This document shows, piece by piece, positions 1-64,000 of a stretch of 64,000 bases of DNA. The notes below the pieces were generated by a model. That model saw only the letters and a program-made list of their open reading frames with translations. It was not told where the DNA came from and made no database searches. The translations under genes and the position numbers were made by a program. The DNA comes from Candidatus Micrarchaeota archaeon (GTDB lineage: Archaea > Micrarchaeota > Micrarchaeia > Anstonellales > Bilamarchaeaceae): assembly GCA_964552755.1 (NCBI GenBank), contig CAZKHX010000003.1, positions 11,899-75,898 of the forward strand. Direction: 5' to 3'. How positions within the stretch are numbered: the stretch's first letter is position 1; each line of letters begins with the position of its first letter.

Positions 1-24
1 AAGAATTCGCCCAAATAGACAGGC

Positions 25-1491
25 ATGGGGAAGATAGAGAAAACGAGCTCGTTCGATGCGGCAATCGTGGCCATCCACCCGATAGTGCAGTTCATGGAGA
101 AGATGAACCTCGGCTTCCCGGACATATTCGGGGAGTACAGGAATATCATAAAGGACGGGCATGCCGAAGAATGGACCGACCCCGCCCGGCAGGCAAAGGA
201 CAGCAGGAGGATGCTGGAATACGACCGGAGGGAGCCGGGCTGGATAAGGCGCGTGAACAGGGTAAACAAGTGGAAGATAAGGCGTTTCCTTTCGTACGTG
301 GACGAGCTCGAGGGGCTGGATTTCGGGAAACTGGACAAGGAAGAGCTCATGGGCAGGTTCGTGACATTCACGGACGTGTACTGCGACCAGTTTGCGGTGG
401 GCGCAATCCCGTTCATATACAAGGACCCGGTTTCCGAATGGCTTTTCGGGAAGCTTGAGAAGAGGTTTGAAAATCCCAGTGAAATCATTTCGTACGTGAC
501 CGCCCCGGAGGAGGAAAGCTTCTCCCTTGCACAGAGGAAGAAGATGCTGGGGCTGATGGCCAAAATGGCGGAGAAGTTCGGCGCGGGGTTCTTCGGGAAG
601 GAGCCGCAGGAGATGAAGGCGGAACTGGAGGGGGAAAGGGAACTCTACGAAAAACTTGTGGAGCATGCGCGGGAGTTCCACTGGGTGGACAACAATTACA
701 GGAGGGCAAAGGTGCTTGGGCCGTTGGACTTCCTGGTGAAGATGAGGGACGAGGCGCTTTCGTTCTCTTCTCCGGAAGAGGAGCTGGAGGCGATACGGAA
801 CAAGCAGGAGGAGATAGCCGGAAAGAAGAAGGAATTCCTGCAGAAGCTGGATGAAGAGGAAAAAAGGATGGCGGAATTCCTCGCAGTGGGGACGGTGATG
901 CAGGACGACCGCAAGAAATGCAACCTCATAGGGGATTACGTCATATTCAAATTCGTGGGGGAAATCTCGCGGAGGAGCGGGGTGAAGGAGGAGCTGCTGA
1001 AGAACGCAACCCTTTTCGAATTGCCCCGCGTGCTATACGGCGACTTGAAGGCAGGGGAGCTGGAGGGGAGAGGCGGCAGGTGGTTCACCATTTCCCATTC
1101 CCACAAGGGGCTTTACGGGGAGAAGAAAATCATTGAAGGCCGGGAACTCGAGCTTGGCGGAACGGAGGAAGTGCATGAGTTCAGGGGTGTGCCGGCCTCC
1201 GCGGGAAACGCAAGGGGCGAAGTGTGCATAGTGAACGGGGAGAAGGAGTTCGGAAAGATGAGGGAGGGCCGCATACTGGTTTCGCCCATGACGAGGCCGG
1301 AATTCGTGCCGCTCATGAAAAAGGCCGCGGGCATAATCACGGATGAGGGGGGGCTCACGTGCCATGCGGCCGTTGTTTCGCGCGAGCTGGGGATTCCCTG
1401 CATAGTGGGGACGAGGAAGGCGACCGCCGTTCTGAAGGACGGGGACGTTGTGGAGATGGACGGGAAGACCGGGATGGTAAAGAAGGCCTAG
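25..1491 (+). CDS. PEP-utilising-enzyme mobile (swivel phosphohistidine) domain protein with uncharacterised N-terminal region
   Basis: The C-terminal ~90 aa carry the phosphohistidine swivel motif (ILVSPMTRPEFVPLM...GGLTCHAAVVSRELGIPCIVGT). The N-terminal ~380 aa has no motif I recognise. No ATP-grasp or PEP-binding TIM barrel is present in this ORF. Confidence 0.6.
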   Translation: MGKIEKTSSFDAAIVAIHPIVQFMEKMNLGFPDIFGEYRNIIKDGHAEEWTDPARQAKDSRRMLEYDRREPGWIRRVNRVNKWKIRRFLSYVDELEGLDFGKLDKEELMGRFVTFTDVYCDQFAVGAIPFIYKDPVSEWLFGKLEKRFENPSEIISYVTAPEEESFSLAQRKKMLGLMAKMAEKFGAGFFGKEPQEMKAELEGERELYEKLVEHAREFHWVDNNYRRAKVLGPLDFLVKMRDEALSFSSPEEELEAIRNKQEEIAGKKKEFLQKLDEEEKRMAEFLAVGTVMQDDRKKCNLIGDYVIFKFVGEISRRSGVKEELLKNATLFELPRVLYGDLKAGELEGRGGRWFTISHSHKGLYGEKKIIEGRELELGGTEEVHEFRGVPASAGNARGEVCIVNGEKEFGKMREGRILVSPMTRPEFVPLMKKAAGIITDEGGLTCHAAVVSRELGIPCIVGTRKATAVLKDGDVVEMDGKTGMVKKA

Positions 1492-2351
1492 CCCTTGTTT
1501 TTCCTCAGGGTGTAAATCCACTGGAACCGGAAGAAGGGATGGGAGCGGTCGTGCTCCGCGGAGAGGGTTTCGAAGCCGTTTTCTCCAAGCATTTTCTCGA
1601 ATTCGGGCTTTTCCAGGAACACTGCGGCCCATTTGCCCATTTTGTACTTGAGCTTTTCCGCCATCTCTTTCGGGATTTTGCCTTCCGCGGCAAGGGCATC
1701 CAGCTTCGCATCGTAGGCATCAAGGTGGTAGAGGCGCGTTTCCGGGTCGCGGACTTCCGGGTAGCGCATCATCTTGAATGCGAAAAGCCAGCGGTCCAGC
1801 ACATTTTCAAAACGGGTGGGGTTTTCGTTCGCTTCCCTTACCAGGTCGTCCCATGTGAGGTCGAGGTTTTCCTTCTGGAATATGGTTGTGGCGATGAGGG
1901 CGAGACCGTCCGGCTTCAGGAACCTGCGGATTTGCAGGAGGAGCTTCGGCTGCTCCCCATAATCTATGTTTATTATGGAATGGTCGGCTGCGATTATGTC
2001 GAACGGGCTTTCGGGGAGTTCCACTGTGAGCCAGTCGCCGATTATGATTTTTTCATCGGGGTTCTTTTCCGTGATGAGCTTTGAGGCGCTTTCCACCATT
2101 TCGGGGTTTATGTCCACAATCGTCACTTCGAAGCCGAGCGCATGGCCGAGCTCGCGCAGGGAGGGAGTTGCCCCGAGGATGAGGAGGTGCGGATTTTTCC
2201 TTTTTGAAATTTTGCGGAAGTGCTTCTCATAGATTTGCAGTTCCCCTTCGGAGGGGGTGAAAGGCGGGTTGAGCTTGCCCCACCATCCAAGCACGCCGTG
2301 CCATTTTTCCGTGTCCGCGGCTTTTTCTGCCATGCCAATCTCCTGTTTCAT
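1488..2351 (-). CDS. class I SAM-dependent methyltransferase (putative)
   Basis: ORF 1488..2576 was trimmed to the first Met after the upstream gene's stop at 2392. It has a Rossmann-like motif I region (HLLILGATPSLRELGHALGFEVTIVDINPEMVE) and later DIIAADHSI / LKPDGLALI motifs. An alternative start at 2333 (MAEK) is preceded by GGAG. Confidence 0.5.
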   Translation of the reverse strand: MKQEIGMAEKAADTEKWHGVLGWWGKLNPPFTPSEGELQIYEKHFRKISKRKNPHLLILGATPSLRELGHALGFEVTIVDINPEMVESASKLITEKNPDEKIIIGDWLTVELPESPFDIIAADHSIINIDYGEQPKLLLQIRRFLKPDGLALIATTIFQKENLDLTWDDLVREANENPTRFENVLDRWLFAFKMMRYPEVRDPETRLYHLDAYDAKLDALAAEGKIPKEMAEKLKYKMGKWAAVFLEKPEFEKMLGENGFETLSAEHDRSHPFFRFQWIYTLRKNKG

Positions 2352-2391
2352 GCGGGTGGAGCCTGCGCCGAATGCCGTCGCTGCGGCAGCC

Positions 2392-5300
2392 TCAGTTGAT
2401 GTAGCCGAAGGAGCGGAGCTCCTCGAGGGTTTCGTTGTCAAGGGGCGTGCCGTCATAGCCGTAGCCGCCGTACCAGCCGGGGGCGCCGTAGGCGGGCGGG
2501 GGCTCGGGGATTTCGGGCGCTGTGCCTTCCCCGCTGCCCGCATCCTGGGCGCCATGCTGCTGCTGCCAATCATCATAGGTGCCCCCGGTGCCGAACTGGC
2601 CCGCGCCTATCCATTGCTGCTGGGGAAATTGGGCGGACTGCAAAATGGCGATATATCCTGCAAGCATTGCATCAAGGTACGTAAGCATCGAGTATTCCGA
2701 GCCTGAGACGTTGTATTGCTCATCCGGGTCTTCCATCACATTGTAGAGCTCCACGTACGGGCTCAGCTGGTCGCTCCTCGGGCCGAGGGGCTGGGAAAGT
2801 ATGTATTTCCATTCATAGGTGCGGGCCATGTCCTGGCTCAGCCCGCCGAAGCGGTAGCTGGAGAAGACCTCGCTGCGCACCTCCTTCTCGGGCGCCTCCA
2901 TGGAATCGAAAAGGCTTACCCCATACGTATTGTTATAGCCCATCCCCATGAGCTGCGCAAGCGTGGGCGCGAGGTCCACCGTGCTTGCGAGCGTTGTGAG
3001 GCGGTTGCCCTGCGGCTCGGCGCCCGGCACGTAGATTACGTAGGGTACGTGGGTTGCGGTATCGTAGAGCTTGCGGTTCTCCGGGATGTTGCCGAAGTCG
3101 TCGCCCATCCCGTGGTCGGAAAGGAGGACGACTATTGTTTTGCCTTCTATGCCCTCGTCTTTGAGGGTTTGGAGCACGCGGCCCACCTGCCCGTCAACGT
3201 ATTCCACGCTGAGGGCATAGTTCTCGGTCACGTTCCTGCTTGCGCCTATGCCCGGCGGGTGGGCGTCGTAAAGGTGCATCCAGAAGAAAAATTTCCCGTC
3301 GCTGTGGTTCCTTATCCAGTCTATCGTGTAGTTCGCGGACATGCCGCCCCGGGTGCCCAGAGGGTAGCCGACGGCGCTTGAATCATAATCCTCGAACATC
3401 GGGCCGGTTGCGCAGGCGTGGAGGCTGAGGCCGCCGAAGCCCACGGTCGCCCCCGTGGAATAGCCGCTTTCGTTGAGCAGGTTGAGCAGGTTGTCGCCCG
3501 AGCGGGCGGCTATGCTGCCGCCGCCGTAATACCTGCCGGTCATCATTATGCTGTGGGAGGGGCAGGTGAACGTGAACGCGGTGTGCGCGTTCTCGAAAAG
3601 GAAGCCCTTTGCGGCTAGCGCGTCGATGTTCGTGGTATTTGCAAGGGAGTTTTCATTGTATGCGGAGACGTAGTCCGCGCGCGTGCAGTCTATTGTGATG
3701 AAGAGTATGTTGTAGCCGGTTGTGTCCGGGAGGGTGACTTTTGCCCCGGCCTCCGGCTCCAGCTCGGGCTCCTCGGGCTTCGGGCGGAGCAGGGAATGCC
3801 CGTCAAGCGTCGTGTCTTCGGGAAGGCCAAGCAGGTCGCGGAGCGTGGGGTTGATGTCCCGGAGCGCGGGCGTCCATTCCAAATCGATTACGCGGTTGGT
3901 GAAGAATACGCCTGTGGTCTGGTCCGGGTCGAGGGTGCAGTGGTCGCCGGACCATTTCTTCCAGTTGGGTTCCACTATCTCGGGCGGGACGCCTCCAAGC
4001 GAGGTCTGCCACGAGACGCGGTAGCCGGGGTTGAAGGAGATTATGAGGTCGGCGGCATGGTCCGTGTATGCTCCATGGTAGATGTCCTCGCGCTTCTGCA
4101 CCTTCGCGATTATCCTCTGGCCGGTTGCGGGGTCGCGCAGCTTTAGCAGCTTCTCCGCTATTTCATCGCGGAGCGCATCATATTCTTCTTCCGATACCGT
4201 GCCCTGCGACTCGCGGCCCTCGCGGTTAATGTAGATGTTTCCGAGGCCAAGGGAATACGCCTGCGTCTCATTCAGCAGGACGTCGTTCCAGAAAAGGCCC
4301 TTTTCTCCATAGAGGCTGTTGAGCTTGTAGTACTGGGTGTCCGCACCTGGCTTCTTGGTGAGGTAGCCGTTTTCATAGAGCCAGGTGTTGAGGTTGACCG
4401 CATAGCGGAATGGGTTGAATCCGTGGTCGCTCATCACTATTATTGTAGTATCATCATCTGCCTTTTCCATTACTTTTCCAAGCACTTCGTCCATGCGCTG
4501 GTAGATGCGGAGTATTTCGCCCTCATGCTTTTCGCGCTCGTCTTCGGGGATATAATAGTAATTCGGGTTCTCCGGGTCCATGTAGCGGTAGAATGTATGC
4601 TGGAGCGTATCGGTCTGGTAGAAGACGACCATCAGGAGGTCCGGCTCTTTTTCCATCTCTTCCAATACCAGCTTTTCCTTGTGCTCGAGTGTGCGGTAGG
4701 CGTCCTGCAGGAACACTGCCTCGTCTATTGCCTCATCATTCAGGGCCCAGGTATCATCGGCCCAGCCGACTGTCTTGTACATGCCGAGCTCCTGCGCGAC
4801 ATCTGCGGAATAGCCTTCGGGAGTGGAGATGCGGAAGAACGGCTCGCGCGGGTCCATGCTAACCGGCTGGAGATAGAGATAGAGCGGGTCCGCATCCACA
4901 AGATAGAAGCGGGCGGAGCCCTTGAGCTTTATTATGGGGTGGACGTCAAAGGAGAAGTCTGCCCAGTCGCTCCATTCGCCCTCGCGGAGCTCATATTCCC
5001 TGCCTCCAAAGGAGAGGGTCACGGAGTTGAAGGAAGTGCGCGTGATTGTCATGTTGATTGTGTAGCCCTGCGGGCCGTAGAGCAGGGCCTGTGCGGAATC
5101 GCCCTCGAAATGGACCGGGATGAAATTGCCGCCCATGAGGGTTTCGGCCTCCGGCGCGTCCTCAGCATAGATGTTGAAAGTGCCCCACGTGGCGCGGATG
5201 TCCGGGGTGCCGAGTCCGGAAATCATGTGGCCGCGGAAATCCTCCGCAGGGAAGGTTACGGGGTAGGTAATTATGCTGCTCCAGCCGCCATTGTCGCTTA

Positions 5301-5727
5301 TTGTTTCCCATATTGAGGTTCCGTTCTTCGTATTGTATACTATGGGCTTGCCGCCTTCCACCTCCTCCTTCTTTATTATGGAAATGCGCGGCATATAGGT
5401 TTCCGGGTCGCGGTCAAGGAAATCGAGCACATTGTGGCGGCCGGGGTTGAGGCCGGTGGCGGCCGTGGTCCAGGCAACCGGGGTGTCCGCAGGGGTGGTT
5501 GTGCGCAGCGGGGAATATGTGCCCTGCGAGCGCAGGCGCGCAAGGTTCGGGAGCTTGCCCTCGTCCATCCATTTCTCCGCAAGGTCGGAGTCCATGCCAT
5601 CGAAGCCGAGGACGACTACCTTCTTTTCCGCAGGGGGGTAATAATTGGAAATTGAATCGTATGCTAGATATATTGCGCCGATTGCAATCATCGCCGCAAG
5701 CGCATAAGCAAGAAATCGGACGTTCAT
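2392..5727 (-). CDS. membrane-anchored or secreted two-module alkaline-phosphatase-superfamily protein (nucleotide pyrophosphatase/phosphodiesterase-like N-module plus sulfatase-like C-module)
   Basis: The start was set at MNVRFLAYALAAMIAIGAIYLAY, an N-terminal TM/signal anchor. The N-module VVVLGFDGMDSDL...TTTPADTPVAWTTAATGLNPGRHNV is typical of type I phosphodiesterase/NPP. The C-module ILFITIDCTRADY...FTCPSHSIMMTGRY and LLSDHGM is sulfatase-like. The tail is G/Y-rich. Confidence 0.6.
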   Translation of the reverse strand: MNVRFLAYALAAMIAIGAIYLAYDSISNYYPPAEKKVVVLGFDGMDSDLAEKWMDEGKLPNLARLRSQGTYSPLRTTTPADTPVAWTTAATGLNPGRHNVLDFLDRDPETYMPRISIIKKEEVEGGKPIVYNTKNGTSIWETISDNGGWSSIITYPVTFPAEDFRGHMISGLGTPDIRATWGTFNIYAEDAPEAETLMGGNFIPVHFEGDSAQALLYGPQGYTINMTITRTSFNSVTLSFGGREYELREGEWSDWADFSFDVHPIIKLKGSARFYLVDADPLYLYLQPVSMDPREPFFRISTPEGYSADVAQELGMYKTVGWADDTWALNDEAIDEAVFLQDAYRTLEHKEKLVLEEMEKEPDLLMVVFYQTDTLQHTFYRYMDPENPNYYYIPEDEREKHEGEILRIYQRMDEVLGKVMEKADDDTTIIVMSDHGFNPFRYAVNLNTWLYENGYLTKKPGADTQYYKLNSLYGEKGLFWNDVLLNETQAYSLGLGNIYINREGRESQGTVSEEEYDALRDEIAEKLLKLRDPATGQRIIAKVQKREDIYHGAYTDHAADLIISFNPGYRVSWQTSLGGVPPEIVEPNWKKWSGDHCTLDPDQTTGVFFTNRVIDLEWTPALRDINPTLRDLLGLPEDTTLDGHSLLRPKPEEPELEPEAGAKVTLPDTTGYNILFITIDCTRADYVSAYNENSLANTTNIDALAAKGFLFENAHTAFTFTCPSHSIMMTGRYYGGGSIAARSGDNLLNLLNESGYSTGATVGFGGLSLHACATGPMFEDYDSSAVGYPLGTRGGMSANYTIDWIRNHSDGKFFFWMHLYDAHPPGIGASRNVTENYALSVEYVDGQVGRVLQTLKDEGIEGKTIVVLLSDHGMGDDFGNIPENRKLYDTATHVPYVIYVPGAEPQGNRLTTLASTVDLAPTLAQLMGMGYNNTYGVSLFDSMEAPEKEVRSEVFSSYRFGGLSQDMARTYEWKYILSQPLGPRSDQLSPYVELYNVMEDPDEQYNVSGSEYSMLTYLDAMLAGYIAILQSAQFPQQQWIGAGQFGTGGTYDDWQQQHGAQDAGSGEGTAPEIPEPPPAYGAPGWYGGYGYDGTPLDNETLEELRSFGYIN

Positions 5728-5751
5728 ACGGAGTAAAGATGGGGGGCAAAG

Positions 5752-5759
5752 CTTAAATT
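5752..5759. promoter_or_regulatory. shared bidirectional TATA-like box (CTTAAATT)
   Basis: Its centre is ~26.5 nt from GTG 5782 (+, UbiA) and ~28.5 nt from ATG 5727 (-, phosphatase-superfamily protein). Confidence 0.35.
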
Positions 5760-5781
5760 GCATTTCCCCGCAAAACCTTCC

Positions 5782-6657
5782 GTGAGGCCGGTTGATTTTG
5801 TAGGGCTGATAAGGCCCTTTACGCTCCTTGCCCCATTTGCCGGAATATGCGCAGGCGGGCTTGCCGCAGCGAGCGCCATAAATGCGCCGCTCAGCATATT
5901 CTGGGTTTCAATCCTTGCGGCGGCAGTGAGCGCCGCGCTGCTCAATGCGGCTTCCAACGCATTCAACCAGGCATGCGATGTGGAGGCGGACGGGGTGAAC
6001 AAGCCGCACAGGCCCATTCCCTCGGGAAGGGTGAGCGAGGGGCAGGCGGTTGCGCTTGCCGCAATAGTCTATATTATTGCGCTCGCGCTTGCATGGTCGG
6101 TGAACATTGTCTTCTTTGCGCTTGCGGCGTTTGCCACGGTGCTTACGATATTCTACTCATGGCATGCGGTTAGGCTGAAGCGGCACGGGTGGGTGGCGAA
6201 TGCAACGGTTGCGCTTTCCAGGGGCATGCTGCTCATTGTCGCGGGATGGTCGGTGGTGGCATTCCCGTCTTCGGTTGCGCCGTGGTTCATAGGCGCGATA
6301 TTCGGGCTGTTCCTGCTGGGCGCGGCAACCACGAAGGACTTTGCGGACGTTGCCGGGGACGCGAAGCAGAACGTGCGCACCCTGCCCATAATGTACGGGA
6401 CAGGCAAGGCGGCAAGGAGCACCGCGCCTTTCCTTGTGCTCCCTTTCCTGCTTTTCCCCATAGGGGTTTACCTTGGGATACTCCCCTTGGCCGCGGGGTT
6501 CCTTGCGGTGCTTTCGGTCTGGGGGGCGTATGCTGCGCATTTGATACTCAAGAATCCGGAAGGGCTTGTGCGCGGCTCCAACCATCCCTCGTGGAAGCAT
6601 ATGTACCTCATAATGGTCGCGGGGTACGTGGGGATGGTCATTTCCTACTGGATTTGA
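5782..6657 (+). CDS. UbiA-family prenyltransferase (possibly the archaeal lipid DGGGP synthase type)
   Basis: It has the NAFNQACDVEADGVNKPHRPIPSGR motif (NxxxDxxxD...RPxxSG) and about 8 TM helices. The ORF has no early ATG, so I chose GTG at 5782, which sits ~26 nt from a TATA-like CTTAAATT. The track start at 5758 is TTG. Confidence 0.7.
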   Translation: MRPVDFVGLIRPFTLLAPFAGICAGGLAAASAINAPLSIFWVSILAAAVSAALLNAASNAFNQACDVEADGVNKPHRPIPSGRVSEGQAVALAAIVYIIALALAWSVNIVFFALAAFATVLTIFYSWHAVRLKRHGWVANATVALSRGMLLIVAGWSVVAFPSSVAPWFIGAIFGLFLLGAATTKDFADVAGDAKQNVRTLPIMYGTGKAARSTAPFLVLPFLLFPIGVYLGILPLAAGFLAVLSVWGAYAAHLILKNPEGLVRGSNHPSWKHMYLIMVAGYVGMVISYWI

Positions 6658-7843
6658 GCGAAAGCTGCGCCCTGAAGTAGGCCTGGAACGCGGCTTTCAT
6701 TGCCTCCAATTTTGCGAGCTGGAGTTTCTGCTTCGGGGTCAATTCAGGCACGAAATAGGCGCATTCCTCGGGGAGCATCACTATGCTCACCTTTATGTTC
6801 GGGGCGATTCCAAAGGGGATGCCGTAGTCCAGGCAGGCGGTATAGAGCCTGCGGAAAACCGGAAGCATCTCCTCGTATTTCGGGGGCGGGGTGTCCTGGT
6901 AATCTGTGCCCCTGCAGGGGCGGAACACGCATACCGTGGAGACCGCGCCCATCTTTGCGAACTTCTCTATGCCCTCGATTGTGCTTTCAGGGCTTTCGAG
7001 TCCGGCAATTATCTCCCCGGCTACCTTGCCCTTGCCGAAAAGCCTTGAGCAGTACTCTATTGCGCGCAGGAAACGCTCCTGGCCAAGGTATTTTGCCTTG
7101 CCCGGGCAGGTCCTTGTGAATTCCGCCGGGTCAACTATCTCCATGCAGAAGGAAACGTGGTCCACCCCGAGCTCCTTGAGGCGGTCATACTTGCTGAGGT
7201 CATCAGAGGGGATTGCCTGCACGCCCACGAGCAGACCGGTTTTCCCCTTTATTGCCCTTATATAGGGCTCGAGCTTCTCCAACTCATCGCCTGCTTCGCA
7301 GAAGCCGGAATTGAAATGCACGAAGGTTACGCCGCATTCATCGCGGGCGGCAATTGCGGTTTCCACCACTTCCTCGACCTTTTTCTCCTCTTCCTCTGTT
7401 TCGCCGAGATTGAGGCCCACGGAACAGAACTTGCAGTTCATGCGCGGTTCCATCTTCCAGAATTCGCAGAGCGCGGTGGGGTAGATGCCAAGATAGGTGC
7501 CCTGCAGCACGCCCACGCGGCTCATCTGCTTGCCGCTCGAGGTTTTCATATCGTAGAACTTTGGGCGTGGGAGGAGCTTTACTTCCGCAACTTCTTCGCC
7601 TTCGCGCCTTATTGTGTATTTTTCGCCTTCCCTGTGCAGAATGTAGGGGGAAGTTTTTGCAAAATCCTCTTCAACCGGGATATTGGTGTAGATGCCTCTG
7701 GGGAGCAGCACTTCAAGGCCGCTGCCGAGGCCGCCGCGTGTGCGGAGCAGGCCCCTGCCGTCGTCATCCGGATTGCAGCTTTCATGGATGCGCATCCCCT
7801 TGCAGTAGAGGTCCAGCTTGAGCTCTCCCGGGTTGAGGCGCAT
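6638..7843 (-). CDS. radical-SAM-like Fe-S TIM-barrel protein (non-canonical Cys spacing)
   Basis: It has the Cys cluster C126-x10-C137-x2-C140 (ALCEFWKMEPRMNCKFCSVG). A downstream VAGEIIAGLESPE box resembles the biotin-synthase-type GxIxGxxE motif. The family assignment is tentative. Confidence 0.45.
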   Translation of the reverse strand: MRLNPGELKLDLYCKGMRIHESCNPDDDGRGLLRTRGGLGSGLEVLLPRGIYTNIPVEEDFAKTSPYILHREGEKYTIRREGEEVAEVKLLPRPKFYDMKTSSGKQMSRVGVLQGTYLGIYPTALCEFWKMEPRMNCKFCSVGLNLGETEEEEKKVEEVVETAIAARDECGVTFVHFNSGFCEAGDELEKLEPYIRAIKGKTGLLVGVQAIPSDDLSKYDRLKELGVDHVSFCMEIVDPAEFTRTCPGKAKYLGQERFLRAIEYCSRLFGKGKVAGEIIAGLESPESTIEGIEKFAKMGAVSTVCVFRPCRGTDYQDTPPPKYEEMLPVFRRLYTACLDYGIPFGIAPNIKVSIVMLPEECAYFVPELTPKQKLQLAKLEAMKAAFQAYFRAQLSLKSSRK

Positions 7844-7903
7844 GGGAAGAAATTATGGCGAGGGCTTAAAATAGGTATTGGAATATAGAGCATTGTTTTT
7901 GGG

Positions 7904-8917
7904 GTGAATTTTGTGATTATAGGGCTTACAGGGGAAAATTGCTCTGGCAAGGGGACAAGCGCGGAATACCTGAAGAAGAAGGGCTTCTACTACCTTTCGC
8001 TTTCCGATGTGATACGCGAGGAGGTCGCGGCGGGAGGCGGGGAGGCGACGAGGCACAACCTTATTGCGAAGGGCACGCAGCTCAGGCAGGAGCACGGGCC
8101 GGGGGTGCTTGCCAAGAAGGTGGTTGGGAAGATGGAGAAGGACCGCAACTACGTTGTGGACTCCATCAGGACGCCCGGGGAGGTAAAGGAGCTGAAGAAG
8201 CTCCCGGAATTCTTCCTTGTTTACGTTACTTCGCACCCGAAAGTGCGGTTTGAGAGGATGAAGGAGCGGGGGAGGGAGAGCGACCCGCAGACCTACGAGG
8301 CCTTCCAGAAAATTGAGAACATAGAGATGAAGAGCGAGGAGCAGGAGGGGCAGAACCTCGAGGAGACGGTGCAGCTCGCGGACAAGAAGGTCGTGAACGA
8401 CGGCAGCGTGGACGAGCTCAGGGACAGGTGGGATGCACTTCTCGGGGAGCTTTCAAAGGAATTCAGGGTGGAAAGGCCGAGCTGGGACGAGTACTTCATG
8501 AACATCGCCAAGGAGGTTGCGAAGAGGAGCAACTGCATGAAGCGGAAGGTCGCTGCAATCATTGTGAGGGACAAGAGGATTGTTTCCACCGGGTATAATG
8601 GGACTCCCAGGGGGACGAAGAACTGCAATGAAGGGGGCTGCCCGCGGTGCAACAACTTTGCGGAGAGCGGGACCAAGCTGGAGGAATGCTTCTGCTCGCA
8701 CGGGGAGGAGAACGCGATCGTGCAGGCATCATACCACGGGATTTCGGTTAAGGACGGGGTGCTGTATACTACTTTTTGCCCTTGCCTGTACTGCACGCGG
8801 ATGATTATCAATGCAGGGATAAGGGAAGTTGTTTACAATGCGGATTACCCCCTGCATGAGAATGCATTGGGGCTGCTCCAGGAAGCCGGCGTAACGGTAA
8901 GGAAGATGAAGCTGTGA
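7904..8917 (+). CDS. P-loop nucleotide kinase-like domain fused to dCMP (deoxycytidylate) deaminase
   Basis: The N-terminus has Walker A IIGLTGENCSGKGT. The C-terminal half has SWDEYFMNIAKEVAKRSNC...TGYNGTPRG, zinc ligands HGEENA and PCLYCTRMIINAGI (ComEB/dCMP deaminase). The start is GTG at 7904 or 7913. Confidence 0.7.
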   Translation: MNFVIIGLTGENCSGKGTSAEYLKKKGFYYLSLSDVIREEVAAGGGEATRHNLIAKGTQLRQEHGPGVLAKKVVGKMEKDRNYVVDSIRTPGEVKELKKLPEFFLVYVTSHPKVRFERMKERGRESDPQTYEAFQKIENIEMKSEEQEGQNLEETVQLADKKVVNDGSVDELRDRWDALLGELSKEFRVERPSWDEYFMNIAKEVAKRSNCMKRKVAAIIVRDKRIVSTGYNGTPRGTKNCNEGGCPRCNNFAESGTKLEECFCSHGEENAIVQASYHGISVKDGVLYTTFCPCLYCTRMIINAGIREVVYNADYPLHENALGLLQEAGVTVRKMKL

Positions 8918-8937
8918 GGCCGGCTATGTAACCATGG

Positions 8938-9399
8938 TTACATATTGAAGTACTGCCGAAACTTGTCGGTCAGGAAGAGGCGCGAGCTCCTGCCCTCCTT
9001 CCTCTGGGAGAGGAAGCCTTTCTCCCTGAGTTCCCGCACGTCCTGGTAAATCTGCGAGCCCATGCGGTTCGCAAGGTCGGATTTCAGCATGCCGTCATGG
9101 TTCGCGATGTAGGAGAGGGTGCGCAGCGCGCCCCTCCCGATTTCCGCCTCCTTTGCAAAGTCCTTCACCTGCTCGATATAGTCGCCGCGCACGCGCATTG
9201 CATAGGAGTTCCCGAGCTCGTGTATCTCAATCGAGCTCCCCATCCCATCGTAATCCCTCTTCAAATCCTCGAGGATTTTCTTCACCGCGCCGGGGGCGGC
9301 AATCCCCGTGAGCTGGCACAGCTTGTCCATGGAAAGCTCCCCTCCGGAAAGGAAAAGCGCGGCCTCCACCAGCCTCTTGTTTTTTTCGCTCACGGGCAC
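8938..9399 (-). CDS. scpB: segregation and condensation protein B
   Basis: It shows the LVEAALFLSGGELSMDKLCQLTG... winged-helix pattern typical of ScpB. It lies immediately downstream of, and overlaps, scpA. Confidence 0.75.
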   Translation of the reverse strand: MPVSEKNKRLVEAALFLSGGELSMDKLCQLTGIAAPGAVKKILEDLKRDYDGMGSSIEIHELGNSYAMRVRGDYIEQVKDFAKEAEIGRGALRTLSYIANHDGMLKSDLANRMGSQIYQDVRELREKGFLSQRKEGRSSRLFLTDKFRQYFNM

Positions 9400-10049
9400 A
9401 CCCTTATGAAAATCTCATCGAAGAACCTGTCCTGCCTCAGCGAGATGTCCTTCCTCTGCGCAAGGTGCAGGAGCGGAGTGAGCGCCTCCATCACGTGCTC
9501 GGGGCGGCCCCCTTCAAGCAGCGTGGAGAAAAGCAGCACGCCCTCGGAATCGGCCTTCTCCTTCACCCTGCCGAACACACGCTCAATCTCCGACTCAATG
9601 TCATATTCGCCTATTTCAAGGTCCACGACCGGCATCGGCTGGGGCTTCGGCGCGTTCCTCTCAATTTTCTCGTACTTCATAACCCGTTCCATTTCCCCGA
9701 CAAGCTCGTTGAGCGTAATCTGCCTCTTCGGGGGGATGCGGCCCTTGAGCTCCAGCTGCTGCACCGCCCCGCCATCCTCCTCCTCAGGCACCGCTTCGGG
9801 CAGCGCCTCCTCTTCCTCGTGGAACGCAAGCACCCTGCTCTTGTATTTCAGCAGTATCGCGCATGCAAGTATGATGTTCGCGGGAACGCGGAAGTCAAAC
9901 TGCTGCATCTCCCTTACAGTCTTGAAGAAGGAATCCGCCACCTTGACTATGTCGATGTTCCAGGGGTCCAGCTTCTCGGTTGCCACAAGCTCAACCAGCA
10001 ACTCCTTCCAGCTGGCCTTGGCTACCAACGACGTTATGGGGAGGGACAT
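9390..10049 (-). CDS. scpA: segregation and condensation protein A (kleisin)
   Basis: The N-terminal LVELVATEKLDPWNIDIVKVADSFF motif and C-terminal winged helix match ScpA. It is paired in an operon with scpB. Confidence 0.7.
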   Translation of the reverse strand: MSLPITSLVAKASWKELLVELVATEKLDPWNIDIVKVADSFFKTVREMQQFDFRVPANIILACAILLKYKSRVLAFHEEEEALPEAVPEEEDGGAVQQLELKGRIPPKRQITLNELVGEMERVMKYEKIERNAPKPQPMPVVDLEIGEYDIESEIERVFGRVKEKADSEGVLLFSTLLEGGRPEHVMEALTPLLHLAQRKDISLRQDRFFDEIFIRVCP

Positions 10050-10097
10050 ACTGCGGCTATTTAAGGTTTTAGATTTTAAATCCTTTCCGGTGGAACG

Positions 10098-11186
10098 ATG
10101 ACAGCAGGCAAAATAACTGTTCTGGACGGCGGGCAGCCGGTATCAAAGGCGCTTGATGAAATCCTCAGGACCGGCACCATAGTGGCCGTGACCAAGGACA
10201 GCAGGTATTACGGGATAATAGACGACCGCACAATCCGCAAGGACATGAGCGACCCGAGCAAATTCAAATGCATCCACGCCGCGGTGCGGGCGCAGGGCCT
10301 CCATAAGGATGCCGAAACCTACGAGCTCATGACTGCGTTCCTTACCGGCCCGTTCAAGGCCCTCCCCATAGTGGAGAAGGGCAAAGTCATTGACTCGGTA
10401 AGCCGTTCCGGGGCAATCCGCAGGATGCTCAAGGAACGCCTCGTCCCGAAAGTGAATGTGGAGGCGGTGATGAAGACCCCGCTCTATACTGTGGACATGA
10501 ACGAGAGCCTCGGGGTGGCTAAAAAGGTGATGCGGGAGAAGGGCGTGCACAGGCTCGCGGTCACCCGGATGGGCAAGGTAATCGGGGTTGTTTCCACATT
10601 CGATTTCGCGATGCTGATCCTCAAGCCCAAGGGCAGGGACCGGCTCGGCATGATAAGCGAGGTGAAGAAGCCAGAGGAGCAGCCCGTAGGCAAGTTCATG
10701 AGGGAAAAGCTCATCACGGTGGACCGGAGCGACTCGCTGACCGACGCGCTTGAGAAAATGGCGAAGGACCACGTCTCCACCCTGATTGTTGCAGACGGCA
10801 AGAAGCCCATAGGGGTAATAACCGCAGTGGACGCAATGAAATTCGTGCTCAGCATAATTTCCGCAGAGCCGGAAGTGTTCGTGAGCGGGCTGAGCGAGGA
10901 AACGCTCTACTACCACGACAACATAAAGGGCGCAATAAAGGGCGCGATAACCAAGTATACGAACAGCTTCAACTTTGACCACATAAACGTGCACCTCAAG
11001 GAGGGGAAGAACAGCTACGTGGTGAACGTGAACATGGGCATTGACCACTCCCCGCTGACGGTCCGCGCAGAGGGCTATGACCTCAAGGCAACGATGGACG
11101 AGGCTGCCGCAGAGATTAAAAGGCTTCTGAACAAAAAGAAAATATACCGCAAGCAGGGCAGGAGGCCCTGGGCAGGTTCGATATGA
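10098..11186 (+). CDS. CBS-domain protein (two CBS pairs) with C-terminal HPF/RaiA (ribosomal S30AE)-like domain
   Basis: CBS repeats include VMKTPLYTVDMNESLGVAKKVMREKGVHRLAV and FMREKLITVDRSDSLTDALEKMAKDHVSTLIV. The C-terminal ~90 aa, FVSGLSEETL...HINVHLKEGKNSYVVNVNMGID..LTVRAEGYDLKATMDEAAAEIKRLLNKKK, follows the HPF/YfiA consensus pattern. Confidence 0.6.
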   Translation: MTAGKITVLDGGQPVSKALDEILRTGTIVAVTKDSRYYGIIDDRTIRKDMSDPSKFKCIHAAVRAQGLHKDAETYELMTAFLTGPFKALPIVEKGKVIDSVSRSGAIRRMLKERLVPKVNVEAVMKTPLYTVDMNESLGVAKKVMREKGVHRLAVTRMGKVIGVVSTFDFAMLILKPKGRDRLGMISEVKKPEEQPVGKFMREKLITVDRSDSLTDALEKMAKDHVSTLIVADGKKPIGVITAVDAMKFVLSIISAEPEVFVSGLSEETLYYHDNIKGAIKGAITKYTNSFNFDHINVHLKEGKNSYVVNVNMGIDHSPLTVRAEGYDLKATMDEAAAEIKRLLNKKKIYRKQGRRPWAGSI

Positions 11187-11653
11187 AAGGCCAGGTAAGC
11201 ACCGAACTGATGGTCGTGGTCGGCTTCATCCTACTGCTTTTCATACCCCTCATGTTCGTGCTTTACCTCAAGCTCGGAGACGTCACCACCGACCTTTCGG
11301 TGCTGCAGGCGCATTTCTCGGTAATACGCATTGCCTCGCTCATCAACGCAATAGGCTACATGGGCGACGGCTCCGCAATAATTACCGAAGTATACCTCCC
11401 CACCAATGTAATAGAGCTGCAGTTCCGCAGCTTCGGGGATGGTGGCGCAGGCGGCGGCGAGGTTGTGCTGGTGCACTTCTCCCACGGAGAGGAGAGCGAC
11501 GTGTCTTCGCCCACTGCCTTCCAGATAAACCTTGGGGATCCGCAGGAAGGGGGCATAGAGATAGACCAGCCCGGCAGGTACCGCCTCGAAATCCTGAACA
11601 TTGGCGGCGAAATAACCGTTCGGGCAGCGAGCTCCGCAGAGCTCAGGGCATGA
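11183..11653 (+). CDS. archaeal type IV pilin-like protein (class III signal peptide)
   Basis: The N-terminus MKGQ/VSTELMVVVGFILLLFIPLMF has a KGQ cleavage-type motif followed by QxSxE and a hydrophobic helix. The start overlaps the upstream stop (ATGA). Confidence 0.5.
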   Translation: MKGQVSTELMVVVGFILLLFIPLMFVLYLKLGDVTTDLSVLQAHFSVIRIASLINAIGYMGDGSAIITEVYLPTNVIELQFRSFGDGGAGGGEVVLVHFSHGEESDVSSPTAFQINLGDPQEGGIEIDQPGRYRLEILNIGGEITVRAASSAELRA

Positions 11654-12875
11654 TGTCCTTCCCTTTCATCTCCTTTACAACCCCCCCATCGTAAACAAGC
11701 TCTCCCCTGAAGAGCACCTTTTCCGCTTTCCCCTTCAGGATTTCCCCCTCGTAGGGCGTCCAGCCGCACTTGCTCTCCATATCCTCCGCGCGCACCTTCC
11801 ATTTCTTCTTCAGGTCAATAAGCGTGATGTCCGCCTGATATCCTTTTGCTATTTTTCCTTTCCTTTTGAGATTGAATATGCGCGCCGGATTCTCGCAGCA
11901 CCTCTGCACAATCCATTCGAGCGGAACGCGCTTCTTGTTATATGCATCCAGCATGAGCGCAAGCGAGGTCTCCAGCCCGGGGAACCCTGCCGCGCCCCCC
12001 ATCTTTTCCTCCGGGAGGTGCGGCGCATGGTCTGTTGCATAAACATCTATTTTCCCGAGGCGCTTCCACATCCCCGCAACTTCCGCAGGGCTCCTCAGCG
12101 GCGGGTAAACCTTGCCGAAATCCTTTCTCAGCCGCTTCGCATCCTTCGAGCTCAGGAAGAGGTGATGCGGCGTAACCTCCACAACAGACTTCGCATACCC
12201 TTTTGCAATGTCCACTTCTTCCGGGGCGCTCAGGTGGCAGAAATATACCAGGCGCTTGTGGCCCTCCGCCATCAGCCTGCACTTAGAAACCGCTATCTTT
12301 GCGGAGAGGGCACTCCTTCCTTCCCCGAGCGAATCCATCGCCTCAATCGTCTCCTGGTCCTCCGCATGCACCATGAGCGGCCTTTCCCTCGGGAAGTTGC
12401 CCATGTGCATCCAGATTGAGCGCACGTCCGGCACCAGCAGCTCGCCTGTGCTCTGCCCGGTGTACATCTTGAGGGAGCGCGGCCCCGCTTTCCTTATTTC
12501 CGCGAAGTTGCGCTCCGTTGCGCCGAAATGCAGGCCCCAGTCGCAAACGGCCTTTTTTGCCGCTTCCTTCCTTTTCTCCTCAAGCGCCTTTGCGGTTATT
12601 GTAGGCCTGCCGGGGTTGTTCGGCATATCCATTATCGTTGTGACCCCCCCTGCGATTGCGGCGCGGGTGCCGGTATGGAAGTCCTCCTTGTGCGTGGGGC
12701 CCGGGTCGCGCATGTGCACATGGCAGTCGATGAGCCCCGGCAACGCTATGTACTTTGAGCAGTCCAGCCCTGCCCCTGAAAAACTCCCTATGCCCCTTAT
12801 GGTTTCCCCTTCGGTGAGTATGTCCCTGCGGACCAGCTTCCCCCTGGAAAATAAGCGCACGCCCTTCAGTAGCAT
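11643..12875 (-). CDS. pyrC: dihydroorotase
   Basis: It has PGLIDCHVHMRDPG and later metal-ligand motifs (FCHLS, ATDHAPH), and its length is typical. Confidence 0.8.
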   Translation of the reverse strand: MLLKGVRLFSRGKLVRRDILTEGETIRGIGSFSGAGLDCSKYIALPGLIDCHVHMRDPGPTHKEDFHTGTRAAIAGGVTTIMDMPNNPGRPTITAKALEEKRKEAAKKAVCDWGLHFGATERNFAEIRKAGPRSLKMYTGQSTGELLVPDVRSIWMHMGNFPRERPLMVHAEDQETIEAMDSLGEGRSALSAKIAVSKCRLMAEGHKRLVYFCHLSAPEEVDIAKGYAKSVVEVTPHHLFLSSKDAKRLRKDFGKVYPPLRSPAEVAGMWKRLGKIDVYATDHAPHLPEEKMGGAAGFPGLETSLALMLDAYNKKRVPLEWIVQRCCENPARIFNLKRKGKIAKGYQADITLIDLKKKWKVRAEDMESKCGWTPYEGEILKGKAEKVLFRGELVYDGGVVKEMKGKDIMP

Positions 12876-12909
12876 GATTACAGATGCGCACTAACGTTTA
12901 AAAGAATGC

Positions 12910-14544
12910 TTAGAACGGGATGGGGATTATCAGGGCGAACTGCTTCAGGAAGCCCAGCCATATCTTGCTGTACCAGGCGTTCCTCTTCTTGATTGTGTCC
13001 AGCAGGTCCTTGAATGCCTGCTTCTCTCCCGGGCCCATCTTGCTCTCGGTGACCTTCTTGTGCTCTTTCCCGTCTATGATGGTGATTTCCTCCTGTGAGC
13101 CGATCTGCTTCTTCGCCTGCTCATACCACGGAGGGAGCGAGGACTTCTGCTTCCGTATCGCCTTGATGAAATCCCTTGACTTGATTTTCCTCTCCTTCCC
13201 CGACTTGAAAGCCTCCCTCCACGGGATTGCCGCGGCCTCTTCCACCACTGCCTTCAGGTCGGAAGAGGCATAGCCCGAAGTGGCAAGCGCAAGCCTCCAG
13301 TAAGGGATTCCGCCCCCGAGAGGGAGCTTCTTCGCGTGTATCTTGAGGATTGCGGCGCGGGACGTGAAGTCCGGCTCCGGAATGTAAATGGTCTTGTTGA
13401 ACCTGCCGCTCCTCCTGAGCGCGGGGTCAACGTCCCACGGCGCGTTGGTCGCGGCGATGACAAGCACATTCTCGTTGTTCGCCTCAACCCCGTCCATCTC
13501 GTAGAGCATCTGGTTCACGGCCATCTTCATGTACTGCTGGCCTTCCTGCTGGTCCCTCCTGCCGCCGATTGCATCCACTTCGTCGAAGAACAGTATGCAC
13601 GGCGTGTTCTTCCTCGCAGTCTCGAACACCTTGTGGATGTTCTTCTCCGTGTTGCCCACGTACATGTCCAAAAGGTCGGAAAGCTTAGCATTGATGAAAG
13701 CTGCCTGGCATTCGCCAGCGGACGCCTTCACTATGAAGGTTTTTCCGCAGCCGGGCGGGCCGTACATCAGCAGGCCGCCTCCGCCTAGCTTGCCGTACTT
13801 GCGGGCAAGCTCCGGCTTCATCATCGGGTAGATGACCGCCTCGCGGATTACCTCCTTCATCTTTTCCATGCCCGCGACATCGGTGAACCGCATCGTGGGC
13901 TTCTTGAGCACCTTGATTTCCGAAGTGCCGCCCTCTCCGCCGGCCGCGCCCTTTGATTCCTTCTTGCCCTTCGCGGACTCGAGGTGCGTCCTCGCCTCAG
14001 CAAGCCCGGGGTTGAGCTCCAGCGCCTTCTTGTAGTCGCCTATTGCGGAATCTATGTCCCCTGAATATTCGTACGCAAGGCCCCTGAGGTGGTATGCCTC
14101 GGAAAAGTCCGGCTTGAGCTGTATCACCTTGCCGAAGTCCTCCACCGCCTTGTCATAGTCCTCGAGCGATGCGTATGAGAGGGCACGGTTGTATAGCGCC
14201 TTCATGTAGTTCGGGTTGAGCGTCACCGCCTTGTCGTACTCCTTTATGGCGCCCGCGTAGTCCTGCTTCCTGTAGAACGCATCCCCCTTGTTGTTGTACA
14301 CGTGGGGGTTCTTCGGGTCCAGCTCTGATGCCTTGGTGTAGTCGGCAATGGACTTGTCGTAATTCTTCAGCTGGTAGTAGCACAGTGCGCGGTTGAAGTA
14401 GGCCTCGGAGAAGATGGGGTTGAGCAGGATGGCCATATTGTAGTTCTCTATCGCCTTCTCATAGTCCCGCTTCTCAAAGTAGTCGTTGCCAATCTGATAA
14501 TAACTCATGGCGTCCACGAGCTGGGGCTTCTTCTCCGCCATCAA
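12910..14544 (-). CDS. TPR-repeat protein fused to AAA+ ATPase (Vps4/katanin/CDC48-like single AAA module)
   Basis: About five TPR repeats sit at the N-terminus (YNMAILLNP..., YTKASELDP..., YDKAVTLNP..., FGKVIQLKP..., YKKALELNP). The AAA module has Walker A LLMYGPPGCGKT, Walker B ILFFDEVDAIGG, and second-region-of-homology ATNAPWDVDPALRRSGRF. Confidence 0.75.
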   Translation of the reverse strand: MMAEKKPQLVDAMSYYQIGNDYFEKRDYEKAIENYNMAILLNPIFSEAYFNRALCYYQLKNYDKSIADYTKASELDPKNPHVYNNKGDAFYRKQDYAGAIKEYDKAVTLNPNYMKALYNRALSYASLEDYDKAVEDFGKVIQLKPDFSEAYHLRGLAYEYSGDIDSAIGDYKKALELNPGLAEARTHLESAKGKKESKGAAGGEGGTSEIKVLKKPTMRFTDVAGMEKMKEVIREAVIYPMMKPELARKYGKLGGGGLLMYGPPGCGKTFIVKASAGECQAAFINAKLSDLLDMYVGNTEKNIHKVFETARKNTPCILFFDEVDAIGGRRDQQEGQQYMKMAVNQMLYEMDGVEANNENVLVIAATNAPWDVDPALRRSGRFNKTIYIPEPDFTSRAAILKIHAKKLPLGGGIPYWRLALATSGYASSDLKAVVEEAAAIPWREAFKSGKERKIKSRDFIKAIRKQKSSLPPWYEQAKKQIGSQEEITIIDGKEHKKVTESKMGPGEKQAFKDLLDTIKKRNAWYSKIWLGFLKQFALIIPIPF

Positions 14545-14603
14545 ATCACTGCTGGTTTATATCTATAAATGCCTTTTAAACATTTTGGGTGGTAGGTATA
14601 CTT

Positions 14604-15152
14604 ATGCGTAAAATAAAGGGCCAAGCGAAGATTGAGCAACCCCGGGTTGCAGCTCGCCGCCTGAAAGGCCAGGCTGCGATGGAATATCTTTTCACCTATG
14701 GGTGGGCACTGCTCATACTTGTTGCCGTAATCATCGCGATCCTCGCAACAGGGGTCTTCAATCCGTCCTATTTCGTTTCCGAGGAGTGCAGCATCCAGCC
14801 GGACATCGCCTGCACGGGCTTCCAGCTGTACAAAAACGGCGGCACCAACCTCAACATACGCATAGAGAACCGCCTCGGCTACAGGATTTACCTGGACGAG
14901 GTCGAATTCCTCAAGAACGATGAGGTAATAGCCACTGAAAACGTTGGCGCTGAAATCGAGCAGGGCGGCAACGAGGAGCTGCACGTGGGCTTCGGCAGCG
15001 ATTACGACCCGAACGTGGGCAGCATCGAGAGAATGAAGCTCCGCCTCACATATTACACCTGCGCCCGGGAAGTGAACCCCGACTGCGACCAGAACGCTGA
15101 CTTTGAGCACGTGGTCACGGGGAGGCTCAGCGCGCAGGTCGAGCAGGGCTAG
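14604..15152 (+). CDS. archaeal type IV pilin-like protein (class III signal peptide)
   Basis: RRLKGQ/AAMEYLFTYGWALLILVAVIIAI is a classic prepilin-peptidase-type N-terminus. I chose ATG at 14604 because the track start at 14589 is GTG. A TATA-like CCTTTTAAAC lies ~27 nt upstream. Confidence 0.5.
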   Translation: MRKIKGQAKIEQPRVAARRLKGQAAMEYLFTYGWALLILVAVIIAILATGVFNPSYFVSEECSIQPDIACTGFQLYKNGGTNLNIRIENRLGYRIYLDEVEFLKNDEVIATENVGAEIEQGGNEELHVGFGSDYDPNVGSIERMKLRLTYYTCAREVNPDCDQNADFEHVVTGRLSAQVEQG

Positions 15153-17494
15153 AACGAGACTCCAAATTCCCCTTTTACAGTTTCGATTTCCTTAATCTTG
15201 GAAACCTGCTTCAGCTCTGCAATTAGCTCCTCCGGAAGCGGCTCGGGCGTGGAAATGCTCACCCTCTCAAGCTCAGCCGATTGCGCCATGCGCTCCGATG
15301 CCTTGTGCTGCCTCACCTGCCTCACGATTTCCCTGAAGCCGGCCTCCACGGCGGCAAACTCTTCGGGGTGCCTTTCCCCGGGCTCCGGCCACTTTGCGAA
15401 GTGCACCGATTCTCCCTTCGCGCCCTTGAACATCTCATGGTAGAGCTCTTCGGTGATATGCGGCGCAATCGGCGCGAGCAATTTGATGAATTCGTAAAGC
15501 ACCTTGTTCAGCACGTGCTGCGCCGCCTTCTTCGCTTCCACGTCCTCGCCGTAAATCCTGTGCTTCACGTATTCAAGGTAATCATCGCAGAAGTCGTGCC
15601 AGAAGAAGCCCTGCATCTCCCGGATGTGGTGGTGGAACTCGCTCCTGTCCATCGCCTCCGTGCCTTTTTCGATGAGCTGGTTCAGCCTCTCCAGCATCCA
15701 CTTGTCCAGCATGCCGAGCCCCGCCGGCTCCGAGCCGTCGTAGCCCTCCAGGGCGCCCTGCACGAACCTTGAGGCGTTCCACAGCTTGTTCAGGAAGGAC
15801 TTTGCGAACTTGATGTCCTCGTAGGAGAACGGCCTGTCCTTTGCCATCGCGCCGCTCATCGCGGCCCATTGCCTGAGCGCGTCCGCCTGGTATTCCTTGA
15901 GCAGCTCATCCGGCTGGATTACGTTGCCGAGGGACTTGCTCATCTTCTTGCCGTCAGGCGCAAGCACGTTGCCGTTCAGGAGGATGGTCTTCCAGGGGGC
16001 CTTGCCCGTAAGCGCCACCCCGCTCCTGTAGATAGTGTAGAATGCCCAGGTGCGGATGATTTCCACGCCCTGCGGCCTGAGCGAAGACGGATACAGCTTG
16101 CCCACTTTCGGCCCGTCCGGCCAGTCCGCAATTACGAGCGGGGTAATTGAGGAATCCACCCAGCAGTCCAGCACGCTGGTTTCGGGAACCATTTTGCCCC
16201 CGCACTTGCAGGTCTTCTCCTTCGCCTTCTCAGGGTAGAACGGCAGTTCGCTTTCCTCCGCGGGCGCGACTTCGGGGCACTTTTCGCAATAATAGAATGG
16301 GATGGGGGTGCCGAAAATCCTCTGCCTTGAAATCACCCAGTCCCATTCGACCGAATTTACCCAGTCATCCAAGTAGGAAATGCCGAAGGAAGGCACCCAC
16401 TCCACTTCGCGGGCCATCTTCTTTATGTCCTCCTTGTGCTGCGTAATGTTTGCGAACCACTGGTAGGACTGCTGGAATTCCACGCTGCTCTTGCACCTGT
16501 CGTGGATTTTCACGGTCTGCACGAGCTTCTCCTGCTTCACCAGCTTGCCCTCCTTCTTGAGCGCTTCGATAATCTGCTTGCGGGCATTAGGAGCGGTCAT
16601 GCCGTCCAGCCCTTCCGCGTTCTTGAGCTTGCCGCGCTCATCGAACATCTCTATCACAGGGAGGTTGTGCCGGTATACCCAAACAACGTCCTGCTTGTCT
16701 CCGAAGGTGCACACCATGAGCAGCCCGGTCCCGAAATCCTTGAGCACGTCCCTGTCCGGCAGCACCGGCACCTCCGCGCCGAGTGCGGTCTTTATCGTCT
16801 TCCCCGCAAGGTGCGTGTACCTTTTGTCTTCAGGATGGAACATAACCGCAACGCACGCGGGCATGAGCTCCGGCCTCGTGGTCGCAATCTCGAGCGGCTC
16901 GCCATCCGGCCCTGTGAAAATCACGTAGTTGAGTATGCTCTCCCTCTCCAGGTCCTCGGTGTCCGTTTTCGCGAGGGCGGAGCCGCACTTGAAGCACCAG
17001 AAGACCGGGTGCTTCGCCCGGTATACCATGCCCTTGCCGAACATCTGCAGCAGAGAGTATTGCACTTTCTTGTGGTACCCCGGGTCCATCGTCCTGTACT
17101 GGTAGCCCCAGTCCGGGGAGAAGCCGAGCTGCACCATGGACTCCTTCATGAGCGTTATCATTTCCTCGGTCCATTCCTTGCACTTCTCCCTGAATGCAGG
17201 CGGCGGGAGCCGGCCATGCTTTTTCTCCACGCGCACTTCCGTGGGGAAGCCCTGCGTGTCCCAGCCCTGCGGGTAGAACACCGAGTGGCCGGTCATCCTC
17301 TTGTACCTCGCGACGAAGTCGAAATAGGCGTAGGAGAGGGTGTGGCCCATGTGGAACTTGCCGCTCGTGAAGGGCGGAGGGGTGTCTATGGAATAGATTG
17401 GCTTCCCATCGTCTTTGAACGCATATGTCCCGTTCTGGAGCCAGTGCTGCTGCCACTTGCTTTCTGTCTCTCGCGTGAACCTTTTCTCGAGCAT
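15149..17494 (-). CDS. valS: valyl-tRNA synthetase
   Basis: Class I motifs are PPPFTSGKFHMGH (HIGH) and KMSKSLGNVIQP (KMSKS), plus GWDTQGFPTE and DWVISRQRIFGTPIP. The start was trimmed to MLEKRFTRETESKWQQHW. Val versus Leu assignment rests on motif style only. Confidence 0.75.
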   Translation of the reverse strand: MLEKRFTRETESKWQQHWLQNGTYAFKDDGKPIYSIDTPPPFTSGKFHMGHTLSYAYFDFVARYKRMTGHSVFYPQGWDTQGFPTEVRVEKKHGRLPPPAFREKCKEWTEEMITLMKESMVQLGFSPDWGYQYRTMDPGYHKKVQYSLLQMFGKGMVYRAKHPVFWCFKCGSALAKTDTEDLERESILNYVIFTGPDGEPLEIATTRPELMPACVAVMFHPEDKRYTHLAGKTIKTALGAEVPVLPDRDVLKDFGTGLLMVCTFGDKQDVVWVYRHNLPVIEMFDERGKLKNAEGLDGMTAPNARKQIIEALKKEGKLVKQEKLVQTVKIHDRCKSSVEFQQSYQWFANITQHKEDIKKMAREVEWVPSFGISYLDDWVNSVEWDWVISRQRIFGTPIPFYYCEKCPEVAPAEESELPFYPEKAKEKTCKCGGKMVPETSVLDCWVDSSITPLVIADWPDGPKVGKLYPSSLRPQGVEIIRTWAFYTIYRSGVALTGKAPWKTILLNGNVLAPDGKKMSKSLGNVIQPDELLKEYQADALRQWAAMSGAMAKDRPFSYEDIKFAKSFLNKLWNASRFVQGALEGYDGSEPAGLGMLDKWMLERLNQLIEKGTEAMDRSEFHHHIREMQGFFWHDFCDDYLEYVKHRIYGEDVEAKKAAQHVLNKVLYEFIKLLAPIAPHITEELYHEMFKGAKGESVHFAKWPEPGERHPEEFAAVEAGFREIVRQVRQHKASERMAQSAELERVSISTPEPLPEELIAELKQVSKIKEIETVKGEFGVSF

Positions 17495-17531
17495 GAAAAA
17501 CCACGTTGCTATGGAAAGCGTTGGAAATTCT

Positions 17532-18326
17532 TTAAAAGGAATCCTCACTGAGCCTTTTTCCGTCCTCTGCCGCGATGGTCTTGGCCCCGGTGTTCTTCGT
17601 TATCTCTTTCGCAACCTTCTCCGCGGTGCCCCACATCATCTTCATGCCGAAGTGCGAAAGAACTGCGAGCTTCGGCTTCGCCTCGGATATGAGCTTCTCC
17701 GCCTCGCCCGAGTCCATGTGGCCCTTGTACTTGTCCTGCGCCGGCTTCATCACGTTGATGATGAGCAGGCCGCAGCCGGAATAGTTCTTCCCTATCCCGT
17801 CGTAATATTCCGTGTCAGAAGTGTATCCCACCGTCTTCCCCCCGATTGTCAACTTGAAGCCGAACGCGTCGGGGGTGTCGTGTGCGGCTCTCATGCACTC
17901 CAGCGTGAACTGCCCATTCCGGGTGTTGAAGGTTTTCTTCCTGCCCGCCTTGCCCATGTACACCTCTTCCGGCATCTGCTGGTGGTAGAGGCTCACCGCG
18001 CGGTCGCCTGTCTCGTCGCCCTCCAGCACGTACTTGCTTCCTATGAGGACGCCCCTCCTCTTGAGCCCGTAGCCGCACATCCCCTCAACGATTACCTCTG
18101 CATCGTTTGAATGGTCGATATGGTTGTGCGTGACGACTACCGCGTCCAGCCTGAGGGGCGACTGCCTCCTGCGCACGCCGTTGGTGAGGGCCCCGGGCCC
18201 CGGGTCCACGTGGATGTTCGGCGGGCCGTTTATGCGGAACCCCCCGGTCCCCCGCACCTGCTTGATGAGGTTGATGCGGCCGCCCCCGGTGCCGATGAAA
18301 ACCACTTCCATAGGGGAGCTTTCCAT
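17532..18326 (-). CDS. metallo-beta-lactamase-fold hydrolase
   Basis: It has VVVTHNHIDHSND (HxHxDH) and an N-terminal VVFIGTGGG. The start was trimmed to MESSPMEVV; 18311 is also possible. Confidence 0.65.
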   Translation of the reverse strand: MESSPMEVVFIGTGGGRINLIKQVRGTGGFRINGPPNIHVDPGPGALTNGVRRRQSPLRLDAVVVTHNHIDHSNDAEVIVEGMCGYGLKRRGVLIGSKYVLEGDETGDRAVSLYHQQMPEEVYMGKAGRKKTFNTRNGQFTLECMRAAHDTPDAFGFKLTIGGKTVGYTSDTEYYDGIGKNYSGCGLLIINVMKPAQDKYKGHMDSGEAEKLISEAKPKLAVLSHFGMKMMWGTAEKVAKEITKNTGAKTIAAEDGKRLSEDSF

Positions 18327-18410
18327 AGGAGAATTAAAATGTTGCCTGATGGCTGCGAATCCGCCGCCTCGCGGCCATCCTGCAGCCATGAACGCCCGGC
18401 TGCCGCACAG

Positions 18411-19559
18411 TCAGCGCTTGAGCATCCTGCAGGCCATGCAGGTGCCTTCCGCGGATGGCTCGCCGCACTTGGGGCAGGTGCCCATCCCGTATTCGCCTTC
18501 CATGCCCCTGCGCATCTCCTTCTGCACCGCGAAGAAGGCAGCGGCCATCTTCGCCTTCGTGCCCGGGAACTTCCCCTCAAGCGCGTTCATGTGCCCCTTC
18601 ACCTGCCTGCGCATCGCGCCCTCCACGTGCGGGCAGCAGCAGGCGGGCCCGAATTCGTACCCGTGCAATACTGCGTAAATTGAAACCTCCTTTTCCGTGA
18701 GCATCATCTGGGGCTTTATGCGGGGCACAAGCCTCGGGTTTTCCACGAGCGGCAGCTCCATGCGCGAGAAGCGCAGCGGCTCATTGCGCATGAGGTTGAG
18801 CATTATCGTCTGCACGATGTCGTCCAGGTTGTGCGCGATTGCGAGCTTGCTCGCGCCGAGCTCCCGCGCCTTCTTGTTGAGCAGGCGCCTGCGCAGCACC
18901 CCGCACACCGAGCAGCCGGGCTTGCTCGTCCCTTTGAGTATCGAGTCCAACGTCTTCCCGTATTCCTCCCTGAAGGAAAAAACGTGGTGCTCCACGCCTA
19001 GTTTTTTTGCCTCCTTTTTCGCATTCTCAATGGTGGAGTCCCTGTAGCCCTTTATTCCCTCGTCTATTGTGATTGCAGCCAATTCGAACGGGAAGGATTT
19101 GCGCACCTTGCTTAGCGAGTGCAGCATCGCGGTGGAATCTTTTCCGCCCGAAAGGCCCAGCGCGACCTTCTCGCCTTTTTTTATCATGCCGCGCTCGCGG
19201 ATGGAGCGCTTCACCTTCTTCCCGAAATACTCGTTGAAATGAGAAGCGCAATAGTGCCTGCGCATCGCAGGCAGGTAGGCAACCGCGGGCTTTCCGCAGG
19301 AGGAGCAGGTTTTCTTACTGCCTTTCTGAGGTTTTGCAGAAGAACTTGAAGGTGGATTGCCTGCGCCCCCTCCTTTTGCATCATGCTCATTAGGCCATCC
19401 GTGCTTTGTGCGCACTATGTCTATTTCCTGCCCTTTTTTCGCATGTGCAGTTTCAGGAACCAATTTCCCGTCCAGGAAGAGGAGCACCTCCTCGGAGCAT
19501 ATCCCAAGCCCGGCAAGCATATCCGAAAGAGCGCCCCCTCTGGAGACCTTTACCCTCAT
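18411..19559 (-). CDS. ThiS/MoaD-like ubiquitin-fold domain fused to PP-loop tRNA 2-thiolation enzyme (TtuA/Ncs6 family)
   Basis: The N-terminus MRVKVSRGGALSDMLAGLGICSEEVLLFLDGKLVPETAHAKKGQEIDIVRTKHG is ThiS-like. It is followed by a linker containing KGGG, the zinc knuckle CSSCGK...YCASHF, the PP-loop LGLSGGKDST, and a C-terminal CPKCGEPSAEGTCMAC. ATG at 19559 was chosen because the track start at 19568 is TTG. Confidence 0.7.
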   Translation of the reverse strand: MRVKVSRGGALSDMLAGLGICSEEVLLFLDGKLVPETAHAKKGQEIDIVRTKHGWPNEHDAKGGGAGNPPSSSSAKPQKGSKKTCSSCGKPAVAYLPAMRRHYCASHFNEYFGKKVKRSIRERGMIKKGEKVALGLSGGKDSTAMLHSLSKVRKSFPFELAAITIDEGIKGYRDSTIENAKKEAKKLGVEHHVFSFREEYGKTLDSILKGTSKPGCSVCGVLRRRLLNKKARELGASKLAIAHNLDDIVQTIMLNLMRNEPLRFSRMELPLVENPRLVPRIKPQMMLTEKEVSIYAVLHGYEFGPACCCPHVEGAMRRQVKGHMNALEGKFPGTKAKMAAAFFAVQKEMRRGMEGEYGMGTCPKCGEPSAEGTCMACRMLKR

Positions 19560-19582
19560 ATGCAACAATTGGGAATAGTTGG

Positions 19583-19591
19583 CTTTTTATT
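19583..19591. promoter_or_regulatory. shared bidirectional TATA-like box (CTTTTTATT)
   Basis: Its centre is 27 nt from ATG 19614 (+, eno) and 28 nt from ATG 19559 (-, Ubl-TtuA). Confidence 0.4.
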
Positions 19592-19613
19592 CCTTGCAAC
19601 AGAAGGGTGCGGC

Positions 19614-20924
19614 ATGAAGATTACGAAGGTTTCTGCAAGGGAAATTTTGGATTCGAGAGGCAACCCCACGGTGGAGGCGACCGTGCATGCGGGCACAGAA
19701 GTGCCGGGGTATGGAAAGACGAAGTACTACACTACGGACCCGAAGATGATTCCCAGTGCCGGCAAAATCACGGTGAGCGGCACCGCGGCAGCGCCTTCCG
19801 GCGCATCCAAGGGAATCCACGAGGCGGTCGAGCTACGGGACGGGGGAGAGCGCTTCGGAGGCAAGGGCGTGCTCAAGGCGGTGCGCAATGTGGAAGTGAT
19901 AAGCGGCGGGCTCGCGGGCATGGGCATCGCGGACCAGAAGGCAATAGACGGAAAGATGATTGAGCTGGACGGCACTAACGATAAGTCCAAGCTGGGCGCG
20001 AACGCAATCGTCGCCGTTTCCATGGCAGCGATGAGGGCGGCGGCCGCAGCGGAAGGAAAGCCGGTTTACGCGATGATGGGCGGGAAAGTGATGCCCGTGC
20101 CCATGCTGAACATAATCAACGGCGGCCAGCACGCGGGCAACGACCTCGCGATACAGGAGTTCATGATAATCCCCGCGGGCGCGCCTTCCTTTGCGGAGGG
20201 GCTCCGCTACGCGGCGGAAACATACCACGTACTGAAGGGGAGATTGAAGGACAAATACGGGAAATCCGCCACCAACGTTGGGGACGAGGGCGGCTTCGCT
20301 CCCCCGATGAAAACTACCGAAGAGGCGCTGGATGCAATCGTTGACAGCATTGAAGAGGCAGGGTATGCAAAGGAGATGGTGCTGGCAATGGATGCGGCCG
20401 CGTCTTCATTCTATTCCAAGGAGAAATACTCAATTGACGGGAAGGAACTCACTTCAGGGGAATTGCAGGACCACTATGCAGGCCTTCTGGGCAAGTACCC
20501 GCTCGCGAGCATAGAGGACCCGTTCCAGGAGGAGGATTTCTCCTCCTTTGCCGCATTCAACGCGAAGTTCGGGAAAGAGGTGCAGGTGGTGGGCGACGAC
20601 CTGCTCGTCACCAACCCCAAGCGCATAAAGAGGTGCATTGAGGAGAAGGCGGCCAACGCCCTCCTGCTCAAGATAAACCAGGTGGGCACGGTCACCGAGG
20701 CGCTGGAGGCGGCGCGCATGGCGCGCAAGGCGAAGATGAGGATAGTGGTGAGCCACCGCTCAGGGGAGACGTGCGACCCGTTCATCGCGGACTTCGCAGT
20801 GGGAATGGAGGCCGGGCAGATAAAGGCCGGCGCGCCCGCAAGGGGCGAGCGCAACGCGAAGTACAACCGCCTGCTGGAGATTGAAGAGGAAGCCGGGGCA
20901 GAATACCCGGAGGTGTTCGGTTGA
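19614..20924 (+). CDS. eno: enolase
   Basis: MKITKVSAREILDSRGNPTVEA..., SGASKGIHEAVELRDG and SHRSGET motifs are present. The ORF track's N-terminal extension (19383) was rejected. Confidence 0.9.
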   Translation: MKITKVSAREILDSRGNPTVEATVHAGTEVPGYGKTKYYTTDPKMIPSAGKITVSGTAAAPSGASKGIHEAVELRDGGERFGGKGVLKAVRNVEVISGGLAGMGIADQKAIDGKMIELDGTNDKSKLGANAIVAVSMAAMRAAAAAEGKPVYAMMGGKVMPVPMLNIINGGQHAGNDLAIQEFMIIPAGAPSFAEGLRYAAETYHVLKGRLKDKYGKSATNVGDEGGFAPPMKTTEEALDAIVDSIEEAGYAKEMVLAMDAAASSFYSKEKYSIDGKELTSGELQDHYAGLLGKYPLASIEDPFQEEDFSSFAAFNAKFGKEVQVVGDDLLVTNPKRIKRCIEEKAANALLLKINQVGTVTEALEAARMARKAKMRIVVSHRSGETCDPFIADFAVGMEAGQIKAGAPARGERNAKYNRLLEIEEEAGAEYPEVFG

Positions 20925-21268
20925 GCATGATGAGGGGGATAACCTCCTGGCTGGGAGAATTCCTGGTGTTCCTTGGAATACTGGGGATAATGGGGGGCTC
21001 GGGCGGGCTCGTCGCCGGGTTCGGCGCATTCGCAATAGTGTTCTCGGAGGCTTCCGCGCTCCTTCCGGGGCAGAAGCCGCCCAAGCTCCCTGACGATGTG
21101 CCTGCGCAGTTCGTGAAGAACTTCCTTTACCCCGGGCTCTGGATGCTCTTCTTCATCCTTACCGGCTCATGGTTCATGCTGGCGATAGCAATACCCACCA
21201 CGATAAAGGCGTTCTCAAAAGGCGCGGTGATGCTGGTTATTTCTTCCCCTTCTTTTTCTGCTGTGTAG
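20921..21268 (+). CDS. small integral membrane protein, unknown function
   Basis: It has three predicted hydrophobic helices. Its start overlaps the enolase stop (ATGA). There is no family motif. Confidence 0.4.
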   Translation: MSMMRGITSWLGEFLVFLGILGIMGGSGGLVAGFGAFAIVFSEASALLPGQKPPKLPDDVPAQFVKNFLYPGLWMLFFILTGSWFMLAIAIPTTIKAFSKGAVMLVISSPSFSAV

Positions 21269-21689
21269 AGGCTGGGGAAAGGGGCGTTTCCCGGCTTCCG
21301 CCGATGTGCATGGGGTAGTTATGGGAATTCTGGTCCGTGCCTATGTTCTCAAGGTCCTCAAGCTCGGGCAGCATCCTGCGCGCGCCCACGCGCCTGAGTA
21401 TCCTCAGCACCGCCTTGTCAACCTTGCGCTCCCTGTACCTGGAGAGCAGGAACAGGAAATAGAACCCGATGGAAACCCCAGTCCACACGAAAAGCACGGT
21501 GAACATCTTGCCTTCCTGCGTCTTCGGGACTATGTCCCCGTAGCCCACCGTGGTGAACGTCGTCGTCATGAAATATATGGAATCCAGCCAGTCCCAGCCC
21601 TCGATATTATGGTAAACAATCATCCCGGTTGCATACAAAATGAGGAGGAGCAGGATTGAAAACACGAAATTTTTCGCAACCTTCTCCAT
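21237..21689 (-). CDS. two-TM potassium channel (ion_trans_2 type)
   Basis: The selectivity filter TTVGYGD lies in FMTTTFTTVGYGDIVP, flanked by two TM helices. Confidence 0.75.
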   Translation of the reverse strand: MEKVAKNFVFSILLLLILYATGMIVYHNIEGWDWLDSIYFMTTTFTTVGYGDIVPKTQEGKMFTVLFVWTGVSIGFYFLFLLSRYRERKVDKAVLRILRRVGARRMLPELEDLENIGTDQNSHNYPMHIGGSRETPLSPASTQQKKKGKK

Positions 21690-21766
21690 GCGGGAACTTA
21701 GGAGTTAAGGTTTTAAACCGTTTCCGGGCATACATAACACTCAATTTGTATTCGATAGGTGTGTTC

Positions 21767-21958
21767 ATGGCAATCAAAGTCTGCGAAAGGTGCGGGGAGA
21801 AAACCGCCAAGCTGGACGAATGCAATTACTGCAACAGGAGCGCCTGCGTCTCGTGCATAAAGAGCTCGAAGAGGGCAGGCAAAGGGGAAAAGCTCAGGAT
21901 CTGCAAGGACTGCTGGTCCAACATGAGGAAGAGGAAGCGCTTCAAGTCAACCTCCTAG
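21767..21958 (+). CDS. small zinc-ribbon protein
   Basis: MAIKVCERCGEKTAKLDECNYCNRSACVSCIK...ICKDCWSNM contains four CxxC pairs. The track ORF was trimmed to its first ATG. Confidence 0.45.
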   Translation: MAIKVCERCGEKTAKLDECNYCNRSACVSCIKSSKRAGKGEKLRICKDCWSNMRKRKRFKSTS

Positions 21959-24774
21959 GGCTGCTTCCTTATCTTCACCCTTACGAGCCTCCCGTCTATT
22001 TTCCAGCCCTTGTCATCGTCGCCCAGCTTGGCGAATGTGATTTTGGAGGAATTGGACGCCTCTGCAATCCCCTTTTCGCATGATTTCAGTATTTCGCCGA
22101 GCTCGCCTTCCGCGTCTATCGTGGTGGATATCTTGTCCTTCTCCACGAGGTCCTTTTCCTTCCTCAGCATCTGAATCCTGCGGATTACCTCGTTCCTCAT
22201 CGCTTCCGCGTAGAGCTCGCTGCTCATCTCGGAATTGAGGTATATCCTCGCAAGGGGAGTTTCGGAGGAGGCGAACTTCTTGTTCTCCTCGCCCGCGGAG
22301 ATGGACTTCACGTTGATTAGCTTCCGGAATATCGGCGCGAGCTCCCCGACCGCTTCCGCAAGGTCATGGGAGGACGTGCGCACGTATGCCTCTGCAAGGG
22401 GCCAGCGGAGCTTCACCCCTTCCTTCTGCCTGAGCTCAAGGAACGCGGGGAGCAGCTCGCGCACGTACTCAAACCTCTTCTCAAGCAGGGGATCTATTTC
22501 CGCACCGGGCTCCTCTATTGCAAAAATGGAGATGCTCGGCTCCCTTTCGTACTTCTTGAAGAAGTTGAGGTAGGAATATTCGGAAATGAACGGGCAGATG
22601 GGCGCGAGCAGCTTGAGGGTGGTGAACATGCATTCATAGAGTGCCTGCAGCGCGGCTTTGCCTTCGCCCTTCGCTATCCTGTCCTTTGCCATCTTCATGT
22701 AGAACTTGCTCAGGTCCTCCACGAGGAACTGCTTCAGCGCCTTTGCCGCCCTGCTCATCTCGTAATCATTGAACGCGGCATTGTATTCCTTCTCAAAATT
22801 GGCAAGGCGGGAAAGTATCCACCTGTCCTCCACTGCAGGCTCCTCCCCCCCTATCTTCTTTGAGGGGTAGAAGCGCGTAAGATAGACGTGCAGATTGAAC
22901 AATACGTCCAACACCCCTGAGGCCTCCTTCAATTCGGTCCACGTGAATTTCTGCTCCTCCCAGAGGGTGTTCGAAAGCCCCCAGAGGCGGAAGCTGTCCG
23001 CGCCCGCCTTTTCCATGATTTCCTCAAGCGGCACGAAGTTGCCCACGGACTTGCTCATCTTCTCTCCTTTTTCGTCCACGAAGAAGCCGTGCATGACGCA
23101 GCGCTTGTACGGGCACTTGCCGTTTCTCACGAGCCCGGAGCCAAGCAGGGAATAGAACCACCCCCTTATCTGGTCCTGGCCCTCCAGTATTACCTCTGCC
23201 TGGCCGCAGGTTTCCCTTTCCTTCGGGCTGAGGGAAGCCCATACCGCGTTCCCGGAGTCAAACCACACGTCCAGCACGTCCGGCACGCGGGACATCTCCT
23301 CCCCGCACTTGCATTTGAACTTCACCGCATCTATCCACGGGCGGTGCAGGTCCTTTATCTCGCCGAGCTCCTTTGCCTTCCCGATAACCTTGAGCTCCCC
23401 GCACTTGCCGCATCTCCATATCGGGAGCGGAATGCCCCAGTACCTCTGCCTCGAGATGCACCAGTCCGGAGCGTTGGCGATGAACTCCTTGAAGCGCGTG
23501 CGCGCGAAGTCCGGCTGCCAGAAGGTCGCCTCCGCCTCCGCGAGCATCTTGTCCCGGAGTTTTGAAATGGTAATGAACCATTGCTTGGTCGTGAGGAAGA
23601 TGAGGGGCGACTTGCACCTCCAGCAGTGGGGGTACCTGTGCTTTATCCTTGCCTCGTGCAGCAGCACATCATGCCCCTTGAGGATTTCTATTATTTCCGG
23701 GTTGGATGCGCGCACGTTCCTGCCTTTCAGCCTGCCTGCCTCTTCGGTGTAGTTCCCCTGCCCGTCCACCGGGCAGAAGGGCTCTATTCCGAACCGCTTG
23801 CCGATGATGAAGTCCTCGGGCCCGTGGCCGGGCGCGGTGTGCACAAGGCCGGTGCCTTCCTCCAGCGTAACGTACTCGTCGCTGAGCACCACCTTCCTGT
23901 CATATTCCTTTGCAATCACGTCCTGGAACGGGTGCTCGTAGCGGGCGCCATCCAGCTTTTTCCCTATGAACTCCTCCTGCACCGAGCCGCTCTCGCCGAG
24001 CAGGCCCATGAGGTAATCGAGGCGCTCCTTTGCAAGCACCCAGAACTCGTGCCCGACCTTCACCTTCACATAATAGTAATTGGGGTGGGCCATCACCGCC
24101 ATGTTGGAAACAAGCGTCCAGGGCGTGGTGGTCCACACTATGAGGAACTCGTTGTCCCTGTCCTTTATGCGAAACTTCACGAATATGCTCGGGTCGGTTT
24201 CATCGTCGTATTCCAGCTCGTAGTTCGCCATCGTGGTCTCGCACCTGTAGCAGTACGGGAGAACGTAGACTCCTTCGCTGAGCAGGCCCTGCTCGTGCGC
24301 GCTCCTTATCGTTTCCCACGAGGCCTCGATGTAAGAATCTTTGTACGTAATGTACGGGTCGCCCCAGTCCATCCACACCCCGAGGCGCTGGAACTGGTCC
24401 CCCATAACCCCCACATACTTGGTCGCGAACTCCTTGCAGTGCTTTATGAACTTCTCAATTCCCTTCTTCTCTATCTCCATCTTGTTCTTGATGCCCATCT
24501 CCTTCTCCACTTTCACCTCGATGGGCAGTCCATGGGTGTCGTAGCCGGGCTGGGCGCGCACGTTGAAGCCCCTGCCGCGCCAATACCTGCATAGCGCGTC
24601 CTTCGCGCACTTGTTCCAGCCGGTGCCGGGGTGTATCTGGCCGGTTGCATATGGCGGGCCGTCGCAGAAGTAATAATGCTCCCCCTTTGCCCTGCTCTCC
24701 TTCACTTTCTCGTAGATTTTGTTCTTCTTCCAGTATGAAAGAACCTCTTCCTCTACCTTGCCGTGGTCGTACAT
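21955..24774 (-). CDS. ileS: isoleucyl-tRNA synthetase
   Basis: FCDGPPYATGQIHPGTGWNK (HIGH region), GYDTHGLPIE, PDWCISRQRYWGIPLPIW and KMSKSVGN are present. At 939 aa it is short for an IleRS. Confidence 0.85.
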   Translation of the reverse strand: MYDHGKVEEEVLSYWKKNKIYEKVKESRAKGEHYYFCDGPPYATGQIHPGTGWNKCAKDALCRYWRGRGFNVRAQPGYDTHGLPIEVKVEKEMGIKNKMEIEKKGIEKFIKHCKEFATKYVGVMGDQFQRLGVWMDWGDPYITYKDSYIEASWETIRSAHEQGLLSEGVYVLPYCYRCETTMANYELEYDDETDPSIFVKFRIKDRDNEFLIVWTTTPWTLVSNMAVMAHPNYYYVKVKVGHEFWVLAKERLDYLMGLLGESGSVQEEFIGKKLDGARYEHPFQDVIAKEYDRKVVLSDEYVTLEEGTGLVHTAPGHGPEDFIIGKRFGIEPFCPVDGQGNYTEEAGRLKGRNVRASNPEIIEILKGHDVLLHEARIKHRYPHCWRCKSPLIFLTTKQWFITISKLRDKMLAEAEATFWQPDFARTRFKEFIANAPDWCISRQRYWGIPLPIWRCGKCGELKVIGKAKELGEIKDLHRPWIDAVKFKCKCGEEMSRVPDVLDVWFDSGNAVWASLSPKERETCGQAEVILEGQDQIRGWFYSLLGSGLVRNGKCPYKRCVMHGFFVDEKGEKMSKSVGNFVPLEEIMEKAGADSFRLWGLSNTLWEEQKFTWTELKEASGVLDVLFNLHVYLTRFYPSKKIGGEEPAVEDRWILSRLANFEKEYNAAFNDYEMSRAAKALKQFLVEDLSKFYMKMAKDRIAKGEGKAALQALYECMFTTLKLLAPICPFISEYSYLNFFKKYEREPSISIFAIEEPGAEIDPLLEKRFEYVRELLPAFLELRQKEGVKLRWPLAEAYVRTSSHDLAEAVGELAPIFRKLINVKSISAGEENKKFASSETPLARIYLNSEMSSELYAEAMRNEVIRRIQMLRKEKDLVEKDKISTTIDAEGELGEILKSCEKGIAEASNSSKITFAKLGDDDKGWKIDGRLVRVKIRKQP

Positions 24775-24780
24775 CGGGAA

Positions 24781-25125
24781 TCACTCCTTCTTGAAAAGCA
24801 TCGTCCTGAGCGGCCCGAGCGTCGCAAGCGCGGCAACGAGCAGGGCGGGGAAAGCAACGCTCGCAATCAGGTAAAGCCCGAGGCCGGTCTTGAGCGCGGC
24901 GGCGAGGAATGCAACCGCAAATACGAATATGCCGAAGATTATGGGCATCCCCTGGTGCTCGAGCTTCGAGGCCAGCGTGTAGGCCGTGAAAGCGAAAACG
25001 AGCAGGAACGCTATCGACACTATCGGCTGCTCGCCGAGGCCGAACAGGTTTATCCCCACGGCCGCAACCGAGAACACTGAGGCAAGCAGCGTCGCGAAAA
25101 GGAGTTCCCTCTGCCGTGCGTCCAT
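24781..25125 (-). CDS. small 4-TM membrane protein, unknown function
   Basis: It has four hydrophobic helices and sits 6 nt upstream of ileS and 9 nt downstream of the KaiC-like gene. Confidence 0.45.
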   Translation of the reverse strand: MDARQRELLFATLLASVFSVAAVGINLFGLGEQPIVSIAFLLVFAFTAYTLASKLEHQGMPIIFGIFVFAVAFLAAALKTGLGLYLIASVAFPALLVAALATLGPLRTMLFKKE

Positions 25126-25134
25126 TGTCCCCCT

Positions 25135-25830
25135 CTAGAAAACCCTCTCCTTTGTGAATATCTTCAGCCCGGCAGGCGTTATCTTGAACGGCACGCGCTC
25201 GCGCACGTGGTCAGTGCCCCTCATCTTGTAGATTTCAACCGCCTTGATTATCTTTTCCCCGTGGCCGAGGTTGTACAGGTTGATTATGCCGTCCATCACG
25301 AAGTGCTCTATCTCGAAGCCCATCCTCGCGAGGTCCTGCCCCGCGGCCTCCACCGTCATGAGCGCGGTGATGTCCAGGTTGCGCAGTAGGGAGAAGAACT
25401 CGAATATCGTTTCCCTGTATTCGCTGTCCTCCTTGAACGACATCTTCACCATCGTCGCGGAGTCGATTACCGCGCGCTTCACATCCTCCTCCGAAATGCT
25501 CTCCTCAAGGAGCTCGGCGATTGATTCGAGGTTGAGCTTGTCCGGCTTCACCACCTTGAGCTTTCCCTCTTCCACGAGCTGGGGGATGTCGGTGAGCTCG
25601 GAGAAGGCGCTGCTCACGTTCTCTATAAGGTCCTCCGGGGTCTCCTCAAGGGAGATGTAAATGCCGTTCTCGCCCATCTTCGCGCCCCTGTAGAGGTACT
25701 CGAAGCAGAACGTGGTCTTGCCCGCGCCGGGGCCGCCGTAGACCGCGCTGTGCCTCTTGAAGGGGATGCCCCCCTTTAGCAACTCGTCCAAACCGTCAAT
25801 GCCAGTCTTTACCCTCTCCATGAATACCAC
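25135..25830 (-). CDS. KaiC/RadA-like single-domain RecA-superfamily ATPase
   Basis: GIDGLDELLKGGIPFKRHSAVYGGPGAGKTTFCFEYLY contains the Walker A motif, and Walker B lies in RAVIDSAT. The start is GTG at 25830 or ATG at 25821. Confidence 0.7.
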   Translation of the reverse strand: MVFMERVKTGIDGLDELLKGGIPFKRHSAVYGGPGAGKTTFCFEYLYRGAKMGENGIYISLEETPEDLIENVSSAFSELTDIPQLVEEGKLKVVKPDKLNLESIAELLEESISEEDVKRAVIDSATMVKMSFKEDSEYRETIFEFFSLLRNLDITALMTVEAAGQDLARMGFEIEHFVMDGIINLYNLGHGEKIIKAVEIYKMRGTDHVRERVPFKITPAGLKIFTKERVF

Positions 25831-25888
25831 TCTTTAGTCGTATTCCATTGATAATGTTTATATTCTTAAGTCCCTGAATTAACCGCGG

Positions 25889-26452
25889 ATGAAAAAAGTC
25901 ATTGTGCTGGAAGGCCTTGACGGCTGCGGCAAGGATACGCAGATAGAACTGCTGAAGAAAACGCATGAGTTCTGCCTTTTCCAGTACCCCACAAGCAACT
26001 TCCCCCTTCTCAGGGAATACCTTGACGGGAAAGCGCACCTGCACCCCAAGAGCGTGTTCCTGCTCTTCCTCTCGGACATTGCGAACGAGCAGGAGAAGGT
26101 TGCCAGCGTGGAAGGCCTTGCGGTGCTGAACCGGTACGTGCACTCCACAATATCATACCAATTGAAGGGCGTGGGCTATGAAGAAGCGAAAGCGGTGGTC
26201 AGCGAAATGGGCTACATTGAGCCTGATTTAGTCATATTGCTCGACATTCCCCCGGAAGTTGCGGCCAGGAGGAAGGCGAAACAGAAGACGCCAGACCGCT
26301 ACGAAAGCGACGTGGAGTACCTGCGCGGGGTGCGCGGGCGCTTCCTCAAGCTCGCAAGCGAGGGCTTCCTCGCGAAGAAATGGGCGGTTGTGGACGCCTC
26401 AAAGCCGGTTGAGGAAGTGCACGCGGAAATCTTCTCCCTCCTTGAGAAATAA
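25889..26452 (+). CDS. tmk: thymidylate kinase
   Basis: The P-loop VLEGLDGCGKDTQ is present and the size is typical (187 aa). A TATA-like TTTATATT lies ~28 nt upstream. Confidence 0.8.
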   Translation: MKKVIVLEGLDGCGKDTQIELLKKTHEFCLFQYPTSNFPLLREYLDGKAHLHPKSVFLLFLSDIANEQEKVASVEGLAVLNRYVHSTISYQLKGVGYEEAKAVVSEMGYIEPDLVILLDIPPEVAARRKAKQKTPDRYESDVEYLRGVRGRFLKLASEGFLAKKWAVVDASKPVEEVHAEIFSLLEK

Positions 26453-26504
26453 TGTGAGAAAGTGGTAAAAGAAGGTTTATAACCCTTGCCTTCGTTATTT
26501 ATGC

Positions 26505-27266
26505 ATGGCACATGCGATTGAGATACGCTTCAGTGTACCCCCTAAAGCAAACGATGGCAAGAGGGAATATTCAAAGCCCAGGATACTGCACTCGGTGAAG
26601 GCGCCGTATATCAAATGGGACGCATACAACAAGATGCTCAACACCGTTTATTCCAGGGTAAGGGAGCGCGGGGGCACAGGGGCAGCCGTAAGGGCGATGA
26701 GGGGCGTCAGGGGCGCGGTTTCCTCAGGGATTGAGTGCGGCAATTTCGTTGCAAAGGGCATTGCAAGGCCCAGCACCCTGGACGTCATTGAAAAGGCGAG
26801 GGAGCTCGGAGGGAAGCATGCTGCCGCGCTCGCGGTCACGACCATGGTCGGGATGCTCAACAGGGATTATGCGAACGGGACTTCAAGGCTCAGGCAATTC
26901 ATCAGCTATTTCAGGAACACCCCGGAAGTTCAGGGCGCGCTCGAGCACGCCGCTTACATTGGGACGCACGGGCAGGCGGCGCAGTACATAGCGCTGAGGC
27001 TCCCGGGCAAGCTGGAGCCGCGCAGCATACTGGAGGCGCTGGCCGCATTCCGGGAAACTTATGTGGAGCACGGCGCGGAAGCCGCGGGCGAGGTGGCGTT
27101 CGAAGTGTGCCGCATAAGCGCGATAAGGGGCTGCAAGGGGCTGGAAACCCCAGCGCAAATTGAAGACAGGATTTCCTCCATGAGGCTGAAAACCCTTGCC
27201 GGGAAGCCCGTAAGGAACAAGGACGGAGTCCTCGAGTGGCTGCCCGTTGACCAGCAAAACATTTAA
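26505..27266 (+). CDS. hypothetical protein
   Basis: It is the only long ORF here not antisense to a recognisable gene. I found no motif. Confidence 0.4.
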   Translation: MAHAIEIRFSVPPKANDGKREYSKPRILHSVKAPYIKWDAYNKMLNTVYSRVRERGGTGAAVRAMRGVRGAVSSGIECGNFVAKGIARPSTLDVIEKARELGGKHAAALAVTTMVGMLNRDYANGTSRLRQFISYFRNTPEVQGALEHAAYIGTHGQAAQYIALRLPGKLEPRSILEALAAFRETYVEHGAEAAGEVAFEVCRISAIRGCKGLETPAQIEDRISSMRLKTLAGKPVRNKDGVLEWLPVDQQNI

Positions 27267-27294
27267 GAGTGGTTTCTCCCATAGACACTTTCAC

Positions 27295-27422
27295 GCTCCG
27301 ATAGTCTAGCCCGGTCTAGGATGTCGGCCTTTCGGCGAACCCTTTTTGGGCTGCCTAAAAGCGTTCACGGAAAAGGGCTCGAAAGAAAGCCGATGGCCCG
27401 GGTTCAAATCCCGGTCGGAGCA
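27295..27422 (+). tRNA. tRNA-Glu (anticodon UUC) with ~53-nt intron after position 37
   Basis: Hand-folded: acceptor GCTCCGA/TCGGAGC, D arm GTCT..GGAT, anticodon stem TCGGC/GCCGA, and loop CTTTCG[intron 27335-27387]A with anticodon TTC at 27331-27333. The T arm is CCGGG-TTCAAAT-CCCGG and the discriminator is A. No CCA is encoded. A T5 run follows at 27427-27431. Confidence 0.8.
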
Positions 27423-27449
27423 AGCCTTTTTGTCTTAGTCTTACCGAGG

Positions 27450-27656
27450 GCAATCAGTCGCCGCTTCCGGCAGCTCCAACCCGCAGGCAAAGCCTGCGGA
27501 AACCCTTGGGAGCGACACCGCAGGTGTCGCGTTGGAGCACCAGCAGGTGTGACTGAAAAACCCTTAGGCCCACTACGCATTTTGGGCATCTCAAACCCCT
27601 TAGACGCGCCCATGGCTCAGGCCACGCCGGGCGCCCTTCCGAAGCGGGCGGATTGC
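27450..27656. other. highly structured, palindrome-rich intergenic element (candidate ncRNA or protein-binding DNA array), identity unknown
   Basis: A terminal helix pairs GCAATC..CGCCGCTTCCGG (27450-27470) with CCGAAGCGGGCGGATTGC (27639-27656). An inner helix pairs GCTCCAAC with GTTGGAGC and encloses two hairpins, and two further hairpins follow. All pairs are Watson-Crick, so the strand cannot be inferred. Confidence 0.3.
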
Positions 27657-27703
27657 TGTTTAAATATGTTTTTGTGCATAACAAAGTGTGGTGGGGTACT
27701 GCT

Positions 27704-28660
27704 ATGAAAACCAATTCACCGCAACTTAAGGGGAGGAAAGAGGATACGGGAAGAACTGATTTCGGAAAAAGGCATTTCATCGACACTGTGAAATCAGTGG
27801 CGAAGCCGGTCGTGATTTTGGCGACCAGCGCGGGGCTCGCGCTCATGCCCTGCAGCACCCTTGCGGACAAGCCGAAAAAGGACAAGGGCGCGCAGAAGAA
27901 AGAGGAAAAGAAAAAGCTCGACGTCAATGAACTCAAAGATGGCGCAATCACGTACGAGAAGATAATCCCGAGCGACTATGGATTTTACGTGAAGGCCGCG
28001 CACAAGAAGCCCATCCAGCTGGAAAACACGAAGGTGAAGGCAAGTGCTTCTGCAGTCGTTTCACATGTGGACGGCTTCCTCAGCTATGTGGTGGTCACCC
28101 TGAAGGGGCCCGACAAGAAAGAGCTGGCCGACCCTACGAGCTACGACGGCGAAAAGCAGGGCGTGGACCAGAAATTCATAGTGGACCTCGACAAGCTGGA
28201 GAAGGCGCTTGGGAAGAAGCTGGAGGCAGTGCACCTAATACTGAAGCATGTCGAAGCAAAGAAGCTCGGCGGGAAAATCAAGGCAGGCGAGCCGGGGGGA
28301 AGCGGCGGGAGCTATAAGGACCCGTTTGACAGCGGCCCGGATGAAGCGCCGAAGAAAGGCGCAAACCCCTTCCTTGGTGAACTGGCCGGGGGCTCGGAAT
28401 ACATAGAAAAGCTCGAGGTCTACGTCATTCCCGGGACCGAATCGGAAGTCAAGAACTGCGGCATCGCGGAAGGGATGCCCGTGCTGCGCCTCACCATCTC
28501 GAAGAACCCAGATACCGGGAAATACGAAATAGAGGAAAACCTTGAGCTGGTCACCTCCGGCATAAACTTAGGCATCGGAAACCCGTGGGGAATACCCAAC
28601 CCGGGCACAGATGGGAAGCCGCTCCAGTTCGGTGCTCCGGTTCAGGGCTCAAAGTCCTGA
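27704..28660 (+). CDS. secreted or lipid-anchored hypothetical protein
   Basis: It was trimmed to ATG 27704. The N-terminal hydrophobic stretch VVILATSAGLALMPCSTLAD (signal/lipobox-like) is followed by a K/E-rich linker. There is no family motif. Confidence 0.45.
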   Translation: MKTNSPQLKGRKEDTGRTDFGKRHFIDTVKSVAKPVVILATSAGLALMPCSTLADKPKKDKGAQKKEEKKKLDVNELKDGAITYEKIIPSDYGFYVKAAHKKPIQLENTKVKASASAVVSHVDGFLSYVVVTLKGPDKKELADPTSYDGEKQGVDQKFIVDLDKLEKALGKKLEAVHLILKHVEAKKLGGKIKAGEPGGSGGSYKDPFDSGPDEAPKKGANPFLGELAGGSEYIEKLEVYVIPGTESEVKNCGIAEGMPVLRLTISKNPDTGKYEIEENLELVTSGINLGIGNPWGIPNPGTDGKPLQFGAPVQGSKS

Positions 28661-28714
28661 AAGCGATAATTGCGGGAAGGAGATTGCCCCTTCCCTGTTC
28701 TTTTTATTTCTAAA

Positions 28715-29371
28715 TCACTTGGATTTTTTCTCCACGGGCTTGCGCTTCCTTCTTTTCTGCACGAAGCTGAACAGGGGCACAAGCAGGTAGACAATGTTGC
28801 TCCACCCGGGCACCCAGAAAGATATCACTATCCCGAGCAGGGCCACAAGCATGAAGCGCTTGGTGATGTCCATCCCTATCCTGAATGACTCCGGCTCGAA
28901 CCTGTCCGCATCCACGAGCGCCTGGTGGCGGTTCACGTACAGCGACTGCAGGTAAAGGAAAAGCAGCACGCCCAGCATGTTCAGGTGGAAGAATATCTCC
29001 GCGGTGGTGGAATCGCTGTAGCTCCCGATCAGCTCTGTCGAGAAGGGGAGGAATACCACGAAAAGGAGGCAGATGAGGTTGAGCCACACGTATTTCTCGT
29101 CCACGCGGCCTATGTGCCTGAACTGCCAGTTGTGCGCAACCCAGAAGAAGCCGAGAATCATGAAGCTGAGCGCGTAATCAAAGAGTATGGGCCATTGGCT
29201 GAGCAGCGTGCCGTCCGCGGCCCCGGCAGAGCCGTCCGGCATCCTGATGCTGAATATCAGGAGCGTCATTGCGAACGCATATACTGCATCCACTATTGCC
29301 GCGAGCCGGGCGCGCTCAAGGAACTTCAGCGCCTTTGGCGGCGCCTTCTTCTTTTCGTCATCCTCCGCCAT
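28715..29371 (-). CDS. TMEM175/DUF1211-family putative K+ channel
   Basis: It has a helix-1 signature [19 protein letters not shown] (compare RxxxFSDGVFAIAITLL) and six TM helices. Confidence 0.6.
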
Positions 29372-30338
29372 CCTGCCCCCCCTTTCCGATGAGCATCAGC
29401 TGCGCAAGCAGGGCCTCTATCTGTATCCGCTCATTCGCCCCTTCCACAAGGCGGAAATTGTACTCGCCTATCCTGTCCACGATGAGCACCTTTGACTTCT
29501 CGGGGATTTCGAGCTTGCCCACCTCGCGGTACATCTGCAGCAGCACATCCTCGCCGCTCAGGCCGTAATTGATGGTGAGCGCATGCAGGCGCTCCCTCGC
29601 GCCTTCGAATTCGCCTTTGAGCGCAAGCTCGACCATCTCGCGGATTTCCGCGGGCCGGGCGCGCGAGCTTATCTTGTAAACGAGCTCCTGCGTTATCTTG
29701 TCCGAATGGATTGCCGCGCCCTGCAGGGTGTTGATTGCCTTGCGCATGTCCCCCTCTGAGATATAGTAGATTGCGTCGAGCGCGCCCTTGTCCGCCTGCA
29801 CGCCCTCCGCCTTTGCAACCTTTTCAAGCATGCCCTTCACGTCGCCTTCCTGCAGGGGCGCGAACCGGAAGATTGCGCACCTGCTCTGGATGGGCTCTAT
29901 GATTTTTGAGGAGTAATTGCAGGAAAGGATGAAGCGCGTCTGCTTGGAATAGAGTTCCATCGTCCTGCGGAGCGCGTGCTGCGCGTCAGAAGTGAGCGCG
30001 TCCGCCTCATCAAGGAACACTATTTTGAAAGGGATGTCGCCCAGCGCGACCGAGCGGGCGAAATCCTTTATCTTGCCGCGCACCACGTCTATGCCTCGCT
30101 CATCGCTCGCATTCAGCTCCGCAAGCTTGCCGCGGAGCTCGTCCCCGTAGAGCTCCTGCGCCAGCGCAAGCGCAAGGGTTGTTTTCCCAACTCCCGCGGG
30201 GCCGGCGAACAGCATGTTGGGCATGTTCTGCTTCTTCACGAATCCGCTGAGCGTCTTCACTATCTCCCCCTGGCCCGCAACCTCCCCGAGCTTCTTCGGG
30301 CGGTATTTCTCGGTCCAGGGGAGAATGTCAGCATCCAT
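29358..30338 (-). CDS. rfcS: replication factor C small subunit
   Basis: [16 protein letters not shown], Walker [12 protein letters not shown], Walker [10 protein letters not shown] and the SRC box ([11 protein letters not shown]) are present. The track's N-terminal extension to 30536 was rejected. Confidence 0.9.
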
Positions 30339-30368
30339 TAGGGCACCTAGGGGGATTTGGAAGGTGGG

Positions 30369-30377
30369 AATTAAAAA
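30369..30377. promoter_or_regulatory. TATA-like box (AATTAAAAA) between rfcS and the 55-aa zinc-ribbon ORF
   Basis: Its centre is 26 nt from ATG 30399 (+) and 35 nt from ATG 30338 (-). Confidence 0.3.
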
Positions 30378-30398
30378 CCTTGATTCGGTACCTTTCCC

Positions 30399-30566
30399 AT
30401 GTCGACTTACGAATGCCCTGAGTGCGGGAGGAAGTACGAGGTGGACGACACCTGCTGCGACGAGATGATGACGGGCGAGGGGAATGAGCTCACCTGCAGC
30501 ATCTGCGGCAACACGGTGGAAATCCCTTCCTGCCACGGGAAAGTGATGGTGCGGCTCGAGGAGTAA
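30399..30566 (+). CDS. 55-aa zinc-ribbon protein (below ORF-track cutoff)
   Basis: My own translation is [55 protein letters not shown], with CPxC...CxxC pairs. The ATG lies 26 nt from an AATTAAAAA box. It fills an otherwise empty divergent intergenic region. Confidence 0.4.
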
Positions 30567-30613
30567 TGCTTATCTTTATATACTATGTCTCCCCATAATG
30601 CTCGGTGTGGGGT

Positions 30614-31513
30614 ATGGACTTAATATCCTTCAGAGACCTTGATAAGGAACAGGCGGAAAAGATCTTCGCGGAAGCGAAAAAGATGGATGGGCAGCTCGCT
30701 TCCGGAAAAGTGGAGAAGATTGATGGCATCCTTGCGACCATGTTCTTCGAGCCCTCCACGAGGACGAAGCTCTCCTTCCAGGCGGCCGGCGAGCGGCTCG
30801 GCCTGCAGGTGATTGACTTCCTTACGGAGAAGAGCTCGGTGAAGAAGGGCGAATCCTTCGTGGACACCATAAAGACGGTGGACGGGTATGCGGATGTCAT
30901 TGCGATAAGGCACCCGGCGGAGGGGAGCGCCCGCCTCGCGGCCGAGGTTGCAGACGCGCCCGTGCTGAACGGCGGGGACGGGGCAAACCAGCATCCCACG
31001 CAGACGCTCCTTGACCTATATACTATTAGGAAGCTCAAGGGGAAGATTGCCGGGCAGAAGGTGCACCTCGTGGGCGACCTGAAGCACGCGCGCACCATGC
31101 ATTCGCTCCTCTACGGGCTGGCGATGTTCGGCGCGGAAATCACCATGGTTGCGCCCAAAGGGCTCGAAGTGGGGAAAGAATACCTCGAGGACATAAAGAG
31201 ATTCAGGCCCAAGGTGAAGAGCGAGGGCAGGATAGACCTCTCGGATGCGGACATCCTCTACGTGTGCAGGGTGCAGGCGGAGAGGTTCGCGGACAAGTAC
31301 GAGGCGGAGAGGGTAAAGAAGGAGTTCACCATCAGCCCCGAATATATAAAGGAGGGCAAGGAAGATTTGGTGATTATGCACCCGCTCCCGAAAATAGACG
31401 AAATCCCGCCTGAAATAGACCGGATGGAGCAGGCAAAGTACTTCGAGCAGGCGAAGAACGGCATACCGGTAAGGATGGCGGCAATCAAGATGCTTCTTGA
31501 GGGAGGGATGTGA
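30614..31513 (+). CDS. pyrB: aspartate carbamoyltransferase catalytic subunit
   Basis: FFEPSTRTKLSF, HPTQ and HPLP motifs are present. ATG at 30614 was chosen because the track start at 30605 is GTG. Confidence 0.9.
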   Translation: MDLISFRDLDKEQAEKIFAEAKKMDGQLASGKVEKIDGILATMFFEPSTRTKLSFQAAGERLGLQVIDFLTEKSSVKKGESFVDTIKTVDGYADVIAIRHPAEGSARLAAEVADAPVLNGGDGANQHPTQTLLDLYTIRKLKGKIAGQKVHLVGDLKHARTMHSLLYGLAMFGAEITMVAPKGLEVGKEYLEDIKRFRPKVKSEGRIDLSDADILYVCRVQAERFADKYEAERVKKEFTISPEYIKEGKEDLVIMHPLPKIDEIPPEIDRMEQAKYFEQAKNGIPVRMAAIKMLLEGGM

Positions 31514-31514
31514 A

Positions 31515-31946
31515 ATGCTCAAGGTAGACATTATAGAGAACGGCACTGTGGTGGACCACATAAAGGCGGGCATGGGCCAGAAGGTGCTCGCGCTCCTCGG
31601 GATAGATGAGGGCTACGGAAGCCGCGTGGCGCTGGTGATGAACGTAACCAGCAAGCAGATGGGGAAGAAGGACATCGTGAAAATCGAGGGCACGCTGGTC
31701 GGGAAGGAAAAAACAGATGCGATTGCGCTCGTTTCCCCGCATGCGACCGTGAACCTCATCAAGGAGGGCAAGGTCGCGGACAAGACCAAGGCCGAGCTGC
31801 CGGAGAAGCTTTCCGGGGTGGGGCAGTGCCCAAACCCCAACTGCATAAGCACGCTGGACAGGTGGCCTGCGAAGTTCTCAAAGGAAAAGGAAGAGTACCG
31901 GTGCCATTACTGCGAGAGGCTTTTCAGGCCGGAAGAGCTGGTCTGA
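31515..31946 (+). CDS. pyrI: aspartate carbamoyltransferase regulatory subunit
   Basis: MLKVDIIENGTVVDHI... is followed by a C-terminal zinc domain CPNPNCIS...CHYCE. It starts 2 nt after the pyrB stop. Confidence 0.85.
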   Translation: MLKVDIIENGTVVDHIKAGMGQKVLALLGIDEGYGSRVALVMNVTSKQMGKKDIVKIEGTLVGKEKTDAIALVSPHATVNLIKEGKVADKTKAELPEKLSGVGQCPNPNCISTLDRWPAKFSKEKEEYRCHYCERLFRPEELV

Positions 31947-31981
31947 AAAGGTTTAAAACCCCTGTGGGCAGGTAATCAACC

Positions 31982-32824
31982 ATGAGGTTCACGTCGCCTA
32001 CATTCTCTGATTTGTACGGGGCAGACATAGAGGTGAAGAGGTTCCCGGACGGGGACTGCTACGTGCGGCTCCTCAGGCCGGAAAAGGGCCGCGGGGAAGC
32101 CTGCCTCCTCCACCGCCTATATCCTGGGCAGGACCAGTCGCTCATGCAGGCGGTGCTCATGCTAGGGGCAGTAAGCGAACTTGGCTACTCGCCCATTTTG
32201 GTTGCGCCCTACCTGCCATATTCCCGGCAGGACAAGGTTTTCAGGGAGGGGGAGGCAAAGAGCGCGGAGCTCGTGTGCAGGATGCTGAAGGATGCGGGCG
32301 CGGAGAAGCTCATCACCTTCGATTGCCACTTCCTCAAGAAGAAGGGCGAATTCGAATACGGAGGGCTGAAGATTGAAAACCTCTCCATGAACGAAGAGCT
32401 CGTGAAGGCTGCCGGGGAGAAGTTCGGCGGGCCTTTCGAAGTCATAAGCCCGGACATGGGGGCGCGCTACCTGGTAGAGGACTTCGGGGGCAAGAGCATG
32501 GAGAAAGAGCGCGGCGGGATGGCCGAAGGCGAAGAGGCCTACCGCGAGATAAAGGAAATGAAGGTGGAGGGCGACTTCAGGGGGAAGAGCGTGCTCATAC
32601 TCGACGACATGGTTTCAACCGGCTCAACGATGGTAAAGGCCGCGGAGAAGCTGAAGGGGGAGGGCGCCGCAAAGGTGATGTTCGCGGCAACGCACGGCTT
32701 CTTCCTCAAGGGCTCGCTGGAGAAGCTCAGGGCGCTCGGGGAGGTAATCGTCTCGGACAGCATCCCCTCGCCCGCATCTGAGGTTAGCATAAAGGAAAGC
32801 ATCGAGGCCGCCCTGCGCGGATGA
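31982..32824 (+). CDS. prs: ribose-phosphate pyrophosphokinase
   Basis: The PRPP-binding loop VLILDDMVSTGSTM and YLPYSRQDK are present. Confidence 0.85.
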   Translation: MRFTSPTFSDLYGADIEVKRFPDGDCYVRLLRPEKGRGEACLLHRLYPGQDQSLMQAVLMLGAVSELGYSPILVAPYLPYSRQDKVFREGEAKSAELVCRMLKDAGAEKLITFDCHFLKKKGEFEYGGLKIENLSMNEELVKAAGEKFGGPFEVISPDMGARYLVEDFGGKSMEKERGGMAEGEEAYREIKEMKVEGDFRGKSVLILDDMVSTGSTMVKAAEKLKGEGAAKVMFAATHGFFLKGSLEKLRALGEVIVSDSIPSPASEVSIKESIEAALRG

Positions 32825-33969
32825 TTTTGATGAAAATTGCATTCTTCACGGATACATACGTTCCCAACCGGGACGGCGTGGTTACTGCGCTGGTCAACTA
32901 CAAGCAGGAGCTGGAGAAGCTCGGGCACGAGGTGTACATATTCACCCCGGGCACGAAGAAGCAGAAGAAGGAGAACAGGGACAAGAAGGTCTACTATTTC
33001 ACGTCCGCCTCGTTCAAGCCATACCCGGACTACCGGCTCTCGCTGTTCCCGTTCCTTTCCGCGGTGAAGGCAGTGAAGGAGATAAAGCCGGACATAGTGC
33101 ATTCCCACGGGGTCGCGACCACCGGGCTGGCGGCCGTGCAGTGCTCGCGCAGCCTTAAGGTGCCTGCAATCGCGAGCTTCCATACCATGATCCCGCAGGC
33201 GACCCACTACCTCGCAAAGAAGGAGGATACGCAGAAGCTCCTGGAGAAGGTCGCATGGAAATACCTCAGGTGGTACTATTCCCTCTTCCGCATTGTCACC
33301 GTGCCCAGCGAGCATACGGCAAAGATACTCCGGCAGCACGGGATTGAGAATACGCGCGTGCTCCCCATGGGCATCAGCGTGAAGTACTATGCGAACGGTG
33401 ACGGCAAGAAGGTGCGCGACAAATACTCACTGGGCAAAAAGAAAATCGTGCTGCACGTGGGTAGGATGGTGGAGGAGAAGAACATCGGCATGCTCATAAA
33501 CGAGGCGCAGTCCATAGTGAACAAGAACCCGGACATACGGTTCGTGATGGTGGGCGGCGGACCCGCGGAGGAAAGCTTCCGCAGCATGGCGAGAATGAAG
33601 GGCGTGGATGAGTATTTCGTATTCACGGGCTTCGTGCCAAGGGAGGAACTGCCCGATTACTATGCCGCGGCGGACGCATTCGCATTCCCCTCGACCTTCG
33701 ACACGCAGGGGCTTGTTGCGCTCGAGGCGATGGCCGCGGGCGTGCCCGTGGTGGTGCAGGCGGACTCTGCGGCCGCAGAGATTGTTGAGGACGGGGTGAA
33801 CGGCTTCACTTTCAAAAGCCCGATTGATTTCAGGGAGAAAATCCTTGCCGCGGTCGCGGGCAAGGGCAGGATGTCAGAAGCGGCAAGTAAAAAGGCCGCG
33901 GAATACTCCAAGAGCAGGCGCACTGAGGCGCTTGTGCGGCTCTACGAATCTATACTTTCATCTCCTTGA
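32821..33969 (+). CDS. GT4-family (GT-B fold) glycosyltransferase
   Basis: MKIAFFTDTYVPNRDGV, the C-terminal FAFPSTFDTQGLVALEAMAAGVPVV (E-x7-E region) and VEDGVNGF are present. Confidence 0.75.
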   Translation: MILMKIAFFTDTYVPNRDGVVTALVNYKQELEKLGHEVYIFTPGTKKQKKENRDKKVYYFTSASFKPYPDYRLSLFPFLSAVKAVKEIKPDIVHSHGVATTGLAAVQCSRSLKVPAIASFHTMIPQATHYLAKKEDTQKLLEKVAWKYLRWYYSLFRIVTVPSEHTAKILRQHGIENTRVLPMGISVKYYANGDGKKVRDKYSLGKKKIVLHVGRMVEEKNIGMLINEAQSIVNKNPDIRFVMVGGGPAEESFRSMARMKGVDEYFVFTGFVPREELPDYYAAADAFAFPSTFDTQGLVALEAMAAGVPVVVQADSAAAEIVEDGVNGFTFKSPIDFREKILAAVAGKGRMSEAASKKAAEYSKSRRTEALVRLYESILSSP

Positions 33970-36508
33970 CCATTTCCTCGAATTCCTTCCACGTCTTTAT
34001 GGAGACCGAGCCGGCCTGCAGCTCAGCCTTAAGCAGGCTCGGGATGGACTCCCCGTTGGAAAGCTGGTCGTAGAGCTCCTCCTTTTCCGCGGTGCCCTCC
34101 ACCAGTATTATGTTCGGCCCCTTGGGGATTGACTTTAGCACGTGCATTATCGTGGTCTCGGGGCCCTCGTGCATATGCACATACATCTCCTGGCCCATGA
34201 TTGTTATCTTGCTGTCATAGGGATTGCCCTTGCTGACCCCGGTGAACGGAACTGCGTTGTTGATGCAGATGTCCCTTAGCTTCCTGAACAGCGCAAGGTA
34301 GCGGGCACTCCTCCCGGACTCCTTCTCCCATGCAACGGGGCAATAGTAGCTCAGTTCCTTCTTCAGCATCCCCTGCGCAATCAGGCTGTCGAGGATGAAT
34401 TCCAGGTTGTAGTCGCTGATGAAGATGTGCCTGCCCTGGTGGAGCATGTCCCTGAAGCCGCTCTTCACCTCGGAGAGCTTGAGCGGCGTGTCCTTCCATT
34501 TGTATTTCCTGTCTACCTTGTCGAAAATCTTCAGCAGGGTGTCCTTCTTCAGGGGTATCTTATTGGTTTCCTGCGGCGGGAAGTCCGGGATGTCCAGGCC
34601 GTATATCGCCGCCTCCTCCCTGCGGAGCGCCATGCCGATGCCCACTATTATGAGCGCAAGGAGCACGACCCCGATTGCAAGCGGGTCGGTGAATATGGAT
34701 GCCTGCGCGGTCTTTTCCAATACTATTGTCTCTTCATAGCCGCCGAGCGTGAACGTGAACTCGTGCCTGCCGTCCGGCAGGGAATACCCGCGCTCATGCA
34801 GGTCGACCTCCAGGTAGCTGGAGTCCATGAACGTGTACGTCCCGTACTGGCCGTTGTCCACGCTCACTTTCACTTCGCTGAGCGCAAGCGGGGCGTCATC
34901 AGCCATTACGGTATACCTGTATATGTCATAGCGGAAAATAGGGGCCTGCGCAACTATGCGCACCGCCGCTGCGCGCATGTATCCGCGCGCATATGTGTTC
35001 CCGTCCTGGTCCTGCACGTTGAGTATGTAGTTGCCGGGCACCAGGCTGAAAGTGTACGGTGTGCTGGGCTCGGAATTCAGGCTCACGGGCGCGCTGCCCA
35101 CGCCCTTCCTGTCCACCTCTCCGCTTATGTTCGTGATTACGAGGAACAGCCTCTTCTCCTCCGGCTCCGGCTCGCGCAGCTGGATGAGCAGGTCCGTTCC
35201 TGTGGGCTCCACCTCCCCGGGGAGCACGGTGTGGCCCGCCGGGCTGAACACCTCGCCCCTTGCCTTCTTCTGCAGGTGCACTACATTCATGAAGCCGATG
35301 CCAAGCGTTGAATTGTACCCCACTATTTTCATGTACTTGTCATCGCCCTCAAAAGTGCTTGTGAAGAGCTCGAGGTATTCCTCCCCGCCCTCCAGCGCGG
35401 AGAAGTGGGCCGCGGTTGCCGAGGGGGTCAGCCACGGGTCAGTGAGCACCATGTACGCGACATCCGAAGCGGCCTGCTGCCCGTTTTCCCACCCGCCGTC
35501 CAGCGTCTGCGGGACCACGAGAAGGAATCCCTTCTCGCATTTCAGTGCGCTCATCGCGCCCCAGAACATCCAGCTGCCGTCCAGCCCGCTGACCTGGTAA
35601 AGCGGGTTCTTGAGGGTAGTGTCCGAAGAGGGCGTGAGCTGCACCTGCTTGTTTATGGTGAGCTTCCTGTCTTTCAGCGCGAGGAAGCCGGCCGGGGAAT
35701 TCACCACCGAGCCGCCCTCGCTCATCATCTTGTCAAAGGCCTGCCCTACGTAGAGCACCGTCACGCCGCGGTCCATCAATGAGTAAAGCTTCGGGTATTC
35801 CCCTGTGATGAGCTGCTCCGGCACGTAGCCGCTCGGCACTATGAGAAGCGCGCCCATCGGGAGGCTGTCCACCTCAGCGGAGCTGATTTCATTCACCGGG
35901 ATGCTGTATGCGCCAAGGTAAAGCTCGAGGCTCTTGTAGAACGGGTCGAAGCTTTCCGCCTGGTAGCGGCTGCTGCGCAGCACGTAGACCGCGGAGGGCG
36001 AGACTGAATCATAGACATTTGCGGCAATCCCTATCTCGGGCACGTCTGTGGATGAAACGAACAATTTCGCATAGCCCGTATGGTACGGGTAGCGGTAGTT
36101 CTCGGGGTCACTCGCTGTCATTATGTCCGATTCCACCACCATGGAGGAAAGTGACGGGAAGAATGCCTCCCCGCTGGACATCTCCTGCGGGAAAACAAAT
36201 GTCTGCGCATAAAGGAACGCTGCGATTATCGCGAGGAGCAGCACCGCCACCGCGGCTCCGATTTTCTGCACCGTCCTGCTCGCCATAAGCGGCCTCGTGG
36301 GCGGCTTCTCCTCCTCTTCGGCCTTCGCCTTCTTCTCCGCCTTCGGCTTCCTCCTGAAAAGCGAAAGCAGGGCCTTCCTCAGCTCCTCAACCGGGGTCTT
36401 CTCCACCACGCGGTACTTGCTCTCGTAGGAGAACCTTCTCTTTATCTCAAACCGGAAGTCCTTCCCCTTCTTTGATATCCTCAAGTCCTTAAGTGCCATG
36501 CAGCTCAC
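33950..36508 (-). CDS. 852-aa bitopic membrane protein, unknown function (operon member 5)
   Basis: A basic N-terminal cytoplasmic segment is followed by TM1 (IGAAVAVLLLAIIAAFLYA). A ~500-aa extracytoplasmic region comes next, then TM2 (AIGVVLLALIIVGIGMAL) and a ~230-aa cytoplasmic C-domain. It overlaps the upstream gene by 4 nt. Confidence 0.5.
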   Translation of the reverse strand: MSCMALKDLRISKKGKDFRFEIKRRFSYESKYRVVEKTPVEELRKALLSLFRRKPKAEKKAKAEEEEKPPTRPLMASRTVQKIGAAVAVLLLAIIAAFLYAQTFVFPQEMSSGEAFFPSLSSMVVESDIMTASDPENYRYPYHTGYAKLFVSSTDVPEIGIAANVYDSVSPSAVYVLRSSRYQAESFDPFYKSLELYLGAYSIPVNEISSAEVDSLPMGALLIVPSGYVPEQLITGEYPKLYSLMDRGVTVLYVGQAFDKMMSEGGSVVNSPAGFLALKDRKLTINKQVQLTPSSDTTLKNPLYQVSGLDGSWMFWGAMSALKCEKGFLLVVPQTLDGGWENGQQAASDVAYMVLTDPWLTPSATAAHFSALEGGEEYLELFTSTFEGDDKYMKIVGYNSTLGIGFMNVVHLQKKARGEVFSPAGHTVLPGEVEPTGTDLLIQLREPEPEEKRLFLVITNISGEVDRKGVGSAPVSLNSEPSTPYTFSLVPGNYILNVQDQDGNTYARGYMRAAAVRIVAQAPIFRYDIYRYTVMADDAPLALSEVKVSVDNGQYGTYTFMDSSYLEVDLHERGYSLPDGRHEFTFTLGGYEETIVLEKTAQASIFTDPLAIGVVLLALIIVGIGMALRREEAAIYGLDIPDFPPQETNKIPLKKDTLLKIFDKVDRKYKWKDTPLKLSEVKSGFRDMLHQGRHIFISDYNLEFILDSLIAQGMLKKELSYYCPVAWEKESGRSARYLALFRKLRDICINNAVPFTGVSKGNPYDSKITIMGQEMYVHMHEGPETTIMHVLKSIPKGPNIILVEGTAEKEELYDQLSNGESIPSLLKAELQAGSVSIKTWKEFEEMVKEMKV

Positions 36509-37233
36509 TTGACAAATTCCAGGAACCCTCCTTTCACAAGCTCGTCCAGCACCTGCTCAATCCGGGCCTCCGGGACCCTGTACATCCGGGAGAAGTCCGA
36601 GATGGAGATGGAGCCGCCGTGGTCGGCAATCCACCCCTGCAGCTTCGTCTTCAGCACGCCGTCGGACATCCCCTGGAGGGCCTCCAGCTTGAGCTTCAGC
36701 TCGTCGTTCTCGTTCTTCAGGTCGTAGTTCTCTTTCGTGAGGCCCTTCACCTGCCTCTTCAGGATGATTGAGGACCTGCGCAGGTCCTCGGCATCCTTCC
36801 TGAGCGAATCGTACATGTCGTAGAGCTTCTTGTAGTCGCCGGTTGCATATTCGTCCATCTCCTTCACCGTCTGCTCGATGAGCTGGTAGAGGAGCTCGTT
36901 CTTTATGTTGTAGCTGTCGCCCAGCATGCTCATGATATTGAGGAAATAGCGGATTACGTTCAGCCTGCGCCGTGTGGGAGAGGCGCCCGGCGGGATTGTG
37001 TAAATCACCTCCACCTCGTCCTTGCTGAAGCGCGTGACCGAGAACACGAACGGCTTCTTGTTTATGTCACGGCTTTCAACATATGCGACGCTCACTCCGT
37101 CCCTGTCCTTGGAAATCTTCAGGAAAGAGGCCTGCCTTAGCGTGCTTGCGAGCTTCTCGGGCTTTGCCCTCATTTCCGCCTGTATCTTGAACCCGTCCAC
37201 CTTCGGTTCCGGCACTGTTTCCGGCATCTTCAC
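36505..37233 (-). CDS. cytoplasmic coiled-coil protein with C-terminal wHTH-like module (operon member 4)
   Basis: It has a heptad-rich segment LRKDAEDLRRSSIILKRQVKGLTKENYDLKNENDELKLKLEAL. The C-terminus ISISDFSRMYRVPEARIEQVLDELVKGGFLEFVK is wHTH-like. It overlaps both neighbours by 4 nt. Confidence 0.45.
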   Translation of the reverse strand: MKMPETVPEPKVDGFKIQAEMRAKPEKLASTLRQASFLKISKDRDGVSVAYVESRDINKKPFVFSVTRFSKDEVEVIYTIPPGASPTRRRLNVIRYFLNIMSMLGDSYNIKNELLYQLIEQTVKEMDEYATGDYKKLYDMYDSLRKDAEDLRRSSIILKRQVKGLTKENYDLKNENDELKLKLEALQGMSDGVLKTKLQGWIADHGGSISISDFSRMYRVPEARIEQVLDELVKGGFLEFVK

Positions 37234-37724
37234 CTACCTCCCTTTTTCCTCTTCGGAGCTGCAGCTGGTTTCGGCGCGGCTGGCTTTGCGGCCGTTTTCC
37301 GCGCAGGCTTCCCTTCAGTCGCCTTTGGCTCCAACGCAACAGCTCGTCCCGCTCGCTGTCGCTCCTGCGGCGCGCCCTCGAGCGCGGGCACGTAGTTGAG
37401 TATGGAAAGCGCAAGTATCATCACCGCAAGTATGAACGAGAAGCATATCATCTCCAGCTGGAAGCCGCCGCCGAGCAGCAGGGGCAGCAGCGGGAACCCA
37501 ATTGCAACGATTACTGCAAAGGTCGCATAGAGCACCAGCTTCTTCTCGAAGCTTTTCCTCTTCCCCCTGTACGCCTCAAGGTGCTCGTCGCACACCACGA
37601 GCTCGTTGCCTTTCAGTATCCCGAGCTTCTTCTTGCCTTCCCTTATGGTGCTGAGCACCTGGTCGTCCTTGAGGGGAGTACCCTTCGCCACTTCCTTTTC
37701 GCAAAGCCAGCATACCCTTGCCAT
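37230..37724 (-). CDS. small membrane protein with N-terminal zinc-knuckle and K/A/P-rich tail (operon member 3)
   Basis: MARVCWLCEKE...VCDEHLE is followed by two TM helices and a tail AVALEPKATEGKPARKTAAKPAAPKPAAAPKRKKGG. Confidence 0.45.
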   Translation of the reverse strand: MARVCWLCEKEVAKGTPLKDDQVLSTIREGKKKLGILKGNELVVCDEHLEAYRGKRKSFEKKLVLYATFAVIVAIGFPLLPLLLGGGFQLEMICFSFILAVMILALSILNYVPALEGAPQERQRAGRAVALEPKATEGKPARKTAAKPAAPKPAAAPKRKKGGR

Positions 37725-37728
37725 CAGC

Positions 37729-39303
37729 TCAATCCTCCAGGTAAACCTGGTCTATCTCCTTGCCCTGCAGGTCGGACTTCTTCTTGTCCGCGGCAGTGAA
37801 TATGTTGATGATGATTGTGTCCTCTATGCCGATTTCCTTCAGGAAGGCAGTTATGTTGGAGCGCTCCACGCCGAACCTCTCCAGCAGTATGATGAAGGAG
37901 ACTATGTCCAGGTGCCTGTTCTTCGTGTCGAACAGCCTCGTTATCTCCTCAATCTTGTCCTCGCCGAGCCCGAATTCGAGCATCCTCCTCCTCAAGTCGT
38001 CCTTCTGGAACGAAACCGACCTAGCCACATCCATCTCCTCCTTCTGCTCCTTGGTGAGGACGCCCTCCAGCTCGAGAAAGAGCTCCCTTACCGGCTCCTC
38101 GCCCTCTATCTTGTCTATCAGGAAAGTCGAGGGGTAGGGCTCGGCGGTGGCGAATGCCATGTTCACCGCAGTCTGGCCGACTCCCAGCCTCGCAATCTCG
38201 TTGCGCATGAAGCTGCTGAAGTTGAGCGTGCCCTGCACGTAGTCAAGGAAGCGCTCGAACTTTATCTTCAGTATGAAGGTGCTGCCAACGTTCGAGAAGA
38301 TTGCCTCGCTGATGTCCGTTGGGTTCTGCGACGCGACAATCAGCCCGAAATTGTACTTCCTGCCTTCGCGGACAATCATCACCGCGTCGCTGTTGTCGTC
38401 CTTCGCAATCTTCCACGCCTCATCCAGCACTATGATGAGGCGGAGGCCCTTTGCCTTTGCCCAGCCCGCGGCTCGCATCCTCTCCTTTATGAACTGGAGC
38501 ACCGCAAGCGCGCCCAGCGCCCTGAAGCGCTCATCGGGGAGGCCGCTCAGGTCGAAGGAAACGAGGCCGGAAGTGGTAAGCTCGTCAAGGCTCACTGTGC
38601 TCTGGCTCGCGAAATAGTCCTCGCCCGGCTTCGTGAACTCCTTGAGCCGGTAAATCGCATTGTCCAGCTCCGCCGGGAATTCGTACGCGCCCATGGACGC
38701 CTGCTCCTCAAGCAGCTTCACGACGTCCTTCAGGGTGGGCGGGGTAAGCGGCCGGCCGAGCTCGTCCCTCTGCTCCTTCACGTCCATCCTGTACTTGTTG
38801 TTCGCATATGCCTTCTCGATTGCCTGCTCGGTAAGCCTCCTCTGCTCGGGGTACTGCTCTATGTTGGTGAGTATCGCAAGGGTGCGCATCACCTGCTTTA
38901 TCCTGTCATACGGCTTCATGCCGCCGAGGTCGAGCAGGTTGAGGTGCGAGCCCTTCCCGAGCGAGATTACGCGGCCCCCGGTCTGCCTCACCCAGTCCTT
39001 GTATTCCCCCGCCCAGTCGATTATGAGGGCGTTGGAGTTCCACACGAAGGATGCGCGCGTAAGGAACGTCTTGATGAAATATGACTTGCCCGAGCCGGTA
39101 ATCCCTACCGCGCAGATGTGCGGGTTGGTGAGCGCCTGGTAGGACCAGTAGAAGGGCGAATGCAGCATCTTTGTGCGGCCCACATAAATGGAATCCGTGG
39201 GGTCGTCGCACAGGGCCCTGAACGGCGGCTCCGGCGGGTGCACTAATATGTTCCTCTTCGCAAGTTCCTTGTTGGAGATTTTTGCGATGTTAAGGTGCCC
39301 CAT
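37729..39303 (-). CDS. VirB4/TrbE/TraC-like (AAA_10, HerA-FtsK superfamily) ATPase (operon member 2)
   Basis: It has Walker A NPHICAVGITGSGKSYF, Walker B LRLIIVLDEAWKI, and the VirB4-style box VREGRKYNFGLIVASQNPTDI. HLNLLDLGG resembles the NPxD substrate-site motif. Confidence 0.7.
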   Translation of the reverse strand: MGHLNIAKISNKELAKRNILVHPPEPPFRALCDDPTDSIYVGRTKMLHSPFYWSYQALTNPHICAVGITGSGKSYFIKTFLTRASFVWNSNALIIDWAGEYKDWVRQTGGRVISLGKGSHLNLLDLGGMKPYDRIKQVMRTLAILTNIEQYPEQRRLTEQAIEKAYANNKYRMDVKEQRDELGRPLTPPTLKDVVKLLEEQASMGAYEFPAELDNAIYRLKEFTKPGEDYFASQSTVSLDELTTSGLVSFDLSGLPDERFRALGALAVLQFIKERMRAAGWAKAKGLRLIIVLDEAWKIAKDDNSDAVMIVREGRKYNFGLIVASQNPTDISEAIFSNVGSTFILKIKFERFLDYVQGTLNFSSFMRNEIARLGVGQTAVNMAFATAEPYPSTFLIDKIEGEEPVRELFLELEGVLTKEQKEEMDVARSVSFQKDDLRRRMLEFGLGEDKIEEITRLFDTKNRHLDIVSFIILLERFGVERSNITAFLKEIGIEDTIIINIFTAADKKKSDLQGKEIDQVYLED

Positions 39304-39312
39304 GGAAAAACC

Positions 39313-40119
39313 TCAGAACACCTCTGCCTCCAGCTCCCTGGGGCCGGGCGGCATTACCTTCTCCCATTCGAAGCACTTCATCATCTCGTCGGCAGTGAGC
39401 GGCTCCACCTGCACGTTGAGGGAGTTCGCAAGCGTAATCCTCAGCTCACGGACCTGCGCTTTCGTGGCGGCGACCGCAGCTTCCTTGCTCACCCCGCTCG
39501 CGGTAGTCATCGCATACGCGAGCACGCCCATGGGCCGTATTCCCTTTGTGAGCTTCGCAAGCTGGGTGTCCCACATGCCCACTTCGCGCTCGTAGCGGTC
39601 TATCTTGAGCACGTCCGGGTCCGACTTGTCCCTCTCCCTCGCGAGCCGGAGCTGGGCCTCTGCCTTCTTCTCCTCTATTTTCCTCCTCTTCTGGCCCACG
39701 TCCTCGGCATACATCATGTAGGAAATCTTGGCCACGTATTTTATGTTGGAGATTGCCCTCTCGAAATCCTCGTTGTAGGCAATGTTCTGCTCCATGCTCC
39801 TCTCGGTCGCAGACTCGAAAATCCTTATCCCGAGGAACGCGGAGGCGTAGTACATGTTCCCGACCTTCTTGATTATCACGTCCTGCGCGGGAGGGATTTC
39901 ATAGCCCGTATCGGTGAGCATTACGGTATTCGTGCGCTGGGTCACCATGGGTATGATCACGTATCCGTATTTGAGGACAAGCACCGCAACCATGCTCCCA
40001 AGGCCTGCGAGTATTGCGCCGAAGAGGCTGGGGATTCCGCTGCCTGAAGCGAGCGCGAACACCGCCCCGAGCACCCCAACGCCGGCCGCCCCGTATGCTA
40101 TCTGCTTTTGGGTTATCAT
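39313..40119 (-). CDS. membrane protein with two N-terminal TM helices plus soluble domain (operon member 1; possible VirB3/VirB4-N-terminal analogue)
   Basis: The TM helices are AAGVGVLGAVFALASG and LFGAILAGLGSMVAVLVL. The first ATG is at 40119. In-frame GTG at 40128 and TTG at 40131 lie ~27-30 nt from the TATA-like TTTATAAAG at 40154-40162. Confidence 0.5.
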   Translation of the reverse strand: MITQKQIAYGAAGVGVLGAVFALASGSGIPSLFGAILAGLGSMVAVLVLKYGYVIIPMVTQRTNTVMLTDTGYEIPPAQDVIIKKVGNMYYASAFLGIRIFESATERSMEQNIAYNEDFERAISNIKYVAKISYMMYAEDVGQKRRKIEEKKAEAQLRLARERDKSDPDVLKIDRYEREVGMWDTQLAKLTKGIRPMGVLAYAMTTASGVSKEAAVAATKAQVRELRITLANSLNVQVEPLTADEMMKCFEWEKVMPPGPRELEAEVF

Positions 40120-40162
40120 CGGGAACACCAACGGTTCCCATTTGCATCTAACGTTTATAAAG

Positions 40163-41479
40163 CTACTGAATGGCGGCCTTCACAATTTCCTCCGCATCCC
40201 CAAGGTAGGTAACGGGGTCGAACAAATAGTCCAGCTCCTTCTTCTTGAACTTCTTCGCGAGCTTGCTTTTCTCGAGCTCCTTCCTCAATGAGGTCTTCTT
40301 CTCGAAGGCGCTGTGGGCGAGGCTGCGCACTTCCTCGTGGGCCTCCTGCCTCCCGAGCCCCTTCTCCACCAGCGCAATCATGAGCCTCTCCGCGAGGATG
40401 CCTCCCCTGCTGAGCTCGAGGTTCTTCGTTATGTTCTCCGGGAAGAAGCGGAGCCCCTTGAGCACCTTTATCGACTCAACGAGCATGTAGTCCGTGACGA
40501 TGAAGCTCTCCGGGAAGATGAACCGCTCGTTTGCCGAGTTCGTGAGGTCCCTCTCATGCTCCAGCGGGATGTTCTCCAGCGCGACCTGCACGTTCGCGCG
40601 CACGAGGCGCGCGAGGGAGCACAGGCGCTCGCTCCTGTGCGGGTTCCTCTTCTGCGGCATGGTGGAGGAGCCCACCTGCTTCTTGCCGAAGGATTCCGAG
40701 AGCTCGCCCATCTCCGGCCTGCTGAGGTTGCGCACTTCCTTTGCAATCTTCTCCACTGCCGCTGCAATGCACGCAAGCGTGAACATGGATTCCGCGTGCC
40801 TGTCCCTCTGTATTACCTGCGTGGTGACCTTTGCGGGCCTGAGCTTCAGGCGGAGGAGCATGTCATTCTCAATCCTTGCGCCCTTATTCCCCAGTGCAGC
40901 CCTCGTGCCGACCGCGCCTCTCATCTTCCCCACGGAGATGCGGTCCCTTGCCGCGCGCAGGCGCTCTAGGTTCCTCTGCGCATCCGCATAATAGAGCGCA
41001 AACTTCATGCCGTACGTGGTCGGGATTGCATGCTGGCCGTGCGTGCGGCCCACGCACACTGTTTTCGCGTGCTTCATTGCGAGGTTCTTCAGCAGGCCCA
41101 TGAGGCGCTTGAGCCTCTCTTCAAGAAGGTCGAAGCCCTCCCTGAACTGCAGTGCAGTGGCCGTGTCCTCTATGTCGTAGCTGGTTGCGCCGAGGTGAAC
41201 GTAGCCCCCGTACTTGCCGCTCTTCTCCGCCAATGCTTTTACCGCGGCCATGAGGTCGTGGTGGATTTCCTCTTCTATTTTCCAGATGCGCTCCACCTTC
41301 ACTTTCTTCGCGCCGGCCTCGATTGCCTTGGGCGCCTGCTTGGGGATCATGCCTGCCTGCGCCTCTGCCTTTGCAAGCGCGACCCAGACCCTCATCCAGC
41401 TCCTGTACCTGCTTTCCTCGTCGAAAATCCTGCTCATTTCCGTCTTATATCTGTAATCAAGAGGAGACACTGCCATCAT
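40163..41479 (-). CDS. purB: adenylosuccinate lyase
   Basis: It has the fumarate-lyase signature GSSTMPQKRNPHRSE, and its N-terminus and length are typical. Confidence 0.9.
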   Translation of the reverse strand: MMAVSPLDYRYKTEMSRIFDEESRYRSWMRVWVALAKAEAQAGMIPKQAPKAIEAGAKKVKVERIWKIEEEIHHDLMAAVKALAEKSGKYGGYVHLGATSYDIEDTATALQFREGFDLLEERLKRLMGLLKNLAMKHAKTVCVGRTHGQHAIPTTYGMKFALYYADAQRNLERLRAARDRISVGKMRGAVGTRAALGNKGARIENDMLLRLKLRPAKVTTQVIQRDRHAESMFTLACIAAAVEKIAKEVRNLSRPEMGELSESFGKKQVGSSTMPQKRNPHRSERLCSLARLVRANVQVALENIPLEHERDLTNSANERFIFPESFIVTDYMLVESIKVLKGLRFFPENITKNLELSRGGILAERLMIALVEKGLGRQEAHEEVRSLAHSAFEKKTSLRKELEKSKLAKKFKKKELDYLFDPVTYLGDAEEIVKAAIQ

Positions 41480-41543
41480 ACCACAAAACGCTTTCCGCGG
41501 GAAGGATTAAAAGGCTTCTTTTCCGCCCTTCCGTCGGCAAAAA

Positions 41544-42104
41544 CTAGTCCTGCTCCTTCCGGTAGCCGCGGCCGTAAATCATCTTCCTGCGCACCGGTTT
41601 TCCCGTATTCTTGTTGAGGCGCGGCTCTTCCGTACTGTACGAATCGGTGCGCTGCGGCTGCGAATCGCTCCAGGAATCCGTGCGCCGGGGCCTCGAATCA
41701 AGCATTTCGCTGCGCGGCCTGCCCCCGTAGTTTATGCGCATGGGCTCCTTCTTCCCCTCAACATCAAGGAGCAGCCAGCGGTCCTTCACCTGCAGCTTCT
41801 TCTTCAGCACCGTATATGCCGCCTCCATTGGAAGGGAGCGGGAGTTGGAGCTCACCACAAGCACCTTGTAGTTCGCGGGAGTGCTGTTGAGGTAGGTGAG
41901 CGTCTCGAAGAAGTCGCGCTTGCTGCCGAACTCCACCCTGAGCGCAATCGAGATGTTCTTGCCCTGCAGGGTGATGCCGCGATCGCTCTTCCCGGAAACC
42001 GTGAACCTCTTGCTTAGCCCTATCAGTTCATAGGTCGTAAGCAATGAGGGGATGAGGTTTTCGACCGGCTTTTTAACCGATGCGATTTCCGAGAGCACAT
42101 CCAT
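41544..42104 (-). CDS. hypothetical protein with basic, R/S/D-rich disordered tail
   Basis: This is the C-terminal portion of the 510-aa track ORF, the rest of which is antisense to AMMECR1. I chose Met at 42104 because it lies ~27 nt from the shared TATA. Starts at 42143 and 42158 are alternatives. The tail repeats RTDSWSDSQPQRTDSYS. Confidence 0.4.
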   Translation of the reverse strand: MDVLSEIASVKKPVENLIPSLLTTYELIGLSKRFTVSGKSDRGITLQGKNISIALRVEFGSKRDFFETLTYLNSTPANYKVLVVSSNSRSLPMEAAYTVLKKKLQVKDRWLLLDVEGKKEPMRINYGGRPRSEMLDSRPRRTDSWSDSQPQRTDSYSTEEPRLNKNTGKPVRRKMIYGRGYRKEQD

Positions 42105-42126
42105 AGTGTATGCATTGATGGGATGG

Positions 42127-42136
42127 TATTTTATAG
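42127..42136. promoter_or_regulatory. shared bidirectional TATA-like box (TATTTTATAG)
   Basis: Its centre is 25.5 nt from ATG 42157 (+, AMMECR1) and 27.5 nt from ATG 42104 (-). This is the spacing expected between an archaeal TATA box and the TSS, which implies leaderless mRNAs in both directions. Confidence 0.4.
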
Positions 42137-42156
42137 CTTCCATGAGATAGCTGGCC

Positions 42157-42729
42157 ATGGGGTTTTCTGGGGAGGAAAAGGCCAAGCTGCTTCTTCTCGC
42201 GCGGAAGGCGATAGGGCAATTCCTGGAGACCGGGGAAGCGCCGGAAGTGGTGAAGGAGGTGGATGCCGCTGAATTCTCCGAGCCGCGCGGGGTGTTCGTC
42301 ACGCTCAGGCGCGGGGGCGAGCTCAGGGGGTGCATCGGCTTCCCCCTGCCTACCTTGCCGCTCGGGAGGGCGGTGATGCAGGCGGCGGTTGCCGCAGCCA
42401 GCTCGGACTTCAGGTTCCCGCAGGTCACGCTCGAGGAGCTGCCGGACATTGCAATAGAGATAAGCGTGCTCACCGTTCCTGAAAAAATAGAGGTGGAGAA
42501 ACCGGAGGAGTACCCCCGGAAGGTTAAAATAGGCGAGGACGGCCTTATCATCGAATGCATGGGCCACTCCGGGCTGCTGCTCCCGCAGGTGCCGGTGGAG
42601 GAGGGGTGGGACGCGGAAACTTTCCTCGGCCACCTGTGCATGAAGGCGGGCCTGCCCCCGGGGACGTGGAAAAACGAGGGTGTGGAAATAAAGGCTTTCA
42701 AGGCGGAGATAATGAGTGAGGGAAAATGA
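42157..42729 (+). CDS. AMMECR1-domain protein
   Basis: The signature GELRGCIGFPLP is present and the length is typical. Confidence 0.8.
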   Translation: MGFSGEEKAKLLLLARKAIGQFLETGEAPEVVKEVDAAEFSEPRGVFVTLRRGGELRGCIGFPLPTLPLGRAVMQAAVAAASSDFRFPQVTLEELPDIAIEISVLTVPEKIEVEKPEEYPRKVKIGEDGLIIECMGHSGLLLPQVPVEEGWDAETFLGHLCMKAGLPPGTWKNEGVEIKAFKAEIMSEGK

Positions 42730-43562
42730 AGGCAAAGGTCATCAAGAGGCAAAGCGGAAGCTACATACGGCTGCCGGAAGAGCTGCGCGGCGAGAGCGAA
42801 GTAGAGCTGCACACCCTCCGTGACGGTTTCTATTTGCTCAGCGTGCCCCTTGGGGGCGGAAGCAAAGGGGCAGAAGCTGCCAATAGCGGCGGAGGGGAAG
42901 CGCATGCCCCGGCTGAAGGCGCGGGGGATTCTGATGCGGCCCGCGCTCCTGCGGGGAATGCCGCAAGCGGCGCTGTTGGCCCCCCTCCTGCTGCAGGGCC
43001 GGGGCTTGATGCGCAGGAGGGCGCCCTGCTCAGGAAGCTCATTTCCATCCCGTTTGGAAAACGCGTGCCTTCCCACCTTGCAAAAGTGCTTACGGAGGGG
43101 GAGAAGGAGGCTCTCAATGGGCTGAAGAAAAAGGGCGCGGTCTCGTTCTTCAGGAGCGACAAATACAAAGAGGGGGTGTTCAACATAAGCAAGAAATTCT
43201 ACGGCAACATGGGGAGGGAAGCCCCGGCCGGCCCCTCGGAGATGGAGAAGCAGCTCTTCCGCGACGGGTATCTCGTGATAACCGACAGGAGGGTGGCGCA
43301 GGACCTCTCGGAAAAGCTCTCAAGGCAGAGGTTCACCATCGCCGGCGTGAAGGCATTCGACGGAAAATACTACATCGCGACAAAGGCATTCCTTGGGAAA
43401 GTGAACGGCCTGCTCGCAAAGGCCGGGCCGGAAGTGGAGCCCCGCATGCTGGTTGAGAAATTCGGCGGCGAGCCGATGGGGTATGCGGCCGCGCTGAAAA
43501 TCCTCGCGGAAAGCGGGGAATACGCAGAAGAGAAGGGCGGAATTTTCGTGAAGGTGGATTGA
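42726..43562 (+). CDS. hypothetical protein (AbrB/SpoVT-like N-terminus, G/A/P-rich linker, wHTH-like C-terminal modules)
   Basis: MKAKVIKRQSGSYIRLPEELRGESEVELHTLRDGFYLL resembles a swapped-hairpin barrel. The low-complexity region spans aa 45-100. It overlaps both neighbours by 4 nt. Confidence 0.45.
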   Translation: MKAKVIKRQSGSYIRLPEELRGESEVELHTLRDGFYLLSVPLGGGSKGAEAANSGGGEAHAPAEGAGDSDAARAPAGNAASGAVGPPPAAGPGLDAQEGALLRKLISIPFGKRVPSHLAKVLTEGEKEALNGLKKKGAVSFFRSDKYKEGVFNISKKFYGNMGREAPAGPSEMEKQLFRDGYLVITDRRVAQDLSEKLSRQRFTIAGVKAFDGKYYIATKAFLGKVNGLLAKAGPEVEPRMLVEKFGGEPMGYAAALKILAESGEYAEEKGGIFVKVD

Positions 43563-44662
43563 TGATAATCAGGGACCCGCTCAGGGGCAATATAGAGCTC
43601 ACGGATTTTGAGAAGAGGATAGTTGACGCTTCGGATTTCCAGAGGCTGAGGAGGGTAAGGCAGCTCGCCATGGCTTACATGATTTATCCGGGCGCGATGC
43701 ACACCCGGTTCGAGCATTCCCTCGGGACGATGCAGCTCGCATCCTCCATCTGCTCCCGCCTCGGTATTGAAGGGGAAGAAGCGGAGAAGACAAGGCTGTA
43801 CGCGCTCCTGCACGACCTGGGCCACGTTGCGTTTTCCCATGACGGGGAGCGCGCAACCGAGAGGGCGCTCGGCACCCATGAGGAAATCGGGGAAACGAAA
43901 TTGCTGGAAGGCGAAGTGGGGGAAGCGGTCTCCGAAAGGTTCAGGCCTTCCGAGATACTCGAGGCGGGGAAGGGCCGCGGGGAGCAGATAGTCGCGGGAG
44001 ACATAGGCGCGGACCGCATGGACTACCTCGGCCGGGACGCATACCACATAGGAGTCGCATACGGGACAATAGACACTGACCGGATAATACACACGCTGAT
44101 GCTTGAGGACGGGCAGGTGTGCGTGCACAAGAGCGGGCTGGAGGCCGCGGAATCCCTGCTCATAGGCAGGTTCATGATGTTTTCAACAGTGTACCTGCAC
44201 AAGACCGTGCGCATCTCCTCCGCAATGCTGAACCGCGCAATCTCGGCTGCACTTTCATCCGGGGGGATGAAGGCGGAGGACTTCCTTTCCATGGGGGATG
44301 AGGAGGCAATGCTTGCGCTCCGCGGCTGCGAAGAGAGCATGCCCTATGCCGAAGCCCTTGCCAACAGGAGGTTCTACAAGCAGGCATATTCGCTTCCCGC
44401 TTCCGGGGTTGACGGAAAGATGGGGGAGGAGCTGTCAAGGGAGTGCGGCTGCGAAGTGATTGTGGACCTGCCGAACGTGCCTTCCAAGCTCAGTGGCTTC
44501 GGGGTGAAGACCCCCGAAGGGACAAAGAACATCCTTGAGGTTTCAGGGCTGGTGAAGGCGCTGCTTTCCGCAGAGGAGGAGAGGATGCTTGCACTCGTAA
44601 TCTGCCCCGCGGAAAACAGGGAAAAAGTGCGCAGCGCCGCAGAGGCCTACTGCACGAAATAG
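43559..44662 (+). CDS. HD-domain phosphohydrolase (SAMHD1/dGTPase-like, COG1078 type)
   Basis: RTRFEHSLGTMQLA...ALLHDLGHVAFSHDGE...DRMDYLGRDAYHIGV matches HD...D dNTP triphosphohydrolase-type motifs. Confidence 0.75.
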   Translation: MMIIRDPLRGNIELTDFEKRIVDASDFQRLRRVRQLAMAYMIYPGAMHTRFEHSLGTMQLASSICSRLGIEGEEAEKTRLYALLHDLGHVAFSHDGERATERALGTHEEIGETKLLEGEVGEAVSERFRPSEILEAGKGRGEQIVAGDIGADRMDYLGRDAYHIGVAYGTIDTDRIIHTLMLEDGQVCVHKSGLEAAESLLIGRFMMFSTVYLHKTVRISSAMLNRAISAALSSGGMKAEDFLSMGDEEAMLALRGCEESMPYAEALANRRFYKQAYSLPASGVDGKMGEELSRECGCEVIVDLPNVPSKLSGFGVKTPEGTKNILEVSGLVKALLSAEEERMLALVICPAENREKVRSAAEAYCTK

Positions 44663-44811
44663 CCCGCCACCTTGATTATGAAGATTAGTATTATGGTCCC
44701 CAGCAGGAAGGTTTTCGGGTCCATCTTCCTTCCGCTTAGCTCCATGTTTGAGCCGAGGCCGATGATGCCAGCCGAGGCCATAGGCATGTTCAGCGAAGTT
44801 CTTTTCAGCAT
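44647..44811 (-). CDS. 54-aa tail-anchored protein resembling archaeal Sec61-beta (SecG)
   Basis: My own translation is MLKRTSLNMPMASAGIIGLGSNMELSGRKMDPKTFLLGTIILIFIIKVAGYFVQ. The SAG(I/L)I...K.DPK plus C-terminal TM pattern matches Sec61-beta. The ATG lies 27 nt from a T/A box. It is below the ORF-track cutoff. Confidence 0.5.
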   Translation of the reverse strand: MLKRTSLNMPMASAGIIGLGSNMELSGRKMDPKTFLLGTIILIFIIKVAGYFVQ

Positions 44812-44833
44812 AGGTAGATAAGTGATGGTAAGG

Positions 44834-44842
44834 TTTTTTAAT
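44834..44842. promoter_or_regulatory. shared bidirectional TATA-like box (TTTTTTAAT)
   Basis: Its centre is 27 nt from ATG 44865 (+, PAC2) and 27 nt from ATG 44811 (-, Sec61-beta-like). Confidence 0.4.
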
Positions 44843-44864
44843 CTAGGGCTCGCCTAAGGGGTGC

Positions 44865-45578
44865 ATGGATATAGAGTACAAAAAGCTCCTCCCACTGAAT
44901 GTAAAAGACGCGACCGTGGTGATCGGCTTTCCCACCTCCGGGCTGGTCGGCAGCATAGCCGCATCCTACCTCACCAGCAAGCTGGGCATGAAGATGGTGG
45001 GCTTCTATTCCTCTGACAAGCTTCCCCCGATTACTGCAATCCACGACTACAAGCCGATGCCGCCGATACGGGTTTATGCGGCGCCCAAAAGGAACCTCGT
45101 GGTCGTGCTTTCGGAGATAATAGTCCCGGTTTCCATTTCAAACGAGATGGCAGAGCACATTGCGAAGCTGGCCGAGGACGTGAAGGCGCCCATGGTCATT
45201 GCGCTGGGCGGCATGAGCATGCACGAGGAGCCCAATGCGGTTTATGCTGTTTCCACCGATGAGCGGCTCCTTAATGAGCTTACCAAGCGGAAGCTCGTGA
45301 AGAAGGTGAAGGAGGGCGCGACCACGGGCGTTGTGGGCATGCTGCTCTTCCCGAAAGTGCTGAAGATGCCCGCGCTTGCGCTCCTGGGCGAATCCGACAC
45401 GGAGAGGGCGGACCCTGATGCCGCGGTGCGGGTGCTGAGGATACTTTCCAAGCTGCTGGACATAAAGGTGGACACGCGCGAGCTGGAGAAGGAGGCGAGA
45501 ATCCTTTCCGCAGGGGCGAAGGAGTCCGTAATCAAGTCCAAGATACTGAAGAAGAAGCTCGGCTCGATGTATGGATGA
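44865..45578 (+). CDS. PAC2-family proteasome assembly chaperone
   Basis: ATVVIGFPTSGLVGSIAASYL is the N-terminal motif typical of archaeal PAC2/DUF75 proteins. Confidence 0.7.
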   Translation: MDIEYKKLLPLNVKDATVVIGFPTSGLVGSIAASYLTSKLGMKMVGFYSSDKLPPITAIHDYKPMPPIRVYAAPKRNLVVVLSEIIVPVSISNEMAEHIAKLAEDVKAPMVIALGGMSMHEEPNAVYAVSTDERLLNELTKRKLVKKVKEGATTGVVGMLLFPKVLKMPALALLGESDTERADPDAAVRVLRILSKLLDIKVDTRELEKEARILSAGAKESVIKSKILKKKLGSMYG

Positions 45579-45641
45579 GGCACCTTCATAGTTTTGGGCA
45601 CATGAAGGTGAGATAGGCACTGATTCGCCGCAGTGGCGCCG

Positions 45642-46142
45642 CTATTTGCCAGCAAACCTGCCATCATCTCTTGTAGTGTGGAGCTTTCCGACATTATCAT
45701 TTAGCCAGCCAATCCTGTCGGCTTTTTGAATGTCAAATTCGGGAACATAGGGCTTGATGTCCAAAAGGGGAGTGCCTTCTATGGCATCCATGCCTTTGAC
45801 ATGCAGCTTGTTCTTTTCGACCTTGAGCAGGCGCACTATCGAGATGCCGATTGGGTTCGGCCTCCCGGGTGCCCTGGTAGCAAAGACCCCATGGGCTCTT
45901 TCGTCCATGTACGGCTTTACCTTCAGAGAAAACTTATTGGACAAATGAAAATGGTAAACCAGGATTATGCGGGAAAAGCCCTCAAGGCCCTCGATTCCCT
46001 TGGCAAATTCGGGAAACACCTCCACCATTCCTTCGGCATCCTCCGCTGCCGCAGACTGTATCGGAGTCCCTTTGGGCTCCTTGAACGGAGAGTGGATGAT
46101 TCCGATTTGCTTATACCTTATTTCTCCCATTGCCTGACCCAT
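45642..46142 (-). CDS. trmO: tRNA methyltransferase TsaA/TrmO family
   Basis: IGIIHSPFKEPKGTPIQ..., RPNPIGISIVRL and EGTPLLDIKPYVPEFD are present. It was trimmed so that it does not run into tRNA-Leu. Confidence 0.8.
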   Translation of the reverse strand: MGQAMGEIRYKQIGIIHSPFKEPKGTPIQSAAAEDAEGMVEVFPEFAKGIEGLEGFSRIILVYHFHLSNKFSLKVKPYMDERAHGVFATRAPGRPNPIGISIVRLLKVEKNKLHVKGMDAIEGTPLLDIKPYVPEFDIQKADRIGWLNDNVGKLHTTRDDGRFAGK

Positions 46143-46175
46143 GACCAAAGCCCTGTCTTCTTTGTTGCACATGCA

Positions 46176-46282
46176 TGCAGGGGGCAGGATTTGAACCTGC
46201 GTAGGCCCTGAGGCCACAGGATTTCCAAGGCATTCTCAGCCGCTTAAGTCCTGCGCATTTGGCCGTGCTCTGCAACCCCTGC
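46176..46282 (-). tRNA. tRNA-Leu (anticodon UAA) with ~20-nt intron after position 37 and long variable arm
   Basis: Hand-folded from the reverse complement: acceptor GCAGGGG/CCCCTGC, anticodon stem CAGGA/TCCTG, and loop CTTAAG[intron]A. The variable arm is TGGCCTCAGGGCCTAC, the T arm GCAGG-TTCAAAT-CCTGC and the discriminator A. A TATA-like TTTTATTTT (46312-46320) lies upstream. Confidence 0.8.
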
Positions 46283-46559
46283 GAGCGTAGCATATGGAAT
46301 AGGACAGAAAGAAAATAAAATGGGCAGGGCTGCGCCTGGCGCGCATAAGCCAGGAGGAATAGAACCTCTGCAGGGTTTTAAAGGCCGAAGCCAACAGTCT
46401 ATGGCTCTGAACCTGGCTGGTAACCCGGCTTGCACGTACTGCCAATTCCTTGCAAGCAAGTGACCAAGTACAGCGGCTTCCACAACCCTGCAGAAGGATG
46501 GGACTATTCGTAATACTAATTTATAAGCATTCCGATTCCTCCGGCACTGCACTCCATGC

Positions 46560-48533
46560 TCATGCAATCAAGTGGATTCCGTACATGAGCACCGCGCCCG
46601 CGAACACGAGGGAGACGGTGTTCACCACCTTGATGAGGGCGTTGAGCGCCGGGCCGGCGGTGTCCTTCAGCGGGTCGCCCACCGTGTCTCCGACCACCGC
46701 GGCCTTGTGGGCGTCGGAGCCCTTGCCGCCGTATTCGCCGTCCTCGATGAGCTTCTTGCCGTTGTCCCATGCCGCGCCTGCGGTGCACATGAACAGCGCA
46801 AGCAGGAAGCCGCTCGCGATTGCGCCCGCGAGCAGGCCCGCGAGGGCCGCGGCCCCGAACAGCAGGCCGACCACGAGGGGAGTGAGCACTGCGATTAAGC
46901 CGGGCACGACGAGCTCGCCGAGCGCGGTCTTGGTGCTGATGTCAACGCACCTCGCATAGTCCGGCTTCGCCTTCCCGGACATCAGGCCCTTTATGTCCCT
47001 GAACTGCCTCCTCACTTCCTCCACTATTTCGAAGGCGGCCCTCCCGACCGCCGTCATGAGCATGGAGGAGAATATGAAGGGCATGAGCGCTCCGATGAAC
47101 AGCCCGACTACCACCGCGGGGTCGAGCAGGCTGATTTCGGTGAGCCCGCTCTCCTCCGCAAATGCAACGAAGAGGGCAAGGGCGCCGAGCGCCGCGCCGC
47201 CGATTGCGAACCCTTTCGTGGTCGCCTTCGTGGTGTTGCCAACGGAATCAAGCGCGTCGGTAATCTTGCGCACCGAAGCGGGCAGGCCGCTCATTTCCGC
47301 GATGCCCCCTGCGTTGTCCGTAATCGGGCCGTAGGAGTCCACGGTGATGATGATTGCGCTGAGTGAGAGCATCGCCGCAGCCGCGAGCGCAACTCCGTAG
47401 AGGCCTCCGAGCACGTAGGAGATGGCTATTGCCGCGATTATCACGAGCGCGGGGAGGGTGGTTGACTCCATGCCCACCGCAAGCCCCTGGATGAGGTTCG
47501 TGCCCGCGCCGGTCTGGGCCGCTGCCGCAACCTCCTTGACCGGCCTGTGCTCCTTTGCCGTATAGTACTCGGTAATCACGAACAGCAGGGCGGTCACCAC
47601 CACGCCCACTATGCCCACGTAGAAAAGGTTCATGCTTATTGGCGCGGCGAAGAAGTAATACCCGATGATTGCAAATATTATTGTCGCCGCGAGGCCCTTG
47701 TAGAATGCTCCCATTATGCTGCCGCCCTTCCCGAGGCGGATGAAGAGCGAGCCCAGTATGCTCGCGATTGCGCCCACTGCGCCGACCGCAAGCGGGAGCA
47801 GGATGAACTCGGGCGAAACGAGCGCGCCGAGGAGCATTGCCGCAATGAGCGTGACCACGAAGGACTCGAAAACGTCCGCGGCCATGCCCGCGCAGTCGCC
47901 CACGTTGTCTCCAACGTTGTCGGCAATCACCGCGGGGTTGCGGGGGTCGTCCTCTGGGATGCCCTTCTCAATCTTGCCCACTAGGTCCGCACCCACGTCC
48001 GCGGCCTTCGTGTAGATGCCGCCTCCGACACGGGCGAACAGGGAAATGAGGGATGCGCCGAACCCATAGCCCACCAGGGGAACGAGGTCGCCGCCGAATA
48101 TGTGGTAGAGGCCGGAGAGCCCGATGAGGCCTAGGCCGACGAGGGCCATGCCGGTCACTGCGCCACCCTTCGTGGCGAGGGAGAGGGCGCCCTTGAGGCT
48201 CTTCTTCGCGGCCTGAGAGACGCGCACGTTCGCGCGCACCGCGACCTGCATGCCGATGTAGCCGGCAAGCGCGGAGCAGAAGACGCCCGCGAGGAATGCT
48301 ATTGCAGTGCCCTGCGAGACGAATGAGAATATGAGCAGGGCAAGGACTATCACGATGGGGAGCAGCGTCTTGTACTGCCTCATGAGGAACGCGTCAGCGC
48401 CCTCGCGGATTGCCGAGGCGATTTCCACCATCTTTTTGTCCCCCGTGGGCGCGCGGTTCACCGAGAATGCAAGCAGGAGCGCATACAGGAGCGTGACTAT
48501 GCCTGAACCAAAAGCTATTGTTGTGATATCCAT
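46560..48533 (-). CDS. hppA: membrane-bound proton/sodium-translocating pyrophosphatase
   Basis: [38 protein letters not shown] and [17 protein letters not shown] motifs are present, with about 15 TM helices. Confidence 0.9.
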
Positions 48534-48613
48534 CCAAATCCCTCTAGAAAACCTGCATAATGGGGCTCTGAAAGTTTTTAAATATATCGACGGCTGGTGC
48601 CTCCCGCGTTTGC

Positions 48614-48955
48614 CTACCCGTACATGGTTTCCGGAGGCACTGCGCCGATTATGCTCTCCTCAGCTTCCGGAGCCTTTACCTCGCCGAATTTCTTCTCGAA
48701 GATTTCCACGTTCTTCGCCATCCAGTCCGAGAGCTGCTTCAGCGTCGTGGGCGTGACCACGATTTTCACCATGTGCTTCACCTCCACCTTCTGCTCTTCC
48801 GGCTTGCTGGAGAGCGTCTCCGGCGCCACGGCTGGGACGTAGAAGGTGATGTGGAATGCGCCCTGCGAGTCAAAGCCCCCGAGCGCGCCCGTAGCGTAAA
48901 TCTCCCTGAAATCCTTGTCCCTCACGTGGGTAATAACCGGCTGCTGCTTTGCCAT
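48614..48955 (-). CDS. conserved hypothetical protein (DUF3467-like)
   Basis: It was trimmed to [39 protein letters not shown]. This pattern resembles DUF3467, recalled from memory and weakly supported. Confidence 0.4.
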
Positions 48956-49094
48956 CAGAAACACCGGCGGGATAACGCGGGCTAGCTTTATAATAGTATA
49001 TAGGAACGGAGTGAGAAACAGGGGATAAAAGAAGAAAAGAAAACAAAAGAAAAGGCCGGGCTCTCCGGCCTTTCGCGACACACCTTCAGTCCGC

Positions 49095-51824
49095 CTAAGA
49101 CCTCTTCAGGCTGCTGACGAACTGGTTCGCTGCGGTGAGGGTGTCGTCCGCGTACATGCCGGCAACCACTATCTTGTTGCCGATTGCCTTCACGACAACC
49201 GGGGTTGCCTCGAAGTCCACGTCCGAACCCGCAATCGCCTCAGCGGTTACGGTGTTGACCTGGTCACCACCAACGGTAATGACCACGCCGGTGTCAAGGC
49301 CGGTCGCGTCCCTGTCCAGCATCACAAGGTTGCTGGTGAGCTTGTACGGCACAGAGGTCTCAACTGTCGGAGTGTTGTCCGGCATGATGACCGCAGATAC
49401 CGAGCTCATGTCACAGGTCCCAGCGCCCGCCGCCGCACCAACGGTGCACGGTGTAAGCTGCTGGTCGATGGACTTGACGAGCACCTTCACGCCGGTGGTC
49501 CCGACGACCGCCTCCTCGCCCTCGTGGAGGGTGTAGGTGTTGGTGTCAGGCTCCGCCTCGGCGGTTTCCGCAGTTGCGAAGGTGTACGACGCCTTCAGCA
49601 GGCTCTTCGGCACGCGGAACTCCCTGCTCCTGTCGGACCCAGACTTGAACTGGGTGCCCCTCAGTGAGAGGAAGTACGCCTCGTAGGAGGTCATGTCCTC
49701 GTAGCCGAGGTTGCCGTCGCCAAAGGTCGCGCCAATCGGGTTCACCGGGTCAGGCGCGTCGGACTCCCCTACAATTGCAAGGCAGACCTCGTCCTTCTCC
49801 GCCGCAGTGCACGCGTCCCTGAGCTCATTGTCAGCTCCGGTGTCAACTGCAGTGCCGAGCGCGTCCACGACAGTGTTCGTGGTTCCGCCAGCTTCCTTCC
49901 ACTTGCCTGCGTCTTCAACGAGCCAAGTCTCAGGAAGGCCTGTCCAGCTCACCGGAGTGTCGTAGACAAGGAAGTACCCGTTGCTGCCTGCCCACCTGTA
50001 GTCGAACTCGAGGATGCCGCCAGCCCCTTCATAGAGCCAGTAGTCGCCATCCTTGTCCTCCAGGATTGCAGAGCCAGTCGGCGGGTCACCAGTGCCACAG
50101 GTGTCGTCAACCGCACCGTCGAACAGCCAGTAAAGGGTTCCGCCTCTCCTGGTCCCTGCTGCGGCCGGGAAGGTCGGGGTGCCCCTGAACTCGCCGTCGC
50201 TGACTGTTACCTCGTACGCCTCGTTGGGCGAGATGTTGATGTAACACTTGTCGTCAGCGTCCGAGGTGCTGTTCCTCACGCCAATCCTCTTGCTGGTGAT
50301 GTGCTTGTACTTGAGGGTGTCGTAGTCGACGCCTTCATCGTCCACACCATTGTACAGGAGGTCGAACTTCTCGTAGTCCGGGAGGTCCACAACCGGGAAC
50401 TGGTCCCCTGCGACCATTTCATCGTAGTCGCTGGAATCAGTGTACAGGTAGAGCGCCCTCCAGTACATCGGGTCGCTCTTCGCCATGTTGGTTCCCTCGT
50501 TGGACCAGCCGATCAGGACGTCCCATTCGGAGTCAGAGTCCTCGATGAATTCCTTTCCGTCCTTGAGCTCAATCTCATCGGAGTAGATGGCCAGCTCGGC
50601 CCACTTCGCGATGAAGTTCAAACCCGGTGCGGTCTGGTACACGTGGAGCTTCACTCCGGTAGGCGTGTCACAGAGGTCATCCTTTGTCTGGCCCGGCCAT
50701 ACCTGGTCCTGGCAAACCTCGTTGTCGTTTGCGTCAAGGACGGTAATAATGGCGGGGTGCGCGTTGCCTGCGCCGACCTCACGTGAAATGTCGTCCAGCC
50801 TCACCTTGTACCCGGTTCCGGTGTCAAGCATCTCGCCGACGTTGATGATTCCGCTGACTGCCTCCTTCGCAAGCTTTATGATGGAGCCGTCAGTGTGGAA
50901 CACCTCGGTGTCCGCGGACGTTCCGGCTGCGCCGGTTGCGGGCTCGACCTCAGACACAACCCAGTCCTCGTTCAGGAAGCGGACGAAGACCTTGTGCGCC
51001 GGGATGGTGTCAGTGTCGTCACACGCCATGGTGTTGACGCCGCTGAGGCCAAGGCCAGAGTCTCCGGGGCAAATCGGGATTCCGTAGTCGCCATTCGGGT
51101 CGAAAATGATCACGTAGGCTCCGGACTGTATGTTGAGCTCGAGCTCATTGTCCGACGGGTCCCAGTTGTTCCAGGCGTTGGTGACGAAGAACTGCTGCTC
51201 CGTCCACTTGTCGCCGGACTTGGTGTCCTGCACTTCGACGTCAGCGAAGGGCGCAAAGTTGCCGCCGTTCGCCTGGTGGACTGCCTTCCAGGTGATGTCG
51301 TCGAAATCAGTGTCGACATACCCACCGATGTGGTCCTGGAAGATGTTCGCCTCATCGTCATCGTAGTCGTCGCGAATGGTGTATGCCTCGTCTGCATCGG
51401 TCTCGGACTCGTACCTGTTCTCCAGTTCCCTGTCGATGTAGTCACCGATTGCGGACTTGAAGTCGTACCTTCCGAGTGCGCCAGAGCCCGGCACGGTAAT
51501 CTCAAGGGTCACTGTTTCAGAGCCCTCGACTACCTCACAGGTGCCTGCGCCTCCTTCTCCGTTGCAGGTTCCTTCGCCAACAACTTCAGCAGTCAAAGTG
51601 GCGCTCTTGTATGCCTCGTTTGCAAGTTTTGAGGCAATCCAAGCGCCTGCCACGCCGTCACTAGACCAACCATTTTCGCCAACGACAACCTTCGCCAGGG
51701 GCTGGCCATCGTTGTTCACCAGCTCGACGTTGTTGTACATCAAGCCGGCGAAGGCGACAGAGCTGGCCAAAATAGCAGACCCAGCTACGATCGCCCCGAT
51801 CTTCTTCAGGTTTATTCCTTTCAC
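49095..51824 (-). CDS. S-layer protein (Methanococcales-type N- and C-terminal S-layer domains)
   Basis: The signal peptide is KKIGAIVAGSAILASSVAFAG. The N-terminal motif is KVVVGENGWSSDGVAGAWIASKLA and the C-terminal motifs are VVITVGGDQVNTVTAEAI...KIVVAGMYADDTLTAANQF. The protein is very acidic. The GTG start is preceded by AGGTG at a 5-nt spacing. Confidence 0.65.
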   Translation of the reverse strand: MKGINLKKIGAIVAGSAILASSVAFAGLMYNNVELVNNDGQPLAKVVVGENGWSSDGVAGAWIASKLANEAYKSATLTAEVVGEGTCNGEGGAGTCEVVEGSETVTLEITVPGSGALGRYDFKSAIGDYIDRELENRYESETDADEAYTIRDDYDDDEANIFQDHIGGYVDTDFDDITWKAVHQANGGNFAPFADVEVQDTKSGDKWTEQQFFVTNAWNNWDPSDNELELNIQSGAYVIIFDPNGDYGIPICPGDSGLGLSGVNTMACDDTDTIPAHKVFVRFLNEDWVVSEVEPATGAAGTSADTEVFHTDGSIIKLAKEAVSGIINVGEMLDTGTGYKVRLDDISREVGAGNAHPAIITVLDANDNEVCQDQVWPGQTKDDLCDTPTGVKLHVYQTAPGLNFIAKWAELAIYSDEIELKDGKEFIEDSDSEWDVLIGWSNEGTNMAKSDPMYWRALYLYTDSSDYDEMVAGDQFPVVDLPDYEKFDLLYNGVDDEGVDYDTLKYKHITSKRIGVRNSTSDADDKCYINISPNEAYEVTVSDGEFRGTPTFPAAAGTRRGGTLYWLFDGAVDDTCGTGDPPTGSAILEDKDGDYWLYEGAGGILEFDYRWAGSNGYFLVYDTPVSWTGLPETWLVEDAGKWKEAGGTTNTVVDALGTAVDTGADNELRDACTAAEKDEVCLAIVGESDAPDPVNPIGATFGDGNLGYEDMTSYEAYFLSLRGTQFKSGSDRSREFRVPKSLLKASYTFATAETAEAEPDTNTYTLHEGEEAVVGTTGVKVLVKSIDQQLTPCTVGAAAGAGTCDMSSVSAVIMPDNTPTVETSVPYKLTSNLVMLDRDATGLDTGVVITVGGDQVNTVTAEAIAGSDVDFEATPVVVKAIGNKIVVAGMYADDTLTAANQFVSSLKRS

Positions 51825-51852
51825 GTTTTCACCTTTTTAAGCCGCCTTAGGG

Positions 51853-51885
51853 GCCGCTTAACAACGATTAACGGCGGCTTTTTTT
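51853..51885 (+). terminator. GC hairpin followed by a T7 run (terminator-like on the + strand; lies in the S-layer 5' leader on the - strand)
   Basis: The sequence is GCCGCTTAA-CAACGA-TTAACGGCGGC followed by TTTTTTT. No + strand gene ends nearby, so its function is unclear. Confidence 0.3.
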
Positions 51886-52097
51886 CTGGCCCCAAACCAC
51901 CCGGGGCATTTCGCCTCGGGTGCTCCCATATGGAGATTTCTCCGTATGAGTGTGAGTGTAGTTAAGCGTAAGCTTTTTAAAGATTCTTCAGAAGTATAAA
52001 CAGTAGTTTATACTTCTCCACGTTTCTTCCGTCTAATGGCGAAATATGACTACGGGAATTGACGGAAATAGTTCTCCGACGGAGCATCGACGGAACC

Positions 52098-52499
52098 TCA
52101 CCACAAATCCCTAACTTTTCCCATAACCATCTTTTCTATGGCGAATTTCTTCCTTGCGCCCGTGGGGACTACCAGCGCCCTCCACTTCATTTTCCTCTCC
52201 CACGCAACGCGCAGCCGGCGGTGCCCGTCGAGAAGAATCATCCGCTTCCCCTTCTGCAGGATGATTACCGGGGTGTCGTACCCGAACTTTATCGCCTCGC
52301 GGATTGCCCTCATCCTCTCCGCGGCGGTCGCCTCGGATTCCTCCCCGGGAAAGGTGTACTCCACTCCGCCTATGGCCTTGTGGTCAAGCACCTTCTCGCC
52401 CGCCCCAAACCTTTCTTTCGGGTAGAGCTTCTTGTAGTACTTCACCAGCCTCTGGAAGAGGCGCCTTTCCTCGTGGGGAGGTATCAGCCCTATGACCAT
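52098..52499 (-). CDS. ParB/sulfiredoxin-fold (ParB-like nuclease domain) protein
   Basis: PVIILQKGKRMILLDGHRRLRVAWE contains the DGHHR-type motif. Confidence 0.55.
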   Translation of the reverse strand: MVIGLIPPHEERRLFQRLVKYYKKLYPKERFGAGEKVLDHKAIGGVEYTFPGEESEATAAERMRAIREAIKFGYDTPVIILQKGKRMILLDGHRRLRVAWERKMKWRALVVPTGARKKFAIEKMVMGKVRDLW

Positions 52500-52532
52500 T
52501 TTTCCACCTGATGGATATATACTATATATCTT

Positions 52533-53207
52533 TTAGAGGATATCCCCCGCGCATAGCGAGTAGTCCTGCCCCCACCGGACTATGAGCGCATGGAATTCGT
52601 TGAACAGTTCCCGGTCTTTTGGAAGGTTCTCTTCGAAGAATTTCCTGTGCTCCCCGTAGGTTTTTGCCCGGCAGAGTTTATGCTTCCTGCACAGCCGCAC
52701 CGTGTAGGCATCTATCATGAACACCGGCCGCTTGAATGCATAGAGCAGTATCGAATCTGCTGTCTCGTTGCCCACGCCCTTTACCCCAAGGAGCTTTTTG
52801 CGCAATTCTTCAGTCGGCATTTTGGGGCTGAGCCCCAGGTATGCCTTTGCAAGGAGCTTCAGGCGCTCCGCCTTCTGCCGGTAGTAGCGCGCGGGCCGGA
52901 CGAGCTTCTCGAGCCTCGCTTTCGGCGCCTTCAAAATCTTCCGGGGGGAGAGAGTGCCCGCGGCCTTGAGGTTCATGAGCGCCTGCGCCGCATTCTTCCA
53001 GCTCGCGTTCTGCGTGAGGAGCGCGCCTATTGTTATCTCGAAGCGCTGCGCATCCGTGCGCGGGATGGAATAGTCTCGGGGGAAATACTTCAGCTCCCCG
53101 CGCTGCAGCACCGGCCACCAGCCCTGCGGCCCGTATTCCTCCATGAGCTTCCTATGGATTGCCCTTAGTTTTCTCGCGGAGTTCCCTGCCCCACCAGACG
53201 TTGTCAA
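52533..53207 (-). CDS. endonuclease III-related HhH-GPD protein (COG2231 type)
   Basis: EEYGPQGWWP lies near the N-terminus, and the helix-hairpin-helix is LLGVKGVGNETADSILLYAF. The start is uncertain; Met at 53144 would reduce the overlap with the upstream gene. Confidence 0.65.
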   Translation of the reverse strand: MTTSGGAGNSARKLRAIHRKLMEEYGPQGWWPVLQRGELKYFPRDYSIPRTDAQRFEITIGALLTQNASWKNAAQALMNLKAAGTLSPRKILKAPKARLEKLVRPARYYRQKAERLKLLAKAYLGLSPKMPTEELRKKLLGVKGVGNETADSILLYAFKRPVFMIDAYTVRLCRKHKLCRAKTYGEHRKFFEENLPKDRELFNEFHALIVRWGQDYSLCAGDIL

Positions 53208-53685
53208 GCGTTTTCACCTTCCCGTTCAGGAAATCGGATATGCGGCGTGCAGTGCGCACTGCGGTTGCCTTCGTGGTGTCCAACTGCAGCACCGGCACCG
53301 CATAGTTTGCCTCCGAGAGCTGGAGGCAGTAGTCCAGCAGCTCGGACATGAGGTTTTCCTCCGTCTTGCCCGCGGAGTAGTTCCTGCTTTTGAGCCGCTT
53401 TTCCAGCTCGGCGGGCGCGGTGCGGAGCACAAACACGCAGTCCACCGGCAGGCGGAACTCGCACCCGAGGTGGCCCTCCACGATGAAATCGTCAAGGCCG
53501 CGGAGCCTCTTCAGCAGGGCGGCCTTCAGCTTCTTCACGTCCACCTCATGGCCCCGCCCTTCCACCAGCCCGTCGGCACGGGCGGCGGAGGCAATGCTGA
53601 CAAGGCGCCAGCCCATCCTGCGGGCAAGCTCCTTTGCGACGGTGGTCTTGCCCGTGCCCGGAGTCCCGGTGATTAATACCCGCAT
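53152..53685 (-). CDS. Fap7/AK6-type adenylate kinase-like NTPase
   Basis: MRVLITGTPGTGKTTVAKELA contains the P-loop, and the ~177-aa size is typical of archaeal Fap7. Confidence 0.7.
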   Translation of the reverse strand: MRVLITGTPGTGKTTVAKELARRMGWRLVSIASAARADGLVEGRGHEVDVKKLKAALLKRLRGLDDFIVEGHLGCEFRLPVDCVFVLRTAPAELEKRLKSRNYSAGKTEENLMSELLDYCLQLSEANYAVPVLQLDTTKATAVRTARRISDFLNGKVKTLDNVWWGRELREKTKGNP

Positions 53686-53754
53686 AATTCCCCTTTTTAC
53701 GATTCCGAGAATGTTTATAATTGTTGGGGTGCATGCTGGAAGCGAGGTGATGCC

Positions 53755-54099
53755 TTGAAACTTAAGGAAATAGGGCCCTGGGCCTACATCGTCGGTGTGG
53801 TTATTGCCCTGCTCGCCGGTTTCATAATGCCGGGAGACGGGATGATTGCGCTGGCGCTTGGAGTGCTCGGCCTGATAGTCGGCCTGCTTAACGTGGGTGA
53901 CAAGGAGATAACAATGTTCCTCGTGGCTTCGATAGCGTTTATCGTCGGTGCCTCGAGCCTGGCTGGAGTTCTCGGCGGCCTTCTCCCTGAGATGGTTGGC
54001 ACGGGCCTCATAGCCGCGCTGAACTACCTTGTGGCCTTCACGGCGCCGGCTGCGGCACTCGTGGCGATACTTGCCCTTTACAGGATTTCAAAGGACTAG
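53755..54099 (+). CDS. small 4-TM membrane protein, unknown function
   Basis: The TTG start is preceded by GAGGTGA. Four hydrophobic helices are present and there is no family motif. Confidence 0.4.
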   Translation: MKLKEIGPWAYIVGVVIALLAGFIMPGDGMIALALGVLGLIVGLLNVGDKEITMFLVASIAFIVGASSLAGVLGGLLPEMVGTGLIAALNYLVAFTAPAAALVAILALYRISKD

Positions 54100-54184
54100 T
54101 GCTGCCACGCATGGGTTTGCGGGGGAGCCCGCAAACCCCCTGAATTTTTTTTATTTGCCCTGCCCGGCACCTGGGCCGCACGGC

Positions 54185-55624
54185 CTAATACTGCCGCGCG
54201 ACGTAGAGGTAAACCATTGCGGGCCTGCCGCACGCAACGCACTTTTTGCCTTCCGGGCTTTCCGTTTCCCCGAACAATGAGCCACGCACGTTCCCTGAGC
54301 ACCCGTCCTTTATCTTCCCGGCGCAGTGCTCGCCGTCCATGCGGTCGGTGCAGAACGGCACTTTCACGAGCATTCCCGCCTTTACCAGGGCGTACAGGTC
54401 TTCGAGGGTTTCCGCGGTTGCGAGCGACTTCCCGAACTTCCCGTCCGCCAGGTTGCGGATGTTTGCGTTGAGGTCTTCCCCGCCCACCGCGATTTCCTCC
54501 TCGAGCTCTTCAATTGGCAGGGTTTTCTTCTCGCCGGTGTCCCTGCGCACGAGCACCACCGCGTTCTCGTCAAGCTCCCGCTTGCCGGCTTCTACGCGCA
54601 GTGGGGTGCCGAGCAGTTCCCATTTATTGAACTTGTAGCCCGGGGATTCCTCGGAATCATCGAGCTTGACGCGGCATTTCCCTTCCAGCTTTTCCGCGAT
54701 GCCGCGCACGTATTCCAGCACCTCTTCGCGGCCCTCCTTCCTGAATATCGGGATGACCGCAACCTGCACGGGCGCGAGGTTGAAGGGGAGCACGAGCCCC
54801 TTCGAATCCCCGTGCACCGAGACTATCGCGGCGAATATGCGCGAAATCGCGGGGCCGTAGGTGGTCTGCCATACATGCTTCTCCTTCTCGTCGTCATCCA
54901 TGAACTTCACGCCGAACACCTTGGCGAAGTTCTGGCCCAGCATGTGCGTGGACGGCAATTGCAATACGCGGCCGTCCGGGAGCATCGTGTCCGCGGCATA
55001 GGTGTCGACCGCGCCTGGGAACTTGTCCCACTGGGGCCTCCTGAAGAAAAGGAAGGGCACTCCGAATGACATGTGTATCATCTCCTCCGTGGTCTCCATG
55101 TCCTCCTGCACCTGCGCGAACGCCTCCTCCTCGGTGGTGAAGCAGTCGTGCGCCTCTATCCAGTAGAACTCCCGCGTGCGTATGAAGGGCTTCGTCGCCT
55201 TCGTCTCGTGCCTCCACACCTGGCAGGACTGGTAAATCTTGAGGGGGAGGTCCTTCCTCCCGTTTATCCAGAGCGCGTACATCGGGTACATTGCGGTTTC
55301 CGAGGTGGGGCGCATCGCCATCTTCTCCTCCAGCTCGGTTTTCCCGCCGTGGGTTACCCAGAATACCTCGGGCACGAAGCCCTCGATGTGCGCGGACTCG
55401 GCCTTGAGGTTCCGCTCCGGGATGAGGGAGGGGAAGTAGGCGGGCGAGTGGCCCTTGCGCTCCAGCGCGTCCTCGTACTCCCTGTACATGAGGCGCATCA
55501 CCTTCGCCGCATTGGGCGGGATGACCATGAAGCCCTTGAGGTTGTAGCGGAGGTCGCAGAGCTCCGCCTCCTTTATCACCGTATTGTACCATTCCGAGAA
55601 ATCCTTTCCCTTCTCGATTTTCAT
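54185..55624 (-). CDS. proS: prolyl-tRNA synthetase (archaeal/eukaryal type)
   Basis: FSEWYNTVIKEAELCDLRYNLKGFMVI, class II motifs and the C-terminal zinc-binding domain ending ...ARQY are present. Confidence 0.9.
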   Translation of the reverse strand: MKIEKGKDFSEWYNTVIKEAELCDLRYNLKGFMVIPPNAAKVMRLMYREYEDALERKGHSPAYFPSLIPERNLKAESAHIEGFVPEVFWVTHGGKTELEEKMAMRPTSETAMYPMYALWINGRKDLPLKIYQSCQVWRHETKATKPFIRTREFYWIEAHDCFTTEEEAFAQVQEDMETTEEMIHMSFGVPFLFFRRPQWDKFPGAVDTYAADTMLPDGRVLQLPSTHMLGQNFAKVFGVKFMDDDEKEKHVWQTTYGPAISRIFAAIVSVHGDSKGLVLPFNLAPVQVAVIPIFRKEGREEVLEYVRGIAEKLEGKCRVKLDDSEESPGYKFNKWELLGTPLRVEAGKRELDENAVVLVRRDTGEKKTLPIEELEEEIAVGGEDLNANIRNLADGKFGKSLATAETLEDLYALVKAGMLVKVPFCTDRMDGEHCAGKIKDGCSGNVRGSLFGETESPEGKKCVACGRPAMVYLYVARQY

Positions 55625-55758
55625 TGGAATCAGGGGAATTGTGGGAAAGAGAAATTAAAAATCTGCTGAGTCCGCTTTGATTGATGAAAAATGGAAGAAA
55701 GTGTAAAAAAGCAAACTTATATAAATGCTGATTGGTGCATATAATACTAGGTGCTAAA

Positions 55759-57522
55759 ATGGCGTCTCCCCAGAAACAGCAAACGAAAAAATATGCGCAG
55801 GAGAAGGATTTCGACCTCTGGGCCTCCAAGGCGGAAAAGGCCGGCAAGGTAACCAAGGGGCTGTTCTTGCAGATTTACGAATACCATAAGGACAGGGTGC
55901 TCTACCCTTCCAAGAATGAAATCATGAAGAGGACCATCGCGACCATTAACCGGATAGAGAAGGAGACGGGCATTGGGCTCAAGTTCCACAAGGTGGGGAA
56001 CATGCAGGTGCCTTCGTTCTACTGGAACTACTGGGTGAAGGAGACCGTAGGCAATAAGGGCATCGTGCGCAGCAGCACAGGCAAGGAGATGCAGAATTAT
56101 TACAAGAAATACTACGGGACGCTTGGGCTGGGGAGCACCGAGATGATTCCCGATGCGGTGGAGAAGGAGGCGCTTGCGATAATAGAGAAAAAGAAGAAAT
56201 CCAAGGTATATGTCACCGAGAAATACCCCGGCGCGTTCAAGGGCAGGGACAAGGTGCTCAAGGAGGCCGCGGAAAAGGCAACCATCCTCGACAAGAACTA
56301 CTGGGAGAACCTTTACCAGAAAGGGGACTGGGAAACGCTCACGAAAGACGCCGCGAAATTCCTCAAGGCGAGGAATGTTTCGGCGACCGACCAGAACGTG
56401 CTGGACCTGCTCAGGCTGGTGCTCGGCCACGCGGTGGATTCCTATGTTGTGGAATACAAGGGGCCGGTGAAAGCGCCCGAGAAGAAGGCGAAGCCTGCCA
56501 AGAAGGCCGCCGGGAAAAAGAAAATCGTGGAGGAAGGGGCGCTCGGCCCGAACTTCGCGAAGCTGGCGACCGAAGTTACGGTACTGGACATGAACTACTG
56601 GACCGACCTGCGCAAGGAAGAGGACTACGATACGCTGTTTGACACGGTGCACGAGTTCCTCGCCTCGAAGGGCGTGCTTGCGACCGAGGCCGAGCTGAAC
56701 GAATTCCTCGGCATCGTCTTCGGGCAGAGCTGGGGCTACCCGCCCAGCCGCAAGAAAACCGTGCCCGTGAAGGAGGCGGCCGCAATCGAGGCGGTGCCCC
56801 TTGAAACGGGCAAGAAGCCGGGCGCGAAGAAGGCGAAGCCCGGGAAGGCTGCGGCCGAAAAGGCAGAGGTGCCCGGGCTCGGCAGGCCCGTGCTCAATCT
56901 CCCCAAGAAGACCTCCGCGGACCTTACCGTGGGGGACGTCCGCGAGATGGGGACCGCAACCTGGGACCTGCTCAAGGTCGCGGAGCGCGGCGCGGGAGAC
57001 GAGGAAGTGCTCCTTGCGGAAATGGCCTACATGGAATCCCTGAGCGGCACTCCGTTCGAGAAGGAGTTCATGGAGGGCAAGAGGACTGCCACTTCAATCG
57101 GAGGGAAGGGCGGCATATCCAAGGGCAACACCGTGAACAGGCTCAAGTGGGTATGCAACGAGTTCTACAAGGCAGGGGCCATAGACGGGCCGGGGCTGGA
57201 ATACAACGGAAAGTTCGACAAAGAGACGCGCGCGGCGGTGAGGAGGCTGCAGGCATTCCTGATGGAATACGTGGGGCCCGAAGCTGCGCTTGCGGCCTGG
57301 AACCTATACAACCCTAAGAGCAAGGCAACCGCGAAGAACATAGAAAACAAGTTCGTTGACGGCATCTTCGGCCAGGCGACGCTGGACCTGCTCGTGCAGT
57401 ACTACGAGATGCGCGGCGCGGAAGGCGCCGTTGAGGGCATGAGCAAATGGGAAGGCGCCCCCGCGGTGCCGCTGCGCACCACCCACAAGGGCAAGGGGAC
57501 CCCGAAGAAAACGAAGAAGTAG
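55759..57522 (+). CDS. lysine-rich protein with two internal ~65-aa repeats and a C-terminal peptidoglycan-binding-like (PG_binding_1-type) domain
   Basis: The two repeats are ATILDKNYWENLYQKGDWETLTKDAAKFLKARNVSATDQNVLDLLRLVLG and VTVLDMNYWTDLRKEEDYDTLFDTVHEFLASKGVLATEAELNEFLGIVFG. The C-terminal GKFDKETRAAVRRLQAFL...VDGIFGQATLDLL fits the PG-binding three-helix consensus. No signal peptide is present. It was trimmed to ATG 55759. Confidence 0.5.
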   Translation: MASPQKQQTKKYAQEKDFDLWASKAEKAGKVTKGLFLQIYEYHKDRVLYPSKNEIMKRTIATINRIEKETGIGLKFHKVGNMQVPSFYWNYWVKETVGNKGIVRSSTGKEMQNYYKKYYGTLGLGSTEMIPDAVEKEALAIIEKKKKSKVYVTEKYPGAFKGRDKVLKEAAEKATILDKNYWENLYQKGDWETLTKDAAKFLKARNVSATDQNVLDLLRLVLGHAVDSYVVEYKGPVKAPEKKAKPAKKAAGKKKIVEEGALGPNFAKLATEVTVLDMNYWTDLRKEEDYDTLFDTVHEFLASKGVLATEAELNEFLGIVFGQSWGYPPSRKKTVPVKEAAAIEAVPLETGKKPGAKKAKPGKAAAEKAEVPGLGRPVLNLPKKTSADLTVGDVREMGTATWDLLKVAERGAGDEEVLLAEMAYMESLSGTPFEKEFMEGKRTATSIGGKGGISKGNTVNRLKWVCNEFYKAGAIDGPGLEYNGKFDKETRAAVRRLQAFLMEYVGPEAALAAWNLYNPKSKATAKNIENKFVDGIFGQATLDLLVQYYEMRGAEGAVEGMSKWEGAPAVPLRTTHKGKGTPKKTKK

Positions 57523-57526
57523 GGGC

Positions 57527-58237
57527 TCAAAACCTTACCCCCAGCCTCGCGACCGGCGCAACGTCCGTGTGCTTTTCTTCCAGCTCAGTGAACATCCTCA
57601 GCTGAATCCCTGCGGAGAGCCTTCCCCCGAACAGGATGCCCACGCCCAGCTCGGAATATATTGTTTTTGCAAGGATGTTCGCCTTCACCAGCACCTCCAT
57701 GAATACCCTGTCCGCAAATGTCTTGCTTGCGTAGGCCACGAGCTGTATGTCTTCTGCGCCGCCCATGCTCCAAGGGGAAACCCTGAATAGCAGGAAGAAC
57801 CCTCCCGGGCTTGCGCTGTACATCAGCCCCGGGCGGAATACGGAATCCATGCCGCTGCCCGCATCCACCTCCGCATATGCGGCGAGCCCCTTGAACAGCT
57901 CCTGGGCAATTCTCCCTTCCCCGTAGAACGTATCGAAGCTCACGGAATTGTCCTTCGAGGGCTCGAAATCGGTGAACGCATAAACCGAGGTGCCGGTATC
58001 GAACGATGCTCCGCCCTCGATGCGGAGGGTGGGCTTGTTCGCGTGCAGCACGTAGCCCGGCCATGCAATCGCCCATCCCTTTCCCTCGGCCATTGCGGGC
58101 CTTGAGTAGAAGGGGAGCGCAAGGACCGCGCATGCAAGCGTGCCTGCCATTAGCTTCTTTCCTGCATCCCACAGCCTTTTCCCAAAGCGGGGCTTCTCCG
58201 CAACCTTTTCCTGTTTTGCTTCCATTTTGGTTTTCAT
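57527..58237 (-). CDS. secreted protein with outer-membrane beta-barrel-like features
   Basis: The signal peptide KKLMAGTLACAVLALPFYSRPAMA/EG is followed by ~10-12 amphipathic alternating segments, for example SVYAFTDFE, IQLVAYASK and LSAGIQLRMF. The protein ends in ...VARLGVRF with a terminal Phe. The first ATG is at 58237; the track start at 58267 is TTG. Confidence 0.45.
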   Translation of the reverse strand: MKTKMEAKQEKVAEKPRFGKRLWDAGKKLMAGTLACAVLALPFYSRPAMAEGKGWAIAWPGYVLHANKPTLRIEGGASFDTGTSVYAFTDFEPSKDNSVSFDTFYGEGRIAQELFKGLAAYAEVDAGSGMDSVFRPGLMYSASPGGFFLLFRVSPWSMGGAEDIQLVAYASKTFADRVFMEVLVKANILAKTIYSELGVGILFGGRLSAGIQLRMFTELEEKHTDVAPVARLGVRF

Positions 58238-58397
58238 ATCATCATTCCCTTCCGAGTATCCCGTCAAACTCTTTCGGGTTTTTTCTTATTTGTATTTTCA
58301 TGGTAATATGTGGGTTAAAGCGGTATATAAATATTGTTTTCCCCTATGGGGGACACAAAATGGAAACGATTAAATATTCCGCATGAGGAATGGGTTA

Positions 58398-59159
58398 ATG
58401 GATACGAAGGTGCTTGAGGAGTTGGGGCTTACTAAGGGGGAGGTGAAAGCGTACCTTGCGCTGCTGAAGCTCGGCTCAACCTCCACCGGGCCTCTTGCGG
58501 AGGAGAGCGGCGTCTCCCGCTCAAAATTGTATTCCATACTCGGCCGGCTGGAGAAGAAGGGGCTCGCGGGCCACGTGGAGGAAAGGGGGGTGGTGCGCTT
58601 CCAGGCGGTCGAGCCCGCGAAGATAAGGGACTACATCAGGCGCAAGGAAACGAACCTGAAGGAGCTGGGGGAGAAGTTCGAGAATTTCCTGCCGCGGCTG
58701 GAGAGCTGGAAAAGGGGCGCGGAGGAGGTGCAGAAGGTCACGCTCTACCAGGGCTTCGAGGGCATAATCACGGTGCACGAGCACACCTACCCCAAGCTGA
58801 AGAGGGGGGAGGAATACTATTACATGGGGATAGCGTCTACGCAGACCGAGAGGCACCACAGGTACTGGCTGAAGGACCACCTTCGCAGGATAAAGGCAGG
58901 CATAAAGTGCAAGCTGCTTTACAACCGGGACGTTCCGCTCGAGATACTGAAGGGCAGGAACGAGTTCCCGGGGTGCGACGCCCGATACATGCCGAAGGGC
59001 ATCCAGCCTCCGGCGTGGTTCCTCGGATACAAGGACACCGTTTCCATCTGCGTGCCCACCGGGAAAACCATCACCGTGGAGATAATCAGCCAGGAAATCG
59101 CGGACTCCTTCAGGGAATACTTCGATGCGGTGTGGGCGAAGGCGAAGCAGTTCGGGTGA
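58398..59159 (+). CDS. TrmB-family transcriptional regulator
   Basis: MDTKVLEELGLTKGEVKAYLALLKLGSTSTGPLAEESGVSRSKLYSILGRLEKKGL is the TrmB wHTH. The start was trimmed to Met6 of the track ORF. Confidence 0.75.
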   Translation: MDTKVLEELGLTKGEVKAYLALLKLGSTSTGPLAEESGVSRSKLYSILGRLEKKGLAGHVEERGVVRFQAVEPAKIRDYIRRKETNLKELGEKFENFLPRLESWKRGAEEVQKVTLYQGFEGIITVHEHTYPKLKRGEEYYYMGIASTQTERHHRYWLKDHLRRIKAGIKCKLLYNRDVPLEILKGRNEFPGCDARYMPKGIQPPAWFLGYKDTVSICVPTGKTITVEIISQEIADSFREYFDAVWAKAKQFG

Positions 59160-59241
59160 TGCAATGGGTTCGCACGGTAAGGCTCTCCGGGAGCGGGGCG
59201 GGAGTATATGTATTATAAGGGGCTCCGGTGATGTGTGCCCC

Positions 59242-59889
59242 ATGGGCAAGAGGAAGCAAAAGGCCCCGGAGCCCACGCGCGCAGTGGGCCCCCACAATCT
59301 CATGCTTGCGGCAGTGAAGGGGGCAAAGGCAAAGGCCTCGCGGAAGAAATGGGGAGCCGCGGCGCGCTCCTATGAAAAGGCGCTGCACATGGCAAGGCGC
59401 CTCAGGGCGGCTGAGCTCATTGCGGAGCTTGCGGAAAAGGCGGGTGGGGCAAGAGCGCGGAATTCTGAATATGAAAAGGCAGGGGAGAACTATTTGGAGG
59501 GCGCGCACATTCTCGGCTCGTTCGCTTCGGGCAACGGCATCCGGGCGGTGAGGGAATCCTCGCGGCTTTTCGACCTTGCGGGCGATGCATACCGGAAAGC
59601 GGGGAAGCTGTTCAAGGCGGGGAACAGCTACGGCCATGCGGGCCTGGTGCTCCGCGAGAACGGGCTGGATGTTGAGAAGGGGATGAAGTTCCACGAGAGG
59701 GCGATTGAGGTTTTCGAGGCGGCGGAGAAGCTGGAGGGCCGCTGCACGGACGGCGACATGCTCTACAAATGGGGGAATTGGGCGCGCACGCTGTCAGAGC
59801 ACCACAGCGGAAGGATGGTGTCCGAGGACTGGGCTGAGAAGGCGCGGGAAGCAGGCAGGCGGCTGAGCAGGCTCCAGCGCAGAGAGTAA
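59242..59889 (+). CDS. helical-repeat (TPR/SNAP-like) protein, unknown function
   Basis: Repeated A..YEKA..../AG.NY..GA helical hairpins are present. I chose ATG at 59242 because TATTATAAG (59211-59219) lies 27 nt upstream. ATG at 59164 is an alternative. Confidence 0.4.
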   Translation: MGKRKQKAPEPTRAVGPHNLMLAAVKGAKAKASRKKWGAAARSYEKALHMARRLRAAELIAELAEKAGGARARNSEYEKAGENYLEGAHILGSFASGNGIRAVRESSRLFDLAGDAYRKAGKLFKAGNSYGHAGLVLRENGLDVEKGMKFHERAIEVFEAAEKLEGRCTDGDMLYKWGNWARTLSEHHSGRMVSEDWAEKAREAGRRLSRLQRRE

Positions 59890-59923
59890 TCCCTTTTATT
59901 GCTTTTCTTCGAAGGGGCGCATT

Positions 59924-60889
59924 ATGGGAAAGAAATACGGCGTGAATGTGAAGAAGGTGCGAGGGATACAGGCTTCGATAAACAGGGCTATTTTTGCGGG
60001 CAGGAAGGGCGCGCTCGTCGGGCATTATGCGGGCATCGTGCCGTTCAAGGGCGAGAGGCTTGCGATACATACTGATGGCGTGGGCACAAAAGTGCTGGTT
60101 GCGCAGGCGGTGCGCAAATACGACACCATAGGAATAGACGCAATCGCAATGAACGTGAATGACATCATCTGCGTTGGCGCGCGGCCGCTTTCGGGCGTGG
60201 ACTACCTTGCGGTTGCGAAGGAGGATGGATATTTGATTTCTGAGATAATGAAGGGGCTTGTGAAGGGCGCGAAGGAAAGCGACATCTCAATTGTAGGCGG
60301 GGAGACCGCAATCATGAAGGACGTGATCAAGGGGGGAGAAAGGCCCTTTGATTTGGCCTTTACCGCGCTGGGGGTCGTGGAGAAGTACACCACCGGCGCG
60401 GCTTCCCGGCCGGGGGATGTGATGATAGGGCTGGGGAGCTCGGGCATCCATTCCAACGGGTACACGCTGGCGCGGAAGACATTGAGCATGAAGAAATGGG
60501 GGAAGGAGATGCTCAGGCCCACGAAAATCTACGTGAAGCCGGTGATGGAGATGCTGCACAAATCAAAAGTGCACGGGCTTGCGCACATCACGGGAGGCGC
60601 GTTTTCCAAGCTCACGCGGCTGAACAAGAAGGTGCGCTTCCAGATTGACGAGCCGATGAAGCCGCAGGGGATTTTCAGGGAAATCTGGAAATCGGTCGGC
60701 AGCGAAAAGGAAATGTACCGCACGTTCAACATGGGCATAGGCATGGTCGTAGTGGCCCCTGCGCGGGAAGAAGAAGGCATATTAAGCATAGCGAAGAAGC
60801 ATCGCGTGAAGGCGCAGGTCATCGGCAGCATCGAACGGGGGAATGGAGTATACCTTGGCAAGACCCGGCTGGACTACCAGGTGGGCTGA
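59924..60889 (+). CDS. purM: phosphoribosylformylglycinamidine cyclo-ligase (AIR synthase)
   Basis: LAIHTDGVGTKVLVAQ...YDTIGIDAIAMNVNDIICVGARPLSGVDYLAV and IGLGSSGIHSNGYTL match PurM. Confidence 0.8.
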   Translation: MGKKYGVNVKKVRGIQASINRAIFAGRKGALVGHYAGIVPFKGERLAIHTDGVGTKVLVAQAVRKYDTIGIDAIAMNVNDIICVGARPLSGVDYLAVAKEDGYLISEIMKGLVKGAKESDISIVGGETAIMKDVIKGGERPFDLAFTALGVVEKYTTGAASRPGDVMIGLGSSGIHSNGYTLARKTLSMKKWGKEMLRPTKIYVKPVMEMLHKSKVHGLAHITGGAFSKLTRLNKKVRFQIDEPMKPQGIFREIWKSVGSEKEMYRTFNMGIGMVVVAPAREEEGILSIAKKHRVKAQVIGSIERGNGVYLGKTRLDYQVG

Positions 60890-61812
60890 TGGGAAAGGTT
60901 GAGAAAACCCTTGCGGACATAAAGGCGCTCAAGATACAGGGGGCAAGGAACGTTGCCAAGGCCGGAGTTGGCGCGCTTGTCTGGAGCATCGAGGGCTCGA
61001 AGGCAAAAACCCACGGCCGGCTTGCAAGCGACGTGAGGGCGGCGGCAAAGAAAATCTCGAGGGTGAGGCCCACCGAGCCCATGCTCAGGAACATGGTTTC
61101 GGAGGCGGAGAAGGTTGCGCTCGGCGAAATTGCGGCTTACCCGGGAAAAGACATGCGCGTGGTGAAGAAGCGCATAAGGAAGGCGGTTGGCGCGCACCTG
61201 AAAGAGGTAAAGAAGAATGTTGAGAAGCTCTGGGATTACGGAGCGGAGCTTATCCCGAAGGGGGCGGTAGTCATCACGCACTGCCATTCCAGCACCGTTA
61301 CGGGAATCCTGAAGAGGGCGAAAAGAAAGGGGAAGAAATTCAGCGTGGTCGCGTGCGAGACGAGGCCCAGGTACCAGGGCAGGATTACCGCGGCGGAGCT
61401 TGCGGCCGCGGGCATCCCGGTGACGCTCACCGTGGACCTCGGGGTTGCGAAGTTCATGAAGAAGGCGGACATCGTGCTCGTGGGCGCGGATGCAATCACC
61501 GCAACGGGCGACCTCATAAACAAGGTGGGGACTTCCGCGGTGGCGCGGCTCGCGCGCATAAACGACGTTTCGTTTTTCTCGGCATCGGAAACGCTGAAGT
61601 ACGACCCGCTGACCGCCTACGGCAAGAGGGAGGAAATAGAGCAGCGGGACCTGAAGGAGGTATGGGGGAAGCCCGCGCGCGGGGTGAAGGTGGCGAACCC
61701 CGCATTTGACGTGACGCCCGCGCGCTACATGAACGGGTACATCACCGAGATGGGGATAATCCCGCCGCAGAACCTTGCGGACATGGTCGCAAGGAAAAAG
61801 GAGGTTTTATGA
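60889..61812 (+). CDS. ribose-1,5-bisphosphate isomerase / eIF-2B alpha-beta-delta family protein
   Basis: IKALKIQGARNVAKAG, VVACETRPRYQGR, ADIVLVGADAITATGDLINKVGT and NPAFDVTP are present. It is adjacent to AMP phosphorylase. Confidence 0.75.
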   Translation: MGKVEKTLADIKALKIQGARNVAKAGVGALVWSIEGSKAKTHGRLASDVRAAAKKISRVRPTEPMLRNMVSEAEKVALGEIAAYPGKDMRVVKKRIRKAVGAHLKEVKKNVEKLWDYGAELIPKGAVVITHCHSSTVTGILKRAKRKGKKFSVVACETRPRYQGRITAAELAAAGIPVTLTVDLGVAKFMKKADIVLVGADAITATGDLINKVGTSAVARLARINDVSFFSASETLKYDPLTAYGKREEIEQRDLKEVWGKPARGVKVANPAFDVTPARYMNGYITEMGIIPPQNLADMVARKKEVL

Positions 61813-63458
61813 TGAGCCCGAAAAAGAAGGAGAAGGAAGAGAAGAGCAAGCTCAAGGCCATTGAAAACGGGAAGATGAAGGATGCGGACATACTCTCCAA
61901 GGAGGAAGAGGAAAAGAGGAAGGCGAAGGAGAAGTTCTGGGCTGAGAAGAAGTACATCGCGCAGGTGAAGAGGATAGACATCCGCGTGGGGGAGAACATC
62001 ATAGTGCTCAACGAGGCCGAGGCGCTGGAGAATGAGATATACAGCGGCTACCGGGTTATAATAAAGCACAGGGACGATGAGCTCATCTGCATAGTCGACC
62101 TGAGCAGCGAGATGGTGAAAAAGGGGGAGGTGGGCTGCTTCAAGGACGTGTGGGAGGTGCTCAAGCTCAAGGGCGGCGACATAATCAAGATAGGGCACAT
62201 GGAGAGGCCCGCGAGCATAGGGTTCATCAAGAAGAAGCTGGATGGCGAAACGCTCAGCCCGATACAGATAAGCACCATAATCTCAGACCTGATGGAAAAC
62301 CGGCTGAGCAAGGCGGAGCTGGCGAGCTGGATAAGCTCCATGTACATCAGGGGGATGAGCGAAGAAGAGGTCGTTGCGCTCACCGAATCAATAGTGAAGT
62401 CCGGCGCCCAGCTGGACCTGGGGGTTAAGCCGGTTGCGGACAAGCACTGCATAGGCGGCGTTGCGGGCAACCGGACCACGATGGTCGTTGTCCCGATACT
62501 TGCCGCGGCGGGGGTCTACATCCCGAAAACTTCCTCCCGCGCAATCACCTCGGCGGCAGGCACCGCGGACACCATGGAAGTGCTCGCCCCCGTGAAGTTC
62601 ACCGTAAGCGAGCTCAGGAGGATGGTGAGGAAGGCCAAGGGCGCAATCGCATGGGGCGGGGGCATGAACCTCGCGGCCGCGGATGACAAGCTAATACGGA
62701 TAAGGCACCCGCTCTCGCTCGACCCGAGGGGCGTGCTGCTTGCGAGCATACTCGCGAAGAAAAGGAGCGTGGGCTCCAAATTCCTGGTGATGGACATTCC
62801 GATAGGCAGGGGCACCAAAGTGGAAAACATGGATGCGGCGAACGCGCTCGGCACGGACTTCATCAAGATAGGGAAGAAGCTCGGGATGAGGGTGGAAAGC
62901 CTCATCACGGACGGCTCCGAGCCGGTGGGCAACGGCATCGGCGCTGCGCTGGAATGCAAGGACGTGATGGAGGTGCTGCAGGGTGGAGGCCCGGGCGACC
63001 TGAGCAACAAGAGCTGCCTGATTGCCGGGCGCCTGCTCGAGATGGTGGGCAAGGTTTCCGAAGGCGACGGCTACCAGGTCGCCCAGCATTTCCTCGAGAA
63101 CGGGAAGGCATGGGCGAAGATGCAGGAGATAATAGACATCCAGGGCGGCAACCCGAAGGTGAAGGTTGACGACCTGCCCATAGGGGGCTACAAGCACACT
63201 GTGGAGTCGACCCGCGACGGCAAGATAAGCCACATAGACAACAAGGCGATATCGAAGATTGCAAGGGCGGCAGGCGCGCCGCGGGACACTGGCGCGGGGG
63301 TGTACCTTTTCCGCCTCAAGGGCGACCGCGTGAGGAAGGGCGACGTGCTCTTCGACATATATTCCAGCAGCGAGACAAGGCTGGATTTCGCGATAAAGGC
63401 GCTCGGGGTCTGGGACCCGATAGAAATGGAGAAGATACTCCTCGGGACACTGAGATAA
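61809..63458 (+). CDS. AMP phosphorylase (thymidine-phosphorylase family, archaeal DeoA type) with K/E-rich N-terminal extension
   Basis: The N-terminal domain is VKRIDIRVGENIIVLNEAEA. ADKHCIGGVAGNRTT, TSSRAITSAAGTADTME and DIPIGRGTKV motifs are also present. Confidence 0.8.
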   Translation: MMSPKKKEKEEKSKLKAIENGKMKDADILSKEEEEKRKAKEKFWAEKKYIAQVKRIDIRVGENIIVLNEAEALENEIYSGYRVIIKHRDDELICIVDLSSEMVKKGEVGCFKDVWEVLKLKGGDIIKIGHMERPASIGFIKKKLDGETLSPIQISTIISDLMENRLSKAELASWISSMYIRGMSEEEVVALTESIVKSGAQLDLGVKPVADKHCIGGVAGNRTTMVVVPILAAAGVYIPKTSSRAITSAAGTADTMEVLAPVKFTVSELRRMVRKAKGAIAWGGGMNLAAADDKLIRIRHPLSLDPRGVLLASILAKKRSVGSKFLVMDIPIGRGTKVENMDAANALGTDFIKIGKKLGMRVESLITDGSEPVGNGIGAALECKDVMEVLQGGGPGDLSNKSCLIAGRLLEMVGKVSEGDGYQVAQHFLENGKAWAKMQEIIDIQGGNPKVKVDDLPIGGYKHTVESTRDGKISHIDNKAISKIARAAGAPRDTGAGVYLFRLKGDRVRKGDVLFDIYSSSETRLDFAIKALGVWDPIEMEKILLGTLR

Positions 63459-63491
63459 GGATTAAAAAGAAAACCGTCCTTTATCTCCCTA

Positions 63492-63586
63492 CCCGCTATA
63501 GCTCAACGGTAGAGCGGTCGGCTGTAGCCTGTTTACTGCTAAAAGCAGAAACCGACAGGTTCCCGGTTCAAATCCGGGTGGCGGGA
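63492..63586 (+). tRNA. tRNA-Tyr (anticodon GUA) with ~23-nt intron after position 37
   Basis: Hand-folded: acceptor CCCGCTA/TGGCGGG (C1:G72, as in archaeal tRNA-Tyr), D arm GCTC-AACGGTA-GAGC, and anticodon stem GTCGG/CCGAC. The loop is CTGTAG[intron 63528-63550]A, the T arm CCCGG-TTCAAAT-CCGGG and the discriminator A. No CCA is encoded. Confidence 0.8.
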
Positions 63587-63588
63587 TT

Positions 63589-63945
63589 ATGAAATACAGG
63601 TTTTCGGCAAAAACCCTGGAATGGCTGGAAGCGCAGAGCTTCGACGGGAAGGAAGTCGAGGTTTCTGAGCACCTGCTGAACAAGCTCAGCAACGGAGTGG
63701 GCTCAGGCCCGGTTGCGCCCAAGGACGCGCCCCCGAAAGTGGAGGCGTTCGTGCACGCGCTCGCCTCGCTCACATGGCCCAACGGCGTGCCCACCTGCTT
63801 CATGGAGGATGGGAAAATCTACATCCCGCCCGAAGCGGAAAGGAGGTATGCGGAGGGGCTCGAGATGGCAGGTGTTGACGTGAGCGGAGTGGAAGGCGGC
63901 GCGCTCGGAAAGCCGAAGCAGAGGGACCTGCACAGGAAGTACTGA
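63589..63945 (+). CDS. hypothetical protein
   Basis: The ATG lies 3 nt after tRNA-Tyr. There is no motif. Whether it is coding is uncertain. Confidence 0.3.
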   Translation: MKYRFSAKTLEWLEAQSFDGKEVEVSEHLLNKLSNGVGSGPVAPKDAPPKVEAFVHALASLTWPNGVPTCFMEDGKIYIPPEAERRYAEGLEMAGVDVSGVEGGALGKPKQRDLHRKY

Positions 63946-64000
63946 GCCTGAGCAAATGGCGCAGTTTTAAATTCTTTTTCAGGAAACTGGTAGTTATGAA

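Follow-up and report, generated by a model that had tools for sequence, protein, structure and literature searches.

A conserved five-gene operon of Micrarchaeota probably encodes a T4SS-derived pilus or translocation machine with a split VirB4-type motor

We analyzed a window of 64,000 nucleotides (the whole stretch of DNA under study) from a Micrarchaeota (DPANN) chromosome, in which five minus-strand open reading frames (ORFs), here called genes A to E, are packed between positions 33950 and 40131 (Table 1). We confirmed the coordinates and spacing given in the initial annotation. With the longest ORFs, gaps of 9 nt and 4 nt separate A from B and B from C, and C/D and D/E each overlap by 4 nt. 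The public gene calls use ATG starts slightly downstream, which gives products of 268, 240, and 849 aa and gaps of 2 to 5 nt; for gene A, the alternative ATG at 40119 yields the 268-aa product. This arrangement supports a single operon. The TATA-like sequence reported upstream of A was read at its site as TTTATAAA and is palindromic. Among 74 related loci, most have a TATA-like motif 31 to 50 nt upstream of A, and 55 have one within -100 to +20 of A. The box is a putative promoter of the operon. As first described, the flanking genes are prs and a GT4 glycosyltransferase gene on one side and purB on the other, and the GC content of the operon (0.56 to 0.59) is like that of the remainder of the window.

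Table 1. Genes and features of the operon, with positions in the 64,000-nt window.
Feature	Residues	Position	Strand	Remarks
TATA-like box TTTATAAAG		40154-40162	-	immediately past purB stop; ~27 nt upstream of A TTG start
Gene A		39313-40131	-	272 aa; TTG start
Gene B		37729-39303	-	524 aa
Walker A of B	65-74	39082-39111	-	
Walker B of B	289-297	38413-38439	-	
REGRKYNFGLIVASQNPTD motif of B	312-330	38314-38370	-	REGRKY...QNPTD box
C-terminal extension of B	405-524	37732-38091	-	family specific; ~120 aa
Gene C		37230-37724	-	164 aa
Zinc ribbon of C		37545-37724	-	
Gene D		36505-37233	-	242 aa
Winged helix of D		36508-36651	-	resembles CdvB winged-helix domain 2xvc (6e-5)
Gene E		33950-36508	-	852 aa
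Ectodomain of E		34709-36154	-	alpha/beta domain, then ~4 Ig/macroglobulin-like beta-sandwiches
Cytoplasmic winged-helix plus alpha/beta domain of E		33953-34561	-	

A search for conservation of the neighborhood, proposed in the initial annotation, found that the gene order A-B-C-D-E is strictly kept in 80/80 Micrarchaeota species loci, as far as the contigs reach, and that the flanks of the operon differ among these loci. Identity across Micrarchaeota is 65 to 82% for B and 25 to 48% for E, and the identity gradients of the operon are consistent with vertical descent. Relatives of B are encoded in 470 species genomes. Distant relatives retain the pair of A and the ATPase, and most retain D too. 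We concluded that A, B, and D are the conserved core trio. We found no description of the five-gene system in the searchable literature.

Judged from its sequence, B is a VirB4/CedB-like P-loop ATPase of the FtsK-HerA superfamily. We confirmed its Walker A, Walker B, and REGRKYNFGLIVASQNPTD motifs (Table 1), and it has neither the VirB4 N-terminal domain nor the HerA HAS-barrel. The best Pfam match was DUF87 (1e-15), followed by AAA_10 (8e-11) and the TraG P-loop (2e-9). On the NCBIfam models, B scored 77 bits for VirB4-like CD1110, 70 for CedB, and 69 for CedD versus 36 to 43 for HerA, in agreement with the original call that the ATPase is VirB4 like rather than HerA like. CedB was also the best-scoring named model for relatives of B. 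Because the scores of B are ~10-fold under every curated NCBIfam cut-off, B is an orthologue of no named protein; for CedB, it reaches 70 bits where the cut-off demands 700, which rejects orthology to CedB.

Protein A has an N-terminal transmembrane (TM) hairpin (residues 11 to 29 and 35 to 53) followed by a soluble domain made of an alpha/beta part and a helical hairpin. We found no match for it in Pfam, NCBIfam, PHROG, or PADLOC; all 340 of its homologues are annotated as "hypothetical." The position of A is invariably directly upstream of B. We compared A with the VirB4/CedB N-terminal domain by profile-profile comparison through an intermediate family of fused, ~880-aa ATPases. In hhalign, A matched the N-termini of the fused ATPases with probabilities of 87 to 93.5% (E values of 2e-7 to 4e-6) over ~230 columns that include the TM hairpin, versus <1% probability for controls. 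Searched by themselves, these N-termini gave matches to the N-terminal domains of CedB (6.5e-10 and 9.6e-8) and of a VirB4 (4.5e-6), and one fused ATPase gene is positioned behind two genes with a Pfam CedA1 domain. Structural homology of the CedB and CedD N-terminal domains to that of VirB4 has been published (PMC11868833). In a Foldseek search with the AlphaFold model of A, TrwK/VirB4 chains ranked as the top 5 of 350,542 chains, at scores that were not significant and with a poor model (pLDDT of 64). The profile comparisons indicate that A is a detached, membrane-anchored N-terminal domain of the VirB4/CedB type. We read A as the anchor of ATPase B, with a TrsD/VirB3-like role; TrsD, a stand-alone protein resembling the VirB4 N-terminus and encoded beside VirB4, is a precedent (PMC12102498).

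The initial annotation had listed four unrecognizable partners of the ATPase. A no longer belongs on that list. For C, D, and E, we found no known family in Pfam, NCBIfam, and further family searches. C consists of an N-terminal CxxC...CxxH zinc ribbon, a TM hairpin (residues 67 to 85 and 90 to 108), and a K/A/P-rich tail. It was found in Micrarchaeota-type contigs only; its N-terminal ~116 aa are conserved in all Micrarchaeota loci, and it is missing from the distant A-B-D clusters. Paralogues of C lie immediately upstream of tandem pilin genes in loci L106 and L109. D has an N-terminal alpha/beta domain, a coiled coil (~115 to 192), and a C-terminal winged helix (~195 to 242). D adjoins B in the distant loci L086 and L087 (HMM matches of 1e-60 to 1e-66), and the D-like proteins of L089 and L090 match Micrarchaeota D at 9e-8.

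E was first described as bitopic. We found two TM helices (TM1, ~77 to 103; TM2, ~609 to 628), which put both termini in the cytoplasm: a cytoplasmic N-tail precedes TM1, a 480-aa ectodomain separates the helices, and the winged-helix plus alpha/beta domain follows TM2. The AF2 model of E has a mean pLDDT of 79, with values of >90 in the ectodomain. Its Foldseek matches were CD109, C3, alpha2-macroglobulin, and biofilm adhesins (E values of 6e-8 to 1e-5; ~280 columns). E is the last gene of the operon in all Micrarchaeota loci and is a candidate envelope-spanning collar or adhesin.

As reported initially, the window encodes no VirB2-type pilin; it also encodes no VirB6/CedA/TedA-like polytopic protein. 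The absence of a pilin did not extend to relatives, in some of which VirB2-type pilin genes lie beside the operon or beside A-B. In the distant clusters L087, L089, and L090, a polytopic membrane protein of ~320 to 350 aa is encoded next to A, and in L089 and L090, so is a pilin with a signal peptide and two TM helices that has sub-threshold matches to the Pfam T4SS_pilin/TrbC families. The polytopic family had no Pfam or PDB match that would tie it to VirB6, and we found no homologue of it in ~1.3 Mb of Micrarchaeota flanks. Within Micrarchaeota, the L073 pilin exceeds the Pfam T4SS_pilin gathering score (28.2 versus 26.6), and the sole PDB match of the Micrarchaeota pilin profile is TrwL/VirB2. 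Pilin genes lie directly upstream of A in L073 and L084. In L117, the order is A-B-C-D-E-pilin-pilin, with both pilin genes following immediately after E and in the same orientation. A pilin gene lies 3.4 kb from the operon in L071, and in the contig holding L070 and L115, the two are ~320 kb apart. Direct adjacency was found in ~4 of ~160 loci; most pilin genes lie among housekeeping genes.

These results do not support the claim that the partner set is unlike those of conjugation and Ced/Ted systems, a claim that was to stand or fall on whether the partners match such families. Because A matches the CedB/VirB4 N-terminal domain, pilins and a polytopic protein are encoded beside A-B in relatives, and pilin genes are joined to the operon in some Micrarchaeota, the wider family does resemble them in part; C, D, and E match none. 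We place the system within the T4SS/Ced/Ted superfamily, as a divergent branch and not as something categorically new. Our favored reading, to which we give a probability of about 0.62, is that the operon encodes a Ced/Ted-like pilus or translocation machine that derives from a T4SS, is fixed in the chromosome, is inherited vertically, and has a split VirB4 motor. Points against it are that the window lacks a pilin and a polytopic protein, that pilin genes rarely adjoin the operon, that A is linked to VirB4/CedB through an intermediate family, that B falls under the cut-offs of all named models, and that the cluster contains neither a coupling protein nor a relaxase. Micrarchaeota are tiny, host-dependent archaea, and the envelope translocation machine first proposed for this locus is plausible.

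We weighed four alternatives. The best of them, which we still consider unlikely, is an assembly or export ATPase for a surface structure of a non-conjugative type; for example, it could insert or energize E as a host adhesin or docking complex, and the pilin linkage would be incidental. E is the sole large surface-exposed component, is always in the operon, and carries an adhesin-like Ig/macroglobulin stack, and most pilin genes are unlinked to the operon. In the DPANN archaeon ARM-1, cryo-ET revealed a 21-nm barrel that docks host nanotubes and whose composition is not known (PMC11329633). However, E was undetectable in the more distant A-B-D clusters, which suggests that the conserved core can do without E, and the same-strand contiguity of operon and pilin genes in L117 is hard to call incidental.

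Slightly less probable still is a core cell-cycle machine, that is, a membrane-tethered FtsK/HerA-like DNA pump for chromosome segregation or division, in which the coiled-coil, winged-helix protein D would link the pump to DNA or to the divisome and E would help to remodel the envelope. The operon is near universal and vertically conserved in a reduced genome, with high identity of B and housekeeping neighbors, features that would fit a core cell-cycle role just as well as the favored reading; orthologues contain inteins, a usual feature of ATPases that are essential and conserved; D has a CdvB-like winged helix and a coiled coil with weak matches to ZapB, DivIC, and YabA; and a VirB6-like channel was not found. 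Yet the coiled-coil matches are generic and under all cut-offs, and the Pfam FtsK_SpoIIIE match (E value of 0.02) is below threshold. The homology of A to the VirB4/CedB N-terminal domain, the fact that several genomes have pilin genes and paralogues of C physically linked to the operon, and the occurrence of relatives in clusters of pilin plus polytopic genes also speak against it.

The remaining two are very improbable. An integrated conjugative plasmid or ICE remnant is suggested by the proximity of clusters with relatives of the ATPase to integrases in other archaea (L090 and L172), but here, as the initial annotation held, the evidence is against it: the operon is in every Micrarchaeota locus with vertical-type identity gradients and housekeeping flanks, there is no composition shift, we saw neither an integrase gene nor a relaxase gene within the cluster or next to it, and biosynthetic genes separate it from the closest tRNAs, which lie at distances of 6.5 kb and 6 kb. 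A HerA-type repair helicase or anti-phage HerA module would share its ATPase superfamily with B, whose best Pfam match is the "HerA central domain" (DUF87), whose PADLOC matches are generic HerA, DndH, and mad8, and whose PDB sequence matches include HerA defense complexes, but unlike HerA-NurA and HerA defense systems, the operon lacks a HAS-barrel as well as any NurA, SIR2, or nuclease partner, B scores far below the 184 bits that the genuine HerA of L154 reaches on the HerA model, and all four partners are PADLOC negative, with membrane proteins, including the membrane-anchored A, among them.

The T4SS-derived reading is best judged against known systems. Like the operon, Ced of Sulfolobales (CedA, CedA1, CedA2, and CedB, plus CedD and CedE) is chromosomal, relaxase-less, T4SS derived, and archaeal. 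Of the named models, CedB gives one of the best scores with B, the N-terminal domain of the fused relatives matches that of CedB, and one such relative follows CedA1-domain genes. In both systems, the VirB4 function is shared by two polypeptides, CedB and CedD there (PMC11868833) and A and B here. In contrast to Ced, in which these are two paralogous ATPases, the split here is between the N-terminal domain and the ATPase. The Micrarchaeota system also has no detected CedA-like polytopic protein, its pilins are of the VirB2/T4SS_pilin type, and nothing in Ced corresponds to C, D, or E. Ted of Thermoproteales (TedA, VirB6 like; TedB, VirB4; TedC, VirB2-like pilin) shares a VirB4-type ATPase and a signal-peptide VirB2-like pilin, and in both systems, the components may be scattered over the chromosome (PMC9905601). 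However, the VirB4 of Ted, TedB, is full length, no homologue of TedA could be detected in the Micrarchaeota system, and the operon has no Rad50, HerA, or ParA neighbors.

The monoderm MPF-FATA and Patescibacteria chromosomal T4SSs comprise VirB4 plus TrsD, PrgI/VirB3, VirB6, and VirB2-like pilins. There too, VirB4 has beside it a separately encoded relative of its own N-terminus (TrsD; A was compared with VirB4/CedB N-termini), and like the Micrarchaeota system, the Patescibacteria systems are chromosomal, widespread, and relaxase-less, occur in ultra-small episymbionts, and have multiple VirB2 paralogues (PMC12102498). They differ in domain of life and envelope, VirB6 and VirB8 homologues were not found in the Micrarchaeota system, and only the archaeal system has C, D, and E. 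VirB3-VirB4 of Gram-negative T4SSs (e.g., TrwM-TrwK of R388) likewise tethers a Walker-type hexameric ATPase through a two-helix anchor and N-terminal domain; TrwK chains are the weak, nonsignificant structural matches of A. Here, in contrast, the ATPase domain is a separate gene, and its C-terminal extension is unique to the B family.

The data establish the gene order, its conservation, the homology of A and of B, and the linkage to pilins; the assembly of the machine, its transport direction, and its substrate we infer as follows. The operon would provide the cytoplasmic-membrane core, with a split motor in which A contributes the two-helix anchor and the VirB4/CedB-type N-terminal domain and B the ATPase ring, so that the B oligomer would be tethered to the membrane by A. 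ATP hydrolysis by B would pull VirB2-type pilin subunits from the membrane and polymerize a hollow pilus, drive a macromolecule through the envelope, or do both. The pilins would be supplied from genes beside the operon in some Micrarchaeota and from elsewhere in others. Adaptors for the substrate or for partners may be found in D, which would be a coiled-coil dimer carrying a winged helix, and in the winged-helix domain on the cytoplasmic side of E. C, a Zn-ribbon hairpin with paralogues flanking pilin genes, may aid in pilin handling, and the Ig-domain ectodomain of E may form a collar or adhesin that spans or decorates the envelope. By analogy with Ced and Ted, the substrate could be DNA; the proposal made for the Patescibacteria T4SS, which lacks a relaxase, would instead point to other macromolecules derived from the host. 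The operon is thus a strong candidate for the means by which Micrarchaeota exchange DNA or other large molecules with their neighbors.

The five genes predicted for the operon were all present on the minus strand (see the table). As the initial annotation had described, they are tightly packed: from A to E, the first two junctions are gaps of 9 nt and 4 nt, and the last two are overlaps of 4 nt each. In public annotations of identical contigs, ATG starts a few codons downstream are used (giving products of 268, 240, and 849 aa), and with these starts the overlaps become gaps of 2 to 5 nt. We also found the proposed TATA-like box, TTTATAAAG, at positions 40154 to 40162. It directly follows the purB stop codon, and the TTG start of A lies about 27 nt further on. 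By position, this spacing would fit a leaderless or near-leaderless archaeal transcript. At the other end, the 3' ends of E and the convergent glycosyltransferase gene share 20 nt (33950 to 33969), and there is no space for a terminator between the two genes. The operon ends at E because the E stop codon overlaps this convergent gene. The flanking genes are pyrB/pyrI, prs, and the GT4 glycosyltransferase gene on one side and purB, AMMECR1, and an HD protein gene on the other. Composition was like that of the rest of the window, with an operon GC content of 0.56 to 0.59. All three tRNAs that Rfam detects in the window are longer than the 71-position model, and ARAGORN detected one of the three, with an odd anticodon call. 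Introns are common in archaeal tRNA genes, and these three probably contain them.

Operon genes, the convergent gene, and tRNAs in the window
Feature	Position	Strand	Description
Gene A	39313-40131	-	ORF, 272 aa
Gene B	37729-39303	-	ORF, 524 aa
Gene C	37230-37724	-	ORF, 164 aa
Gene D	36505-37233	-	ORF, 242 aa
Gene E	33950-36508	-	ORF, 852 aa
GT4 glycosyltransferase gene	32821-33969	+	Convergent with E
tRNA	27295-27422	+	Rfam, 128-nt span
tRNA	46176-46282	-	Rfam, 107-nt span
tRNA	63492-63586	+	Rfam, 95-nt span

B is the only operon protein that matched curated families (Pfam and NCBIfam). The Pfam matches were DUF87 (E = 1e-15), AAA_10 (8e-11; 41.9 bits, gathering threshold 27.5), and the TraG P-loop (2e-9; 37 bits, threshold 25.8). 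In NCBIfam, B matched the VirB4-like CD1110 model (77 bits, 1e-21), CedB (70 bits), CedD (69 bits), Mycoplasma ICE VirB4 (68 bits), VirB4_CagE (52 bits, 5e-14), and TraC (50 bits, 9e-14). Because all NCBIfam scores are far under the equivalog cut-offs, B belongs to the T4SS/VirB4 superfamily at superfamily level only. At that level, its earlier placement in the VirB4/TraC (AAA_10) branch held, with a VirB4-type C-terminal ATPase domain and both Walker A and Walker B present. PADLOC and PHROGs returned only generic superfamily ATPase matches. FtsK/SpoIIIE translocases have an FtsK_SpoIIIE motor domain and a gamma domain; B does not fit this group, its PF01580 match being below threshold and confined to the P-loop (E = 0.02; 14.8 bits versus a gathering threshold of 24). 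The Walker A motif begins at residue 65, about 35 to 65 residues separating the start of B from the P-loop. This stretch is so short that B has neither the HerA HAS-barrel nor the VirB4 N-terminal domain. B and its relatives share a C-terminal extension of ~120 aa.

Inteins containing LAGLIDADG homing endonucleases interrupt some orthologues of the ATPase, as in P0122 (1026 aa) and P0123 (1196 aa) (Pfam Intein_splicing, 1e-22; LAGLIDADG_3, 3e-22). The two insertion sites are just after Walker B (~residue 297) and in or just after the P-loop (~residues 70 to 85). In metagenome contig L117, the ATPase is called as two ORFs (1789 to 3396 and 3380 to 3703; 535 and 107 aa), the second of which corresponds to the C-terminal extension specific to the family. 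Either a frameshift or sequencing error or a naturally split extension would account for this.

Protein A had no match in Pfam, NCBIfam, PHROGs, or PADLOC, and every one of its 340 homologues is labeled hypothetical. An exhaustive search of representative sequences found relatives of B of ~880 aa in which the ATPase domain begins at about residue 285. We found that the A family aligns end to end, including the TM hairpin, with the first 250 residues of these fused relatives (hhalign probability of 87%, E = 4e-6). The probability was 87.8% with the N-terminal 295 residues alone and 93.5% (E = 2e-7) when two more distant A-like proteins were added. Five of six control comparisons (A with the ATPase part, D, or E, and D or C with the N-terminal domain) stayed below 1%; the sixth, A with C, gave 26% over 28 columns at the TM hairpins. 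BLASTP of A against one fused ATPase gave no match, and profile-profile comparison alone succeeded. Isolated N-terminal fragments of the fused relatives in turn matched the N-terminal domains of CedB (6.5e-10, 9.6e-8, and 7e-4) and Mycoplasma ICE VirB4 (4.5e-6 to 1e-3). The N-terminal domains of CedB and CedD are structural homologues of that of VirB4 (PMC11868833). Against PDB sequences, the A profile gave coiled-coil noise only. The AF2 model of A was weak (pLDDT of 64) and its Foldseek matches were nonsignificant, the top 5 of 350,542 chains being R388 TrwK/VirB4 (E = 0.07 to 0.27). With the fused relatives as Rosetta-stone evidence, we concluded from these profile matches that A and B are likely the two halves of a split VirB4/CedB-type protein, A supplying the N-terminal domain in trans together with a VirB3-like membrane anchor. 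A stand-alone protein resembling the VirB4 N-terminal domain, TrsD, is likewise encoded beside VirB4 in monoderm and Patescibacteria T4SSs (PMC12102498). The four partners of the ATPase had been described as unrecognizable; this did not hold for A and stood for C, D, and E, which match no known family.

The fused relatives in contigs L171 and L172 (861 to 913 aa) lie in small clusters. In L171 (6659 to 10742), the fused gene (TM, N-terminal domain, and ATPase) is directly behind two Pfam CedA1-domain genes, with a SIR2_2 gene nearby. In L172 (6187 to 12221), a gene of the same architecture is directly followed by a tyrosine integrase gene, which suggests a mobile version of the system.

B has more than 1,100 homologues, and the best 120 are 67 to 100% identical to it; all named ones among these are Micrarchaeota, Micrarchaeia, or Bilamarchaeaceae. 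A scan of one genome per species with an alignment of eight ATPase sequences found 470 genomes with a relative, and the best 80 were nearly all labeled Micrarchaeota. The neighborhood is conserved, as had been predicted for relatives: tblastn with the five window proteins recovered the order A-B-C-D-E in 80 of the 80 best loci, as far as the contigs reach. Identities to the window proteins in these loci were 65 to 82% for B, 46 to 76% for A, 35 to 59% for D, 29 to 75% for C (N-terminal ~116 aa only), and 25 to 48% for E. Intergenic distances remain small in related loci (medians of 0 to 10 nt). In most of 74 loci, a TATA-like motif precedes A by 31 to 50 nt, and 55 of the 74 have one within -100 to +20. 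The flanks vary from lineage to lineage. The operon is chromosomal and vertically inherited and is not an island. Close operon homologues (B, 66% identity; E, 41%) also occur under the labels Woesearchaeota (contig L078) and Pacebacteria (protein P0420), most likely in misbinned MAG contigs.

More distant loci keep part of the operon. In contigs L086 and L087, where the ATPase is 41% identical to B and lies beside pheT, A, B, and D are kept (HMM E values of 1e-60 to 1e-79) and C and E are absent. Two further contigs, L089 and L090 (ATPase, ~30% identical), encode, in this order, a pilin with a signal peptide and two TM helices (131 and 136 aa), a polytopic protein (340 and 346 aa), a protein similar to A (E = 5e-17), the ATPase, a D-like protein (HMM match to Micrarchaeota D at 9e-8), a TM-ectodomain-TM protein, and small hairpin proteins. 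The L089 protein cluster includes one member labeled Marsarchaeota, and a second P-loop ATPase is present in the L089 cluster and not in L090. Since A, B, and D are kept and C and E are missing in the distant contigs, A-B-D is probably the conserved core, a trio that, judged by these profile matches, would reach beyond Micrarchaeota, with C and E as probable Micrarchaeota-specific additions. In L087, the gene immediately preceding A encodes a polytopic membrane protein of 317 aa, and the polytopic proteins of L087 to L090 form one family, which had no match in Pfam or PDB. A role for this family as the VirB6/CedA/TedA counterpart is plausible but unproven.

We found VirB2-type pilin genes at related loci by HMM search. 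In L073 and L084 they immediately precede A, in L071 one lies 3.4 kb past E on the downstream side, and L117 carries A-B-C-D-E-pilin-pilin on one strand. The L073 pilin matched Pfam T4SS_pilin (28.2 bits, gathering threshold 26.6; E = 2e-6) and fell just short for TrbC/VirB2 (25.9 versus 27.9 bits). A profile of eight pilins had one PDB match, the R388 pilin TrwL/VirB2 (E = 1e-3). Pilin relatives were found on 264 contigs in a metagenome scan, often as tandem copies. In L106 and L109, two pilin genes come directly after a paralogue of C, and L132 and L136 have E-like paralogues close to pilins. Most pilins are unlinked to the operon and have housekeeping neighbors (SOD, PAC2, and a Na+/H+ exchanger); in the 629,424-bp contig recorded as both L115 and L070, operon and pilin are ~320 kb apart. 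Neither a VirB2-type pilin nor a VirB6-like gene was found within the 64-kb window. We rejected two candidates: a 247-aa "pilin-family" cluster is PAC2, linked via antisense ORFs, and a recurrent 578-aa polytopic pilin neighbor considered as VirB6 is the Na+/H+ exchanger. One pilin paralogue (L071, 16889 to 17500) has a cysteine-rich C-terminal tail of ~90 aa on a VirB2-like core and, from this architecture, may be a specialized or tip pilin. In L154 (1909 to 7430), a genuine HerA gene (NF040819, 3e-54) is followed 3.5 kb downstream by a VirB2-type pilin gene, with 693-aa and 445-aa proteins encoded between them, an arrangement that recalls the HerA genes in Ted loci.

The HMM of the polytopic family had no match in either the window or the Micrarchaeota loci, and the polytopic ORFs identified in the window are UbiA, TMEM175, and an H+-PPase. 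The gene for a VirB6-like protein may lie elsewhere or have diverged beyond detection. Ced systems import DNA and are induced by UV or DNA damage. B is not a CedB orthologue, scoring 70 bits on NF041017 against a cut-off of 700, in the ATPase part alone. None of the Ced partners (CedA, with 6 to 7 TM helices, CedA1, or CedA2) is in the operon, A, C, and E having no Ced match in NCBIfam or Pfam, and CedA1-domain genes were seen only beside the fused relative of L171. Neither a VirD4 coupling protein nor a relaxase was found among A to E (Pfam TrwB_AAD_bind on B, E = 0.047 only); Ced/Ted and most Patescibacteria systems likewise lack both (PMC9905601, PMC12102498). The best-supported reading of these sequence comparisons is that the operon encodes a T4SS/Ced/Ted-superfamily machine that has been domesticated and become fixed in the chromosome of Micrarchaeota.

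D consists of an alpha/beta domain at the N terminus, a coiled coil, and a C-terminal winged helix that matches the CdvB winged-helix domain (2xvc, 6e-5); its matches to ZapB, YabA, and DivIC are generic coiled-coil matches. A cell-cycle DNA pump is a minority alternative. E, described earlier as bitopic, has two TM helices rather than one. Its model is confident (pLDDT of 79; ectodomain, >90) and predicts TM1, an alpha/beta domain, about four Ig/macroglobulin-like sandwiches, TM2, and a cytoplasmic winged helix plus alpha/beta domain. The sandwiches matched CD109, C3, and alpha2-macroglobulin and the biofilm adhesins Bap, RbmA, and SiiE in Foldseek (6e-8 to 2e-5), and no part of E matched a sequence family. 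That the operon is a dedicated system for surface protein E is also a minority alternative. We do not claim homology of the E cytoplasmic domain with the topologically similar L089/L090 proteins (hhalign, 0.7%). C combines a CxxC...CxxH zinc ribbon with a TM hairpin and a basic tail. An integrated element, a defense module, and HerA-NurA were rejected as disfavored; HerA-NurA has a HAS-barrel and NurA/Mre11/Rad50 neighbors, whereas the operon lacks the barrel, its neighbors are membrane proteins, and B scores 36 to 43 bits on HerA models with cut-offs of 800 to 970 (the genuine HerA of L154, 184 bits).

According to the domesticated-machine model, A and B would form a membrane-anchored split VirB4 motor, which most likely builds VirB2-type pili, moves a macromolecule, or does both. 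The proposed roles of the other parts are those of adaptors for D and the E cytoplasmic domain, a hairpin protein associated with pilins for C, and an envelope collar or adhesin for the E ectodomain. By analogy, the machine may import DNA, as Ced/Ted do (PMC9905601), or handle host-derived macromolecules, as in Patescibacteria (PMC12102498). In the literature searched, we found no published link of Micrarchaeota to VirB4/VirB2-type genes or to this operon. The one DPANN case found, the giant SPEARE protein of nanohaloarchaea with a VirB4/TraG-like domain (PMC10266531), differs in architecture from the A-E operon. Cryo-ET of the DPANN archaeon ARM-1 revealed nanotubes between host and symbiont and, in the envelope of the symbiont, a docking barrel of 21 nm, both of unknown composition (PMC11329633), which makes the operon a concrete candidate; the supplements of that paper do not mention DUF87, HerA, or VirB4. 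A more specific and tentative reading, to which we give roughly one chance in five, is that the operon and the unlinked pilins form the symbiont-side conduit of the interaction between Micrarchaeota and their hosts, an essential domesticated T4SS for uptake of host DNA, nucleotides, or other macromolecules, with the E ectodomain as a collar or as the ARM-1 docking barrel.

Patescibacteria require a T4SS for epibiotic growth, and the conduit, if real, would be its independently reached archaeal counterpart. We know of no molecular machine identified for supplying DPANN archaea with the compounds that they, with their reduced genomes, are unable to make. A concrete candidate for that role is this chromosomal T4SS-type apparatus of five genes plus pilins, which is highly conserved and near-universal in Micrarchaeota. 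The operon defines three partner families (C, D, and E) and a new VirB4-motor design, in which the N-terminal domain and membrane anchor are a separate gene. If the domesticated-machine model is correct, it would extend the theme of domesticated conjugation seen in Ced/Ted from TACK archaea to DPANN, in parallel with the essential T4SS of the ultrasmall Patescibacteria.

Follow-up and report, generated by a model that had tools for sequence, protein, structure and literature searches.

A predicted transmembrane β-barrel family with a porin-like fold in DPANN-type archaea

The window analyzed here—a 64-kb stretch of archaeal DNA—encodes on its minus strand a precursor protein of 236 amino acids at positions 57527–58237 (as given by the open reading frame list, stop codon included), which starts with an ATG at 58237 and ends with the stop codon at 57527–57529. 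An alternative in-frame TTG at 58267 would add 10 amino acids; the homologues favor the ATG at 58237. The identical protein is present on at least 18 public contigs. Divergently to this gene, a winged-helix regulator of the TrmB family is encoded on the plus strand at 58383–59159 (Pfam TrmB, E = 6.6e-16), and the intergenic region between the two bears a short palindrome and two A/T-rich boxes.

By sequence and by the AlphaFold2 model, residues 1–50 (58088–58237, minus strand) have the appearance of a Sec-type signal peptide. Read from the sequence, it consists of a long basic n-region, a 15-residue h-region LMAGTLACAVLALPF, and a cleavage-type motif AMA/EG, the site given in the original prediction. 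AlphaFold2 places a helix at residues 18–39, which is followed by a disordered linker with pLDDT values below 50 at residues 40–51. This layout is kept across the family, with some members carrying a lipobox instead. Residues 55–236 (57530–58075, minus strand) make up the predicted 12-stranded amphipathic β-barrel domain, as delineated by AlphaFold2, Foldseek, and analyses of strand parity, conservation, and aromatic residues; it ends in ...ARLGVRF. All alternating segments that had been picked out from the sequence beforehand are present, and each maps onto a predicted strand: SVYAFTDFE is β3, LAAYAEVDA β5, IQLVAYASK β8, VFMEVLVKA β9, LSAGIQLRMF β11, and VARLGVRF β12. The aromatic C-terminus noted at the same time is there as well, as the protein ends in Phe—a feature it shares with about 30 of the 43 family members.

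Predicted fold and the two faces of its strands

For the target, aligned with 43 homologues, AlphaFold2 yields a model with 12 strands and a mean pLDDT of 88.7, with the barrel itself at about 97 (range about 94–98). A distant member of the family (P0017, 25% identical), modeled from a separate alignment, again shows 12 strands at a pLDDT of 92. In Foldseek comparisons with the PDB, KdgM heads the list for either model (E = 1.7e-6 and 7e-7), whereby its entries 4pr7 and 4fqe match with E values of 7e-7 to 4e-6, target-normalized TM scores of 0.68–0.69, and rmsd values of 3.7–4.0 Å. KdgM is followed by VhGalP, FapF, NalP, OmpG, intimin, PcoB, NanC (TM 0.60), and Tsx. All 50 of the 50 matches listed per model are transmembrane β-barrels—bacterial outer-membrane proteins and a few designed barrels—and among these 50 there is no soluble fold, lipocalin, or sandwich for either model. 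Sequence identity within the structural alignments is 10–15%. With two independent models that give 12 confident strands and Foldseek agreeing with both, the modeling supports the core of the original prediction, namely a barrel of the bacterial outer-membrane type, here with 12 strands. Closure of the barrel, its hydrophobic belt, and the pore size are likewise model-level features, derived from DSSP strands, strand parity, and the Foldseek matches.

Each of the 12 strands has a hydrophobic face with a family-mean Kyte–Doolittle value of +0.9 to +2.5 and a polar face with values of 0 to −2.1, and this two-faced pattern holds across the 43 aligned homologues. The alternation of residues within the strands is, hence, not a product of chance. 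The apolar face is composed of L/V/A/I/G/F/Y to 79% and of K/R/E/D to only 2%, and its aromatic content rises from 7% at the strand centers to 24% at the strand ends. Conservation lies on the other side: 24 columns conserved at ≥70% belong to the polar face versus five to the apolar one, which is the reverse of the pattern in a soluble barrel. The near-invariant polar-face residues of the family are E74, Y86, E107, R109, E123, R135, Q165, Y194, E196, and R214. Taken from sequence, these patterns point indirectly to a lipid-facing hydrophobic belt, aromatic girdles, and a polar lumen. A soluble β-sandwich or lipocalin, the case named beforehand as counting against the original prediction, is rejected on the grounds of the 12 strands, the listed matches to transmembrane barrels, and the conservation on the polar face; nor do the homologues look like soluble archaeal proteins, since they carry the same membrane-barrel signature.

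Amphipathic alternation alone does not tell which face points outward. The protein might be secreted as a barrel that is soluble or associated with the S-layer, its hydrophobic face turned inward to bind a lipid or another apolar ligand, for example, in scavenging host lipids. Lipid biosynthesis is believed to be missing in many DPANN archaea, and a lipid carrier would be useful to them. However, a 12-stranded barrel has by standard geometry a radius of about 10 Å, which the small A/V/L/G residues of the apolar face could not fill, nor does the model show a plug helix. Conservation is concentrated in the charged residues and tyrosines of the polar face while the apolar face varies, the aromatics of the apolar face cluster at the strand ends, and the listed PDB matches are transmembrane barrels throughout. 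In addition, the bacterial homologues occur in a diderm, with a TonB-dependent receptor adjoining in one of three loci. We regard a lipid carrier as highly unlikely.

The C-terminus of the wider family, G-[VIL]-[KR]-[YFW]-x-F, is a full match to the bacterial β-signal. The target and its Micrarchaeota clade end in R-L-G-V-R-F. Of the β-signal that had been proposed for the target, the terminal Phe and the hydrophobic residue at −2 therefore stand, whereas the canonical Gly at −5 is missing in the Micrarchaeota subgroup. The G-x-x-aromatic-x-F ending of the wider family is shared with generic outer-membrane barrels (clan MBB: OmpA/OmpW/OmpX-like), as are the amphipathic antiparallel barrel, the aliphatic belt, and the aromatic-rich strand ends. 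The difference lies in the hosts, which have no known outer membrane or BAM complex.

The closest structural kin would be the small substrate-specific porins KdgM and NanC (PF06178; PDB 4fqe, 4pr7, 2wjq, 8xua). Both they and the new family consist of 12-stranded barrels the size of a monomer, which have short loops, about 190–215 amino acids in the mature form, a signal peptide, and a terminal Phe; in structure, either model is matched best by KdgM (TM 0.69). On the sequence level, in contrast, there is no detectable relationship: the PF06178 HMM finds no match in the 43 + 10 proteins scanned at E values up to 1–5, so that the resemblance is structural only and the target is not assigned to the KdgM family. 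The new family further differs by its own set of polar-face residues, its mostly archaeal membership, and an archaeal regulator partner of the TrmB or Lrp type.

Family members in archaea and bacteria

Searches of curated families leave the protein without a name. Pfam gives no match for the target, outer-membrane protein families included, and NCBIfam only three chance-level matches, none to an outer-membrane protein family. The target and nine other members show no match to a Pfam outer-membrane family at E = 1–5 and a few unrelated chance matches. Weak, sub-threshold matches to models of the MBB clan are found for Phage_OMP (PF24653) in 4 of 43 members and for OMP_b-brl (PF13505) in 2 of 43, and a profile search of PDB sequences returned nothing at E up to 10. 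As no published description was found in the literature either, the family is both undescribed and uncurated. It comprises about 50 clusters at 50% identity and becomes visible only in an exhaustive phmmer search; a word-indexed homologue search recovers the close relatives only—six with the target and seven with the profile. Three very long proteins (P0009, P0027, and P0040; 2,300–4,500 amino acids) were rejected as compositional matches of T/V/A/G-rich repeat proteins. P0060 (E = 7e-4) lacks a signal peptide and is a marginal member. Just upstream of it lies a PQQ_2 propeller of the kind named "BamB"; propellers of this type are common in archaea, and since this one also lacks a signal peptide, it was discarded as evidence for a BAM system.

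The archaeal context that was noted for the window has held up. It contains three tRNAs of intron-bearing length, encodes an S-layer-like protein 6 kb from the barrel gene as well as the TrmB-family regulator, and bears genes with Pfam domains that are consistent with AMP phosphorylase and ribose-1,5-bisphosphate isomerase; the closest relatives in GTDB are all labeled Candidatus Micrarchaeota. A contig of 404 kb from Micrarchaeota, CAWBTT010000003.1, is among those that carry the barrel gene. The setting is similar in the wider family. Among clear members with a readable neighborhood, 16 of 17 lie among archaeal genes (in Micrarchaeota MAGs and a "DPANN group archaeon"), next to markers such as the RNA polymerase subunits N and Rpb4, ribosomal protein L21e, a thermosome named "[DPANN group archaeon]", and the archaeal domain of Hel308. 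The remaining one belongs to a shallow clade of Opitutaceae-like bacteria, which consists of P0045 and 25 relatives named Opitutaceae bacterium or bacterium. Two bacterial members left out of the building of the family HMM are matched by it at E = 1e-57. These bacterial genes are located directly downstream of an AP_endonuc_2 gene, with sulfatases, GH92, GH99, an MFS transporter, and a TonB-dependent receptor nearby. KdgM belongs to a pectin regulon and NanC to a sialic-acid regulon, and the polysaccharide-degradation clusters of the bacterial members are akin to these.

At 50% identity, the bacteria contribute one cluster versus about 50 archaeal ones. Bootstrapping recovers both the bacterial and the Micrarchaeota clade, the latter including the protein of the window, as monophyletic in 100 of 100 replicates of a neighbor-joining tree that is star-like and unrooted and, hence, gives neither the direction of transfer nor the sister group of the bacterial clade. 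The two clades are only 24% identical. The option of a horizontally acquired porin, raised in the original prediction, needs amending: the gene is not a lone, recent acquisition from bacteria but part of a family with deep archaeal roots, within which all bacterial members found are nested as a single shallow clade. On the grounds of these sequence comparisons, the barrel family is deep and widespread in DPANN-type archaea.

A stricter version of this option is a bacterial gene whose presence in the window is owed to mis-assembly or mis-binning, or else to a single, very recent transfer that gave it no function in the archaeon. The fold type is otherwise bacterial, and an Opitutaceae-like clade of the family does exist. 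Against this, at least 18 contigs, which reach up to 190 kb and stem from four sources (ENA, JGI, NCBI, and Logan), show the same gene order in independent assemblies, the GC content of the barrel gene equals that of its flanks, and the numbers of clusters, the separate monophyly of the clades, and their low identity speak for an old archaeal family. Synteny with the regulator and an archaeal-type TATA promoter are, moreover, kept across genomes of 27–67% GC. Contamination and mis-binning are rejected in view of the repeated independent assembly, the matching GC content, and the archaeal breadth of the family, and this origin as a whole is improbable in the extreme.

The divergent regulator and the intergenic region

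The regulator comprises 258 amino acids from its first ATG or 253 from 58398, the start chosen by public gene callers. Its N-terminal PF01978 domain scores 58 bits versus a cut-off of 25.6, and the same domain is present in the regulators of five other loci scanned. Beyond this helix-turn-helix domain, Pfam recognizes nothing, a sugar-binding effector or ligand-binding domain included, and the NCBIfam equivalog models for TrmB, TrmBL1, and TrmBL2 cover only the N-terminal ~100–130 residues, with scores far short of their cut-offs. Even so, the barrel-linked homologues share a conserved C-terminal part, with full-length phmmer E values of 1e-25 to 1e-108. In 14 of the 18 archaeal neighborhoods examined, the barrel gene has a full-length homologue of the regulator beside it, either divergent or adjacent; in three more, a double Lrp/AsnC-type regulator takes its place.

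Between the two genes, the palindrome CCCC-TAT-GGGGG (58341–58352), which has no strand, marks a candidate operator. On its barrel-facing side follows an A/T-rich, TATA-like box AATATTTATATA (58324–58335, minus strand), which is located ~87 nt upstream of the barrel ATG and, judged by its sequence, would act as promoter. A second A/T box TTAAATATT faces the regulator (58370–58378, plus strand) and may be its promoter; it lies ~20 nt upstream of the ATG at 58398—a spacing that would fit a leaderless transcript.

This arrangement recurs. In 10 of 12 loci, a GC-containing palindrome is found 0–4 bp upstream of the barrel-facing TATA-like box, either in the form CCCC-N3-6-GGG(G) (L006, L020, L021, and L022) or in the form ACACCA-N2-4-TGGTGT (L008, L017, L018, L025, and L026), and in 8 of 12 loci an A/T box lies 0–14 bp from the other side of the palindrome. 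An inverted repeat that matches at ≥6 of 7 positions is present in 8 of 12 loci; over 200 shuffles, the corresponding count averaged 2.4 and never exceeded 6. Within the window, the palindrome is not enriched (six matches versus 9.9 expected), so the operator claim rests on its conserved position across loci. The arms in the window are only 4–5 bp long, and no inverted repeat with a 6-bp seed was found in the intergenic region. The other near-identical copy, at 6456–6466, lies inside a UbiA prenyltransferase gene and was dismissed as coincidental.

TrmB and TrmBL1 are sugar-responsive regulators that bind palindromic operators next to the BRE/TATA elements, as the TGM motif of Thermococcales exemplifies. 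The locus resembles these systems in the TrmB winged-helix domain of the neighboring gene, in the palindrome placed directly against a TATA-like box, and, by family name and known members, in the link to sugar transport. It departs from them in the length of the barrel-linked regulators (~253 or 380 amino acids, with a C-terminal part that lacks a Pfam match), in operators of the forms CCCC-N3-6-GGGG or ACACCA-N2-4-TGGTGT that are unlike TGM, and in the candidate target gene, which encodes a β-barrel and not an ABC transporter. Judged by sequence and conserved gene order, an archaeal-type TATA promoter appears to drive the barrel gene, and the TrmB-family regulator probably controls it through the palindromic operator abutting the TATA box.

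Membrane location and possible role of the barrel

Taken together, the best explanation for this locus—to which we assign a probability of roughly 0.6—is a regulated, solute-specific, porin-like transmembrane barrel of DPANN archaea. The Sec-exported protein would form a 12-stranded transmembrane β-barrel of ~185 residues that acts as a regulated, passive, and solute-specific channel, probably for a sugar or oligosaccharide, and that spans a lipid layer other than the energized cytoplasmic membrane. We infer membrane insertion and channel activity here, and likewise the substrate class, the regulatory link, and the membrane that hosts the barrel. The proposed link to sugars draws on the gene neighbors of the bacterial members and on the name of the TrmB family; no catabolic genes are conserved beside the archaeal members.

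Where such a barrel might reside is less obvious. For the cultivated Micrarchaeota strain ARM-1, tomography at higher resolution assigns the outer layer to an S-layer and not to a membrane (PMC11329633). Together with the S-layer-like gene of the window, this leaves no obvious membrane for the barrel. An Omp85 or POTRA domain is not among the Pfam labels of the neighborhoods examined, and we know of no archaeal BAM/Omp85 machinery. The only archaeal outer-membrane protein characterized to our knowledge is Ihomp1/Imp1227, which Burghardt and colleagues reportedly described in 2007 as the pore protein of the Ignicoccus outer membrane. Like the new family, it comes from archaea, and it has been proposed as a pore in a membrane outside the cytoplasmic one; it is, however, a tiny α-helical oligomer confined to Ignicoccus, whereas the new family is a bacterial-type β-barrel spread across DPANN.

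One solution would be that the archaeon possesses a second, outer lipid membrane of its own, i.e., that DPANN lineages are diderm and the barrel is their porin. Cryo-tomograms of cells of the ARMAN group, to which Micrarchaeota belong, were read as an inner and an outer membrane around a periplasm (Comolli 2009, as reviewed in PMC4243693). The family bears the full signature of outer-membrane proteins including a β-signal-like C-terminus, the lipobox of some members points to retention on the producing cell, and the gene is chromosomal and tightly regulated like that of a housekeeping channel, with a single copy per stretch searched (the 64-kb window and each fetched locus). The S-layer of ARM-1 and the S-layer-like protein encoded 6 kb away speak against it, though, and neither lipid-export nor barrel-assembly genes were seen in the neighborhoods examined; the lack of any archaeal BAM known to us weighs in the same direction. 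A genuine diderm envelope appears unlikely to us.

Alternatively, the barrel might be exported into the membrane of a host cell at the contact site, where it would serve a reduced DPANN symbiont as a conduit for the uptake of sugars or other metabolites. In the producer's own energized membrane, a pore would do damage, and a foreign membrane is therefore the logical target. In vitro, small barrels of this kind are able to fold into bilayers with no help from BAM, and the tight TrmB-type control would fit a conditional deployment. DPANN archaea are mostly obligate ectosymbionts (PMC11329633). A loose precedent is the PopA superfamily of Bdellovibrio, whose porin-like barrel is associated with life as a predator or parasite and for which a possible distant relative in Altiarchaeales was noted (PMC12228718); beyond this, no other published hint of an outer-membrane-protein-like barrel in a DPANN-labeled archaeon was found in the literature. 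PopA forms a pentameric lipid-trapping assembly, though, and the protein mentioned for Altiarchaeales is a different one from a different lineage; PopA structures are also absent from the 50 Foldseek matches listed. On the level of the loci examined, no adhesin domain, secretion-system neighbor, or toxin–immunity pairing accompanies the barrel gene, lipobox-bearing members would stay tethered to the producer, and the ordinary glycan-utilization clusters of the bacterial members suggest a self-serving porin. In addition, one member, P0022, is encoded on a 1.56-Mb contig together with a chemoreceptor and Suf proteins, so that obligate symbiosis may not apply to this organism. On balance, insertion of the pore into a host cell is doubtful.

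A further and broader idea, which we put forward tentatively and do not expect to be the likelier outcome, is that DPANN archaea natively make and assemble bacterial-type barrels without BAM as an ancient trait of the whole lineage and use them as the long-sought conduit at the envelope or host interface—with the Opitutaceae porins being of archaeal descent. If true, the transfer of this family of outer-membrane proteins would have run from archaea to bacteria, and the barrel would be either a porin in a genuine second membrane or a pore placed in that of the host.

Transmembrane β-barrels are regarded as a distinguishing feature of bacterial outer membranes and of organelles with this origin, and archaea are taught to lack both such barrels and their insertion machinery. 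The small, easily expressed protein, its cognate regulator, and the predicted operator offer handles for experiments, and the family lends itself to testing how barrels fold without BAM and how the gene of an outer-membrane protein passes between the two domains. A DPANN-wide barrel family would mean either that some of these ultra-small archaea possess a lipid layer able to host barrels or that they export them into the membrane of another cell. Either outcome bears on the nature of the DPANN envelope and on how these archaea take up metabolites from their hosts.

The gene and its archaeal context

The barrel gene (57527–58237, minus strand) is intact, with 236 codons from its ATG. Its translation contains all six strand-like segments quoted in the original prediction, and its N-terminus reads as the Sec-type signal peptide described there—a basic n-region, then the hydrophobic stretch LMAGTLACAVLALPF, then SRPAMA/EG—while the protein ends in ...ARLGVRF. 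The gene matches its flanks in GC content (0.58–0.60), and at least 18 contigs from ENA, JGI, NCBI, and Logan, the longest reaching 190 kb, carry the identical protein with the same neighbors. Hence, the gene is genuine and correctly placed.

That context is archaeal. The neighbors include a TrmB-family regulator, an S-layer-like protein, and two adjacent genes at 60889–63458 (plus strand), next to purM, whose Pfam domains fit ribose-1,5-bisphosphate isomerase (IF-2B family, 307 aa) and AMP phosphorylase (Glycos_trans_3N, Glycos_transf_3, and PYNP_C; 549 aa), a pair that corresponds to the AMP-salvage route of archaea, frequently reported from DPANN. Rfam places three tRNA genes in the window (27295–27422, plus; 46176–46282, minus; 63492–63586, plus); their lengths of 95–128 nt imply introns in all of them. 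Only one was recovered by ARAGORN, as a tRNA-Phe with the unusual anticodon AAA; an intron most likely led the program to mis-parse it. Close relatives of the barrel protein (52–62% identity) are encoded in three GTDB genomes, each labeled Candidatus Micrarchaeota.

Convergent with the barrel gene, across a 4-bp gap, lies a gene for a Lys/Ala/Glu-rich protein of 596 aa (55732–57522, plus strand). It appears to hold an internally repeated module of ~110 aa ('...LDKNYWENLYQKGDWETL...' and '...LDMNYWTDLRKEEDYDTL...') and gives a subthreshold PG_binding_1 match near residues 490–509 (E = 0.0024). This gene is kept beside the barrel gene in near-identical contigs and lies outside the conserved module in other lineages. 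At E ≤ 0.001, Pfam gives no match for two further large ORFs (33950–36508, minus, 852 aa; 41544–43076, minus, 510 aa).

Predicted fold and surface pattern

No curated family in Pfam or NCBIfam matches the barrel protein. With this archaeal query, phmmer was run exhaustively against 1.84 billion cluster representatives and returned 54 hits, of which three giant repeat proteins were discarded as compositional; the remaining hits of ~200–250 aa align end to end. The AlphaFold2 model, built from an alignment of 43 homologues, reaches a mean pLDDT of 88.7—about 94–98 over residues 55–236—and shows exactly 12 β-strands with short turns between them, preceded by a helix (residues 18–39) and a disordered linker. 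The homologue P0017, 25% identical and modeled from a separate alignment, likewise has 12 strands (pLDDT 92). In Foldseek searches of the PDB, the 12-stranded oligogalacturonate porin KdgM is the top match for both models (E = 1.7e-6 and 7e-7; target-normalized TM 0.69; rmsd ~4 Å), followed by VhGalP, FapF, NalP, OmpG, intimin/invasin, PcoB, NanC, Tsx, and designed transmembrane barrels; no soluble fold is found among the 50 PDB matches listed for either model. Matches among viral models are phage-encoded barrels resembling outer-membrane proteins (OMPs). The two models and their shared best match bear out the expectation of a bacterial OMP-type barrel.

The hydrophobic belt was assessed from the sequence, by strand residue parity, composition, and conservation. 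Each of the 12 strands alternates between apolar residues at one parity and polar residues at the other, in the protein itself as in the family average. The apolar face consists family-wide of 79% L/V/A/I/G/F/Y and only 2% K/R/E/D. Columns with one residue at ≥70% number 24 on the polar face versus 5 on the apolar face, and the conserved polar-face residues include E74, Y86, E107, R109, E123, R135, Q165, Y194, E196, and R214. Soluble barrels conserve their apolar core and vary their surface; here, conservation lies on the polar face, as in a channel lumen. Aromatics on the apolar face rise from 7% at strand centers to 24% at strand ends, akin to the aromatic girdles of OMPs. By standard barrel geometry, a 12-strand barrel is so wide that the small aliphatic residues of this face could not fill it, and no plug helix is predicted in the model. 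Together with the Foldseek matches, these features argue against a soluble sandwich or lipocalin and for the predicted hydrophobic belt.

A terminal Phe is found in about 30 of 43 family members, and the wider family ends in P-V-x-G-[VIL]-[KR]-[YFW]-x-F. Its Gly at −5, aromatic residue at −2, and Phe at 0 match the bacterial β-signal known from work on the barrel assembly machinery (BAM). The Micrarchaeota clade, including the protein studied here, keeps the terminal Phe and a hydrophobic residue at −2 and carries Arg in place of Gly, so that the proposed β-signal holds here in part.

At the other terminus, a subset of members bears a lipobox (LSGC, LSAC, or LAGC) instead of the AxA site. In one clade (P0020, P0023, and P0024; L016 1697–2353, L018 716–1360, and L019 4944–5570), the AxA signal-peptidase site gives way to a lipobox-like L-[SA]-[GA]-C with A-P-[KQ]-x-N directly behind it, a pattern that implies putative N-terminally lipid-anchored barrels in archaea. 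A lipobox would tether the protein to the producing cell and fits poorly with a toxin set free into the surroundings.

Distribution and regulation of the family

Across the neighborhoods of 18 independent archaeal loci, archaeal markers adjoin members 23–33% identical to the Micrarchaeota protein: RNA polymerase subunit N (L008 and L025), ribosomal protein L21e with Rpb4 (L020), a thermosome with '[DPANN group archaeon]' in its NCBI name (L021), a Hel308 archaeal domain (L026), RtcB with archease (L028), and an archaeal ribosomal operon (L029). The GC content of these loci spans 27–67%; hence, many lineages are involved, with phylum labels coming only from Micrarchaeota MAGs and one DPANN-labeled MAG. 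P0060 (E = 7e-4; L029 8001–8753, plus strand), the most divergent of the putative members, lacks a signal peptide. Upstream of it by 38 bp on the same strand lies a PQQ-repeat β-propeller (6670–7962; 430 aa, no signal peptide) matching Pfam PQQ_2 ('BamB', E = 2e-47)—the only BAM-flavored label across the neighborhoods examined and probably a coincidence.

P0045 and 25 further clusters at 52–78% identity are bacterial, two of them named 'Opitutaceae bacterium' and 'bacterium'. In three loci of 62–65% GC, the bacterial barrel gene directly follows an AP_endonuc_2 (xylose-isomerase-like) gene, amid sulfatases, GH92, GH99, an MFS transporter, a HisKA_3/GerE pair, and a TonB-dependent receptor: a glycan-utilization cluster of a diderm bacterium. 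The archaeal window, too, encodes a predicted exported protein of 1123 aa with a type I phosphodiesterase/nucleotide pyrophosphatase domain fused to a sulfatase domain (2392–5763, minus strand); sulfatases likewise surround the bacterial members in L023, L030, and L031.

In a bootstrapped, distance-based neighbor-joining tree, which is unrooted, the bacterial and the Micrarchaeota clades each appear in 100 of 100 replicates. When rooted on Micrarchaeota, the bacterial clade falls within the remaining archaeal radiation, its sister group unresolved. Mean identity is 61% among bacterial members, 29% between bacterial and other archaeal members, 31% among archaeal members, and 24% between Micrarchaeota and other archaeal members. 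The pattern is that of an archaeal family of deep divergence that includes a single shallow branch of bacteria; a single archaeal query might underrepresent bacterial diversity. It argues against a recent bacterial import into this archaeon and, within the limits of an unrooted tree and an archaeal query, hints at a possible transfer from archaea to bacteria.

A divergent TrmB-family regulator is immediately adjacent upstream in 12 of the 18 archaeal loci (58383–59159, plus strand, in the window) and one or two small ORFs away in two more. Homology among these TrmB-like proteins extends beyond the helix-turn-helix to their full length (phmmer E = 1e-25 to 1e-108). Three loci—from two Micrarchaeota MAGs and one low-GC lineage—carry instead, in the same divergent position, a ~330-aa Lrp/AsnC-type regulator with two AsnC-type HTH domains (L005 2551–3543, L007 6749–7729, and L014 309–1322, all minus); the L005 protein also shows a weak AsnC ligand-binding domain match. 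Here, the regulator is swapped and the promoter geometry kept. Only the locus of the marginal P0060 has neither type.

When 12 intergenic regions were compared in the same orientation, a GC-containing palindrome was found 0–4 bp upstream of an A/T-rich TATA-like box facing the barrel gene in 10, and 0–14 bp from a second A/T box facing the regulator gene in 8. Two candidate operator types track the regulator clades: CCCC-N3-6-GGG(G) (58341–58352 in the window; also L006 and L020–L022) and ACACCA-N2-4-TGGTGT (L008, L017, L018, L025, and L026). Inverted repeats with at least 6/7 positions matched occur in 8 of the 12 regions (mean 2.4, maximum 6 in 200 shuffles). The window palindrome by itself is unremarkable—its only near-twin in the window, inside a UbiA gene, was dismissed—and the weight of the argument lies in positional conservation. 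From this we infer that one candidate operator might control both divergent promoters.

Proposed function and the membrane question

Most likely, the family protein would act as a regulated channel for the passive passage of a specific solute, probably a sugar or oligosaccharide. This reading draws on the fold, the conserved polar face—charge-balanced and Tyr-rich—the likeness to KdgM and NanC in size and shape, the bacterial glycan clusters, and the pairing with TrmB, a family of 'sugar-specific' regulators. Structurally, the protein would work like KdgM/NanC-type porins, but it matches neither that family nor any other curated OMP family in sequence and is, hence, not filed as a member.

Which membrane holds the barrel is a separate question. 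A porin in the cell's own energized cytoplasmic membrane would be harmful. The window encodes a membrane-bound H+-translocating pyrophosphatase (46560–48533, minus strand; H_PPase, E = 5e-264), which speaks for an energized cytoplasmic membrane and is one reason why a nonselective barrel pore there is unlikely. The barrel might reside in a second lipid layer in some lineages: Klingl's review (PMC4243693) reports both an inner and an outer membrane in cryotomography of ARMAN cells. From 2024 tomography of cultivated Micrarchaeota ARM-1, the 'outer membrane' was concluded to be an S-layer (PMC11329633). The window itself encodes, 6 kb from the barrel gene, an S-layer-like protein of 909 aa (49095–51824, minus strand; S_layer_C 31.5 bits, cut-off 23.9, and weak S_layer_N, both Methanococcus-type families), which suggests that the organism has an S-layer and sharpens the question. 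About equally probable is insertion into a host membrane at a contact site.

Ihomp1 of Ignicoccus, the only archaeal outer-membrane pore known to have been characterized, is α-helical, unlike the β-barrel predicted here. A full-text literature search found no description of an OMP-like β-barrel family in DPANN or Micrarchaeota; the closest published mention is a single line about a possible relative of PopA in Altiarchaeales (PMC12228718). What is new, hence, is a known fold class predicted in a domain of life where it was not expected, together with a regulatory arrangement of archaeal type.
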